A DNA stretch of 45,551 bases, taken from NCBI GenBank assembly GCA_964603435.1, contig CAZRUM010000002.1, positions 1 through 45,551 of the forward strand. The letters run 5' to 3'. Origin of the DNA: an uncultured Gammaproteobacteria bacterium. GTDB lineage: Bacteria > Patescibacteriota > Patescibacteriia > Magasanikbacterales > UBA922. Under the pieces are notes generated by a model that worked only from the letters and a program-made list of their open reading frames with translations, had not been told where the DNA came from and ran no database searches. Positions 1-45,551 of this stretch are shown here, piece after piece. Both the position numbers and the translations under genes were made by a program. Numbering within the stretch: position 1 is the first letter of the stretch; every line of letters starts with the position of its first letter.

Positions 1-1350
1 ATAAAATTTTGTGGGGCAGATCGTGGAGTGACTGGTTCTTGTCATTTACTCCAGACAGAGAAGTATAAAGTCCTAGTTGATTGTGGGATGTTTCAGGGTG
101 GAAATTTTAATCAAGGGAAAAATCATGATGATTTTCCTTTCAATGCCTCTGAAATAGACGTCTTACTAGTTACTCACGGACATTTGGATCATGTTGGACG
201 TATTCCCAAATTAATTAAAGATGGATTTCAAGGTAAGATTTGGATGACCAAGGCAACCTGCGAATTTGCTTATTTGATTTGGGTGGATGCTTGGCATATC
301 ATGAAAGAAAATCACAAGCGATATGGTTCGCCAATTTTATTTGATGAGACTGATATTGCTACCGCGCAACAATTTTGTGAAGGTATTGAATATGATAAAG
401 AAATAGAAGTAATGCCTGGAGTGAAAGCTGTGTGGAAAGATGCTGGACATATTTTTGGTTCAGCTTTTATAGAGGTAACTGCCGATGGAAAGAAAATTGC
501 TTTTTCAGGAGACATTGGGAATGAAGGTGTTCCAATTTTAAAAGATACCGATAAACTAAGTTCTGATATTGATGTATTGCTCTGTGAGTCTACCTACGGA
601 GACAGAATCCATGAGACACCAGATGTTCGGCGTGAGGTAATTTTGAAATTAATTAAAGAAGGTGTTGCAAAAGGCGGAACAATAATGGTTCCAGCATTTT
701 CTTTGGAGCGTACACAAGAATTTTTGTATGAATTAAATAAACTGGCTGAATACGATAAGAAATTACCAGACATGCCAATATTTCTAGATAGTCCTTTGGC
801 TATTCATGCTACAGCTGTTTATAAAAAATATCCTAAGTATTATGATGAAGAAGCGATGCGTTTGCATTTGGTCGGAGATGATTTTCTAGATTTTCCAAAT
901 CTGCAAATGACAGAAACAAAAGAAGAATCCAAAAAAATAAACCATGTACCAGGACCAAAGATGATAATTGCTGGATCTGGAATGATGAATGGTGGGCGTA
1001 TTATTCATCATGCTTTTAGATATGTACCAGATCCAAATTCGACTTTGATAATTGTAGGTTATCAAGCTAAGGGTACTTTGGGTAGAAAGTTGTACGAGGG
1101 GCATAAGGAGGTAAAAATATTTAAGCAAGATGTAAAAGTAAATTGTACTGTAAAGGCTATTGGTGCATTATCTGCTCACGGTGATCAGGTAAAACTTTTG
1201 GATTGGGTTGGAAGTGGAGGCAATGTTCCTAAAAAAATATTTTGTGTGCATGGTGAGGAGCATGCCGCTGTAGAACTGTCGCATCGTTTACGTGATAAAT
1301 ATAAAGTAGAGACGTTTGTACCAGAAGAGGAAGAGGAAGTCGAAATTTAA
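1..1350 (+). CDS. beta-CASP metallo-beta-lactamase-fold ribonuclease (RNase J/CPSF73-like), 5' partial. The frame is open from nt 1 (…IKFCGADRGVTGSCHLL).
   Basis: HGHLDHVG metal-binding motif, MBL fold followed by a beta-CASP region; acidic C-terminal tail EEEEEVEI; ORF runs off the 5' edge of the window. Confidence 0.75.
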   Translation: MKFCGADRGVTGSCHLLQTEKYKVLVDCGMFQGGNFNQGKNHDDFPFNASEIDVLLVTHGHLDHVGRIPKLIKDGFQGKIWMTKATCEFAYLIWVDAWHIMKENHKRYGSPILFDETDIATAQQFCEGIEYDKEIEVMPGVKAVWKDAGHIFGSAFIEVTADGKKIAFSGDIGNEGVPILKDTDKLSSDIDVLLCESTYGDRIHETPDVRREVILKLIKEGVAKGGTIMVPAFSLERTQEFLYELNKLAEYDKKLPDMPIFLDSPLAIHATAVYKKYPKYYDEEAMRLHLVGDDFLDFPNLQMTETKEESKKINHVPGPKMIIAGSGMMNGGRIIHHAFRYVPDPNSTLIIVGYQAKGTLGRKLYEGHKEVKIFKQDVKVNCTVKAIGALSAHGDQVKLLDWVGSGGNVPKKIFCVHGEEHAAVELSHRLRDKYKVETFVPEEEEEVEI

Positions 1351-1362
1351 AAAAATAAAAAA

Positions 1363-1388
1363 ACTGTCTAAATGGCAGTTTTTTTTGT
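1363..1388 (+). terminator. Rho-independent terminator after the RNase gene
   Basis: Hairpin ctgtctaaatggcag (one G·U pair) followed by a T8 tract. Confidence 0.55.
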
Positions 1389-1399
1389 TTTTAGTAGGC

Positions 1400-1428
1400 T
1401 TGAAAATTTATAATTTGTATGATATAGT
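1400..1428 (+). promoter_or_regulatory. sigma70-like promoter for uvrB
   Basis: TTGAAA, 17-nt spacer, TATAGT, about 12 nt upstream of the uvrB ATG. Confidence 0.45.
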
Positions 1429-1440
1429 TTTCCATGTTGT

Positions 1441-3465
1441 ATGAATAAATTTAAACTAAAAGCACCCTATAAACCAGCTGGTTCTCAGCCAAAAGCGATA
1501 AAGTCGCTTGTTTCAGGTTTGAGGAAGGGTTTTGAAAAACAAACTTTGCTTGGTGTGACTGGCTCTGGGAAGACTTTTACGGTTGCCAATGTAATAGAAC
1601 AAACACAATTGCCGACTTTGGTGATTGCTCACAACAAGACTCTGGCAGCCCAGCTTTGTAATGAATTTCGTGAATTTTTCCCAGATAATGCCGTGGAATA
1701 TTTTGTATCATATTATGATTATTATCAGCCAGAGGCATATATGCCAGGCAGTGATACTTATATAGAAAAGGAAGCACAGATAAATGAAGAAATAGATAGA
1801 TTGCGTCATGCTTGTACTCAGGCTTTGATTGCACGCAAAGATGTCATTATTGTGGCTAGTGTGTCTGCAATTTATTCGCTTGGTTCACCAAAAGAATATG
1901 AAAAAATTGTTTTGCATTTGGAAAAGAATCAAAAGTTAGATCGCCGTGGTATGATGGCGCAGCTCATTGATATGCAATTTACACGTACCAATCTCGATCT
2001 AAAACGTGGTCAGTTTCGTATGCATGGTCAGGTTTTTGAAATAATGCCGATTAATGAAGAAAAAATTTATCGTTTTGAAATTTCAAATAAAATTGATCTG
2101 ATAGAACTGGTTGACCCAATAACTAGAAAAGTAAAAGCAGAACTTCCCGATGCTTGGTTTTTTCCTGCCAAACATTATGTGGTGTCTGCAGAATCAAGAG
2201 AAAAAGCTTTTGGTAAAATAAAAGAAGAATTAAAAATACGTCTAGAATATTTAAAAAAGAAAGGTAAAGTTTTGGAATATGAAAGGTTAAAGCGAAAAGT
2301 AAAATATGATTTGGAAATGATAAAAAATATAGGTTATTGTAGTGGAATAGAAAATTATTCGGCTGTTTTTGAGGATAGACAGTCCGGTACACCTCCTTTT
2401 ACACTACTCGATTATTTCAAACATAGTTCAGAAGATTTCCTTACAATTATCGACGAATCACATGTCACTGTCCCACAAATTCGTGGAATGTACAATGGTG
2501 ACAAAGCTAGAAAAGAAACTCTTATTGAACACGGATTTCGTTTGCCAAGTGCTTTTGACAATAGACCTCTTAAGTTTCCTGAGTTTGAAAAAAGAACCAA
2601 GCGGGTTATCTATACTTCTGCTACCCCATCTGAATATGAAATAAAAAATAGTGATAAAGTGGTAGAGCAAGTTGTGCGCCCTACAGGTCTAATAGATCCG
2701 GAAATTGTTATTCGTCCTGTAACCGAGAGACCTGGTAAAAACAAATCTCAAATTGAAGATTTACTTATTCGTATTGATGAGCGAGTAAAAAATAAGGAAA
2801 GAGTGTTGGTGACTACACTTACAAAGAAAATGGCAGAAGATCTAAATGATTATTTGCGTGATAAGAAAATTAAAGCATTATATCTGCATAGTGATATAAA
2901 AACTATAGAGCGTATTGATATTATTACAAAACTTCGTAAAGGTGAAATAGATGTGTTGGTGGGAGTTAATCTACTACGTGAAGGTTTGGATATTCCAGAG
3001 GCATCGCTCGTGGCGATTCTCGATGCTGATAAAGAAGGTTTTCTTCGTAATGAAACTAGTCTAATTCAAACTATTGGTCGTGCAGCTAGAAATGTAAATG
3101 GACAGGTGGTAATGTATGCAGACAAAATTACAAAATCAATTGAGAAAGCTATTAGTGAAACTGACCGTCGTCGTAAAGTTCAGCTGGCTTATAATAAAAA
3201 ACATAATATTACACCAAAGACAATTCAGAAAAGTATTAAAAATATTTTGGAAGAGTTTGGTATTTCTTCTACTAAAGCCAAAAATGTTGCCAGAGGAAAA
3301 AGAAAAAAACAATTATTACAGTTGGATCTGGCAGGGGATGGGCGTCCTTTGAAAGAAATTATAAAAGATAAAGAAGATAAAATGAAAGAAGCTGCCCAGA
3401 ATCTGGAATTTGAACTAGCGGCGATTCTGAGAGATGAGTTGCGGGAGTTGAGGAGAATTAAATAA
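1441..3465 (+). CDS. uvrB: excinuclease ABC subunit B (UvrB)
   Basis: 674 aa; GVTGSGKT Walker A, helicase motifs, C-terminal UVR-type domain (ELRELRRIK). Confidence 0.95.
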   Translation: MNKFKLKAPYKPAGSQPKAIKSLVSGLRKGFEKQTLLGVTGSGKTFTVANVIEQTQLPTLVIAHNKTLAAQLCNEFREFFPDNAVEYFVSYYDYYQPEAYMPGSDTYIEKEAQINEEIDRLRHACTQALIARKDVIIVASVSAIYSLGSPKEYEKIVLHLEKNQKLDRRGMMAQLIDMQFTRTNLDLKRGQFRMHGQVFEIMPINEEKIYRFEISNKIDLIELVDPITRKVKAELPDAWFFPAKHYVVSAESREKAFGKIKEELKIRLEYLKKKGKVLEYERLKRKVKYDLEMIKNIGYCSGIENYSAVFEDRQSGTPPFTLLDYFKHSSEDFLTIIDESHVTVPQIRGMYNGDKARKETLIEHGFRLPSAFDNRPLKFPEFEKRTKRVIYTSATPSEYEIKNSDKVVEQVVRPTGLIDPEIVIRPVTERPGKNKSQIEDLLIRIDERVKNKERVLVTTLTKKMAEDLNDYLRDKKIKALYLHSDIKTIERIDIITKLRKGEIDVLVGVNLLREGLDIPEASLVAILDADKEGFLRNETSLIQTIGRAARNVNGQVVMYADKITKSIEKAISETDRRRKVQLAYNKKHNITPKTIQKSIKNILEEFGISSTKAKNVARGKRKKQLLQLDLAGDGRPLKEIIKDKEDKMKEAAQNLEFELAAILRDELRELRRIK

Positions 3466-3474
3466 TAAGTAATC

Positions 3475-3503
3475 AAAAAAATACCTATGTAGGTATTTTT
3501 TTG
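3475..3503. terminator. bidirectional intrinsic terminator after uvrB
   Basis: A-tract, perfect palindrome atacctatgtaggtat, T-tract. Confidence 0.6.
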
Positions 3504-3611
3504 ATTGTCCTCCTTTCCTCCTTGGTGTGTTTGAACAATCGGTGAATGAACGTGGAGATGTCTACTTGTCTGAATGGACGAGTAGGTGCGACGGATTTGT
3601 CGCGAGGTGGG

Positions 3612-3974
3612 TTAGCCCCCAGTGGTCACCATCTGCAGTCCGATGTAGGCCTTGAGGTGGGCGATGTTCCGGCCGTGCATGTTGAGCACCTCCTCGTGCA
3701 GATTGTGCGCGATGATGGCGCGAGCTACAGCGGCCAAGATCTCCCCCTCTCTCTGCATGTTGTAGTATTCGGCGACGTGGAGGAGTGCGTCCTTGAGACA
3801 CTGAAGTCCCTTTTTGGGCACGGTGCACTTCTTGGTCATGTACAAGACCACACAGAGTGCACTTCTCTTCTCTCTTTCAGTGGTCCTCATCTCCTCGAGA
3901 TGAGGCTGGTTGTCTTGACCAGCTTCGAGGAGAATTTCGGTCACTGTTTGATGGAATGGTTTGAATTCGGGCAT
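3612..3974 (-). CDS. hypothetical 120-aa protein encoded in a GC-rich island, divergent from uvrA
   Basis: Intact minus-strand ORF with protein-like composition inside a GC-rich segment of about 440 bp. The overlapping plus-strand ORF 3546..4025 has poor composition and is probably antisense noise. Confidence 0.5.
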   Translation of the reverse strand: MPEFKPFHQTVTEILLEAGQDNQPHLEEMRTTEREKRSALCVVLYMTKKCTVPKKGLQCLKDALLHVAEYYNMQREGEILAAVARAIIAHNLHEEVLNMHGRNIAHLKAYIGLQMVTTGG

Positions 3975-4033
3975 GGTCTACACCCCTTTCTTGTAGGGCA
4001 ATGGTTGTCAATATATCTAAATTAGCAAAAATA

Positions 4034-4089
4034 TTGACTTTTGTCAACCTTATCCACCGATTGACAACTCATACTAATGTAGTATAATT
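4034..4089 (+). promoter_or_regulatory. uvrA promoter (TTGACA, 17-nt spacer, TATAAT at 4061..4089) with an upstream palindromic TTGACttttGTCAA operator-like site
   Basis: Near-consensus -35/-10 pair. TTGAC/GTCAA half-sites recur at 4015, 4034..4047 and 4061. Confidence 0.5.
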
Positions 4090-4163
4090 AGCACATTGTT
4101 CTTTCTTTTATATACCTACCTATAAACCCCTTTGAGAGGGGCTTTTGGTGTGTCTACAAAATT

Positions 4164-6845
4164 ATGGAAAATAAAATAACAATTCGTGGAGCCAGAGAAC
4201 ACAACTTAAAAAATGTGGATCTTGAGTTGCCACGAAATAAAATGATAGCGTTTACAGGTTTGTCTGGGTCTGGAAAATCTAGTTTGGCTTTCGATACTAT
4301 TTTTGCTGAAGGACAGAGACGGTATATAGAGTCTTTGTCTGCTTATGCTCGTCAGTTTCTTGGTGGTATGAATAAACCAGATGTGGACGAAATAGATGGA
4401 TTGTCTCCAGCAATTTCTATTGACCAAAAAGCTCATAGTGCTAACCCGCGCTCGACAGTAGCGACTATCACGGAGATTTATGATTATCTGCGTGTGCTTT
4501 TTGCTAGGGTAGGAAAACCGTACTGTCCGGTTTGTAATACAAAGATAGACAAGATGACGACTGACGAAATGAACGAGCAAATTTTGAAAAGTTTTAAAAA
4601 AGATACCAAGAAAAAAAATAGTGAGATTATTATTCTTGCACCGGTTGTTCGTGGTAGAAAAGGGGAGTATTACCAGATGCTTTATGATATGTACAATACT
4701 GGTTTCCTAGAAGTAAGGGTTGATGGAAAAATGAAAAGTTTGAAAAATAAAATTGTACTCAAGAAAAATTTTAAGCATACAATTGAGATTGTGGTTGATA
4801 AAATAGCAACACTTTCTACAAAAGAAGGCAAAGATAGAATGGCCGAAGCAGTAGAAACTGCGGTAGATTTGTCAGATGGTTTGTGTACAGTAATTTTCCC
4901 AAATGAAAAAGAAGAGATTTTTAGTACAGAATATTCTTGTCCAAAGGATGGTTTTAGTTTTCCAGAAATAGAACCAAGGATGTTTAGTTTCAATAGCCCA
5001 TATGGATATTGTGATTATTGTACCGGTCTTGGTACCAAAAGTTTATTTTCAGAAGAAGTTTGTCCAAAGTGTGAAGGAAAGAGACTAAATAAAAATGCCT
5101 TGTCTGTAAAAGTGAATAAGAAAAATATTTGGGAGATTACAAATCTAACTATTGCTGAGGCTAGAGTCTTTTTCAATGAAATTCTTGATCACCTGAGTGA
5201 AAAAGATTTGGAAATTTCTAGTGCAGTGCTAAAAGAAATTTCCAATCGTCTTCAGTTTATGTTTGAAGTCGGTTTGCATTACCTTACGCTCAATAGAAGA
5301 GCAGGTACTATGTCGGGTGGTGAGGCACAGAGAATAAGACTGGCTTCACAAGTTGGTACACGTTTGGTGGGTGCTTTGTATGTTTTGGATGAACCAACAA
5401 TTGGTTTGCATCAAAAAGATAATGATAGATTGGTTTCTACTTTGCGTAGTCTGTGTGACGTAGGTAATACTATCATTGTAGTAGAACATGACGAGGATAC
5501 AATCTTGGCAAGTGATTGGGTGGTGGATATTGGTCCAGGTGCTGGAACTCACGGAGGAGAGATTGTTTATTCTGGTCCCTTAAGTACAATGTTGAACGAA
5601 ACGAATCCGCCAGCTGGCGGAGGAGTGAAGTCGAAACATCCCGATGTAAAACAACGGGATCCTTCGACTACAACTTCCTCTTCGTTTCACTCAGGGTCAG
5701 TTTTCGCTCAGGATGAAAACTTTGGCTGTAAATTAATTGGTAGTGGAAAAGATTCTCTTACAGGAAAATATTTGCGTGGAGAAAAGAAAATTGAAATCCC
5801 AGCCAAGCGTAGAAAAGTAGATAATCATACCCCAAAAATTAAAATAAAAAAAGCAGCCGAGCATAATCTAAAAAATATTAATGTAGATATTCCATTGCGT
5901 CGTTTGGTTTGTCTGACAGGTGTGTCTGGTTCTGGGAAATCAACCTTGATGCATAAGATTTTGTATCGTGCGGTTGCAAACAGAGTAAATTATCATGGGC
6001 GTGTACCAGCTGACAAAAGAAAACAAACTGGCAAACACAAAGAAGTATTAAATACAGAGTACATTGATAAAATTATTAAGATTGATCAAAAAGCAATTGG
6101 TAGATCACCAAGATCAAATCCTGCCACATATACTGGCACGTGGACATATATCCGCGATCTTTTTGCTTCTACTCCAGAGGCAAAGATTCGTGGTTACAAA
6201 ACTGGTAGGTTTAGTTTCAATCGTCCTGGCGGTAGGTGTGATCATTGTGAGGGTAGGGGAACATTAGAAATTCAGATGCATTTTCTTCCGAGTGTAGAGA
6301 TTGTTTGTGATGTTTGCAAAGGAAAAAGATTCAATCAAGAGACTCTACAAATTCATTACAAGAAAAAAACTATTGCTGATGTCCTCGACATGACAATAGA
6401 AGAAGCGGAAGAATTTTTTCGTGACATTCCATATATTTATGATAAACTAAAAATGTTGAATCAGGTTGGACTAGATTATCTTACGCTTGGTCAGTCTGCC
6501 AAGACTCTTTCTGGTGGTGAGGCACAGAGAACAAAACTAAGTAAGGAACTTGCCAAGAGAAATACAACCAAGACCTTGTATCTGTTAGACGAGCCAACCA
6601 CTGGTTTGCATTACGAAGATGTAAAAAAATTAATTAAAGTTTTGCAGGATTTGGTTTCTAAAGGAAATACTGTCATGGTAATTGAGCATAATCTTGATGT
6701 TATCAAGTGTGCTGACTGGATTATTGATCTAGGACCAGAGGGTGGAGATAAGGGTGGGGAAGTGGTAACAACCGGAACACCAGAGCAGGTTGCAATGTCA
6801 GGTTTTAGTTATACTGGTAAATATTTAAAGCGTGTACTTAAATAA
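4164..6845 (+). CDS. uvrA: excinuclease ABC subunit A (UvrA), carrying an in-frame repeat-element insertion of about 43 aa
   Basis: 893 aa; two ABC ATPase modules (GLSGSGKSS, GVSGSGKSTL; LSGGEAQR signatures twice); Cys-rich zinc modules. An anomalous GC-rich segment NETNPPAGGGVKSK…SGKDSLTGKYL interrupts the normally short linker before the SLTG motif. Confidence 0.95.
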   Translation: MENKITIRGAREHNLKNVDLELPRNKMIAFTGLSGSGKSSLAFDTIFAEGQRRYIESLSAYARQFLGGMNKPDVDEIDGLSPAISIDQKAHSANPRSTVATITEIYDYLRVLFARVGKPYCPVCNTKIDKMTTDEMNEQILKSFKKDTKKKNSEIIILAPVVRGRKGEYYQMLYDMYNTGFLEVRVDGKMKSLKNKIVLKKNFKHTIEIVVDKIATLSTKEGKDRMAEAVETAVDLSDGLCTVIFPNEKEEIFSTEYSCPKDGFSFPEIEPRMFSFNSPYGYCDYCTGLGTKSLFSEEVCPKCEGKRLNKNALSVKVNKKNIWEITNLTIAEARVFFNEILDHLSEKDLEISSAVLKEISNRLQFMFEVGLHYLTLNRRAGTMSGGEAQRIRLASQVGTRLVGALYVLDEPTIGLHQKDNDRLVSTLRSLCDVGNTIIVVEHDEDTILASDWVVDIGPGAGTHGGEIVYSGPLSTMLNETNPPAGGGVKSKHPDVKQRDPSTTTSSSFHSGSVFAQDENFGCKLIGSGKDSLTGKYLRGEKKIEIPAKRRKVDNHTPKIKIKKAAEHNLKNINVDIPLRRLVCLTGVSGSGKSTLMHKILYRAVANRVNYHGRVPADKRKQTGKHKEVLNTEYIDKIIKIDQKAIGRSPRSNPATYTGTWTYIRDLFASTPEAKIRGYKTGRFSFNRPGGRCDHCEGRGTLEIQMHFLPSVEIVCDVCKGKRFNQETLQIHYKKKTIADVLDMTIEEAEEFFRDIPYIYDKLKMLNQVGLDYLTLGQSAKTLSGGEAQRTKLSKELAKRNTTKTLYLLDEPTTGLHYEDVKKLIKVLQDLVSKGNTVMVIEHNLDVIKCADWIIDLGPEGGDKGGEVVTTGTPEQVAMSGFSYTGKYLKRVLK
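5655..5714 (+). repeat. Family-1 hairpin repeat (CGGGATCCTTCG…CTCAGGAT), long variant, in-frame inside uvrA. The wider inserted segment is about 5607..5735.
   Basis: Shares both termini with the copies at 34940, 36456, 41353 and with the minus-orientation copies at 18543 and 41236. Flanked by palindromes ccgccagctggcgg and acatcccgatgt. Confidence 0.7.
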
Positions 6846-6984
6846 ATTTTAAATTTTTTAATAATGTCTAATAGAACACAGATTGAACGAATTAAACTAA
6901 TTAGAACTAATTCGTTTATATTCGTTAGATTAGTTTTATTCGTGTTCTATTAATTGTCTAGGTAATTGGTTTATAAATTATAGT

Positions 6985-8301
6985 ATGGTTAATCTAGAGA
7001 ATAAAATTAAATCGTTTTCATCTGAGCCTGGAATATATCTCTTCTTTAATAAAAAGAAAGAGCTTGTTTATGTTGGGAAAGCAACAAATCTGCGAGCACG
7101 AGTGAGAAGTTATTTCGCAGGAGCAAAAACCTCACGTCCGATAGAACAAATGATTCACCAGGTCGAGAATATTAGAATAAAACAAACTGACAGTGTTTTG
7201 GAAGCTATAATTCTAGAAGCTAATTACATTAAAAAATTTAGACCAAAGTATAATGTTGATTTGAAGGATGATAAGTCGTGGAACTATATCGTGATAACCA
7301 AAGATAGTTATCCTAAAGTTAAGACGATTCGTGCACATGAGCTGGGCGATGTTCTAAATGTTGAAAGTATTAAAAATGTTGTAAATGATAAACAATTACA
7401 ACAGTTAGAACAGGTAAAACAATTTCAACACGTATTCGGCCCTTATCCTGGATTAAACACAAAAGCGACCATGAGATTACTTCAACGTCTGTTTTATATC
7501 TCTACTTGCAGGTCAAATGCAAAGCGGGCTTGTCTTTATCACCAGATGGGACAATGCCTTGGTGTTTGTACGGGGGAGATCACGTCAGCAGAATATAAAA
7601 AGAAAGTAATAAGCCCACTGGTAAAATTTTTACGTGGAAATAAAAAAGGTTTGATACGAGATCTGATTAAAAAAATGAAAGTGGAAAGTAAAGAACAGAA
7701 TTTTGAAGAAGCGGGGAGACTGCGAAATCAAATAAAAGCCTTGGAGAGAATTCACGATATTGCGTTGTTGAATAAAAGTTTTACAGTAGAGACGAGCCTT
7801 GGCGCGTCTCAAAAGTACAAAGTACAACGCGTAGAAGGATACGACATTTCAAATCTAGGTGATACCGGAAAAGTAGGAAGTATGGTTGTATTTGAAAATA
7901 ATTACCCAAACAAATCACAATATAGAAAATTTAAAATTAAAAATGTTGTGGGACAGAGTGATGTTCATTGTCTGGCAGAAATGCTTGAGCGAAGACTAAA
8001 ACACAAAGAATGGAAAATGCCAAATGTATTTTTGATAGACGGTGGTAAACCACAAGTAAATACTACCAAGAAAATTTTAAAAGAAAATAATATTAAAATA
8101 CCAGTGGTAGGAATTGCCAAAGGTCCAGACAGAAAAAAGAATGAAATACACATTGATTTCACAGATTATAAAAAAGATTCCACAGATAAAAAGAATTTTA
8201 TAGAATGGGTTTACAAAAATACCAAGCTTCTTATACAAGTCCGAGATGAGGCGCATAGGTTTGCGATAAAATATCAGAGAAGTTTGAGAAAAATAAAATA
8301 A
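6985..8301 (+). CDS. uvrC: excinuclease ABC subunit C (UvrC), short form lacking the C-terminal (HhH)2 domain
   Basis: 438 aa; N-terminal GIY-YIG (GIYLFFNKKKELVYVGKATNLRARV), Cys-rich region, UVR motif (EEAGRLRNQIKALE), RNase H-like endonuclease domain. The ORF ends before any HhH region. Confidence 0.85.
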   Translation: MVNLENKIKSFSSEPGIYLFFNKKKELVYVGKATNLRARVRSYFAGAKTSRPIEQMIHQVENIRIKQTDSVLEAIILEANYIKKFRPKYNVDLKDDKSWNYIVITKDSYPKVKTIRAHELGDVLNVESIKNVVNDKQLQQLEQVKQFQHVFGPYPGLNTKATMRLLQRLFYISTCRSNAKRACLYHQMGQCLGVCTGEITSAEYKKKVISPLVKFLRGNKKGLIRDLIKKMKVESKEQNFEEAGRLRNQIKALERIHDIALLNKSFTVETSLGASQKYKVQRVEGYDISNLGDTGKVGSMVVFENNYPNKSQYRKFKIKNVVGQSDVHCLAEMLERRLKHKEWKMPNVFLIDGGKPQVNTTKKILKENNIKIPVVGIAKGPDRKKNEIHIDFTDYKKDSTDKKNFIEWVYKNTKLLIQVRDEAHRFAIKYQRSLRKIK

Positions 8302-8305
8302 AAAA

Positions 8306-8335
8306 ATCCCGCCAAATAGGCGGGTTTTGTTTGAG
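8306..8335. terminator. intrinsic terminator after uvrC
   Basis: cccgccaaataggcggg followed by ttttgttt; an A7 tract upstream makes it bidirectional. Confidence 0.65.
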
Positions 8336-8339
8336 AAGG

Positions 8340-8500
8340 GCGCCATGATGGTGATCGGGTGCGCTCCGTCTGCTACATTGTAGCATTGGTGCGACGCCGA
8401 GGGCACCGAAGGCCATCGGCACATCCGTACATCCGAAGATGTTTGGAATCAAGATCGCCGATCGTTAGAAACATCATGGCTGAATTAAACTTATCATATA
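8340..8500 (-). ncRNA. candidate small RNA unit 2 (GC-rich, about 160 nt, minus strand), from TTGACAAAATATT promoter at about 8510 to terminator at 8300..8335
   Basis: No credible ORF. GC-rich structured segment in an AT-rich genome, bounded by a TTGACA-type promoter motif and a bidirectional terminator. The 3' end matches the 3' end of unit 1. Confidence 0.3.
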
Positions 8501-8530
8501 TTGAATATTTTGTCAAGGTGTATATTCATA

Positions 8531-8566
8531 AAAAAATCCCGCCAATTAGACGGGTTTTGTTTGAGA
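8531..8566. terminator. second copy of the cccgcc…gcggg terminator module
   Basis: aaaaaaatcccgccaattagacgggttttgtttgag is near-identical to 8299..8336. Confidence 0.55.
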
Positions 8567-8569
8567 AAG

Positions 8570-8800
8570 AGGGGGTGGGCAAATTCCCCCGGGTGAGCAA
8601 GCTCGCCCTTCATACACATCTTGTTACCACTTTTCAGCAGAGAGTGACCAAGGTCGCGCCCATTCACTCTGCAAGAGTATGTATTTGCCCTGCCTGCTGG
8701 AAGCAAGAAAAGAGTACATCCACTTTTGGTATACTACGTTCAATGTCAAAAAGGCAGTTAGCTCACGCGATCGCTACTTACCCTCCCAGCCTTGCTTATT
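8570..8800 (-). ncRNA. candidate small RNA unit 1 (GC-rich, about 220 nt, minus strand), from a TTGACAAAATATTTTTTTATGCTATCAT promoter at about 8805..8832 to the terminator at 8531..8566
   Basis: No credible ORF. The same promoter/terminator architecture as unit 2, and the shared 3' sequence CTTCTCAAACAAAACCCG-CTAWTTGGCGGGATTTTTTT. Confidence 0.3.
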
Positions 8801-8849
8801 TAGATGATAGCATAAAAAAATATTTTGTCAAGGTCTGTATCTGCATAAT

Positions 8850-8885
8850 AAAAAATCTCCTTAGATAGGAGATTTTTTATTGGCT
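8850..8885 (+). terminator. intrinsic terminator-like hairpin
   Basis: tctccttagataggaga followed by T6. Confidence 0.4.
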
Positions 8886-9550
8886 ATATTTACAAGTTTT
8901 ATAAATATAGTTTTGGTGGGAGTCTGGGTAGACTCCCGAAAAAAGATCGAAAGAGAAGGAGCAAAAAAGGGGAGGGACCCCGGCGGGTGAGAGAGGTCAC
9001 TCGCCGGAGCTTCCCCAGAGGTGATCTAGGATGTGGTAACCCTCCGCGGTTGGAACAGTGTGGACCGTGGGGGTGTATTCCTAAAACACCTCAGGCGTCG
9101 ACGAATCATGAACCCTCCGACGTCTGAATATGATTTTACAGTCTTTTTTTATTTTAGTCAAGACTTTTTGTTTGGATATAAAAAACCAGCCGTAGAGGCT
9201 GGTTTAGTTGGGGAGGGACACCAGACAGTAGAACGTGTTCTAACTGTCGGGGGATAAATCAAGGAGGATATTTTGTTCCTCAGATTTTGATTTCTTATCC
9301 CACTGTCTGGTGTTAGAGAAAGCGGTGTTGACTGAAGGAATGTGTGGGGGTATTTGCAATGGTTTTATGGTAGGGTTGATAGCTTTGCCTCCCTTAGAGG
9401 TCTTTTCCGCTTCCCCCTATTTGGTTGAACCGTTGAGATAAGATTGGGTAGAATATCCCAACGACTACTCCGGTATGTACCATAACAGTCTATTTTTTTA
9501 TAGTCAAATTTTTATTTTTTAAATTACTGTGGATAAGTGGGGATTGGGGG

Positions 9551-9579
9551 TTGCGGAGGTATTAAAAGTGGGGTATAAT
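9551..9579 (+). promoter_or_regulatory. Pmra promoter (TTGCGG, 17-nt spacer, TATAAT) overlapped and followed by GTGGGG MraZ-box-like direct repeats (9537, 9568, 9588, 9598)
   Basis: Good -35/-10 geometry about 85 nt upstream of mraZ. Repeats of (G)TGGGG at roughly 10-bp multiples. Confidence 0.55.
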
Positions 9580-9666
9580 GGTTGTACGTGGGGATTTATG
9601 GGGAAAATGCCTGTCTCCCTATAAATTAAAAAAACTAGTGTTAACTCGTGTTAAAATTAGCGATTT

Positions 9667-10098
9667 GTGTTTATCGGAGAATATACACACAACCTAGATG
9701 AAAAAGGGCGACTTGCAGTACCTAAAAAGTTCCGCACCGTTCTTTCCAAAGGCGCAGTTGTAACCAGAGGTTTGGATAACTGTCTATTTTTGTACACCAA
9801 AGATGAATGGAAGAAATTAGCTGATAAACTTTCTGCTCTACCTTTTTCACAGGCCAACAGTCGTGCCTTTGCTCGTCTTATGCTGGCCGGAGCGATGGAT
9901 GTAAAAATTGATAAGCAGGGTAGAGTCATGTTACCAGAATATTTACGTAAGTATGCTACTTTAAAAAAGAATATTGTTGTGGCCGGTCTATACAACCGTC
10001 TAGAACTTTGGGATGACAAGGCTTGGGAACAATACAAAGTAAGAACAGAAAAAGATAGCAATGCTATTGCTGAAGAGATGTCTGATCTAGGAATATAG
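9667..10098 (+). CDS. mraZ: transcriptional regulator MraZ
   Basis: 143 aa; GTG start; tandem MraZ/SpoVT-AbrB-like halves (DEKGRLAVPKKFR…, DKQGRVMLPEYLR…). Confidence 0.9.
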   Translation: MFIGEYTHNLDEKGRLAVPKKFRTVLSKGAVVTRGLDNCLFLYTKDEWKKLADKLSALPFSQANSRAFARLMLAGAMDVKIDKQGRVMLPEYLRKYATLKKNIVVAGLYNRLELWDDKAWEQYKVRTEKDSNAIAEEMSDLGI

Positions 10099-10218
10099 TT
10101 TATAAATTTCTAATTGATCTAATTCACCTAATTTCTAATAAAAATATCAATTGACAAATTTAGAAATTAAATATTTGAAATTTTATTAGGTGAATTAAAA
10201 ATTAGAATAATTAGAAAT

Positions 10219-11139
10219 TTGCAACATATGCGTCATGTACCAGTATTATTAACCGAAATATTAGATGCATTACAACTAAAACCTGGTAGTAATGTAATAG
10301 ATTGTACTTTGGGTGACGCAGGACATAGTGAAGAGATATTAAAACTAACTGCCCCAGATGGAAAATTGTTAGGTATAGATGCCGATGTAGAAGCAATTTT
10401 ACGAGCCAAGCAATATTTGTACGAATTTGAAGATAGAATAGTTTTGGTAAGAAATAATTTTACAGATTTAAAAAAGATTGTAGAAGAAAATAAGTTTGTT
10501 GCAGTAGAGGGAGTACTTATGGATTTTGGTTGGTCTTCTCCTCAGTTTGAAGAGCGAGGTAGAGGATTTAGTTTCAAAAATGAAACTGAGCCTCTAGACA
10601 TGAGATATGACAATAACCAAAGCAATGCTATTACTGCAGAATATTTATTAAATGATTATTCAGTAGATGAATTGAAAAGAATTTTTGTAAAATATGGTGA
10701 AGAAAGATTTGCGAAAGATGTCGCCGTAGGAATAGTTAATTTCAGAAAAAAAAGGGATATAAAAATAGTAGGGGATTTAGTTAATATCATTTTGGAAGTT
10801 TATAGAAAAAAGCTAAAAACAGAAAAGGAAGTTCCATGGGTAGGTGGTTTGCATCCAGCTACCAAAGTGTTCCAAGCTCTACGCATGGTTGTTAATAACG
10901 AACTAAAAGTAATAGAGAATGTTTTGCCCCAAGCTGTAGAGGTACTTTCTACTGGTGGTAGGTTATTAGTTATCACTTTTCATTCTTTGGAAGATTCTAT
11001 AGTTAAACATTATTTCAAAAGCCAATCTGGCAAGACCATAAAAATAATTAATAAAAAACCTATCATAGCAACAGAGGAAGAAGTGAAAAATAATCCTCGT
11101 GCTAGATCAGCGAAATTAAGAATTATAGAAAAAATATGA
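10219..11139 (+). CDS. rsmH: 16S rRNA (cytosine1402-N4)-methyltransferase RsmH
   Basis: 306 aa; HVPVLL…IDCTLGDAGHS…GIDAD SAM-MTase motifs; the gene follows mraZ. Confidence 0.9.
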   Translation: MQHMRHVPVLLTEILDALQLKPGSNVIDCTLGDAGHSEEILKLTAPDGKLLGIDADVEAILRAKQYLYEFEDRIVLVRNNFTDLKKIVEENKFVAVEGVLMDFGWSSPQFEERGRGFSFKNETEPLDMRYDNNQSNAITAEYLLNDYSVDELKRIFVKYGEERFAKDVAVGIVNFRKKRDIKIVGDLVNIILEVYRKKLKTEKEVPWVGGLHPATKVFQALRMVVNNELKVIENVLPQAVEVLSTGGRLLVITFHSLEDSIVKHYFKSQSGKTIKIINKKPIIATEEEVKNNPRARSAKLRIIEKI

Positions 11140-11480
11140 ACACATACACAAATAAAAACAAAACAATGAGACAAAGAAAAATGGCCGTTAGACAATGGCT
11201 ACTTAGTACTAGTTTTAGGGCGGGTTTGCTTGTTGTGATTGCTTTTTTTGGAATAATGTATGTGGCTCAAACTAGCTCCGCCTCTACCAAAGGTTATGAA
11301 ATTAGAGATATTGAGAAGCAGCTTCAGACTCTAGAACAAGAAAATCAAAAACTGGAATTTGAAATTGCCACTCACAGATCTATGCAAAGTATCCAAAGTA
11401 GATTGCAAAATACAAATTTAGTTGTTGCTGATAATATGGAATATGTAACTTTGGTGGGTACTGCAGTGGCACGTCGCTAA
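11136..11480 (+). CDS. FtsL-like cell-division protein (single transmembrane helix plus coiled coil)
   Basis: 114 aa; one TM helix then a coiled coil (EKQLQTLEQENQKLEFEIA); canonical ftsL position after rsmH; 4-nt overlap with rsmH. Confidence 0.5.
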   Translation: MNTYTNKNKTMRQRKMAVRQWLLSTSFRAGLLVVIAFFGIMYVAQTSSASTKGYEIRDIEKQLQTLEQENQKLEFEIATHRSMQSIQSRLQNTNLVVADNMEYVTLVGTAVARR

Positions 11481-11516
11481 CTCACTTAACTACTTTACCA
11501 CCTGACCACTTTACCA

Positions 11517-11537
11517 CTCCCATTTATGGGAGTTTTG
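11517..11537 (+). terminator. intrinsic terminator after the ftsL-like gene
   Basis: ctcccatttatgggag followed by ttttgtttt. Confidence 0.5.
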
Positions 11538-11619
11538 TTTTATTTATGGTATAATAATTTAAGATTTATCTCCGTAGAGAGATGCCCTGTGGGTATGATT
11601 TTAGATTTAGAATTTTAAT

Positions 11620-11973
11620 ATGTGGATTTTAGTTATACAACGCATCACATTGGAATTTTTGTTTGATTTGGTTTATTTTCCAATCTGGTGGTATACCGGC
11701 GGAATAAAACACGCGGGTGGTTTTTGTTTTCATTTGGTACAGCTTGGCAATGCTCGTCTGGCACCTGCTTTGTGGGTAAAAAATATATTTGTACCGATGT
11801 TTGGGCAGACTGATATACAAGGCAGATTGGTGAGTGTTCTTATGCGTTTTTTAAATATTATTTTTAGAACAATTGCGTTGTTGATTTGGATGGTTGTGGT
11901 TGCTTGTGTTTTTACTTTGTGGTTAATCTTGCCTGTAGTAGTTGTTTATATGTTAATGCGTTCACTGTCATAG
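11620..11973 (+). CDS. hypothetical small membrane protein
   Basis: 117 aa, hydrophobic (2-3 predicted TM segments). Ends 2 nt before the ClpC-like gene, so probably co-transcribed. Confidence 0.45.
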   Translation: MWILVIQRITLEFLFDLVYFPIWWYTGGIKHAGGFCFHLVQLGNARLAPALWVKNIFVPMFGQTDIQGRLVSVLMRFLNIIFRTIALLIWMVVVACVFTLWLILPVVVVYMLMRSLS

Positions 11974-11974
11974 T

Positions 11975-14725
11975 ATGGGAGAACAAAAACCACAACTAAA
12001 TATCTTACAATGCCATACCTGTGGAGGTGCAGGTTATGTTAATTATCGCAAATGTTCAGAATGTAATGGTATGAGTATTGGTCAGATGAAAAAAGGTAAG
12101 TTTTTATATTGGGGTGAACCTCTTACTCGCTATCATATTAGTATTAGAAAAGCGAGACGAGTTTTAAATAAAATTAGAATTATTGGTGCCTTAGTTTTTG
12201 GCTTAGGTTTTCTTTGTTTTTTCTTTTGGAATCTTTATAAAAAAGATGCTTGGGTAGAAGTTTTCACAGCAGATTTTTGGTTGGGTGATAATTTTTATGT
12301 TAGTTTATTGTGGTTGAGTTTGATAGCATTTGCTTATCTTTTTTATCGTTTGTTAATTTCAGGTAGAGTTCAAGAAACTGTTGAAATGAGAGGTTATGGT
12401 CAAAAAGAAGTAGTGCCAGAGTTTGCCCAACCTCAAGTGATACAGACTTGGTTAGAAGTAACAAAACTACGTCGTAAAAATAAAAAAGACATTGCTGACG
12501 TTTTTACAAGTGAAGCTAGGCAGGTTCTGGAGCAAGCTTATCTGCAAGCAGAAAAAAATCAAAATGAAGAGGTTACAGTGTGGCATATACTTTATGCTTT
12601 GCTCGCTTCATCAAAAATAGCGACTGTATTTTTGCGTATGCAAATTCCAATCAAGAAACTTCAAGCTCATATTGCCAAAGAATTCAAAACTAGCGACAAA
12701 GATACATTACCAAGACTATCTGACGATTTGCAACAAATTTTATTTCAATCTTACAGTTTGGCTTATGAAAAACGTCAGGAATATGTAAATGTGACAGAGC
12801 TTTTAGTGGCAACTGTGCGTCAATCAGAAAAGATTCAGGAGTTGTTGTATGATTTGAAAATTGATAGAAACAAACTTGATAATGTCGTAGAATGGTTGCG
12901 TATTCGTGAACATCTTAGAGTTCAATATCAAAAATTCAAAAAAGTAGCAGCTCGTCGGAGTAAATATGGTATGGACAGAGCGATGACAGCTGTAGCTACA
13001 CCATATCTAAATAGTGTCAGTCAAGATCTTACGATGGCTGCCAAGTTTGGTCAGCTCTATCCTTGTGTAGCCAGAGAGGAAGAGATGGCTGAGGTTTTTC
13101 GTATTATAGAAGGTGGACAGCAGAGTGTGGTTTTGGTGGGTGAACATGGAGTAGGAAAGATGAGTATTATAGAGGGTATTGCTCAGCGTATGGTAGAAGA
13201 TGATGTACCAGACAGATTGAAAGATAAACGTTTAGTTCAGCTGTCTACCTCAGCTTTGCTCGCTGGTACGACTGTTAGCGGTGCCCAAGAGAGGATTATT
13301 CGCATTATGACTGAAGTGGGTAAAGCTAAAAATATAATTTTGTTTATAAATAATATTCATGATCTATCTGGTGTGACCGAGACTGGAGGAGAAGGAGTAG
13401 ATATCTCCGAGACTTTGGCAGAATATTTGGGACCAGGAAAATTTTTGACTTTTGCGACTTCTATTACTAGTAATTTCAATCAACAGGTGGTAAACACAGA
13501 GCTTGGTGGAGTGCTGTCAAAAGTAGAAATAAAAGAAATGAATGAAAATCAAGCTATTCAAGTCCTTGAATCAAAAGCTGGTAGCATAGAATACAAACAT
13601 GATGTTTTGTTTTCTTACGGAGCTCTCGAAGCTTGTGTAAAATTATCAGGAAAATTTTTGCATGATAATAATTTGCCAGATTCGGCTATAAATATAATGA
13701 CCGAGACGGCTAGTTTTGCACATAACAAAGGTGGTAATAGTTTTGTGACTTCAAATGATGTGGGAGAAATAATTTCTAAAAAAACTGGTATTCCTGCTAC
13801 AAACATAGCAGAGGATGAGGGTGATAAATTGGTTCGTCTGGAAGATACTATGCACGAGCGTATGGTTGGTCAAAATGATGCTGTAAAGCTCGTGGCTGAT
13901 GCTCTTCGTCGGGCTAGAGTAGAGATAAGATCACAAAAACGTCCAATTGCCAATTTTCTTTTCTTGGGGCCGACTGGTGTAGGAAAAACTGAACTTGCCA
14001 AAACAATTGCGGATGTATACTTTGGTGGCGAGAAAAATATGATTAGAATTGACATGAGTGAATATCAAGACAAGAGTGGTATTTATCGTCTGATTGGTCA
14101 ACCAGGCCAGCAAGGCAGTGGTATTCTTACTGAAGCAGTTCGTCAAAAACCATTTTCTTTAGTTCTGTTAGATGAGTTAGAAAAAGCTGATCCAGATGTT
14201 TTGACTTTATTTTTACAGGTGTTCGATGATGGTAGGCTGACAGATAGTACTGGTAGAGTAATTGATTTTACCAATACAATTATAATTGCCACTTCTAATG
14301 CTGGGACTAACTTTGTGCAAGATCAATTGGTGCAAGGTGTTTCTCTAGAAAGTATTCGTCAACAACTTATAAAAGCAGAACTGAAAAATTATTATCGTCC
14401 AGAATTTATTAATCGTTTTGATGGTGTGGTATTATTTAGCCCACTAAATCGTGAAGAGATAAAACAAATTGCTGGATTAATGTTGAAACGTGTCGGAAAA
14501 AATTTAGAAAAGCGTGGTGTCACTTTGCAAGTAGAGGATTTAGCCCTAGATGCATTGGCACAAGTTGGTTTTGATCCAGAGTTTGGGGCCAGGCCAATGA
14601 GAAGGGCAATTCAAGATATGGTAGAAAATAAATTGGCCGATTTAATTTTACAAAACAAACTGCAACGTCGTGATGTTTTGATTTTGGGTAAGGGGTGCGA
14701 GATAAGGATTGAGAAAGCGAAATAA
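11975..14725 (+). CDS. membrane-anchored Clp/Hsp100-family AAA+ ATPase (ClpC/ClpB-like) with N-terminal zinc ribbon, TM helices, two Clp_N repeats, a degenerate D1 and a canonical D2
   Basis: 916 aa. N-terminus CHTCGG…CSECNG, then hydrophobic helices. D1 Walker A reads GEHGVGKMS and D1 Walker B reads FINNIH (DE replaced by NN). D2 has GPTGVGKTELAK, LLDELEKA and ATSNAG intact. Confidence 0.8.
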   Translation: MGEQKPQLNILQCHTCGGAGYVNYRKCSECNGMSIGQMKKGKFLYWGEPLTRYHISIRKARRVLNKIRIIGALVFGLGFLCFFFWNLYKKDAWVEVFTADFWLGDNFYVSLLWLSLIAFAYLFYRLLISGRVQETVEMRGYGQKEVVPEFAQPQVIQTWLEVTKLRRKNKKDIADVFTSEARQVLEQAYLQAEKNQNEEVTVWHILYALLASSKIATVFLRMQIPIKKLQAHIAKEFKTSDKDTLPRLSDDLQQILFQSYSLAYEKRQEYVNVTELLVATVRQSEKIQELLYDLKIDRNKLDNVVEWLRIREHLRVQYQKFKKVAARRSKYGMDRAMTAVATPYLNSVSQDLTMAAKFGQLYPCVAREEEMAEVFRIIEGGQQSVVLVGEHGVGKMSIIEGIAQRMVEDDVPDRLKDKRLVQLSTSALLAGTTVSGAQERIIRIMTEVGKAKNIILFINNIHDLSGVTETGGEGVDISETLAEYLGPGKFLTFATSITSNFNQQVVNTELGGVLSKVEIKEMNENQAIQVLESKAGSIEYKHDVLFSYGALEACVKLSGKFLHDNNLPDSAINIMTETASFAHNKGGNSFVTSNDVGEIISKKTGIPATNIAEDEGDKLVRLEDTMHERMVGQNDAVKLVADALRRARVEIRSQKRPIANFLFLGPTGVGKTELAKTIADVYFGGEKNMIRIDMSEYQDKSGIYRLIGQPGQQGSGILTEAVRQKPFSLVLLDELEKADPDVLTLFLQVFDDGRLTDSTGRVIDFTNTIIIATSNAGTNFVQDQLVQGVSLESIRQQLIKAELKNYYRPEFINRFDGVVLFSPLNREEIKQIAGLMLKRVGKNLEKRGVTLQVEDLALDALAQVGFDPEFGARPMRRAIQDMVENKLADLILQNKLQRRDVLILGKGCEIRIEKAK

Positions 14726-14737
14726 AATAGTTTTATT

Positions 14738-14772
14738 ACCCAGCCCCTCTCCTTGGATAAGGAGAGGCTGGG
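14738..14772. repeat. GC-rich hairpin (cccagcccctctccttGGATaaggagaggctggg), left terminal inverted repeat of the DUF559 cassette, probably also the ClpC-like gene terminator
   Basis: Perfect stem of about 14 bp. A reverse-complement copy with the loop flipped lies at 15166..15200. Confidence 0.6.
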
Positions 14773-14806
14773 TGAGGTTGAGTATCTGTGATTAAAAAGG
14801 TTAGTT

Positions 14807-15211
14807 ATGTCACAAAAATTAATCAATTTAAAAAAATTAAAAACAACAAGACGTAGTCTTCGAAAAAGACAAACAAAACCAGAGGTGTTGATTTGGTCAC
14901 GATTGAAAAATAGACAAACAGGTTATAAATTTAGAAGACAACATAGCATAGGTCCATTTATAGTGGATTTTTATTGTCCCCAATTTAGATTGGTAGTGGA
15001 AATAGATGGTTCAATACATTCTAAAAAAGTTTTAAAAGATAACGAGAGGGAAAAATATTTATTAGATAAAAATTTTTATGTAGTTCGTTTTAGTGCATAT
15101 AAAGTATTGGATGATTTTGAAAGTGTTGTAGAGGAAATTAAAATTGTCTGCGAAAGGTTGTCAACCTCCCCTAACCCCTCCTTATCCAAGGAGGGGGACC
15201 GAATTAGATAA
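14807..15211 (+). CDS. DUF559 endonuclease-domain protein (Vsr/restriction-endonuclease-like fold)
   Basis: 134 aa; matches the DUF559 pattern (…GYKFRRQHSIGPFIVDFYCPQFRLVVEIDGSIH…REKYL…GYVVRF…). The C-terminal tail STSPNPSLSKEGDRIR is encoded by the right-hand hairpin. Confidence 0.7.
   Translation: MSQKLINLKKLKTTRRSLRKRQTKPEVLIWSRLKNRQTGYKFRRQHSIGPFIVDFYCPQFRLVVEIDGSIHSKKVLKDNEREKYLLDKNFYVVRFSAYKVLDDFESVVEEIKIVCERLSTSPNPSLSKEGDRIR
15166..15200. repeat. right terminal inverted repeat hairpin of the DUF559 cassette (cccctccttATCCaaggagggg)
   Basis: About 80% identical to the reverse complement of 14735..14775 over about 38 nt. Confidence 0.55.
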
Positions 15212-15235
15212 GTGATTTCTTGTAATAAAAAAGTA

Positions 15236-15272
15236 GAGACGTGGCATGTCACGTCTCTACTTTTTTATTTTA
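15236..15272. terminator. strong bidirectional intrinsic terminator
   Basis: A6, perfect 12-bp stem agtagagacgtg/cacgtctctact, then T6. Confidence 0.75.
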
Positions 15273-15289
15273 TGTCAAGGGTCAGGGTA

Positions 15290-15318
15290 TTGATAAGGAA
15301 CTTTCAAATTTGTATACT
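15290..15318 (+). promoter_or_regulatory. sigma70-like promoter for the small-peptide pair
   Basis: TTGATA, 17-nt spacer, TATACT. Confidence 0.45.
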
Positions 15319-15362
15319 AGCCCTAGTTCTTTGAAGCGTTCTTTAAAACAGAGGAGGAAGAC

Positions 15363-15506
15363 ATGAAAAAAGTGTGGATTATGAGAGCAATCGTCTTGAT
15401 CATTCTGCACTATGTAGTGGACAATGTCTATGCCGAGATTGTTTTGCTCATGATACTGGCAGTCAATATCTGTCTGATATTCTGGGTCAAACGAAATCTG
15501 GAGTAG
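15363..15506 (+). CDS. small tail-anchored membrane peptide, 47 aa (MKKVWIMRAIVLIILHYVVDNVYAEIVLLMILAVNICLIFWVKRNLE)
   Basis: Strong SD AGGAGG 5 nt upstream of the ATG; C-terminal TM helix; paralogous to the next ORF (shared D-VYAEI[VI]L motif). Below the 60-aa cutoff of the ORF track. Confidence 0.5.
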   Translation: MKKVWIMRAIVLIILHYVVDNVYAEIVLLMILAVNICLIFWVKRNLE

Positions 15507-15558
15507 TGATAATCATCGCTACTTCGCAGACAGTACTCTCACCACGAGGAGAAGAACA

Positions 15559-15699
15559 ATGGTAAAGGACCACACAGTAAAAGTAACCATATTTTTCTTG
15601 GATGAAGATGGGTACGATGTCTATGCCGAGATAATTCTCATTACTATTCCAGCTTTCATTATCCGTCGAAAATTCCGGAGGAAATGGACTGTTGGGTAG
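15559..15699 (+). CDS. small tail-anchored membrane peptide, 46 aa (MVKDHTVKVTIFFLDEDGYDVYAEIILITIPAFIIRRKFRRKWTVG)
   Basis: SD GAGGAG 7 nt upstream of the ATG; C-terminal TM helix followed by a basic tail; paralog of the preceding peptide. Confidence 0.5.
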   Translation: MVKDHTVKVTIFFLDEDGYDVYAEIILITIPAFIIRRKFRRKWTVG

Positions 15700-15776
15700 A
15701 GAGATTTGCAAGAGTTGCAAGTCTAGAAAAATCATCTTGGGGCAGAACATGAAAGTCCACTGTCCCAAAACGTTGC

Positions 15777-15800
15777 AGGCGACCGAAAGGGTCGTTTTTT
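15777..15800 (+). terminator. intrinsic terminator of the small-peptide unit
   Basis: gcgaccgaaagggtcg followed by T7. Confidence 0.55.
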
Positions 15801-15857
15801 TGTTTGTCAAAATTGCGATAAATATGTTATAATAATTTTGCTTAACATAGCTAAAAC

Positions 15858-16883
15858 ATGTATTTTGTATATTTTTTATTAGCATTTTTCCTGTCTTTTT
15901 TCCTAACTATCATAGTGCGTCAGCTAATGCGTTATTTTAAGATTGTGGATATTCCAAAAGTTGAGAAAAGAAAAATTCACAAGAAAAAAATACCTTTGGG
16001 TGGTGGCTTAGCAATTTTTGCTAGTTTTTTTATTTTAGCTTTTGCTTTTCACGGGGAGCTAGGGGATCATGTTACTCTTACACATATTTGGGCATTGTTT
16101 TTTGGTGGGCTAGTTTTGATGATAGGTGGAATTCTAGATGATAAATATAATCTAAAAGCAAAACAACAGATTTGGTTTCCAGTGCTCGCTGCTGTGATTG
16201 TTTTACTTTTTAAAATTGGACCAGAGATAATTACTAATCCTTTCGGTGGTGTAGTAGAGCTAAGTGTATATGCTTGGGGAAATTATCTGACTATTGCTAA
16301 TCTGTTAGTTTTTGTTTGGCTTATGGCGATGATGTTTACTACTAAGCTTTTAGACGGATTAGATGGGTTAGTTACAGGTGTGGTAGCTATTGGTGCGATG
16401 ATGATTTTCTTCTTGAGTCTAGAGCCACAATGGTTTCAGCCAGACGTGGCCATGTTATCAATTTTATTTGCCGGTTCTTGTGTGGGGTTTTTAGTCTGGA
16501 ATTGGCATCCGGCAAAAATATTTCTTGGTGAAGGTGGAAGTTTGTTTACTGGTTTTATGCTCGGAAGTCTGGCTGTTATTTCTGGTAGTAAGATTGCTAC
16601 AGCCTTGCTTGTCATGGGTGTGCCTATGCTTGATATTGTTCGTGTTATATTTTTACGTATCAGAAAAGGTAAACCAATTTTTGTTGGTGATTCAGAACAT
16701 TTACATTTTCGTTTATTAAAAAGTGGAATGACACAAAAGCAAGCTGTGCTATTATTCTATAGTTTGTCATTTTTATTTGGCATTACCACCTTATTTTTAC
16801 AAAGCAGTCAAAAATTGATGGCACTTAGTTTTTTATTTGTTCTCATGATGCTTTTGGGTGTGTGGTTTGGTCGAAAGAAATAA
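15858..16883 (+). CDS. polyprenyl-phosphate sugar-1-phosphate transferase (GT4 MraY/WecA family, probably WecA/TagO-like)
   Basis: 341 aa, about 10 TM segments; KKKIPLGGG, DDKYNL and FLGEGGSLFTGF motifs. The C-terminal VGDSEHLHFRLLKSGMTQKQAVL resembles WecA DRQHIHHLIMRAGFTSRQAFVL. It sits at the mraY position of the dcw cluster. Confidence 0.7.
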   Translation: MYFVYFLLAFFLSFFLTIIVRQLMRYFKIVDIPKVEKRKIHKKKIPLGGGLAIFASFFILAFAFHGELGDHVTLTHIWALFFGGLVLMIGGILDDKYNLKAKQQIWFPVLAAVIVLLFKIGPEIITNPFGGVVELSVYAWGNYLTIANLLVFVWLMAMMFTTKLLDGLDGLVTGVVAIGAMMIFFLSLEPQWFQPDVAMLSILFAGSCVGFLVWNWHPAKIFLGEGGSLFTGFMLGSLAVISGSKIATALLVMGVPMLDIVRVIFLRIRKGKPIFVGDSEHLHFRLLKSGMTQKQAVLLFYSLSFLFGITTLFLQSSQKLMALSFLFVLMMLLGVWFGRKK

Positions 16884-16937
16884 CACGGAGATACGGAATT
16901 TACGGAGTATATGGAAGAATCTTTATAAACAAAACAT

Positions 16938-24370: not shown

Positions 24371-26548
24371 TTAATTCAGCAAATATTCATAAACCCAAAC
24401 TCTACCTTCGTAAAGTTCCCACCAGTTGTCAGCTTCTAGTTTGGCGGCATCACGAATCTCAGCTGCAGGAGCCCAGTAGTTTGTATGAACAAAATAAGCT
24501 TTCTTGACTCCGGCAAATTGCATGGCCTCTACCATCCATTTCTTTAAAGGTTCTTCGTAAACCATCTTGCGGAAGTATTGATAAAATGGACCACCAGTTG
24601 GAATAGAATAAAAATACTGTGGACCTTGTAAGGTTTCGTGATATTTTGCAAAGCTAAATTCGTGTAGAGCGGCTGTAGCAATAGTTTGATTTGTTAGAAC
24701 AATATAGTCTTTCTTACCTTCGTTGCGTTTATCAATTGTTCGGACTGTACCAATATCAGCTGCGCGAATATTAAAGCCTGTGTAGTAGGAGATAGTGTCG
24801 CGAGTAGGATAAGTAAAAAACCAAGAGATAAGAAGTAGGGCAGAAAATACTATGGCAATTAGGAATTGTCTGCCTGATTGTTTTTTTATTAAAATAAAAA
24901 GTTGGCGTAAGGCTAAGACAAAAAAAGGAATCATTAATATCAAACCCAAGTCTAGTAGGCGAGTGCCGTAGAGTCTTTGGTCGTAGGAAATGACGTTGGC
25001 AAATTTTACTGAAGTGATAAGAATAAAACTAGATAAAATTAAACCGAGAACTGTTGTTAGCCAAAAGCCGAGGTTTTTTAGTTTTAGTTTTTTGTAAGCA
25101 ATAAAAATTCCCAAAATTATTACGACAACGCAGAGTGGTTTTATAAAGTCGCGATAATAATATAAAATTTGCAAAGGTAGTTCGCCTTTTTCTATAAAAA
25201 TATAATGAGGGCGTTTGAAAATTACTAAGAAGTTATTTATATTTGCAACGAAGCTGTGAAAGGTGATAGAACCAGCTTGTCTTAGAGAATTGAGATAGAG
25301 TGTGGCTGGGACTGTTAGTGTTAAAATAATAAAATAGAGTGGGTAAAAAATAGCACGGAATTTTTTCTTGGCAAATAAAATAGAACCTAAATAAATCACA
25401 GTCATGGGTAGTCCAATGAAAGGGTGAATAGCACAGGTGGTGAAAACTAAAATCCAACCAAACATGTTAGTTCTAAAATCGCCAAATTTATCCCGCACCA
25501 CAAGGGTGCAGGACTCGTCCTGTATTGTAGGGGTACCGGATTCGTACCAAATCCACATACCTATTACAAAAGCCATAAGTAAGGCAAAGTTGTTTGGTGT
25601 GGTAACAATAAAAAAACTAAGTGGGATGAGGGGGATAAGAGCGAGAGCGGGGATTAGCTTGTATTTAAAATCTAACCTAGATAAAGAAAAATAACTGACG
25701 GCTGGTAGTAATATTCCAGCGCCTATTGGTACAATGATTTTATCTAGATTATAAATTGAAATTTTTGTAAGTAGACTGCCGGCAACGACTAGAACATATT
25801 GTCCTATATAGTAGGGAACTTTTGGTAGAATAGAACCGTTTTCTAGAATCCATTTTTCTGTGGCTTGGTGGATATGCATGTCAAAACCAAAACCGTATTT
25901 GAAAATAATAAGCGCTACACTCAGCATCAGAATATTGTGCGTAGTTAGAATTAACAAATTGGAAGGTGAATGTTTTGATTTTTGTAAAACCCAGAGTAGT
26001 AGTAGGGTGATTATAGCAAAGAAGATAAAAAATCTTGACCCCATAATAGTCCAAGGGGAGATGAGGGTGTCAGAAAAACGCCGTCCAATGAGAACAGAAA
26101 ACATCATTAGTTGTCCGACTAAAATTATCAAGACAAATATTTTGGTTGATAAATAAGATTTTATGTAGGCATAGGACTCTAGATCAATTTCTGTTTCTAC
26201 ATTTTCAAAAATATCTTTTTCTTGCGTTTTGTGGAAAGCAAAAATTATCGGTGGAATTATAAGTACGGCAGTGACGATGTTTATATTTATTTCATAAAAC
26301 CAATAGACACCTGAAAGAATAATTATTCCTAGACCTGCTAGAGCCAAACTACCAAACAAAATTTGCCAGATACGTTTTTCTGTGGGCAAAATTTGACCAC
26401 CAGCATAGTAGCCAAAGAAAAATAAATAAAACAGAGTAAAAAATGTACTCCAAATAGGGTTGGTCATTTCACGCAAACCAAAAATTGCCAGTATTGTAAT
26501 TAAACTGCCAAAAATGATATACTTGCCATTGTTAACTAGTCTTTGCAT
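24371..26548 (-). CDS. very large polytopic membrane protein (at least 14 predicted TM helices), possibly a GT-C-type glycosyltransferase or polymerase. Function not recognised.
   Basis: 725 aa, almost entirely hydrophobic helices with a soluble C-terminal domain of about 90 aa; located in the glycan locus. Confidence 0.5.
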   Translation of the reverse strand: MQRLVNNGKYIIFGSLITILAIFGLREMTNPIWSTFFTLFYLFFFGYYAGGQILPTEKRIWQILFGSLALAGLGIIILSGVYWFYEININIVTAVLIIPPIIFAFHKTQEKDIFENVETEIDLESYAYIKSYLSTKIFVLIILVGQLMMFSVLIGRRFSDTLISPWTIMGSRFFIFFAIITLLLLWVLQKSKHSPSNLLILTTHNILMLSVALIIFKYGFGFDMHIHQATEKWILENGSILPKVPYYIGQYVLVVAGSLLTKISIYNLDKIIVPIGAGILLPAVSYFSLSRLDFKYKLIPALALIPLIPLSFFIVTTPNNFALLMAFVIGMWIWYESGTPTIQDESCTLVVRDKFGDFRTNMFGWILVFTTCAIHPFIGLPMTVIYLGSILFAKKKFRAIFYPLYFIILTLTVPATLYLNSLRQAGSITFHSFVANINNFLVIFKRPHYIFIEKGELPLQILYYYRDFIKPLCVVVIILGIFIAYKKLKLKNLGFWLTTVLGLILSSFILITSVKFANVISYDQRLYGTRLLDLGLILMIPFFVLALRQLFILIKKQSGRQFLIAIVFSALLLISWFFTYPTRDTISYYTGFNIRAADIGTVRTIDKRNEGKKDYIVLTNQTIATAALHEFSFAKYHETLQGPQYFYSIPTGGPFYQYFRKMVYEEPLKKWMVEAMQFAGVKKAYFVHTNYWAPAAEIRDAAKLEADNWWELYEGRVWVYEYLLN

Positions 26549-26594
26549 AGTCCTTTTATCTATCCTCTTCTAATACTAAGATTATAACAGAAAT

Positions 26595-27221
26595 ATGGGC
26601 AGAATCAAATATTTCGTGGAAAAACATCCAAAATTGTTTGAATATTTAAAAAGTGAAGAAATACATCCGCACGATCATTTCATGGCGCGGACTTTTTTGA
26701 AATTGGTTCCAGAGTCTGTTTCACCAAATCAAGTGACAGCTTTTCGTATAGTTATGACACCAATTGTTTTTCTTTTGGTTTTGTCAGTACAATATAAACT
26801 AGGGGTTATAATGTTTATATTGGTAGCTTTTACAGATGTGATAGACGGTTCCTTGGCAAGAACAAGAAGTAAGATTACACGCTTTGGTATGATGTTTGAT
26901 CCTTTGGCTGATAAACTTTTGATTGGGTCAATGGTGATTTTGTTGGTTTTTAAGTATTTTAATTTTTATTTAGGTTTGGCAATTTTGGGACTTGAGATTA
27001 CTTTTATTGTTGTCAGTGCTCTGTCAGTCAAATATAAATTTAAAACAGTAAAGATGGCAAACCTTTGGGGGAAGATAAAGATGTTTTTGCAGGTTCTGGC
27101 GGTTTCGGTTACCTTATTGGCTTTAGTATTAGATATTCCTTATTTACTTACAATTGCTTCTGGTATTTTTGGTCTGGCAGTTGGGTTTGCAATAATAAGT
27201 TTGTTTACTTACGGAATATAA
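26595..27221 (+). CDS. CDP-alcohol phosphatidyltransferase family protein, native AT-rich copy
   Basis: 208 aa; DVIDGSLARTRSKITRFGMMFDPLADK matches D-G-x2-A-R-x8-G-x3-D-x3-D. Confidence 0.75.
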   Translation: MGRIKYFVEKHPKLFEYLKSEEIHPHDHFMARTFLKLVPESVSPNQVTAFRIVMTPIVFLLVLSVQYKLGVIMFILVAFTDVIDGSLARTRSKITRFGMMFDPLADKLLIGSMVILLVFKYFNFYLGLAILGLEITFIVVSALSVKYKFKTVKMANLWGKIKMFLQVLAVSVTLLALVLDIPYLLTIASGIFGLAVGFAIISLFTYGI

Positions 27222-27332
27222 TTAAACATACTAAATACAAAAAGTACAAAAATACAGACAAAAAGAAGTAGATACAAAATAAATAGTTATTGTCTTTAAA
27301 AAAGAAGGAACCTCGCCGGAGTGGGCGAGGTG

Positions 27333-28124
27333 TTAGGCGGGGTTGTGTTGCTTCAGCTTGCTGAGCAAGCTTTTGTGAGCAAAGGGAATCGCGAGAATCA
27401 GGCAGGTAAGACCTACCCAGAAACTCCACGATGAAAGAGCGGGAAGGGCAAGGATGAGACCGCCGAGTCCTATCATCTCCAGTGCCATTTTCAACTTTCC
27501 AGAACCTTTCGCACGGAGATCAAGACTGTTACCATTACCTTCGTAATGATTGTAGTAGTAGTCATGGACTCGAACAATGCCTAGCACTACTTCGTAGCAG
27601 AGAAGACAGAGTGTTGCGAATCCGCTGGTGAGCAGTAGGGTCGAGGATGTTTCGGTGTACTGTGCCATAAGAGCAACAATAACCAAAACGAGAAAGAAGT
27701 AGAACTTGTCACAAAAGGCATCTAAAAAAGCTCCTAGATCTTTATCATCCTTGTAGCCGAGTTCTTCGTGTGCAGTAGCTACTAGTCCATCGACAAAGTC
27801 GAGAATGCCCCCAACGACATAGATCCAGAAGCCTGGTAAAATCAGATCTTCATAGAGAAGTACTCCGATTGGAAAGACTAACAAGGTTCGAAAAATGGTT
27901 ACGACGTTGGCCGTGATGAAGAATACTCTTTCTCGCCCTTTTAGATCCTTTTCCTTCAACCTCTTCGGAAGAAGATTGAGTACTCGGGTGGGTATGAGCC
28001 AGACAGGGAAATGTCTAGGGAAGAGAACTTTGGCTACTGGCATCAGCTTCTTGCGAAGCTCAGTGTAGAATTGAGAAAACCAACCAAGAACTATTCCAAG
28101 AGCTATTGAGATCATTGAGTTCAT
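27333..28124 (-). CDS. CDP-alcohol phosphatidyltransferase family protein, GC-rich copy. Start is probably the ATG at 28124, 8 nt after AAGAGG; the ORF extends to GTG 28133.
   Basis: DFVDGLVATAHEELGYKDDKDLGAFLDAFCDK motif, multiple TM segments, GC-rich codon usage. The N-terminus carries a tandem 9-nt duplication (MNSMNSM). Confidence 0.65.
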   Translation of the reverse strand: MNSMISIALGIVLGWFSQFYTELRKKLMPVAKVLFPRHFPVWLIPTRVLNLLPKRLKEKDLKGRERVFFITANVVTIFRTLLVFPIGVLLYEDLILPGFWIYVVGGILDFVDGLVATAHEELGYKDDKDLGAFLDAFCDKFYFFLVLVIVALMAQYTETSSTLLLTSGFATLCLLCYEVVLGIVRVHDYYYNHYEGNGNSLDLRAKGSGKLKMALEMIGLGGLILALPALSSWSFWVGLTCLILAIPFAHKSLLSKLKQHNPA

Positions 28125-28166
28125 TGAGTTCACCTCTTATATCTGAGCCTCGTAGAGGCGATTTGT

Positions 28167-30476
28167 GTGCCTGGTCAAAGAACGATAATGAATCCTAACA
28201 ATATTATAAATACAAGTCAAGCTATGAATTTATTAAAAAAACAATTAAATTTAATATTAGTGTTAATCACATTGTTATTTTTGCATTTTAATTTAATAGA
28301 TTTACAGAGTAGGTTTTTTGGTTGGGTGTTGTTTGTTGTTTTTATAATTCTTACTGGAAAGTGGTGGCAAGAGATCTTGCGAAGAGTTTTTAGTTTTAAT
28401 AGTAAAACTTTTCTTAATAAAATATTTTCTTGGTTTTCAGTTTTTACCTTGTTAGGACTTTTTAGTTCCGTCGCCTTGGTTTTTTATCGTCTGACCGATT
28501 TGGTAGTCTGGGGAGTTTATTTGTTAGTAGCCCTATTTAGCTTTTTGCTGTATGTCCGTGTAAAAAAATGTCGGATACGTAATAAAGAAAACTTTTCTCC
28601 AGAGTCCAATAAAAATTTTATTTTGTTTGGTAGTAGTCTAACAATATTTTTAGTTTACATTTCTTTGTGGATGGTTGGATTATTTTTACTTTATAAATCA
28701 ACTTCTACTGGGGTTCTAATGTCACCATGGCAAACTATTTCAGAATACTTTTTACCAGTATTTTTTGTCCTTACCTTGCTCTCTGGTTTGTTTTTATTTA
28801 GTAAATACAAAAGCAAGGTAATTTTGTTTATCTTTATTTTGCAATCAATTTTAATTCATCTTTATCTTCCAATGTCACATGAAATGCCATGGGGAGGAGA
28901 TGTCTGGCGTCACTTGGCTGTGGAAAATAAACTGGTACAGGAAGAATATGTTTTGCCAGTATTGGTAGGAGAGGAAGCTACTTGGAGAGAAGTTATCGGA
29001 GTAGATTTACCAGAAATATTTTTGACGCCACATAAATATAGCTATGGACAGCTCTGGGGTACCAGTGTTTTGCTTTCAAAAACTTTGCGGGTTGATTTAT
29101 TACAAATCAATCGTTGGCTCGTGCCAATTTTGTGGAGTCTGGTTATGCCTTTTATTTTATTTAGACTAGGTTGGATGTTATTTGGTTCAAAGCGACGTGG
29201 GCTGTGGTTAGTCTGGGTGTCTAGTTTCACTTTCCCTTTTCAGGTTTTGGGAGCGATTAGTTTGCCAGTCGCCTTAGGTTCAATTTTATTTTTATTTAGT
29301 CTAATGCTTTGGTTGCAATATTTGCGTGATAAAAATAAGTGGCAAAGAAATTTGGTTTTGGTGTTGGGTCTTCTGATGTTATTTGGTTATTCACTTCACT
29401 TTATTTTGTTTTGGTTGGTAGTTGTGATTTCTTGTTTAGTAAAACTTGCCATATCCAAAACACCAGCCATTCCACATATTAAAAAGATTTTTAAAATTAA
29501 GTCCGTTGTATTTAATTACGTTTCAATTATAGGTTTGATGATTGTGGCTATATTTGTTTTGCCCGCCATTGAAGTTTGGAGGAATATTAGTTTTATGCCA
29601 GACAGTATTGCTTGGTGGCAGAATTTTAAACAATTGATTGGGCAGCTAACAGGTTGGTTTTATGCTGCGTCTATTCGTCCGCATGATATCTTGAGTAATA
29701 ATTTTATTTTCAATCATACACCAGACTACGCTTTTGTTAGTAATATTTTTAATACTTGGCGCTGGTGGCTAGTACCTATAATGATTGTCATAATAATTTT
29801 GACAAAATATTCTGCTTTTAAAATTTTGCATAGTAAAAATAATTTACTTCATAAAGTTTTATTAGTTTTTACTAGTATGACGTTTGGTGGGTATATGATT
29901 GGTTGGTTTGTGTTAGAAGGGGATAGACTTCTTACTAGGCGTTTGGATTTGTTATTGGCATTTTCATTTGTTGTATTTGTTATTTTGGCTTTACAAAACT
30001 TTTTAGAAAAAACAAAGCTTAAAAAAATATATTTACGTATTTTAGTTTTACTTTGTGTGATTATTTTTTCTTGGTTTGGTACCTTTACTTATGCTTCTGG
30101 TCCAGATATGAGGGTTATGTCAAACGCTGAGTATGAAGTTGCAGGGCATATTTTACAAACAGAATCTGATTGTGTGTTGGCTGATACTTACGTCCTATTA
30201 TCTTTAGAAGCCTTATCAGGTGGAGCAATCGTCGGCGGAGGATTTCCTATAGACTATCAGTTTGGCCAAAAAGAAAGAGTTAAATTATTTAATAAATTAA
30301 CAGATAATCCAGAAGACGGCGATTTGATAAAAGCTAAAGAATTAACTAATTCCGAGAGTTGTATCTTTGTACAAAAGAGCGAGTTGTTTTCTGAAGAAAA
30401 AATTGATAAACTAAACAAGATCTTTGATACAGAGCCTACTCTGTTTAACGGGTTCTTTATTTATTTAAATAACTAA
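28167..30476 (+). CDS. very large polytopic membrane protein (at least 15 TM), putative GT-C-like glycosyltransferase or polymerase. Function not recognised.
   Basis: 769 aa; long hydrophobic helices; periplasmic-loop motif HEMPWGGDVWRH; soluble C-terminal domain. Confidence 0.5.
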   Translation: MPGQRTIMNPNNIINTSQAMNLLKKQLNLILVLITLLFLHFNLIDLQSRFFGWVLFVVFIILTGKWWQEILRRVFSFNSKTFLNKIFSWFSVFTLLGLFSSVALVFYRLTDLVVWGVYLLVALFSFLLYVRVKKCRIRNKENFSPESNKNFILFGSSLTIFLVYISLWMVGLFLLYKSTSTGVLMSPWQTISEYFLPVFFVLTLLSGLFLFSKYKSKVILFIFILQSILIHLYLPMSHEMPWGGDVWRHLAVENKLVQEEYVLPVLVGEEATWREVIGVDLPEIFLTPHKYSYGQLWGTSVLLSKTLRVDLLQINRWLVPILWSLVMPFILFRLGWMLFGSKRRGLWLVWVSSFTFPFQVLGAISLPVALGSILFLFSLMLWLQYLRDKNKWQRNLVLVLGLLMLFGYSLHFILFWLVVVISCLVKLAISKTPAIPHIKKIFKIKSVVFNYVSIIGLMIVAIFVLPAIEVWRNISFMPDSIAWWQNFKQLIGQLTGWFYAASIRPHDILSNNFIFNHTPDYAFVSNIFNTWRWWLVPIMIVIIILTKYSAFKILHSKNNLLHKVLLVFTSMTFGGYMIGWFVLEGDRLLTRRLDLLLAFSFVVFVILALQNFLEKTKLKKIYLRILVLLCVIIFSWFGTFTYASGPDMRVMSNAEYEVAGHILQTESDCVLADTYVLLSLEALSGGAIVGGGFPIDYQFGQKERVKLFNKLTDNPEDGDLIKAKELTNSESCIFVQKSELFSEEKIDKLNKIFDTEPTLFNGFFIYLNN

Positions 30477-30480
30477 TAAT

Positions 30481-30885
30481 ATGGAAGACTGTATTTTTTG
30501 TAAAATTACAAAAGGAGAAATACCAAACTATACTGTGTATGAGGATGAAAAAGTTTTGGCTTTTTTGGATATTTATCCGCATTCAAAGGGTCACACAGTG
30601 GTAATTCCAAAAGTTCATGCTGAGACAATTTTTGATTTGAATGAAGATTTGCTGGAGCATATAACTCTTGGTCTAAAAAGAACAATGGAGGGTATTGACA
30701 GTGTATTGCAGCCAGATGGATTTAACGTTGGTTGGAACCACGGAGAAAAGGCTGGTCAAGTCGTGCCACATCTTCATATTCACATCATACCTCGCTATGA
30801 TGGTGATGGTGGAGGAAGTATACATTCTATTATAAAAAATCCTGGTAGTAAGTCAGTCGAAGAAATTCATAATTTATTTAAATAA
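30481..30885 (+). CDS. HIT-family (histidine triad) nucleotide hydrolase or transferase
   Basis: 134 aa; HLHIHIIPR histidine triad; CIFCKI N-terminus. Confidence 0.85.
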   Translation: MEDCIFCKITKGEIPNYTVYEDEKVLAFLDIYPHSKGHTVVIPKVHAETIFDLNEDLLEHITLGLKRTMEGIDSVLQPDGFNVGWNHGEKAGQVVPHLHIHIIPRYDGDGGGSIHSIIKNPGSKSVEEIHNLFK

Positions 30886-30973
30886 TTCACATTCTAATTA
30901 CGAATCAGTACGAATTTTCGAATTTCGAAATTTCGAACCACGAAGTGGATTTCGTAATTCGAATGTATATATT

Positions 30974-31531
30974 ATGCCGAAACATCTAAAAAAACTTAGT
31001 GAGGAGATAATTAATAAAAATCCTTGGTGGACTTACAAACATGATACTTATGAAAAGCCAAATGGCGAGGTAGGGGATTATTATTATGGTGAGACTCCGG
31101 GTAATGCTATGATAGTGCCAATTTTGGATGACGGTAGGATGGTTTTGATTTTACAGCAAAGATATTTAAGAGAAAAACAAAGTATAGAGTTTCCTTGTGG
31201 TGGCACTGTATTAGGTGAGTCTGCTTTGGAAACTGCTAAAAAGGAATTACTTCAAGAAGCGGGTTGTATTGCTGATGAATATATTAAGATAGGTGAATTT
31301 GAAGGATTGAATGGTCTTTGCAAAGATATGTGTAGTGTTTTTTTGGCATATGTGGAAGAACAAAAAGAACAAAATCTTGATGATACAGAAGAAATTGAAA
31401 TAATTTATCGTCGTCCAGATGAAATAGATCAGATGATTAAAAAAAATGAAATTTGGGATGGGCAAACTATGGCAGCTTGGGCTATGGTCCATCACGAATT
31501 TTTACATAAAGAAAAATATGACACAAACTAA
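30974..31531 (+). CDS. NUDIX hydrolase
   Basis: 185 aa; Nudix-box-like GGTVLGESALETAKKELLQEAG. Confidence 0.7.
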   Translation: MPKHLKKLSEEIINKNPWWTYKHDTYEKPNGEVGDYYYGETPGNAMIVPILDDGRMVLILQQRYLREKQSIEFPCGGTVLGESALETAKKELLQEAGCIADEYIKIGEFEGLNGLCKDMCSVFLAYVEEQKEQNLDDTEEIEIIYRRPDEIDQMIKKNEIWDGQTMAAWAMVHHEFLHKEKYDTN

Positions 31532-31910
31532 CACAAATTTTATAAATACTTTTGGTTTTATTCGTGATAATAGTAAAGAAGGTCGTACACTTGAACATGT
31601 CAAAGTTGGTAAAATTTATGTTTCTCGTTTAGTTATTCAATCAGGTCAGATTACGGGTAATTATTATCATAAAAAAACTAGTTCTCTAATTATGGTAGAG
31701 GCCGGTAAAGTACAGATGAAGTATGTACAAGTAAATACTAAAGAAGAAAAAGAAATTATTTTGACTCCGAGTGGTGGTTTAATTAACGTACCACCTTATG
31801 TGGCTTTTTCTCGTCGTAATATTGGGACTGGTCCAGCCGTAGTTATAATTTTTTCTGATGCTCCTATACGTGAGGGAGATGATTTTGAGTTCGAGGTGTA
31901 TAAAGATTAG
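31518..31910 (+). CDS. WxcM/FdtA-like cupin (putative dTDP-4-keto-6-deoxy-sugar 3,4-ketoisomerase family). The ATG at 31518 is chosen within the longer ORF 31446..31910.
   Basis: About 130 aa; single cupin barrel with GNYYHKK…LIMVEAGKV; similar to the second cupin at 34979. Confidence 0.55.
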   Translation: MTQTNTNFINTFGFIRDNSKEGRTLEHVKVGKIYVSRLVIQSGQITGNYYHKKTSSLIMVEAGKVQMKYVQVNTKEEKEIILTPSGGLINVPPYVAFSRRNIGTGPAVVIIFSDAPIREGDDFEFEVYKD

Positions 31911-31937
31911 AAAATATTTTTTAGATAAAATAACTCT

Positions 31938-31968
31938 TGCCATAGGGTTGTTTTTTGTTGTATAATGG
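31938..31968 (+). promoter_or_regulatory. promoter (TTGCCA, 18-nt spacer, TATAAT) upstream of the GC-rich small-protein pair
   Basis: Sequence ttgccatagggttgttttttgttgtataat. Confidence 0.4.
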
Positions 31969-31997
31969 AAATGAAAACAATCGGAAAGGAGGGGGAT

Positions 31998-32225
31998 ATG
32001 AAAAGAGATGAAATTACATCTCTTGGTAATGTTCGTTTTAGCCATCTCCTTCCGGAGTTGATTGCTAGAGCACAGGCAGGCTCCGAAGAGAAGGGTTTTT
32101 CAGACCAAGAACACGCGTGGTGGGAGATGAGAGCCCAGACGTTGAGTTCTTGGGATGGGGAGACCTTCCGTAGGAGAAGGCAACCATTTCTTCGGATTGT
32201 GAATACAAGCGACACTGGAAGGTGA
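31998..32225 (+). CDS. hypothetical 75-aa protein, GC-rich
   Basis: SD AAGGAGGGGG 4 nt upstream of the ATG; GC-rich codon usage. Confidence 0.45.
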   Translation: MKRDEITSLGNVRFSHLLPELIARAQAGSEEKGFSDQEHAWWEMRAQTLSSWDGETFRRRRQPFLRIVNTSDTGR

Positions 32226-32235
32226 GGAGGACAGT

Positions 32236-32445
32236 ATGACCACTTTGTTGAGTGACCATGCAAACGTAATGGTCAAAGGGTGCGAAGATCGCCTGCGTCA
32301 AGCTAGTCCTGGCTCGACCGAAGCTGCTCATCGTCAGGAGTTGCTTTCTGTCGCCCGAGGCTTTCGAGGAGGAATCCATCTCGATTTCGATGTTTCTGAA
32401 ATGGAACGTCAGAACCGAAGGTCGCGACGTGGTCTCATTTCGTAA
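32236..32445 (+). CDS. hypothetical 69-aa protein, GC-rich
   Basis: SD GGTGAGGAGG 5 nt upstream of the ATG; starts 10 nt after the previous ORF. Confidence 0.45.
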   Translation: MTTLLSDHANVMVKGCEDRLRQASPGSTEAAHRQELLSVARGFRGGIHLDFDVSEMERQNRRSRRGLIS

Positions 32446-32587
32446 GCCGTTTTTTCACAAGGAGTTCCCCCGAACCCACAAGTTCGGAGGAGGTACAAAG
32501 TAGTTCTTTAATAGGACTATTTTTTTGTTTTACAAATTAGAGAAATTTTGCTAATATATAGATATAATTTCTTATAAAAAAATAAAT

Positions 32588-33661
32588 ATGAGTCAATCAA
32601 TTTTAGATAATTTGGTAAAAATCAAACAACTTGATTCACAAAATATGTTGGGAAGCCTTCAGCTTTTGTCAGCCCAAGTAGAGCAAATTTATAATACTGC
32701 TCGTGAATTAAAAATCCCTGCCAACTACAAAAATATAAATAATGTTGTAGTTCTTGGGATGGGTGGTTCAGCTATTGGTACTCATGTGGTAAAGACTTTG
32801 TTTGCTGATGAACTAAAAGTACCAGTAGAAATTATCAATGATTATAAATTACCAAAATTTGTAAATAATAAATCTTTAGTACTCGCTTCCAGTTATTCTG
32901 GAAATACAGAAGAAGTTGTGGAAGCTGTGAAGCAGGCAAAAATAAAGAAAGCTAAAATATTAGTAATTTCTGCTGGTGGAAAGTTAAAAGCTTTCGCTAA
33001 AAGAAATAAATTACCAGCTTTGATTTTTACTACAGAAAATAATCCCTGTGGTTCACCGCGTATGGGATTGGGTTATTCTATTTTTGGTCAACTGATTTTA
33101 TTTTCTAAAGTCGGTTTATTAAAAATAAGTCAAACAAAAATAAAAGAAGTTGTAAAAATTTTGGCGTATTACGATGGGCTATTTGGTGCACTGACTCCTA
33201 CCAAAGAAAACTTAGCCAAGCAGTTAGCAAAACTTACAATTGATAAAAATGTTTTTTATGTCGGTTCTGAGCACCTACTCGGTAATGTGCATATTGCTGC
33301 TAACCAAATGAATGAAAATGCTAAGCGTATGGCAGGTTATTTTGCCCTGCCAGAATTAAATCATCATTTGCTAGAAGGCATGGTAAATCCAAAAAATAAT
33401 AAAACAAACTTGTTTTTTATTATGATATTGTCAGATTTGTATGGTATTAGAGTTCAGAAACGCTATGGTATTACTAGTAAAGTTTTTGACAGGCAAGGTA
33501 TCAAACACCAGACTTATAAATTACAAGAAAAAGATAAACTGATGCAAGCGTGTGAGATTTTGGTTTTGGGTAGTTATATTAGTTATTATTCTGCCTTGTT
33601 AAAAAATATTGATCCAACAGATATTCCTTTTGTTGATTATTTCAAAGTGCAGATGAAATAG
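32588..33661 (+). CDS. bifunctional phosphoglucose/phosphomannose isomerase (SIS domain, PGI/PMI type)
   Basis: 357 aa; SIS motifs VVLGMGGSAIG and LASSYSGNTEE; PGI/PMI-family length. Confidence 0.7.
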   Translation: MSQSILDNLVKIKQLDSQNMLGSLQLLSAQVEQIYNTARELKIPANYKNINNVVVLGMGGSAIGTHVVKTLFADELKVPVEIINDYKLPKFVNNKSLVLASSYSGNTEEVVEAVKQAKIKKAKILVISAGGKLKAFAKRNKLPALIFTTENNPCGSPRMGLGYSIFGQLILFSKVGLLKISQTKIKEVVKILAYYDGLFGALTPTKENLAKQLAKLTIDKNVFYVGSEHLLGNVHIAANQMNENAKRMAGYFALPELNHHLLEGMVNPKNNKTNLFFIMILSDLYGIRVQKRYGITSKVFDRQGIKHQTYKLQEKDKLMQACEILVLGSYISYYSALLKNIDPTDIPFVDYFKVQMK

Positions 33662-33712
33662 TGGACAAATTTTTATAAATATTGTAAGATTAGGTAAATT
33701 AAACATCAAACT

Positions 33713-34807
33713 ATGAAATTATTGGTCTGCGGAGGAGCTGGCTTTATTGGCTCTAACTTCATTCACTATATACTAGAAAAATACCCACATTATGAGGTGA
33801 TAAATTTTGATAAGCTAACTTACGCTGGTAATCTTGATAATCTAAAAGCAATTGAAGAAAATATAGAACATTCATCTCGCTATCATTTTGTGAGAGGGGA
33901 TATTATTGATTATAAATTACTTTGCGAAGTGGTAGAAAAATACCAGATTGATCATATTATAAATTTTGCAGCTGAGACCCATGTGGACAGATCTATTCAC
34001 GGTGACTGTAGTGAGTTTGTGATGACCAATACCTATGGTGTTTTGATGTTGTTAAATCTTGTAAAAAATTATAACATAGAAAAATTTGTAAATGTTTCTA
34101 CTGATGAGGTCTATGGATCTCTCGAGTTGGAAGATGAAAGTTTGTTTACAGAAAGTACTCCTATAGAACCAAACATGCCATATGCAGCTGCCAAGGCTGG
34201 GGGAGATATGTTGTGTCGTGCTTATCACTCTACACACAAGCTTCCTATTGTGGTGACACATTGTTCAAATAATTACGGTCCATTTCAGTATCCAGAAAAA
34301 TTGATTCCGATTTCTATTTTTAGAATTTTGAAAAATAAAAAGATTACTATTCATGGTGATGGTAGAAATGTTCGTGACTGGATTCATGTAAAAGATCACT
34401 GTAGTGCTCTAAATCTTATGCTTCACAAAGGTGAACCAGGTGAGATTTATAATGTAGGAGTAGATAATGAAAGAAGTAATCTAGATATTGCCAAAATGAT
34501 TTTGCAGGCTATGAATAAGGGTGAGGATTTTCTTGAATTTGTTACAGATAGACCTGGCAATGACAAACGCTACGCAATTGATGCCTCAAAAATTCGTTCT
34601 TTGGGTTGGGAGCCAATTTATACTCGCGATCAGTTTGACATTGGAATGTCTGAAACAATCAACTGGTATTTAACTAATACAGAATGGGTTCATAATTTGT
34701 GGGGAAAACACGATGATGCTTATAAAATTAATAATGCTCCGGAATTGGAAAAGAAACAAAAAGAACATGATTTAAAAGTCCTAAATGGTGATGAAAAAGT
34801 CGATTAA
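33713..34807 (+). CDS. rmlB: dTDP-glucose 4,6-dehydratase
   Basis: 364 aa; GGAGFIGSN Rossmann motif, YxxxK (YAAAKAG); similar to RmlB throughout. Confidence 0.9.
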   Translation: MKLLVCGGAGFIGSNFIHYILEKYPHYEVINFDKLTYAGNLDNLKAIEENIEHSSRYHFVRGDIIDYKLLCEVVEKYQIDHIINFAAETHVDRSIHGDCSEFVMTNTYGVLMLLNLVKNYNIEKFVNVSTDEVYGSLELEDESLFTESTPIEPNMPYAAAKAGGDMLCRAYHSTHKLPIVVTHCSNNYGPFQYPEKLIPISIFRILKNKKITIHGDGRNVRDWIHVKDHCSALNLMLHKGEPGEIYNVGVDNERSNLDIAKMILQAMNKGEDFLEFVTDRPGNDKRYAIDASKIRSLGWEPIYTRDQFDIGMSETINWYLTNTEWVHNLWGKHDDAYKINNAPELEKKQKEHDLKVLNGDEKVD

Positions 34808-34939
34808 ATAGAACTCAAATTAAACAAATATAACAAATTAACACAAATAAATATTTGCGAAAATTTGTCTAATTTGTAAGATTTGCGTTCTATAAAACAT
34901 TTTATTTAGATATTATTTTAATACTGGTGGTATTAGCGT

Positions 34940-34974
34940 CGGGATCCTTCGATTCGCTATGCTCACTCAGGATT
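34940..34974 (+). repeat. Family-1 hairpin repeat as a 5' leader: CGGGATCCTTCGATTCGCTATGCTCACTCAGGATT then gtgtATG
   Basis: Canonical 34-nt copy; the AGGA at its 3' end lies 8 nt before the cupin ATG. Confidence 0.7.
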
Positions 34975-34978
34975 GTGT

Positions 34979-35380
34979 ATGAAGTTTAAAAAATTAAAAT
35001 TAAAAATTGTAGAAAATGATAAAGCAACTTATAGTTTTGCTGAGCTTAAGGATTTTGTAGATTGGAAAGTAAAACGAGTTTATTATATTCAAAATGTAAA
35101 AGAAAATACAGGTCAACATTGTCACAAGGAAGAAAAAGAATTGTTTGTCATGGTATCTGGTAGTTGTACTGCCATTATTGACCAGGGGAATGGCAAAGAA
35201 GATGTTTTATTAGAGGGACCTGGTGATGCGATTTATGTAGGTGGTTATGTTTGGCATGGATTTAAAGATTTTGCCCCGGGTTCAGTATTGTTGGCATTGT
35301 CTTCAACAAATTATAAAGAGGATAGAAGTGACTATGTAGAGGATTATGAGGAATATAAAAAGTTAGTAGAAAGTTTATAA
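34979..35380 (+). CDS. WxcM/FdtA-like cupin (dTDP-4-keto-6-deoxyglucose 3,4-ketoisomerase family)
   Basis: 134 aa; TGQHCHKEEKELFVMVSG matches the G-x-H-x-H-K FdtA-type motif. Confidence 0.65.
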   Translation: MKFKKLKLKIVENDKATYSFAELKDFVDWKVKRVYYIQNVKENTGQHCHKEEKELFVMVSGSCTAIIDQGNGKEDVLLEGPGDAIYVGGYVWHGFKDFAPGSVLLALSSTNYKEDRSDYVEDYEEYKKLVESL

Positions 35381-35539
35381 AGTATCCGCCAAAGGCGGAC
35401 CAGCCTTTGGCTGGGAAAGTCAAAAGTATTTATTGACCGCCATGGTGGTGGTTTTTTGTTTTGGTATTGACAAAGTATATTTTTTATGGTAAAAGAAGTA
35501 TAGAAAACAACGCCACGGGAGTGGCAGGAGGTTCTTACA

Positions 35540-36241
35540 ATGGCAAAGATTTCTTTGCGTGGGGTTGTCGGGTACGAGGGTGGTACTTTGGAGTGGTTGC
35601 AAAAGGTCTCGCTCGGGGGAGAACCTCGTCTCGACCTGGCAATCGCCGTGGTAACCCAGTACCGTCGGGCTCGGGCGTTCCAGCGGTCGGAGGATGAGAG
35701 CGACCAGGAGTATGGGGTGATGCTGATGAATCAGTTCATCATCCACATGGTTTCTCTCGGTCACCACTACTTGGTCCAGGGCGACATTCCTGCGGCCTGG
35801 CTCGCTGAGCACAACAAGGCTTCTGCTCTGCACGTTCTCGGTGAGCACAACAAGGCTGACGTCATCAACCGTCAGATCCTCGTTGAGATCGATGGTTACC
35901 GTGAGGAGCACGAGGTACTCGACGAGGACGGCGAGTTCGTCGAACTCAAAGTCTTTTTCGGCTTGGTGGAGAACAACGAGGAGTACCGGCAACAAGTCGG
36001 TCACGAGACCTGGGGTCAGAAGGTAGAGCACATGAAGGAAATGCATCTACCCGACTACCCGGGCCGGGTCGAGGTTTACGTCAAGTATCTGCTTGAGGAA
36101 GATCTCATGAGCAAGGGTGAAGCTTCGTTCAAGATTGGCGAAGTACTCATTTACTGCTGTGATATTCACCTCTTCGGTAAGTACGATCAGCTCGAGCGTC
36201 TGCGCCTGTTCGCCCTCTCTCTTCAGGGGCACACCGACTAG
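35540..36241 (+). CDS. hypothetical acidic 233-aa protein, GC-rich
   Basis: SD AGGAGG 8 nt upstream of the ATG; long GC-rich ORF. The overlapping minus-strand ORF 35420..36046 looks like antisense noise. Confidence 0.55.
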   Translation: MAKISLRGVVGYEGGTLEWLQKVSLGGEPRLDLAIAVVTQYRRARAFQRSEDESDQEYGVMLMNQFIIHMVSLGHHYLVQGDIPAAWLAEHNKASALHVLGEHNKADVINRQILVEIDGYREEHEVLDEDGEFVELKVFFGLVENNEEYRQQVGHETWGQKVEHMKEMHLPDYPGRVEVYVKYLLEEDLMSKGEASFKIGEVLIYCCDIHLFGKYDQLERLRLFALSLQGHTD

Positions 36242-36354
36242 GGGCACACTTCACTTCTTCTTTTCATCCTTCCCTAAGGTCATTGAATTGACCAGTTCTT
36301 TCTATTCCCACCCCACCCCGCCGCATGACATCCTTCCTGCGGCAACTTCAAAAG

Positions 36355-36378
36355 AATCCGATATGATCGGGTTTTTTT
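36355..36378 (+). terminator. intrinsic terminator after the GC-rich ORF
   Basis: ccgatatgatcgg followed by T7. Confidence 0.5.
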
Positions 36379-36455
36379 GTTTAATGGCGTAGACTTGAAA
36401 AAAAACTCTAAAAAGGCTATAATTGTGAATATATTATTTAGATTGAGCTTTAAAC

Positions 36456-36492
36456 ACGGGATCCTTCGATTCGCTGCGCTCACTCAGGATTT
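36456..36492 (+). repeat. Family-1 hairpin repeat as a 5' leader: CGGGATCCTTCGATTCGCTGCGCTCACTCAGGATTT then acttATG
   Basis: Differs at 2 positions from the 34940 copy; a TATAAT at 36411..36416 lies upstream; the AGGA lies 9 nt before the ATG. Confidence 0.7.
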
Positions 36493-36496
36493 ACTT

Positions 36497-37345
36497 ATGA
36501 AAAACAAGAAACTCCTTATTTTAGGCGCCAAGGGTAATCTTGGTTCTGTTTTGTTAGATATTTTTTCAGATAAATATGAAGTGACAGCTTGGGATTTTGC
36601 AGAGTGTGATATTACCGATGAAAATTCTCTAGAGAGTATTAAAGAATTGGTTCCAGATATTATTATCAATGCGACTGGTTATAATGATGTTGATAAGGCA
36701 GAAGATGAAGGTAAAGAAATGGTTTACAAAGTAAATGCAGGAGCTGTGGGAAATCTTGCTAAGTTAGCAAAAGAATTAGACAGTGTGTTTGTGACTTACT
36801 CTACTGATTATGTTTTTGATGGAGAAAAGGGAAGTGGATATACAGAAGAAGATGTACCAAGTCCTGTTTCTGAATACGGCAAGTCAAAATATGAAGGTGA
36901 GAAATTGGTCCGTGAAGTTTGTGAAAAATATTATATTATTCGTCCCTCATGGATTTTTGGGGTAGATGGTTCTGGTAAAAAAAGTTTTATAAATTTAATG
37001 CTTGACTTAGTTGTTAATCAAGGTAAAACACACTTGGATGTGGAAGAGTCAAGTGTTAGTAGTCCAACTTATTCTGTCGACTTGGCAAAATTAACAAGGG
37101 AAATTATTGAAGGCGAATATGAGTATGGAATTTATCATGGTAGCAATACTGGGCAGTGCAGTCGTTATGAATGGGCTCAGAAAATGTTTGAATTAAAAAA
37201 TATCAAAGTAAACATAACTCCCGTGGATGAGGATTTTTTTCCTCGTACAGCAAGACGTCCAAAGTATTCTGTTTTACTTAATACAAAATTACCTGCGTCA
37301 AGAAGTTGGCAACATGCCCTGGAAGAATATTTAAAAACTATCTAA
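36497..37345 (+). CDS. dTDP-4-dehydrorhamnose reductase-like (RmlD family NAD(P)-dependent epimerase/reductase)
   Basis: 282 aa from the ATG at 36497 (MKNKKLLILGAKGNLG); RmlD substrate-binding-domain-like. The upstream in-frame extension to 36377 is unlikely to be translated. Confidence 0.7.
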   Translation: MKNKKLLILGAKGNLGSVLLDIFSDKYEVTAWDFAECDITDENSLESIKELVPDIIINATGYNDVDKAEDEGKEMVYKVNAGAVGNLAKLAKELDSVFVTYSTDYVFDGEKGSGYTEEDVPSPVSEYGKSKYEGEKLVREVCEKYYIIRPSWIFGVDGSGKKSFINLMLDLVVNQGKTHLDVEESSVSSPTYSVDLAKLTREIIEGEYEYGIYHGSNTGQCSRYEWAQKMFELKNIKVNITPVDEDFFPRTARRPKYSVLLNTKLPASRSWQHALEEYLKTI

Positions 37346-37347
37346 TC

Positions 37348-37369
37348 GGCCTTCGCTAAAGCTACGGCC
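37348..37369 (+). repeat. Family-2 hairpin repeat (GGCC-TTCGCTAAAGCTAC-GGCC) between the RmlD-like gene and the first GT2 gene
   Basis: Reverse complement of the conserved core CGTAGCTTTAGCGAAG with a GGCC/GGCC stem. Confidence 0.55.
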
Positions 37370-37377
37370 AGACAAGT

Positions 37378-38226
37378 ATGGATTTAAGCATTGTTACAGT
37401 TAATACTAATGACAAAAATATTTTGAGACAAATCAAATCTGTTATTGAGTCAACAAAAAATATTGAGTTTGAACAGATTGTGTCTGATAATGGTTCAACT
37501 GATAATAGTCTAGAAGAAATTAGAAGTAAATTTCCAGAAGTAAAAATTGTTGAAAATAAAAAAAATATTGGGTTTGGTAAAGCGAATAATAGTGGGGTTA
37601 ATATTTCTACTGGTAAATATGTTTTATTGCTCAATCCTGATATGGAAGTACAGTCTGGATCTTTAGAAAAAATTGTAAAATGGATGGATGACCATAAAGA
37701 TGTTGGTTTGGTAAGTTGTAAATTAGTAGACAGCGAAGGTAAATTTAGTAAAAATGCTGCCCCAAGAAGATTTCCTAAGCTTGTTGACCAGTTGGCAATT
37801 TTATTGAAATTACCTCATGTTTTACCTAAAATAGTAAATAAGTATTTGCTGACTGATTTTGATGAAACACAAGAGCAGGAAGTAGACTCTGTGCGTGGGT
37901 CTTTTATGTTGCTAAGAAAGGAAATAATTGCTAAACTAGGGTGGGCATTTGATCCACGATATTTTATCTGGTTTGAGGACGTAGATACTTGTCGTGAAGT
38001 AAAGAAACTGGGTTATAAAGTTATGTACACACCGATTATTTCTTGCGTAGATTTAATTGGTCAGACTTTCAAAAAACAACCAACTTACCAAAAACAAGTT
38101 TGGTTTACAGGTTCAATGCTTAAATATTTTAAAAAATGGGAGCCGTGGTACAAATGGATGTGGATTGCAATTTTTAGACCAGTGGCATTACTACTCACTT
38201 TAGTAGTTGGTAAATTCAAAAAATAA
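37378..38226 (+). CDS. glycosyltransferase family 2
   Basis: 282 aa; GT-A motifs (VSDNGSTDNS, LLLNPDMEV, DxD-like region). Confidence 0.8.
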   Translation: MDLSIVTVNTNDKNILRQIKSVIESTKNIEFEQIVSDNGSTDNSLEEIRSKFPEVKIVENKKNIGFGKANNSGVNISTGKYVLLLNPDMEVQSGSLEKIVKWMDDHKDVGLVSCKLVDSEGKFSKNAAPRRFPKLVDQLAILLKLPHVLPKIVNKYLLTDFDETQEQEVDSVRGSFMLLRKEIIAKLGWAFDPRYFIWFEDVDTCREVKKLGYKVMYTPIISCVDLIGQTFKKQPTYQKQVWFTGSMLKYFKKWEPWYKWMWIAIFRPVALLLTLVVGKFKK

Positions 38227-38229
38227 ATT

Positions 38230-39306
38230 ATGACAAAATTAACTATCAATACAATATTTTTTAAAGATGAAGAAGAAAAGTATTTTTCTTATCTTTTTGA
38301 ATCTTTGCAAAAACAAACTTTCAAAGATTGGCAGTTGCAAGTTTTGGATAACGGAGCCAGTCCTGAGTTGATTGGAAAATTGAAAGGGCAATTAGATAAA
38401 TTGGATAATAAATCAGAAATAATTCACTCTGACAAAAATATTGGTTTTGCCAACGGTCATAATTTACTATACAAAAAATCTGACAGTGAATATGTCTTGA
38501 TGTTGAATCCAGATATGTATTTGCAATTAGACGTATTGGAAAAGTTGGTAAAATTTCTTGATCAACACAAGGAAGTGGCCACAGCCTCAACACGATTGAT
38601 GCGTTGGGATTTTGCTAAGCTAGGATCTGGTGGAGATTTGCAAGCTAGCTTTACCAATCAGATTGACGCTATTGGTATTAGGCTTTTGCGTAATCGTAGA
38701 GCTATAGAGTGGCTTGCTCAACAAGAGTGGAAGGAAGATAGTGAAAATAAACATGTCAAAAATTTGTATAATAAATCAATTGTAGAAGTTTTTGGAGTGT
38801 CTGGAGCTTTGCCAATTTATCGTAAGTCACAAATTGATAATGTTTTGTTACCAGACGGTAATGTTTTTGATCCAACTTATCACTCATACAAAGAAGATCT
38901 CGACTTAGCTTATCGCTTGCGTAACATGGGTTATACTTCTTATGTGTTACTCGACGCAGTTGTTTATCACGATAGGACTGGTGCTGCGCCAAAGAAAATG
39001 GGGGATTGGTCTGCTATAAAAAATTATAAAAAACATAGTAAGTACATTCGTTTTCATTCTTACAAAAATCATTTACGTACACTTTATAAAAATGAATATT
39101 GGCAGAATTTATTACTAGATTTACCATTTATATTTTGGTTTGAGTTCAAGAAGTTTGTATTTTTATTATCTACTTCACCCAGTGTGATTTTTGTTGGTTG
39201 GAAAGAAATTTTACAAAATTATAAATATACTAGAAAAGCAAAAAAAGATATAAAACAAAAACGAAAAATGTATTGGAAAGGTTTAAGACGTTGGTTTAGC
39301 ATATAA
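38230..39306 (+). CDS. glycosyltransferase family 2
   Basis: 358 aa; LDNGAS, LMLNPDMY; C-terminal membrane-associated region. Confidence 0.75.
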   Translation: MTKLTINTIFFKDEEEKYFSYLFESLQKQTFKDWQLQVLDNGASPELIGKLKGQLDKLDNKSEIIHSDKNIGFANGHNLLYKKSDSEYVLMLNPDMYLQLDVLEKLVKFLDQHKEVATASTRLMRWDFAKLGSGGDLQASFTNQIDAIGIRLLRNRRAIEWLAQQEWKEDSENKHVKNLYNKSIVEVFGVSGALPIYRKSQIDNVLLPDGNVFDPTYHSYKEDLDLAYRLRNMGYTSYVLLDAVVYHDRTGAAPKKMGDWSAIKNYKKHSKYIRFHSYKNHLRTLYKNEYWQNLLLDLPFIFWFEFKKFVFLLSTSPSVIFVGWKEILQNYKYTRKAKKDIKQKRKMYWKGLRRWFSI

Positions 39307-39309
39307 ATT

Positions 39310-40137
39310 ATGAAAGACATTTGTATTACAATGGTAAACACAGACGAAGAAAAGGACATCGAGAGATGTCTTTTGTCACTATACGAAGATAATAAAGATT
39401 CTGGCTTAGATATCAGTATTGTAATTATAGATAACAATAGTAAAACTGATATAGAACCATTGGTAAAAGAAAAATTTCCAAAAGTAAAATTATTACGTCA
39501 AGAGAAAAATCAAGGTTTTGGTAAGTCTCACAACAAAGCTCTTTCAAGTGAAGAAGCAAAATATTATTTTGTTCTCAACCCAGACACTGTTTTCAAAACC
39601 AATGAGCATTTGTTAAAGGCCATGTATGGCTTTATGGAAGAACATGAGAAAGTAGGAATGATTGGTCCAAGAATTGTTTATCCAGATGGCGCTTTACAGT
39701 ATTCTTGTTATCGTTTTCCTAGATTTATGCAACCACTCTATAGTCGTACTTCACTTGGTAAAAAGGGAAAAGGTAAGCGCATCGCAGATGAGTTTACTAT
39801 GAAAGATTTTGAGCATAATGAGACTCGTCCAGTAGATTGGATTATGGGTTCAGCTATGTTTGTACGTAAAATTGCTATGGACGAGGTGGGTATGTTTGAT
39901 GGCAGATATTGGATGTATGCCGAAGATAGTGATTGGTGTCGTCGTTTTTGGGAGGCTGGTTGGCCAATTTATTATGTTCACAATATTGTGATAGAACATT
40001 TTCACGGACGGGCTTCAGCCAAAGTACCAGGGATTATAAATGCTTTACTCAAAAATAAATATGCTCGTGTTCACCTAATAAGTTGGCTCAAGTATTTTTG
40101 GAAATGGCGTGGTAATCACAAATACTATGCAAAATAA
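39310..40137 (+). CDS. glycosyltransferase family 2
   Basis: 275 aa; IIDNNSKTD, FVLNPDTV. Confidence 0.8.
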   Translation: MKDICITMVNTDEEKDIERCLLSLYEDNKDSGLDISIVIIDNNSKTDIEPLVKEKFPKVKLLRQEKNQGFGKSHNKALSSEEAKYYFVLNPDTVFKTNEHLLKAMYGFMEEHEKVGMIGPRIVYPDGALQYSCYRFPRFMQPLYSRTSLGKKGKGKRIADEFTMKDFEHNETRPVDWIMGSAMFVRKIAMDEVGMFDGRYWMYAEDSDWCRRFWEAGWPIYYVHNIVIEHFHGRASAKVPGIINALLKNKYARVHLISWLKYFWKWRGNHKYYAK

Positions 40138-41233
40138 AAGCAAGATTGTTATCATGTATCTTCTTTGGGATCAGGAACCGTATGATTATCTATCCGACGC
40201 TATTGAAGGTGTAAAAAACCAAACCTATGACAAAGACTCGACAGAGTTTTTGCTTGTTTATAATTCACACAAACCAGAAAATAAATCAGCTTGTCCATAT
40301 ATTCGTGAAGAGGTAGAAAAACACAAAAGTGAATTATCTCATGTGACAATTTTAGAACAGACAGAAAATCTTGGTTTTTCGGGTGGTAATAATTGTGGTA
40401 TGCAGTGGGCACTAGACAATGGTTTTGATTATGTATTTCTTCACAACGGTGATGGCTATATGGGCGCAGACTGTCTTGTAAAAACGGTGGAAGCTCTGGA
40501 TAAAGATAAAACCATTGGTGCGGTACAGTCGCTTGTTATGCTTCATCCAGAAACAAATCTAATAAATAGTTCTGGTAATGCCTATCAATTTCTTGGTTTT
40601 GGTTATAGTAATGATTATAGGAAAGATATTAATAATTTAAATTTACCTGAGATAAAAGAAATTGCCTATGCCAGTGGAGCAGCTATTACTATGCGCACAA
40701 GTTTACTAAAAGAATTTGGACTGTGGGATCATGATTTTTTTATGTATCATGAAGATACTGAATATTCTTTTCGTTTGCGTATGGCAGGTTATAAAATAGT
40801 TGCAGTCAAAGATTCTGTGTTTTACCACAAATATCAATTTTCAAAAAGTATTTCTAAGTTTTTTTGGATGGAGAGAAATCGCTATGCTGTCATGCTTATG
40901 TTTATGCGTCTGCCAACTTTGCTTTTACTAATGCCCATGGAAATAATTTTAGAATTTGGTTTGTGGATTTTTGCTTTCAAAGGTGGTTGGGCAGGGGAGA
41001 GATGGAAGGTTTACAAGTATTGGTTGAAAACTGAAAATTGGAAATTGTGGTGGGGCAAGAGAAAGAAGATTCAAAAGATGAGAAAGATAACGGACAGAAA
41101 AATGCTAAAGAGTTTCGCAGCTGGAATTTATTTTCAAGAAAAAACAATGCAAAATCCAATTTTAAAATATATCGGCAATCCTATTTTAACTTTGTATTAT
41201 TGGGTTGTAGTAAGATTGTTGATTTGGTGGTAA
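40109..41233 (+). CDS. glycosyltransferase family 2-like (rhamnosyltransferase-like) with C-terminal TM region
   Basis: 374 aa; LVYNSHKPEN, FLHNGDGY, GT-A fold features; overlaps the previous gene by 29 nt. Confidence 0.65.
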   Translation: MVITNTMQNKSKIVIMYLLWDQEPYDYLSDAIEGVKNQTYDKDSTEFLLVYNSHKPENKSACPYIREEVEKHKSELSHVTILEQTENLGFSGGNNCGMQWALDNGFDYVFLHNGDGYMGADCLVKTVEALDKDKTIGAVQSLVMLHPETNLINSSGNAYQFLGFGYSNDYRKDINNLNLPEIKEIAYASGAAITMRTSLLKEFGLWDHDFFMYHEDTEYSFRLRMAGYKIVAVKDSVFYHKYQFSKSISKFFWMERNRYAVMLMFMRLPTLLLLMPMEIILEFGLWIFAFKGGWAGERWKVYKYWLKTENWKLWWGKRKKIQKMRKITDRKMLKSFAAGIYFQEKTMQNPILKYIGNPILTLYYWVVVRLLIWW

Positions 41234-41235
41234 CC

Positions 41236-41270
41236 AATCCTGAGAGAGCTCGAGCGACCGAAGGATCCCG
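41236..41270 (-). repeat. Family-1 hairpin repeat, minus orientation, immediately after the GT2 stop
   Basis: AATCCTGAGAGAGCTCGAGCGACCGAAGGATCCCG is the reverse complement of the canonical element. Confidence 0.65.
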
Positions 41271-41286
41271 ATGTAAAAATAAAAAA

Positions 41287-41322
41287 ACAACGAGATATTT
41301 CAATCTCGTTGTTTTTTGTTTA
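41287..41322. terminator. bidirectional intrinsic terminator between the convergent genes
   Basis: A7, caacgagatatttcaatctcgttg, T6. Confidence 0.7.
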
Positions 41323-41352
41323 TAATTTTATATATTGTTTATTTTTCTGACA

Positions 41353-41398
41353 CGGGATCCTTCGACCCCCCTTCGTAAATTCAGGGTTGCTCAGGATT
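41353..41398 (+). repeat. Family-1 hairpin repeat, plus orientation, forming an inverted pair with 41236..41270
   Basis: CGGGATCCTTCGACCCCCCTTCGTAAATTCAGGGTTGCTCAGGATT. The outer termini AACCAATCCTGAG / CTCAGGATTGGTT are inverted repeats extending into both stop codons. Confidence 0.65.
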
Positions 41399-41400
41399 GG

Positions 41401-42696
41401 TTAGTACTCTAGTTTAAACACACCATCTACACCAGAATAATTCCCTAGGAAAAATATTTTTCTTGCATTGGGGTTAGCAGAGATTTGTTTTATATATACT
41501 TCAGACAAAAGTTCATGGGTAATGTAATACCCTGGGTTAAAACTTGTGATTCTATTTTCATTTGCAAGCAATAAAACCCCATATTTATCGAGTGGATAAA
41601 GGAATTCAATTTTTTCACTAGTGCGATCAAAAAGTTCAGCTCGACCGTCCTCATAAATACTCCAGAGTTCCCATGGTGACCATATTAGCCATTCATTTGT
41701 ATGTGAGTTATAAAGATGATTAGTCGCATTGATATTGTGGTTATTATCTAAATTATCAAAATCAAGAATTTTAATTTCACTAGATGTTTTGTAAATTATT
41801 CTGTTGTTATTTATATTAATTATTTTTTCTACACCATTACCTAGATTATATTCTTTATCTTCATTTTTTATTTTTCCTTCGCTGTAATGCCAAATATTTT
41901 GATTATCTTTTGTGTACCAAATATTTGTTTTAAAAGGTAGGGTAAAAATAAGTTCTTTTTTGTTTAAATTGAAAGAATTAATTTCATTTAGTTCTTGTAT
42001 ATATAATAGGGGGGAAAATTCACTATTACTCCATTGTAAATTAGTTATGTTGGTTGTGAAATTATAAGTTTGGGTAGTATCGGGTGTGTTTGCATTTGTA
42101 ATTTGTATTGAAGTTGGAGTCTTAATAGCAAAAAAATTGGCAAATGGTGACCAAGATATTTCTACATTTTCAAGTGCACGATAAATAGAAGTAAGATCCT
42201 CTGTGGCTGTCTTGTAGAGGTAAAGTTCGTTTATATTTTTATTTTTTGTTTGTACCAAAATATATTCACCATTGAATGATGTGTGTAGATTAGTTATATT
42301 ATCTAAAGTTGGTAAAATTTTTATAGGTAGACTTTGTTTGAATAGTGTAATGTCACGTACATAAGTCGTTTTCCTACTTTCAATAGAAATTTCTTTTGAC
42401 CAATCTTGATAACCGGATTTTTGTAAAAGTAGAGTATAGTTGCCAGGTGCACGATTGGACAGTCTAATCGGCATATTTTTATTTACTTTTACATTATTTA
42501 AAAATACTTGTATATCATTTGGTTTGGCATCAATACTAAGAACCCCGGTTTGTTCTATCTGTCCAGTAGAAAAATCATAACGATAGCCAGCAGTGTACAT
42601 TATCACTAATGGAGATACAACAAAAAAAATAACAAACAAGAAAATCATGATGCCGCGACGGATAGGTTTTGTTAAAATTGTTTTAGGATAGGTCAT
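41401..42696 (-). CDS. PEGA-domain protein with N-terminal membrane anchor and a large beta-rich C-terminal domain
   Basis: 431 aa; TM helix, then a PEGA-like segment (LSIDAKPNDIQVFLNNVKV…APGNYTLLLQKSGYQDWSKEI). Confidence 0.55.
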   Translation of the reverse strand: MTYPKTILTKPIRRGIMIFLFVIFFVVSPLVIMYTAGYRYDFSTGQIEQTGVLSIDAKPNDIQVFLNNVKVNKNMPIRLSNRAPGNYTLLLQKSGYQDWSKEISIESRKTTYVRDITLFKQSLPIKILPTLDNITNLHTSFNGEYILVQTKNKNINELYLYKTATEDLTSIYRALENVEISWSPFANFFAIKTPTSIQITNANTPDTTQTYNFTTNITNLQWSNSEFSPLLYIQELNEINSFNLNKKELIFTLPFKTNIWYTKDNQNIWHYSEGKIKNEDKEYNLGNGVEKIININNNRIIYKTSSEIKILDFDNLDNNHNINATNHLYNSHTNEWLIWSPWELWSIYEDGRAELFDRTSEKIEFLYPLDKYGVLLLANENRITSFNPGYYITHELLSEVYIKQISANPNARKIFFLGNYSGVDGVFKLEY

Positions 42697-42758
42697 TTGA
42701 AGTTTTAAAGCTTTTCAGGTACAATAATACCGTATTTAAACCAAAAAATCAAGTTTTT

Positions 42759-44012
42759 ATGAGTAATATTGTTATTCAAGGTGGTAAAGAGCTTTCTGGT
42801 AAAATAACTGTAAATGGAGCAAAAAACGCTGTTTTACCTATATTTGCCGCCACTCTTATTGCGGAAGGTGAATATTTACTTCACAATGTACCAAATTTAA
42901 AAGACATAGAGACTTTATCAGCCCTTTTGAGAGAGCTGGGCTTGGTAGTAGAAAAAGTAGGGGAACATGACTATAAAATTATAAATAATGGTATCACAAA
43001 AGTAGAAGCACCTTATGAATTGGTAAAAGAAATGCGTGCTAGTTTTTTGGTGATGGGGCCACTTCTTGCAAATAAAAAACAGGCCAGAGTGGCATTGCCA
43101 GGTGGCTGTGCTATTGGGACTCGTCCAGTCGATATTCATCTGAAAGGTTTTGAGGCCTTGGGTGCAACAGTAAAAATGGATCATGGTTTTGTAGAGGTGA
43201 GTGCAGATGAACTGCAAGGTGCAAATATGAAATTAGATTTTCCAACTGTGACTGGTACAGAAAATATTGTTATGGCAGCAGTACTAGCTAAGGGACAGAC
43301 AATTATAAGGAATGTGGCCAAAGAACCGGAAATTGTAAATATGTGCGAGATGCTAAATGCTATGGGGGCTAAGATTTCTGGAGCTGGCACTGACAAAATT
43401 GTTATTGAAGGTGTAGAAAAAATGAATGCCTGTGAATTTACTATTGTTTATGATAGAATTGAAGCTGGTACTTTTATTATTTTATCAGCTCTTACAAATG
43501 GTGGTGTTGAGGTTGAAAATGTAAATCTAAATCATTTGGAAGGTTTTGTAAAAAAACTTGAGAATATGGGGGTGGAAGTGACAGAAGAAGATGGTTTAGT
43601 AAAGGCAATAGTAAAAGATAAGTTAAAAGCAACAAAAATTACAACCGAGTGTTATCCTGGTTTTCCAACTGATCTGCAAGCCCAGATTATGGTATTGATG
43701 AGTCATGCTCATGGGGTAAGTAAACTAAAAGAAACAATTTTTGAAAATCGTTTTATGCATGTTCAGGAACTTGATCGTATGGGAGCAAAAATTGAGGTAG
43801 AAGGCAAAACTGCAGTGATAGAGGGTGGTATAAAATTTAGTGGTGCAGAAGTAAAGGCCACGGATTTACGCGCTGGAGCTAGTTTAGTTTTGGCTGGTCT
43901 TATAGCAGAAAATACTACCATCATTAGTGATATTTACCATATAGAGCGTGGTTATGAGGATCTGGTAGAGAGATTACAAAAGTTAGGGGCTAATATAAAA
44001 TATAAAGATTAA
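42759..44012 (+). CDS. murA: UDP-N-acetylglucosamine 1-carboxyvinyltransferase
   Basis: 417 aa; EPSP-synthase-like fold; active-site Cys in LPGGCAIGTRPVD. Confidence 0.9.
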   Translation: MSNIVIQGGKELSGKITVNGAKNAVLPIFAATLIAEGEYLLHNVPNLKDIETLSALLRELGLVVEKVGEHDYKIINNGITKVEAPYELVKEMRASFLVMGPLLANKKQARVALPGGCAIGTRPVDIHLKGFEALGATVKMDHGFVEVSADELQGANMKLDFPTVTGTENIVMAAVLAKGQTIIRNVAKEPEIVNMCEMLNAMGAKISGAGTDKIVIEGVEKMNACEFTIVYDRIEAGTFIILSALTNGGVEVENVNLNHLEGFVKKLENMGVEVTEEDGLVKAIVKDKLKATKITTECYPGFPTDLQAQIMVLMSHAHGVSKLKETIFENRFMHVQELDRMGAKIEVEGKTAVIEGGIKFSGAEVKATDLRAGASLVLAGLIAENTTIISDIYHIERGYEDLVERLQKLGANIKYKD

Positions 44013-44013
44013 T

Positions 44014-45099
44014 ATGAATGAAAAATACAAAGATTACATTGTACCAATTATTTTCTTTTTTCTCGGAGTGACAAGTCAATCTGGCTTTTTGATAATGCTT
44101 TCCATATTTTTACTTGTTTTTAAACTTTATAAAAATAAAAAAATTGATTTGAATACTTTAAATAATTTAAAAAATAAATTTAATAAAATTAATATTAATG
44201 ATTTGGCTCCCAATAACAATGAGGTGGAGTTTGATTCTAACAAAAAATATATGGAAACAATCAATCCAAAACAGGGGAAAAAAATAGGTATTTTAATTGG
44301 TCTGGGTGTGGTAGTGATTTTGATTCTTAGTTTTGCTAGTGCTTTTTGGGTAGTGATAGATGCTGGTGAAGCCGGTGTACAGTCATTTTTCGGTAAAGTA
44401 AAAGATCAAGAATTTAGTTCTGGCTTCCATCTAAAAAATCCATTGGTAAAAATTACCAAGATGAATGTGAGAACAAAGGATTATACGATGAGTATTATTC
44501 AGGGGGAAGGACAGAGACAAGGTTCTGATGTTATTTCTGCTCTTACCAAAGAAGGTTTGAGTGTTGATTTGGATATCACTGTGCTTTATCATTTGGTAGA
44601 AGAAAATGCTTCTGATATTTATAGGGACGTTGGTTTGAATTATGATGAGGTTATAATTCGTCCACAAATTAGAAGTGTAATTAGAGAAATTATTGCTCAG
44701 TATGAAGCTAAAGATATCTATTCAGAAAAGCGCCAAGAGGCTTCACAGGAAATTGCTGATAATTTAGTTACAAAGTTAGGACCAAGAGGAATTGAATTGG
44801 AAGAAGTTTTGATGCGTCACGTCCAATTGCCGGCTGATTTAGCACAAAGTATTCAGTTAAAATTACAATCAGAACAAGAGGCACAGCGCTATGACTTTTT
44901 ATTGCAAACAGAAACAAAAGAAGCTGAGAGAAAAATTATTGAAGCCAAAGGGCAACGCGATGCTCAACAGCTTATCAATCAGAGTTTGACTGAACGTTAT
45001 TTGCAATATTTATATATCCAGAACTTGCAAGATAGAGAAGGTACAATCTACGTCCCAACCAATGCTAACAATGGCGTGCCGTTGTTTAGAGGGATTTAA
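44014..45099 (+). CDS. SPFH/band-7 (prohibitin/HflK-like) membrane protein
   Basis: 361 aa; N-terminal TM helices; band-7 domain followed by a coiled-coil region. Confidence 0.7.
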   Translation: MNEKYKDYIVPIIFFFLGVTSQSGFLIMLSIFLLVFKLYKNKKIDLNTLNNLKNKFNKININDLAPNNNEVEFDSNKKYMETINPKQGKKIGILIGLGVVVILILSFASAFWVVIDAGEAGVQSFFGKVKDQEFSSGFHLKNPLVKITKMNVRTKDYTMSIIQGEGQRQGSDVISALTKEGLSVDLDITVLYHLVEENASDIYRDVGLNYDEVIIRPQIRSVIREIIAQYEAKDIYSEKRQEASQEIADNLVTKLGPRGIELEEVLMRHVQLPADLAQSIQLKLQSEQEAQRYDFLLQTETKEAERKIIEAKGQRDAQQLINQSLTERYLQYLYIQNLQDREGTIYVPTNANNGVPLFRGI

Positions 45100-45105
45100 G
45101 AAATA

Positions 45106-45140
45106 TAAAAAAGAAAACAGCCTCGAAAATGAGGCTGTTT
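45106..45140. terminator. bidirectional intrinsic terminator
   Basis: aaaacagcctcgaaaatgaggctgtttttaa contains a perfect 8-bp stem. Confidence 0.7.
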
Positions 45141-45211
45141 TTAATTGAGTTGAGGGGGCCCTGGCGCGCGAGAATGCGTGCCAGGGCTGTGGATCCAGAG
45201 TGGTCGGCGCT

Positions 45212-45478
45212 CTAGCTGAGGAGCGTGCGTTTGTAGCCAGGAGGGATAATCTCGATCGATTCAATATCCTCCGGGGAGATTGTGCGCGGACCTTCCTCGA
45301 TCTTGGTCCCATCACCATCTTCTCCCTCGTGGTAGGAATAGACCGCGAACGGTCCTTCATCATCCAGACGGTCTACGTTCTGGGTGTGAGCCCAGATTGT
45401 TGTTTTGTCTTTCAAGGAGATCTTGATTCCTTGACCTGCTGCTACTACGAGAGTGATTCTGACTTCTGATGCTTTCAT
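45212..45478 (-). CDS. hypothetical acidic 88-aa protein, GC-rich
   Basis: SD AGGAGA 6 nt upstream of the ATG on the minus strand; the GC-rich island runs from about 45140 to 45480. Confidence 0.45.
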   Translation of the reverse strand: MKASEVRITLVVAAGQGIKISLKDKTTIWAHTQNVDRLDDEGPFAVYSYHEGEDGDGTKIEEGPRTISPEDIESIEIIPPGYKRTLLS

Positions 45479-45551
45479 GACGTTCTCCTGGCCCTTAGGC
45501 CGGTTGTTTGGATTCTGGATATAGTAAAATTACCAAGATAAAATGAGTTTG

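What the first reader, a model, noticed from the sequence alone, without database searches (positions are those of the whole stretch)
5607..5735. In-frame insertion of a structured repeat element inside uvrA
UvrA is conserved throughout except for a GC-rich segment of about 43 codons (…NETNPPAGGGVKSKHPDVKQRDPSTTTSSSFHSGSVFAQDENFGCKLIGSGKD…). This segment replaces the short linker that normally separates the second ABC module from the SLTG motif. It contains the same termini (CGGGATCCTTCG … CTCAGGAT) as the Family-1 hairpin repeats found in intergenic regions, plus extra palindromes (ccgccagctggcgg, acatcccgatgt). The reading frame is kept. This resembles Rickettsia palindromic elements that insert in-frame into genes, and points to a mobile or recombinogenic MITE-like element that a DNA-repair protein tolerates in a surface loop.
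Basis: partly seen in the sequence, partly recalled or inferred. Interest (0 to 1): 0.7.

Follow-up and report, generated by a model that had tools for sequence, protein, structure and literature searches.

The report
Ssn-type hairpin repeats inside uvrA
A 132-base inverted pair of hairpin repeats, of the kind that flanks small "Ssn" GIY-YIG nuclease genes in many bacteria, sits in frame inside the DNA-repair gene uvrA of a Magasanikbacteria (CPR) genome and is read as a floppy 44-residue loop, which makes it a new example of a known kind of selfish DNA written into a protein.

Summary
uvrA (4164-6845) carries a GC-rich, stop-free, palindromic 132-nt segment, best placed at 5586-5717 rather than 5607-5735. 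It consists of a reversed arm, an 11-nt spacer and a forward arm. The forward arm begins with CGGGATCCTTCG, which occurs 6 times exactly in 45 kb (0.07 expected).

The same arms bracket a 97-aa GIY-YIG gene at 18701-18994. That protein is homologous to the NTS-flanked SsnA of Neisseria (hhalign 99.9%). The repeat is therefore an Ssn-related hairpin motif (Chenal 2025), of a class the published search pattern does not catch.

Homologous nuclease genes in metagenomes carry these arms far above background (39/58 upstream, 38/58 downstream; about 3% expected). The arm stems covary.

UvrA orthologues show the uvrA piece is an insert. The linker ranges from 14 to 70 aa. One pair 96% identical differs by presence or absence. 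The same DNA motif is read in two frames in different orthologues. AlphaFold gives pLDDT below 50 for residues 481-514.

Related arms lie in frame at other UvrA loops and in LeuRS, a PBP and RNR of other phyla.

Verdict: a decayed, cargo-less (MITE/REPIN-like) Ssn-repeat doublet, RPE-like in behaviour. How it got there is inferred, not shown.

The parts
4164..6845 (+). uvrA (893 aa), host gene, inside a uvrB-orf-uvrA-uvrC cluster
   Evidence: ORF and translation. Orthologues are 70-78% identical by BLASTP. PDB UvrA hits reach E 1e-104. Neighbours are uvrB 1441-3465 and uvrC 6985-8301.
5586..5643 (+). Left arm of the doublet, in GTCAT/NTS orientation. ACAATGTTGAACGAA..CCGCCAGCTGGCGG..GAAGTCGAAACATCCCG. 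Outer stem ATGTT/AACAT, inner hairpin CCGCCAGCTGGCGG.
   Evidence: Homologous to GTCATGTTGAGCGAA..GTCGAAACATCCC in the uvrA of L001, L186 and L188, and to the left terminal repeat of the ssn cassette L125, TGTCATCCTGAGCGAATCCGCCCACTGGCGGAGAAGTCGAAGGATCTC. The ATGTT/AACAT stem type also occurs next to ssn genes.
5644..5654 (+). Spacer ATGTAAAACAA between the two arms (the position an ssn gene occupies in full cassettes)
   Evidence: The junction CCCGATGTAAAA is shared only with the doublet at 41267-41278 (2 matches, 0 expected).
5655..5717 (+). Right arm (forward): CGGGATCCTTCGAC...TCAGGGT..GCTCAGGATGAA. Outer stem ATCCT/AGGAT.
   Evidence: 12-mer statistics. Alignment with the other copies.
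18701..18994 (-). ssn-like gene: 97-aa single-domain GIY-YIG nuclease, inserted between ybaB (19056-19352) and recR (17944-18537)
   Evidence: Pfam GIY-YIG, E 2.4e-15. 40% identical to the NTS-flanked 94-aa N. gonorrhoeae ORF (pairwise E 7e-19). Profile against that ORF: 99.9%, E 4e-31.
19012..19053 (+). Arm upstream of ssn: CGGGATTCTTCG..CTCAGAATT on the + strand, so it reads AATTCTGAG..CGAAGAATCCCG in the orientation of the gene
   Evidence: The orthologous cassette L192 has the same arm.
18671..18700 (-). Partial reversed arm directly after the ssn stop codon (..GAACGCAGTGAGGTGGAAGAATCCCG)
   Evidence: Read directly.
18543..18582 (-). Forward arm downstream of ssn; it ends CTCAGGATT 4 nt (AAAT) before the recR ATG
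34940..34974 (+). Solo arm immediately 5' of an FdtA/WxcM-like gene
36457..36491 (+). Solo arm immediately 5' of an RmlD-like gene (94% identical to the 34940 copy)
41236..41397 (.). Intergenic doublet: reversed arm 41236-41270, an 82-nt spacer holding a terminator-like hairpin, and forward arm 41353-41397. It lies between convergent genes and has the same architecture as the uvrA insert.

Best explanation
The segment is a decayed, cargo-less inverted pair (doublet) of Ssn-related hairpin repeats that entered the linker between the two ATPase modules of UvrA in an ancestor of this Magasanikbacteria lineage. It is now carried as translated passenger DNA.

Anatomy (shown). Each arm is a two-stem hairpin. 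It has a 5-bp outer stem that covaries (ATCCT/AGGAT, ATGCT/AGCAT, ATGTT/AACAT, ATTCT/AGAAT), a conserved internal loop (GAGCG.. / ..GTCGA), and an inner hairpin of free sequence. In relatives and in other phyla the outer end reads GTCAT. Two such arms in inverted orientation bracket small GIY-YIG genes of the Ssn family, one of them in this window. The uvrA insert and the 41.3-kb element are the same arrangement without the gene.

Mechanism (inferred). Neisseria and Wolbachia Ssn nucleases bind such hairpins in single-stranded DNA and cut just upstream of them; they do not act on duplex DNA or RNA (Chenal et al. 2025, PMC11893778). From this I infer that the arms are recognition sites of the resident Ssn. 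I also infer that doublets arise by loss of the gene between the arms, and that copies reach new sites or overwrite old ones through single-strand cutting followed by host repair or recombination. I put this route at roughly 35-40%, with plain homologous exchange between copies making up most of the rest.

Why it persists (partly shown). Only the frame reading VILSE...AQDD is free of stop codons across the doublet. The site is a surface linker that tolerates 14-70 residues. The product is predicted to be disordered. In this genome the outer GTC of both ends is lost (ACAAT.., ..ATGAA), so this copy is most likely an immobile fossil with no function of its own.
For: Identity of the repeat: the 12-mer is enriched 6 against 0.07 expected, and the copies align.

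Doublet architecture and fold.

Partner gene flanked by the arms in the window and in the orthologous cassette L192.

Ssn homology.

Association across 58 metagenome loci that were found by protein similarity only: a left end lies within 300 nt upstream in 39, a right end within 200 nt downstream in 38, and both in 25. Background expectation is 3.8% and 2.5%.

Hairpin structure: outer stems are fully paired in 35 of 104 units against 12.5 for shuffled partners, with compensated types. Inner hairpins have median z -3.8.

Insert status: 47 extra residues against 2r6f. Linker length ranges 14-70 aa in 120 orthologues. P0010 (with element) and P0014 (without; linker 22% GC) are 96% identical in protein and 90.7% in DNA.

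DNA-level rather than peptide-level identity: the motif is read in two frames, and core motifs are conserved while 4-fold sites are only 46% identical.

Age and turnover: the window, L001, L186 and L188 share the asymmetric ATGTT/AACAT plus ATCCT/AGGAT doublet. L001 and L003 are 90% identical in protein yet only 41% identical in the insert. The window copy shares a junction and a duplicated end with the 41.3-kb doublet.

Disorder: pLDDT is below 50 for residues 481-514.

Generality: a second full in-frame doublet and solo arms lie at other UvrA loops. Solo arms lie in frame in LeuRS, a PBP and RNR of other phyla.

Published biochemistry and the IS-like NTS-ssnA-NTS layout.
Against: No target-site duplication or clean empty site was found. 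The one close filled/empty pair shows about 19 native codons replaced by about 40, not a simple insertion.

The insert is old, and the ssn cassette sits at the same ybaB-recR position in a relative. Nothing here therefore shows recent movement.

GIY-YIG nucleases hydrolyse DNA and are not known to join strands, so Ssn alone cannot be a transposase.

The published SRM search pattern matches none of these repeats. This genome's copies lack the GTCAT that the paper calls crucial for SsnA binding.

Repeated occupation of the same codon position in many lineages could also reflect selection for something the insert does.

Only 45 kb of this genome was seen.
Confidence: 0.75

Rival explanations
1. 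The insert is kept because its nucleic-acid structure does something at uvrA. One option is an Ssn cutting site on single-stranded uvrA DNA that limits or directs recombination or transformation at the repair locus, as NTS repeats do in Neisseria. Another is an mRNA hairpin that slows translation between the two ATPase modules.
For: The fold is strong. The left arm keeps a doubly compensated stem (ATGTT/AACAT) in four lineages. The same linker position is occupied in at least 15 lineages. NTS/SsnA modulate transformation in Neisseria.
Against: 56 of the 120 orthologues have linkers of 30 aa or less, and one orthologue 96% identical to an element-bearing one (P0014) has no recognisable element. 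An unrelated G/C palindrome fills the same linker in P0008 and P0073. The ATGTT/AACAT stem is simply a natural subtype that also occurs beside ssn genes. Ssn does not act on RNA. The ends of the window copy are degraded.
Confidence: 0.12
2. The arms are REP/REPIN-type repeats moved by a tyrosine (HUH, RAYT/IS200-like) transposase encoded elsewhere in the genome. The Ssn gene would then be only another passenger between two repeats.
For: A doublet of hairpins with a short spacer is exactly the REPIN layout. The Ssn paper itself draws the parallel. Most of the 120 genome loci found through the DNA motif have no ssn gene within the 8 kb fetched; only 2 do.
Against: The association with ssn genes is about 15-25 times background and is oriented, with the reversed arm upstream and the forward arm downstream. 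Ssn homologues have been shown to bind and cut at such hairpins. No RAYT was noticed in the window, though the window was not searched exhaustively for one.
Confidence: 0.08
3. The segment is an ordinary lineage-specific protein linker under protein-level selection, and its likeness to the repeats is coincidence or secondary.
For: All Magasanikbacteria UvrA linkers are longer than in Geobacillus or E. coli. The first three codons of the element replace a native helix turn, LSTML against LxxLL.
Against: The exact 12-mer and the shared junction are far beyond chance. The motif is read in two frames in different orthologues. The region is predicted disordered. A search of 1.84 billion representatives with the 44-aa peptide gave only 5 weak hits.
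Confidence: 0.03
4. The segment is removed before the protein is made or finished (mini-intein, intron or translational bypass), or it is an assembly artefact.
For: None beyond its being an insertion in a conserved gene.
Against: It is 44 codons with no intein end residues, starting TML and ending QDE. No Rfam intron or ribozyme matches. It is in frame and free of stop codons. Homologous inserts appear in independent assemblies: L001 and L002, L003 and L004, L186, L188.
Confidence: 0.02

Closest known systems
NTS / Ssn-related motifs (SRM) with SsnA GIY-YIG single-strand nucleases (Chenal et al., Nat Commun 2025, PMC11893778)
   Same: The gene is a single-domain nuclease of about 95 aa, homologous to the NTS-flanked Neisseria protein. 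It is bracketed by inverted hairpin repeats of 35-60 nt whose outer end is GTCAT in most lineages. The repeats are many and dispersed, mostly intergenic. The layout resembles an insertion sequence.
   Different: The repeat has a two-stem design with a conserved internal loop and the stem ATCCT/AGGAT, and it does not match the published degenerate SRM pattern. The host is Patescibacteria, which the paper's main text does not mention. Here a doublet without the gene lies inside a coding sequence and is translated, whereas the paper reports NTS as rarely inside genes (2%) and says nothing about in-frame copies. No biochemistry exists for this subfamily.
Rickettsia palindromic elements, RPE (Ogata et al. 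2000 and 2002, as summarised in PMC10969869)
   Same: Both are palindromic elements of about 100-150 bp inserted in frame into unrelated housekeeping genes at positions compatible with the protein fold. Both are also frequent between genes.
   Different: Sequence relatedness to the RPE families was not tested. RPEs have no assigned partner enzyme. The Ssn paper lists Rickettsia among the genomes with more than 300 SRMs. From memory only, RPE-type peptides such as ..LDPVVKPRDD.. would derive from a GTCAT-plus-hairpin motif; this is a lead, not a result.
REPIN doublets and RAYT transposases (REP/BIME; Nunvar 2010, PMC2817692; Bertels and Rainey 2011)
   Same: Two inverted hairpin repeats separated by a short spacer form the repeating unit. 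A single-copy partner gene is itself flanked by the repeats. A single-stranded DNA stage is implied.
   Different: The partner is a hydrolytic GIY-YIG nuclease, not an HUH tyrosine transposase. The family is conserved in sequence across many phyla, whereas REPs are species-specific. REPs are extragenic by definition.
Bacterial MITEs that occur inside genes (ERIC, Correia/NEMIS, Nezha and others; reviews PMC10969869, PMC2229807)
   Same: Both are short, non-autonomous elements with terminal inverted repeats, and both occasionally make in-frame fusions.
   Different: No target-site duplication was seen here. The candidate autonomous form encodes no known transposase class.

Membership tests
Ssn nuclease / SRM repeat system | Single-domain GIY-YIG protein of about 94 aa, homologous to SsnA | tested here: met
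   The window ORF 18701-18994 is 97 aa and has the Pfam GIY-YIG domain only. It is 40% identical to the N. gonorrhoeae 94-aa ORF, which has 9 NTS copies within 1.5 kb. The profile comparison gives 99.9%, E 4e-31, over the full length.
Ssn nuclease / SRM repeat system | The gene is flanked on both sides by inverted hairpin repeats | tested here: met
   Window arms lie at 19012-19053 and 18543-18582, and the L192 orthologue has the same. Among 58 homologous loci, 39 have an upstream arm, 38 a downstream arm and 25 both, against an expectation of about 3%.
Ssn nuclease / SRM repeat system | The repeat forms a hairpin | tested here: met
   Outer-stem types are compensated, and 35 of 104 units are fully paired against 12.5 for shuffled partners. 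Inner hairpins have median z -3.8.
Ssn nuclease / SRM repeat system | Conserved oriented upstream sequence (C)GTCAT | tested here: inconclusive
   GTCAT is present in the pan-bacterial copies and in the uvrA of L001, L186 and L188. The copies in this window read (C)AAT.. or ACAAT.. instead.
Ssn nuclease / SRM repeat system | Match to the published degenerate SRM sequence HGTCWYN(0-2)YYVSBRHN(0-5)WNVSBRGN(0-2)RNCYNB | tested here: not met
   There are 0 matches in the window and 3 in 239 kb of ssn loci. The Neisseria NTS does match.
Ssn nuclease / SRM repeat system | CDD assignment cd10448, and cleavage specific to single-stranded DNA next to the repeat | not testable with these tools
   No CDD library is available here. 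NCBIfam and PDB give no hit. The biochemistry is needed.
Rickettsia palindromic elements (behavioural class: coding palindromes) | The same repeat family is inserted in frame in several unrelated genes or sites | tested here: met
   Occurrences: the UvrA linker in at least 15 lineages; a second doublet and solo arms at other UvrA loops; LeuRS, a PBP and RNR in other phyla.
Rickettsia palindromic elements (behavioural class: coding palindromes) | Insertion at a position compatible with the protein fold | tested here: met
   The site lies between the two ATPase modules, at a zero-length gap in 2r6f. pLDDT is below 50 with no secondary structure for residues 481-514.
Rickettsia palindromic elements (sequence family) | Sequence homology to RPE-1..10 | not tested
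MITE | Terminal inverted repeats shared with a longer gene-carrying element | tested here: met
   The uvrA left arm matches the left repeat of cassette L125, and the architecture is the same as the window cassette.
MITE | Target-site duplication and a clean empty site | tested here: inconclusive
   The L183/L184 pair shows replacement of the linker, with no duplication recognisable. The flanks of the cassettes show no constant duplication.
REP/REPIN-RAYT | Partner gene is a tyrosine HUH transposase | not tested
   Only selected window ORFs were scanned against Pfam; none of those was a Y1 transposase.
Intein | Size of about 130 aa or more, N-terminal Cys/Ser, C-terminal His-Asn followed by Cys/Ser/Thr | tested here: not met
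   The insert is 44 aa, TMLNET...FAQDE, followed by N.

The most novel reading that the evidence does not exclude
Repeat-ssn-repeat cassettes and their gene-less doublets form a pan-bacterial class of mobile hairpin elements driven by a GIY-YIG single-strand nuclease, an enzyme class not known to move DNA elements in prokaryotes. These elements repeatedly write themselves in frame into essential genes: UvrA at three or more loops, LeuRS, a PBP and RNR. That would make them the general mechanism behind RPE-type 'coding palindromes'. The UvrA interdomain linker of Patescibacteria would be a hot spot where copies are inserted, overwritten by exchange with other copies, and then eroded by AT-biased mutation into ordinary-looking linker.
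Probability: 0.3. Interest if true: 0.75.

Novelty: new variant of a known kind. Interest (0 to 1): 0.55.

Why it matters
Ssn nucleases and their repeats were described only in 2025. Their role outside Neisseria is open, and the authors left untested the idea that repeat-ssn-repeat units are mobile.

This locus, with its orthologues, offers a natural series in one conserved gene:
- occupied and unoccupied sites;
- different repeat versions at the same codon in proteins 90% identical;
- exchange with other copies in the same genome;
- progressive decay.

The series makes three questions testable: whether these elements move, whether they recombine, and whether they add protein sequence.

The work also shows that a large repeat class is missed by the published search pattern. 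This class was found in Acidobacteriota, Verrucomicrobiota, Chloroflexota, Patescibacteria, Clostridia and others.

It gives annotators an explanation for recurrent peptides such as VILSEAKDP, DPS...AQDD and GSFA.AQDD in proteins and in spurious ORFs of metagenome-assembled genomes.

If the link to Rickettsia coding palindromes holds, a 25-year-old puzzle would gain a candidate enzyme.

Tried and rejected
- Rfam: nothing in the window at gathering thresholds, nothing in 5500-5800 at E up to 10, and nothing overlapping the repeats in 18 loci from other phyla. An Acido-Lenti-1 hit in L053 lies 1.3 kb away from the repeat.
- Full-text searches for the repeat sequence or its peptides found only unrelated papers. 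General searches on GIY-YIG with inverted repeats or MITEs found nothing relevant. A later search retrieved the Ssn paper.
- My first idea, that a GIY-YIG gene would lie near every copy, failed. Only 2 of about 120 motif-selected genome loci have one within 8 kb. The association holds in the other direction, from gene to repeat.
- A strict pattern scan of about 190 kb of Magasanikbacteria DNA found copies inside ORFs only in uvrA (plus one likely chance match inside the L187 uvrA). It missed this window's own copies because they lack GTC.
- A MAFFT alignment of the close filled/empty pair gave no clean boundaries.
- NCBIfam and PDB sequence searches with the nuclease found nothing. The paper's supplementary tables are not held.
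- A profile search with the nuclease family returned 8000 unnamed single-domain proteins and no Neisseria entry. Homology to SsnA was obtained instead through a gonococcal chromosome filed among the plasmids.
- The 44-aa peptide searched against 1.84 billion representatives gave 5 weak hits, at least four of them matching in several stretches.
- Collapsing the stems to a fixed-length alignment for the count of structure pairs left only 32 distinct rows, many of them chance pattern matches, so I relied on my own count.
- Intein, intron, bypass and assembly error were considered and rejected (see the rival explanations).
Full report
**Setting.** The window is 36% GC. Its UvrA is closest to proteins named Candidatus Magasanikbacteria / Patescibacteria, the best at 77-78% identity. 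uvrA (4164-6845, 893 aa) lies between uvrB (1441-3465) and uvrC (6985-8301).

**The observation.**
- The frame is open. All catalytic and zinc-finger residues are invariant against 53 orthologues.
- Against Geobacillus UvrA (2r6f), the residues up to ...LSTMLNETN align with 502-603 and ...KDSLTGKYL aligns from 602. This leaves 47 extra residues at a point where the solved protein has none.
- The extra DNA is GC-rich: 0.485 against 0.369 for the rest of the gene.
- It folds much better than shuffles: RNA z -4.0 and DNA z -4.85.
- CGGGATCCTTCG occurs six times exactly, plus once with a compensated mismatch, in 45.5 kb (0.07 expected).
The repeat unit is 5586-5717 (132 nt, residues T475-E518): reversed arm 5586-5643, 11-nt spacer, forward arm 5655-5717. 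NFGCKLIGSGKD downstream is conserved lineage-specific UvrA sequence.

**Copies in the window.**
- Solo forward arms sit at 34940 and 36457, directly upstream of start codons.
- A reversed and a forward arm at 41236-41270 and 41353-41397 enclose an 82-nt spacer between convergent genes.
- Arms at 19012-19053 and 18543-18582, plus a partial one at 18671-18700, enclose a 97-aa ORF (18701-18994, minus strand). That ORF has only a GIY-YIG domain and is wedged between ybaB and recR.
- The three composite sites share one plan: reversed arm, something in the middle, forward arm. The middle is a nuclease gene, an 82-nt spacer, or 11 nt (in uvrA).
- The uvrA and 41.3-kb doublets also share the junction CCCGATGTAAAA (2 matches, 0 expected). 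They share a duplicated end, TCAGGGT..GCTCAGGAT, that the solo arms and the L001 orthologue lack. This points to exchange between copies within this genome.

**What the repeat is.**
- A pattern scan of one genome per species found GGGATCCTTCG-N8-38-CTCAGGAT in Acidobacteriota (most often), Verrucomicrobiota, Chloroflexota, Patescibacteria, Clostridia, Planctomycetota and others.
- Aligned by eye, the unit is GGGATCCTTCGACTxCG, then a hairpin of free sequence, then CTxCGCTCAGGATGACA. It is often preceded 20-35 nt upstream by its reverse complement. No Rfam family covers it.
- Searching metagenomes with the window's GIY-YIG protein gave 58 loci at 33-60% identity (best segment). Because they were found by protein similarity, the sample is unbiased with respect to the DNA motif.
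- The left end GTCATCCTGAG (up to 2 mismatches) lies within 300 nt upstream in 39 of the 58 loci. The right end lies within 200 nt downstream in 38, and both occur in 25. Background density more than 700 nt away predicts 3.8% and 2.5%.
- Typical cassettes read TGTCATCCTGAGC..GTCGAAGGATCT, then the gene, then AGATCCTTCGAC..GCTCAGGATGACA. The two ends are reverse complements of each other, inner hairpin included.
- Within one arm the 5-bp outer stem covaries: ATCCT/AGGAY 49 units, ATGCT/AGCAT 18, ATGTT/AACAT 3, GTCCT/AGGAC 2. In all, 35 of 104 units are fully paired against 12.5 for shuffled partners. The inner segment is a hairpin of unrelated sequence from copy to copy (median z -3.8).

**The known family.**
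- Chenal et al. 2025 (PMC11893778) describe SsnA as a 94-aa single-domain GIY-YIG protein of Neisseria. It binds the hairpin repeat NTS (CGTCATTCCCGCG...GCGGGAATC) in single-stranded DNA and cuts upstream of it. It has no activity on duplex DNA or RNA.
- Homologues are widespread and are flanked by 'Ssn-related motifs'. The NTS-ssnA-NTS layout is compared with insertion sequences and with REP/RAYT. [quoted passage not shown] Rickettsia and Wolbachia are among the richest genomes.
- I tested membership directly. A gonococcal chromosome filed among the plasmids holds a 94-aa ORF with nine NTS copies within 1.5 kb. The window protein is 40% identical to it. The profile of the window protein's family matches it over its full length at 99.9% probability, E 4e-31.
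- The published degenerate SRM pattern, however, matches none of the repeats here. This is an Ssn-type repeat of a class not covered by that pattern.

**Evidence that the uvrA piece is an insertion of repeat DNA.**
- In 120 orthologues the linker between GGxxxxSGP and SLTG ranges from 14 to 70 aa (median 31). 26 of them carry the right-arm peptide (..AQDD and variants).
- On a tree built without the linker, occupied and short linkers are interleaved.
- DNA of eight orthologues shows the arms plainly.
  - L001, L186 and L188 have GTCATGTTGAGCGAA..GTCGAAACATCCC, a spacer, then GGGATCCTTCGAC..CTCAGGATGA. This is the same asymmetric pair as the window, so the copy predates their divergence.
  - L185 and L183 have an ATTCT/AGAAT left arm.
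  - L003 has a symmetric pair.
  - L187 has an unrelated G/C-rich palindrome at the same place.
  - L184 has an AT-rich 22% GC linker with no recognisable arm.
- P0010 (occupied) and P0014 (not occupied) are 96% identical in protein and 90.7% in DNA.
- L001 and L003 are 90% identical in protein and 86% in DNA outside the insert, but only 41% identical inside it. The window and L001 are more distant, yet keep near-identical core motifs while 4-fold sites are 46% identical.
- The same DNA motif is translated as DPST in some orthologues and GSF(D/A) in others. The conserved entity is therefore DNA, not peptide. The history includes replacement or repeated entry, not only descent.

**Consequence for the protein.**
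- AlphaFold (54-sequence alignment, mean pLDDT 79) gives pLDDT below 50 and no secondary structure for residues 481-514. The first codons of the element (TML) stand in for the last turn of a native helix.
- The 44-aa peptide has no protein relatives worth the name among 1.84 billion representatives.

**Generality.**
- The uvrA of L186 has a second complete in-frame doublet (SVILSERSESKDP...AQNDN) about 330 codons upstream of the linker.
- Solo arms occur at other variable loops in L186 and L001.
- Among the motif-selected loci from other phyla, solo arms read as SVILSE..SKDP lie inside a leucyl-tRNA synthetase editing domain, a penicillin-binding transpeptidase, and the tail of a class II ribonucleotide reductase.
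- Frame 2 of the left arm and one frame of the right arm contain TGA. This explains why the same peptides recur.

**Mechanism: what is shown and what is inferred.**
- Shown: the architecture, the hairpin covariation, the association with Ssn genes, insertion status, DNA-level conservation, turnover between versions, and predicted disorder.
- Inferred from published biochemistry on homologues: the resident Ssn recognises these arms in single-stranded DNA.
- Inferred from architecture alone: doublets are cassettes that lost the gene, and copies spread or overwrite one another by single-strand cutting plus host repair or recombination.
- Against a simple transposon picture: there is no target duplication. 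The one close pair shows replacement rather than clean insertion. The cassette is at the same ybaB-recR site in a relative whose Ssn is 77% identical. GIY-YIG enzymes do not join DNA. This genome's copies have lost the GTC of GTCAT.
- I therefore regard the uvrA copy as an old, probably immobile passenger. It still exchanges sequence with other copies.

**Comparison and verdict.**
- It works like an RPE (a coding palindrome) and like a REPIN/MITE (a gene-less doublet of the ends of a gene-carrying unit). By homology of the partner gene and by repeat architecture it belongs with the Ssn/SRM system. It fails the published SRM sequence pattern.
- It is a new variant of a known kind. The new elements are the repeat class, the Patescibacteria host, and translated in-frame copies with a recurrent site in UvrA.
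- Interest is moderate (0.55).

Noticed in passing
L059:3030-3077 (+); L095 about 7250-7300 (-); L019 about 4815-4865 (-): Solo arms of the same repeat, read as SVILSE..SKDP, lie in frame in three genes of other phyla. These are a Gammaproteobacteria leucyl-tRNA synthetase (just before the FTTRPDT motif), a penicillin-binding transpeptidase, and the C-terminal tail of an Acidobacteriales class II ribonucleotide reductase.
   Followed up: partly
L186:9317-9430 and 9641-9748; L001:10700-10789: Additional in-frame copies lie at other variable loops of UvrA orthologues. They comprise a second full doublet (SVILSERSESKDP..AQNDN) and solo arms (KGSLASSLG, KKDSSPR..). The window's UvrA is empty at those sites.
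   Followed up: partly
L187:11441-11608 (uvrA of P0008; also P0073): A different, very stable G/C palindrome occupies the same UvrA linker (TCTCCCCCTATCAGGGGGAG...CCCCCCCTGATAGGGGGGGA, RNA fold of the 168-nt linker -72 kcal/mol). It is translated as PLSGGAGGG..PPLTPPDRGG. The linker therefore accepts more than one repeat family.
   Followed up: no
window 34966-34988, 36483-36499, 18535-18551: Three forward arms end in CTCAGGATT 4-5 nt before the ATG of the next gene (FdtA-like, RmlD-like, recR). The AGGA of the repeat end, 6-7 nt upstream of the ATG, may be serving as the ribosome-binding site.
   Followed up: no
window 41271-41352: The spacer of the intergenic doublet contains a terminator-like hairpin flanked by A and T runs (AAAAAAACAACGAGATATTTCAATCTCGTTGTTTTTTG). 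It sits between two convergent genes, so the repeat arms bracket a likely bidirectional terminator.
   Followed up: no
window 8275-8333, 8505-8563, 17873-17931: This is a separate small family of terminator-like hairpins (AAAAATCCCGCCAnATnGGCGGGTTTT), unrelated to the Ssn-type repeat.
   Followed up: no
window 23001-24000: One kilobase has 50% GC in a 36% GC window. It overlaps a weakly 2-thiouracil-desulfurase-like ORF and a PP-loop ATPase-like ORF, and may be acquired DNA.
   Followed up: no
window 35420-36392: The 45% GC stretch between the two solo arms (34940 and 36457) has overlapping ORFs on both strands with no Pfam match. It lies inside a sugar-nucleotide gene cluster.
   Followed up: no
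L003:15524-15901; L183:3323-3727; L184:5124-5528: Small PDDEXK_3 (GxxExxY-type) nuclease genes lie near the uvr loci of relatives. In L003 the gene is absent from the syntenic L001. I did not check whether they too are flanked by hairpin repeats.
   Followed up: no
L194-L205 (IMG/VR): Ssn-family genes are rare in viral contigs: 12 loci in 2.9 million contigs. Phages are therefore unlikely to be the main carriers.
   Followed up: partly
L184:11414-11509: The 'empty' UvrA linker (ENLLKKDTNKKLQITNDNN, 22% GC) faintly resembles a heavily AT-eroded doublet (AATCTTTTGA.. against GTCATCCTGA..; ..ACAAATGATAAT against ..GCTCAGGATGAC). All long Magasanikbacteria UvrA linkers might descend from old insertions. 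This is unproven.
   Followed up: no

Follow-up and report, generated by a model that had tools for sequence, protein, structure and literature searches.

Two tandem small ORFs led by Shine-Dalgarno sequences in a putative lineage-specific insertion of a Candidatus Magasanikbacteria genome

Two-peptide and leaderless bacteriocin operons, such as those of the enterocin L50A/B type, carry genes for two paralogous peptides of about 45 aa, arranged in tandem and co-transcribed. Phage holin/antiholin pairs usually correspond to dual starts of one gene or to clearly membrane-spanning partners. To our knowledge, the accessory and defence biology of the ultra-small, probably symbiotic Magasanikbacteria is almost unknown. 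Type I toxins have been searched for as tandem ORFs of 16–70 aa with at least 10 hydrophobic residues out of 15 and a charged or aromatic C-terminus (Fozo et al. 2010, PMC2887945). We analyzed a stretch of 45,551 nt, called the window, in which an original prediction had placed a stand-alone transcription unit (15290–15800) for two paralogous, tail-anchored membrane peptides resembling type I toxins or holins. Both peptides pass the heuristics of PMC2887945, with 14/15 hydrophobic residues for ORF1 and 11/15 for ORF2. The resemblance goes no further than these generic heuristics, as neither an antisense RNA, nor lysis genes, nor a family match was detected. The functional interpretation given at the time is without support, and calling the unit a membrane toxin or a holin pair is a guess. 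The unit itself is somewhat better defined than before, as a module duplicated in tandem within an insertion.

The features of the locus are collected in Table 1. The coordinates and sequences originally reported for the unit are correct: two tandem small ORFs of 47 and 46 aa with strong Shine-Dalgarno (SD) sequences are present, followed by an intrinsic terminator made of a stem and a T-run. The promoter, which had been called good, is present as a TTGATA/17/TATACT motif, but such matches are not rarer here than in shuffled sequences, with nine promoter-like sites in 2.1 kb versus 6.1 ± 2.7 in shuffles, so that a match alone is not above chance. The DNA around this site is AT-rich. The unit is insulated by terminators on either side, a bidirectional-looking one upstream, which also closes the DUF559 gene, and its own downstream, with no further gene between the two. 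The GT4 gene that follows has a separate promoter-like site, and the description as a stand-alone unit holds. In a window so dense in genes, 630 bp without a recognized one are unusual. Inspection of the ORF list by eye brought up a single further gap of similar length (31911–32587); it is a second GC-rich gap, with strong SD motifs and very strong folding (z −6.55).

Table 1. Coordinates of the features found at and around the small-ORF unit, numbered as in the window
Feature	Coordinates	Strand	Remarks
Variable segment, from the ClpC-like stop (14725) to the GT4 start (15858)	14726–15857		Contains the DUF559 cassette and the small-ORF unit
DUF559 (Vsr-like endonuclease fold) gene, 14807–15211, with bracketing repeats	14721–15221	+	Context only, outside the unit
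Perfect 23+23-nt palindrome with A-run and T-run, bidirectional terminator-like	15224–15269		ΔG −27.4 kcal/mol
Candidate sigma-70-like promoter, TTGATA, 17 nt, TATACT	15290–15318	+	10/12 matches; supported by position alone
AGGAGG, SD-like, 5 nt upstream of the ORF1 ATG	15352–15357	+	Duplex ΔG −12.0 kcal/mol
ORF1, 47 aa, GRAVY 1.35, C-terminus ...IFWVKRNLE	15363–15506	+	Hydrophobicity, AF2, orphan searches
Alternative 63-aa ORF, GTG start, without SD, other frame, overlaps ORF1	15374–15565	+	Gene-caller pick on contig L003
Core copy 1, ATGTCTATGCCGAGAT, encodes (N)VYAEI	15424–15439	+	16-nt exact repeat
12-bp hairpin from the ORF1 stop codon, intercistronic	15499–15526	+	z −4.8; ΔG −14.2 kcal/mol
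GAGGAG, SD-like, 7 nt upstream of the ORF2 ATG	15546–15551	+	Duplex ΔG −8.9 kcal/mol
ORF2, 46 aa, acidic N-terminal half, basic tail RRKFRRKW	15559–15699	+	Hydrophobicity, AF2, orphan searches
Core copy 2, ATGTCTATGCCGAGAT	15617–15632	+	16-nt exact repeat
10-bp hairpin immediately 3′ of the ORF2 stop	15702–15724	+	z −4.0
Third hairpin, 3′ UTR	15737–15768	+	z −2.65
Intrinsic terminator: GC-rich 8-bp stem (15777–15797), 5-nt loop, T-run	15777–15804	+	Sequence and fold
GT4 promoter-like site, near-consensus, extended −10	15804–15833	+	11/12 matches
GT4 (MraY/WecA-type) glycosyltransferase gene	15858–16883	+	3′ neighbor of the unit

The unit lies within a 1.13-kb insertion at the junction between the ClpC-like and GT4 genes, and its neighborhood comprises the ClpC-like, DUF559, GT4, DUF192, and L21 genes. 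The nearest relatives of the GT4 protein are found in Candidatus Magasanikbacteria (Patescibacteria/CPR), the best one sharing 74% amino-acid identity, and the gene order ClpC-like, GT4, DUF192, L21 is kept in 26 relatives. The gap between ClpC and GT4 does not exceed 150 nt in 14 of these 26, including the two closest, L005 (2 nt) and L006 (11 nt), and it is longer than 400 nt in nine others, which carry unrelated cargo. This cargo consists of other DUF559 genes (L015 and L017), of a restriction-modification set with a LexA-fused C5 methyltransferase, a partner ORF, and an XRE-like regulator (L029), or of assorted non-homologous small membrane ORFs in other relatives. Because the closest relatives have a short gap and others hold unrelated cargo, the segment 14726–15857 is, judging from these comparisons, a lineage-specific insertion at a hypervariable junction. 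The small membrane ORFs at the junctions of relatives do not form one family, only those of L008 and L010 being weakly alike.

The DUF559 gene (Pfam DUF559, E 2e-29) is flanked by a 61-nt imperfect inverted repeat (14721–14781 and 15161–15221, 74% complementary) with a GC-rich hairpin core, which is found at those two sites only in the window. The small-ORF unit lies outside this repeat. The DUF559 cassette next to it is mobile-looking.

Searches for relatives of the two peptides covered protein, genome, and mobile-element collections. Against 5.8 billion protein clusters, ORF1 and ORF2 each matched itself only, and an exhaustive HMMER search of 1.84 billion representatives with a two-peptide profile returned the two queries only. 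Pfam, PHROGs, PADLOC, NCBIfam, and the PDB gave nothing meaningful for either peptide, the best PHROG match (E 0.52) being to a function-unknown family. The search for short-ORF homologues advised in the original prediction thus yielded no relative in any protein search. The prediction had also been tied to conservation in related genomes: searches by blastn, tblastn, nhmmer, and tblastx did not find the unit in any of 160 related loci of Patescibacteria, 26 of which are of the Magasanikbacteria type and have identical flanking genes in kind. When GTDB genomes and JGI metagenomes were scanned with GT4 as the anchor, no relative appeared in the interval from 100% down to 74% identity. The remaining contigs with this locus, retrieved from several samples by exact-peptide and L21-anchored look-ups, are all 100% identical across the region and thus offer no population-level substitution comparison. 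Scanning viral contigs with the peptide profile gave nothing, and the phage and plasmid DNA searches were empty. The 16-mer core (Table 1) had 30 single matches in the mobile-element search, none extending beyond 23 nt, which is consistent with chance. The DUF559 gene was also tried as an anchor for a co-travelling copy of the unit and was discarded, its best non-self homologue being only 50% identical. Given this absence of relatives, the unit is, as far as these searches reach, lineage-specific; the absence does not prove its ORFs untranslated.

When 15340–15535 is aligned to 15536–15735, two colinear modules of about 195 nt appear, each composed of an SD, an ATG, about 60 nt, the 16-nt core, 65 nt, a TAG stop, and a hairpin. 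The distance from ATG to core is 61 nt in ORF1 versus 58 nt in ORF2, and this in-frame 3-nt difference is the one indel; the distance from core to stop is the same in both. The core, ATGTCTATGCCGAGAT, explains the VYAEI motif already noticed in both peptides, which is encoded by an exact DNA repeat starting at 15424 and 15617. Even with three mismatches allowed, it has two copies only in the 45.5-kb window, its complement is absent at the same tolerance, and a 16-nt exact match is far beyond chance. The two modules are, from their alignment, colinear tandem DNA duplicates, in line with the paralogy that had been claimed for ORF1 and ORF2.

Conservation between the modules is uneven. On the 3′ side of the core, identity reaches 56% (z 3.95, 2/500 shuffles), whereas on its 5′ side it is 47% (z 0.07), a random level except for GAGGAG and the ATG. 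The differences are spread evenly among the three codon positions, with counts of 10/9/10 on the 5′ side of the core and 9/8/11 on its 3′ side. Between the copies, seven codons are identical, six synonymous, and 32 non-synonymous, and the changes include radical hydrophobic-to-basic replacements. The synonymous excess by which the original prediction was to be judged could be sought in one comparison, paralogue against paralogue, and was not seen there; by these counts, there is no protein-level selection signal between the copies. The identity of the core appears to be set at the DNA level, because all its third codon positions are identical. The retention of GAGGAG, ATG, core, and stop looks selective, since the left flank outside the SD and ATG is at random-level identity. 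A neutrally diverged copy would be expected to stay open 21–24% of the time, which is not rare. This uneven conservation, especially that of the core, is the single finding for which neither neutral decay nor ordinary protein-level selection accounts well.

The two predicted peptides differ in character. ORF1 is hydrophobic over residues 4–42, nearly its entire length, with a summed insertion ΔG of −0.46 for residues 22–42 and +0.89 for residues 4–19, and it ends with W-V-K-R-N-L-E. Its AlphaFold2 (AF2) model, computed with no alignment, is one helix (residues 2–46, pLDDT 95). ORF2 has a GRAVY of 0.22, and its sole hydrophobic stretch comprises 15 residues, among them a Glu and a Pro (ΔG +1.55); its AF2 model combines a β-hairpin with a basic C-terminal helix (pLDDT 76), so that the predicted folds of the two peptides differ. 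According to these models, membrane-like character is convincing for ORF1 only and marginal for ORF2. Of the single C-terminal transmembrane helix proposed for both peptides, what stands is a strongly hydrophobic, membrane-like helix in ORF1, which spans nearly the whole peptide; the transmembrane prediction for ORF2 is marginal, and a tail-anchored topology does not suit its short stretch and its model. Two other ORFs were considered and rejected, the 63-aa ORF overlapping ORF1, which we judge spurious, and a 132-aa ORF on the minus strand, both without SD, family match, or favorable codon score. On a longer contig (L003), a gene caller took the 63-aa ORF in place of ORF1.

Anti-SD duplex energies were computed against the canonical anti-SD. 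The 37 host ORFs have a mean of −1.94 kcal/mol versus −2.01 kcal/mol for random ATGs; the values for ORF1 and ORF2 are those of Table 1. Host genes are essentially without SD, and SD-led initiation appears unused by the host. The anti-SD motif has been reported missing from about half of Parcubacteria 16S rRNAs (PMC9297842). Because host ORFs match random ATGs in duplex energy, the strong SDs mark the unit as foreign and are poor evidence for good translation in this host. The codon-usage scores per codon (−0.17 for ORF1, −0.04 for ORF2) lie within the range of stop-free spurious ORFs (−0.15 ± 0.17), real genes scoring 0.18 ± 0.12, and GC3 is 0.57 in ORF1 and 0.43 in ORF2 versus 0.26 in host genes. 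The same window holds a GC-rich islet (22.8–24.2 kb) with real Pfam-matched genes, including a ThiI/QueC-like PP-loop enzyme, and an SD-like sequence lies upstream of the ThiI-like gene at 23450. Foreign origin need not mean dead, because that islet carries real genes, one of them with an SD-like sequence upstream.

At the RNA level, the plus strand of the unit folds better than shuffles (z −3.19), as compared with a z of −0.83 for the minus strand. Within the ORF bodies, folding is unremarkable (z −0.75 and −1.3). The 5′ UTR with the first SD (15320–15375, −6.8 kcal/mol) is less stable than shuffles (z +0.62), the region at the ORF1 start is A-rich and unstructured, and the SD of ORF1 is not sequestered in the predicted fold. 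The plus-strand excess is explained by the discrete hairpins after the stops and in the 3′ UTR (z values in Table 1), an mRNA-like arrangement and not that of a large structured RNA. Rfam gave no match at E ≤ 1 over 15270–15810, nothing at gathering score over the whole window, and nothing when nine hot-spot loci from relatives were scanned. The idea that a known RNA is hidden here (RNase P, tmRNA, SRP, 6S, riboswitch) was discarded after Rfam (E ≤ 1) and ARAGORN returned nothing, and so was that of a consensus structure common to both modules, for which the RNAalifold folding term is only −2.95 kcal/mol (weak). The antisense RNA that the original prediction suggested looking for was not detected computationally: the minus strand has no promoter with acceptable −35 and −10 boxes and no strand-specific folding minimum, and the window lacks a core complement; an unconventional RNA could escape these criteria.

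The reading that we tentatively prefer, without giving it an even chance, is that of a foreign, lineage-specific bicistronic small-peptide operon, with a membrane-active ORF1 and a diverged, basic-tailed partner. The unit would have been acquired horizontally into the hypervariable spacer of a Candidatus Magasanikbacteria genome, and the tandem duplication of one SD-ORF-hairpin module would have given its present form. The GC3 values, the strong SDs in an SD-less genome, and the unrelated accessory cargo of the junction all point to foreign origin. The RNA would start from the TTGATA/TATACT site, its 3′ hairpins would stabilize it as an mRNA, and both ORFs would be translated. The product of ORF1 would be a strongly hydrophobic helix inserted in the membrane, with a Trp-Lys-Arg anchor after the hydrophobic stretch, and that of ORF2 a small peptide whose basic amphipathic tail may lie on the membrane surface or interact with nucleic acid. 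Judging by analogy from the small hydrophobic peptides of accessory islets, the most likely role would be that of a membrane-active peptide with a diverged partner, possibly a module of the toxin or exclusion kind or else a small modulator of the membrane, carried as accessory cargo and not as a core function. A more doubtful, still serious reading is that of an incidental relic, 630 bp of left-over foreign or rearranged DNA whose ORFs are open by chance or recent history and yield no functional product. This would suit strict orphans in all protein searches, a unit missing from all relatives at a hypervariable junction with unrelated cargo, and codon usage like that of spurious ORFs. It would equally suit copies that show no codon-position asymmetry, have a non-negligible chance of staying open neutrally, and have undergone radical replacements toward differing predicted folds, as well as SDs that are probably irrelevant in this host. 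It fits poorly with the survival of a 16-nt perfect block, of GAGGAG with the ATG, and of the stop register in an otherwise saturated alignment, with expression signals that are intact as a full set, and with a gene-less stretch of a length that has a single counterpart in the window.

The core identity at all third positions is also what one would expect if the purine-rich motifs, the core, and the hairpins acted at the nucleotide level, for instance by binding proteins or RNA, in an RNA or DNA element of a non-coding or cis-acting kind to which the ORFs do not matter. The difference in folding between the strands, the missing protein-level selection signal, host genes without SDs, and the combination of strong SD motifs and folding in the gap at 31911–32587 go in the same direction. 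We nevertheless consider such an element improbable, as no Rfam family is matched even at E ≤ 1, the excess structure consists of simple post-stop hairpins around unstructured ORF bodies, and the modules share no consensus structure and have no homologues for covariation. Slightly lower still do we place a type I toxin-antitoxin-like module, in which one or two membrane-depolarizing toxin peptides would be restrained by an RNA that could pair with the nucleotide-level core. It would be in keeping with small hydrophobic ORFs that are placed in tandem within an intergenic islet, well away from the flanking genes, and pass the toxin heuristics, with Trp and charged residues after the hydrophobic stretch of ORF1 and a charged/aromatic tail in ORF2. 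It is opposed by a minus strand without two-box promoter or specific structure minimum, by the missing core complement, by an open ORF1 SD behind a 5′ UTR less structured than shuffles, by the location of both ORFs on one transcript instead of separate toxin/sRNA pairs, and by the lack of any matching Pfam or NCBIfam model. That small-ORF translation and the terminator at 15777 form a leader or attenuator of GT4 is very improbable: the terminator does precede the start of GT4 by 60 nt and shares its strand, but GT4 has its own promoter-like site 3′ of it, the GT4 gene of the closest relatives abuts ClpC directly with no leader, and inspection of the predicted 3′-UTR fold disclosed no alternative anti-terminator pairing. 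More speculatively, and again with low probability, 15290–15800 and 31911–32587, as small GC-richer cassettes that stand alone, might represent an undescribed class of mobile, SD-led mini-ORF-pair modules in Patescibacteria, toxin- or exclusion-like, whose translation would be governed unlike that of host genes and whose core would be an RNA-level control site.

This locus is a singleton, located in a CPR genome assembled from a metagenome; it has no comparative support, and its practical value is limited to that of a clearly delimited candidate for testing by expression. Should the peptides be real, the unit would count among the earliest candidates for a membrane-active small-peptide module to be described in Magasanikbacteria, and SD-led cassettes facing SD-less host genes would, if real, provide a handle on translation-start choice in CPR bacteria.

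Among described systems, the unit shares with the type I toxins Ldr/Fst, Ibs, and ZorO the presence of tandemly duplicated ORFs of less than 70 aa within a single intergenic islet, Trp and charged residues that come after a hydrophobic stretch, and an intergenic region that would be short without its strain-specific islet. It differs from them in the lack of any detectable sRNA, whether antisense or divergent, in an SD that is left open, in the location of both ORFs on one transcript, 52 nt apart, in the marginal hydrophobic stretch of ORF2, and in a sequence unlike that of any toxin family; Hok, Ldr/Fst, TisB, Ibs, ShoB, TxpA, and others gave no Pfam, NCBIfam, or PADLOC match at permissive E-values. 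Phage holin/antiholin pairs are likewise small peptides encoded next to each other that combine a hydrophobic segment with a basic tail at the C-terminus, but here no endolysin, spanin, or phage gene lies nearby, no PHROG is matched, and ORF2 is not convincingly membrane-spanning. A holin/antiholin pair was rejected on the neighbors, which include no lysis or phage genes, and on the lack of phage DNA similarity. With two-peptide bacteriocins, the unit has in common paralogous tandem peptides of about 45 aa on one transcript, but it has no double-glycine leader, no immunity or ABC-exporter neighbors, and no sequence match, and ORF1 is far too hydrophobic for a secreted soluble cationic peptide; a bacteriocin operon thus fails on leader, neighboring genes, and hydrophobicity. 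The unit also resembles the orphan small ORFs found in accessory islets of metagenome-assembled genomes, being lineage-specific, host-unlike in composition, located beside a mobile-looking DUF559 cassette, and called inconsistently by gene finders. Unlike these, it combines unusually complete expression signals with an internal duplicate, which makes a limited selection test possible.

The junction between the ClpC-like gene and the GT4 glycosyltransferase gene, which in this window carries both a DUF559 gene and the small-ORF unit (15290-15800), is an insertion hot spot throughout Magasanikbacteria: unrelated cargo of 0.45-3.1 kb is found there in 9 of the 26 relatives, among them the relative locus L029 (see table). 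The relative loci L008 and L010 have a minus-strand ORF in common at this junction, with weak similarity; in L010, its hydrophobic N-terminus leads into a charged region that is probably helical.

The DUF559 gene of the window lies within an inverted repeat whose core is a GC-rich hairpin, CCCCTCTCCTTGGATAAGGAGAGG, and its ORF runs through the right repeat arm, giving the C-terminal tail 'SPNPSLSKEGD'. Similar GC-rich motifs likewise accompany the DUF559 genes present at the ClpC/GT4 junction in two relatives (L015 and L017). Gene and repeat together resemble a small cassette of mobile or MITE-like type.

Features at the ClpC/GT4 junction and elsewhere in the window (window coordinates unless a locus is named)
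Feature	Location	Description
L029 junction cargo	L029 2881-6001	550-aa LexA-like/C5-methyltransferase fusion; 262-aa partner ORF; XRE-like regulator
61-nt imperfect inverted repeat	14721-15221	flanks the DUF559 (Vsr-like endonuclease) gene on both sides
TATAAT-like box	within gap 31911-32587	
Small ORF, 86/75 aa	starts 31965/31998	very strong SD motif; gap 31911-32587
Small ORF, 69 aa	start 32236	very strong SD motif; gap 31911-32587
Terminator-like hairpin	within gap 31911-32587	
Further GC-rich islands	3601-4200, 8401-9600, 22801-24600, 27001-28200, 35401-36600	GC 0.43-0.53 vs about 0.35

Independent assemblies of different samples share break positions at 15380 and 19492: contigs L004 and L203 both begin at 15380, within the first ORF of the small-ORF unit, and L203 and L204 end together at 19492. 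These coincident breaks may point to the coexistence of strain variants with different sequences on the left side of 15380, but no variant sequence was recovered. Comparison of the window with contig L003 revealed a single cluster of differences, nine substitutions in 123 nt (12106-12228) within the N-terminal portion of the ClpC-like gene; over the other 8.6 kb the two are identical.

A second gap without annotation, at 31911-32587, has the same architecture as the small-ORF unit. Its GC content is 0.45 as compared with about 0.35, the Shine-Dalgarno (SD) motifs of its two small ORFs reach -12.1 and -12.0 kcal/mol, and its folding far exceeds that of shuffled sequences on both strands (z -6.55 on the plus and -4.36 on the minus strand). 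The gap, identical in sequence across other samples from the same population, matched neither Rfam (best E 0.5) nor Pfam entries and could be a structured RNA or a further foreign small-ORF cassette. The GC-rich islands elsewhere are possibly horizontally acquired segments; the one at 22.8-24.2 kb contains a ThiI/QueC-like PP-loop gene preceded by an SD-like sequence, and Pfam gave no match for the ORFs in 3546-4025, 8359-8868, and 35540-36241.

The host genes are essentially devoid of SD sequences. Across all 37 long ORFs in the window, the anti-SD duplex energy averages -1.94 kcal/mol, the same as that 5' of random ATGs, and a value of -8 kcal/mol is reached by just one gene, at 23450. This fits the absence of the anti-SD motif reported for many Parcubacteria (PMC9297842).
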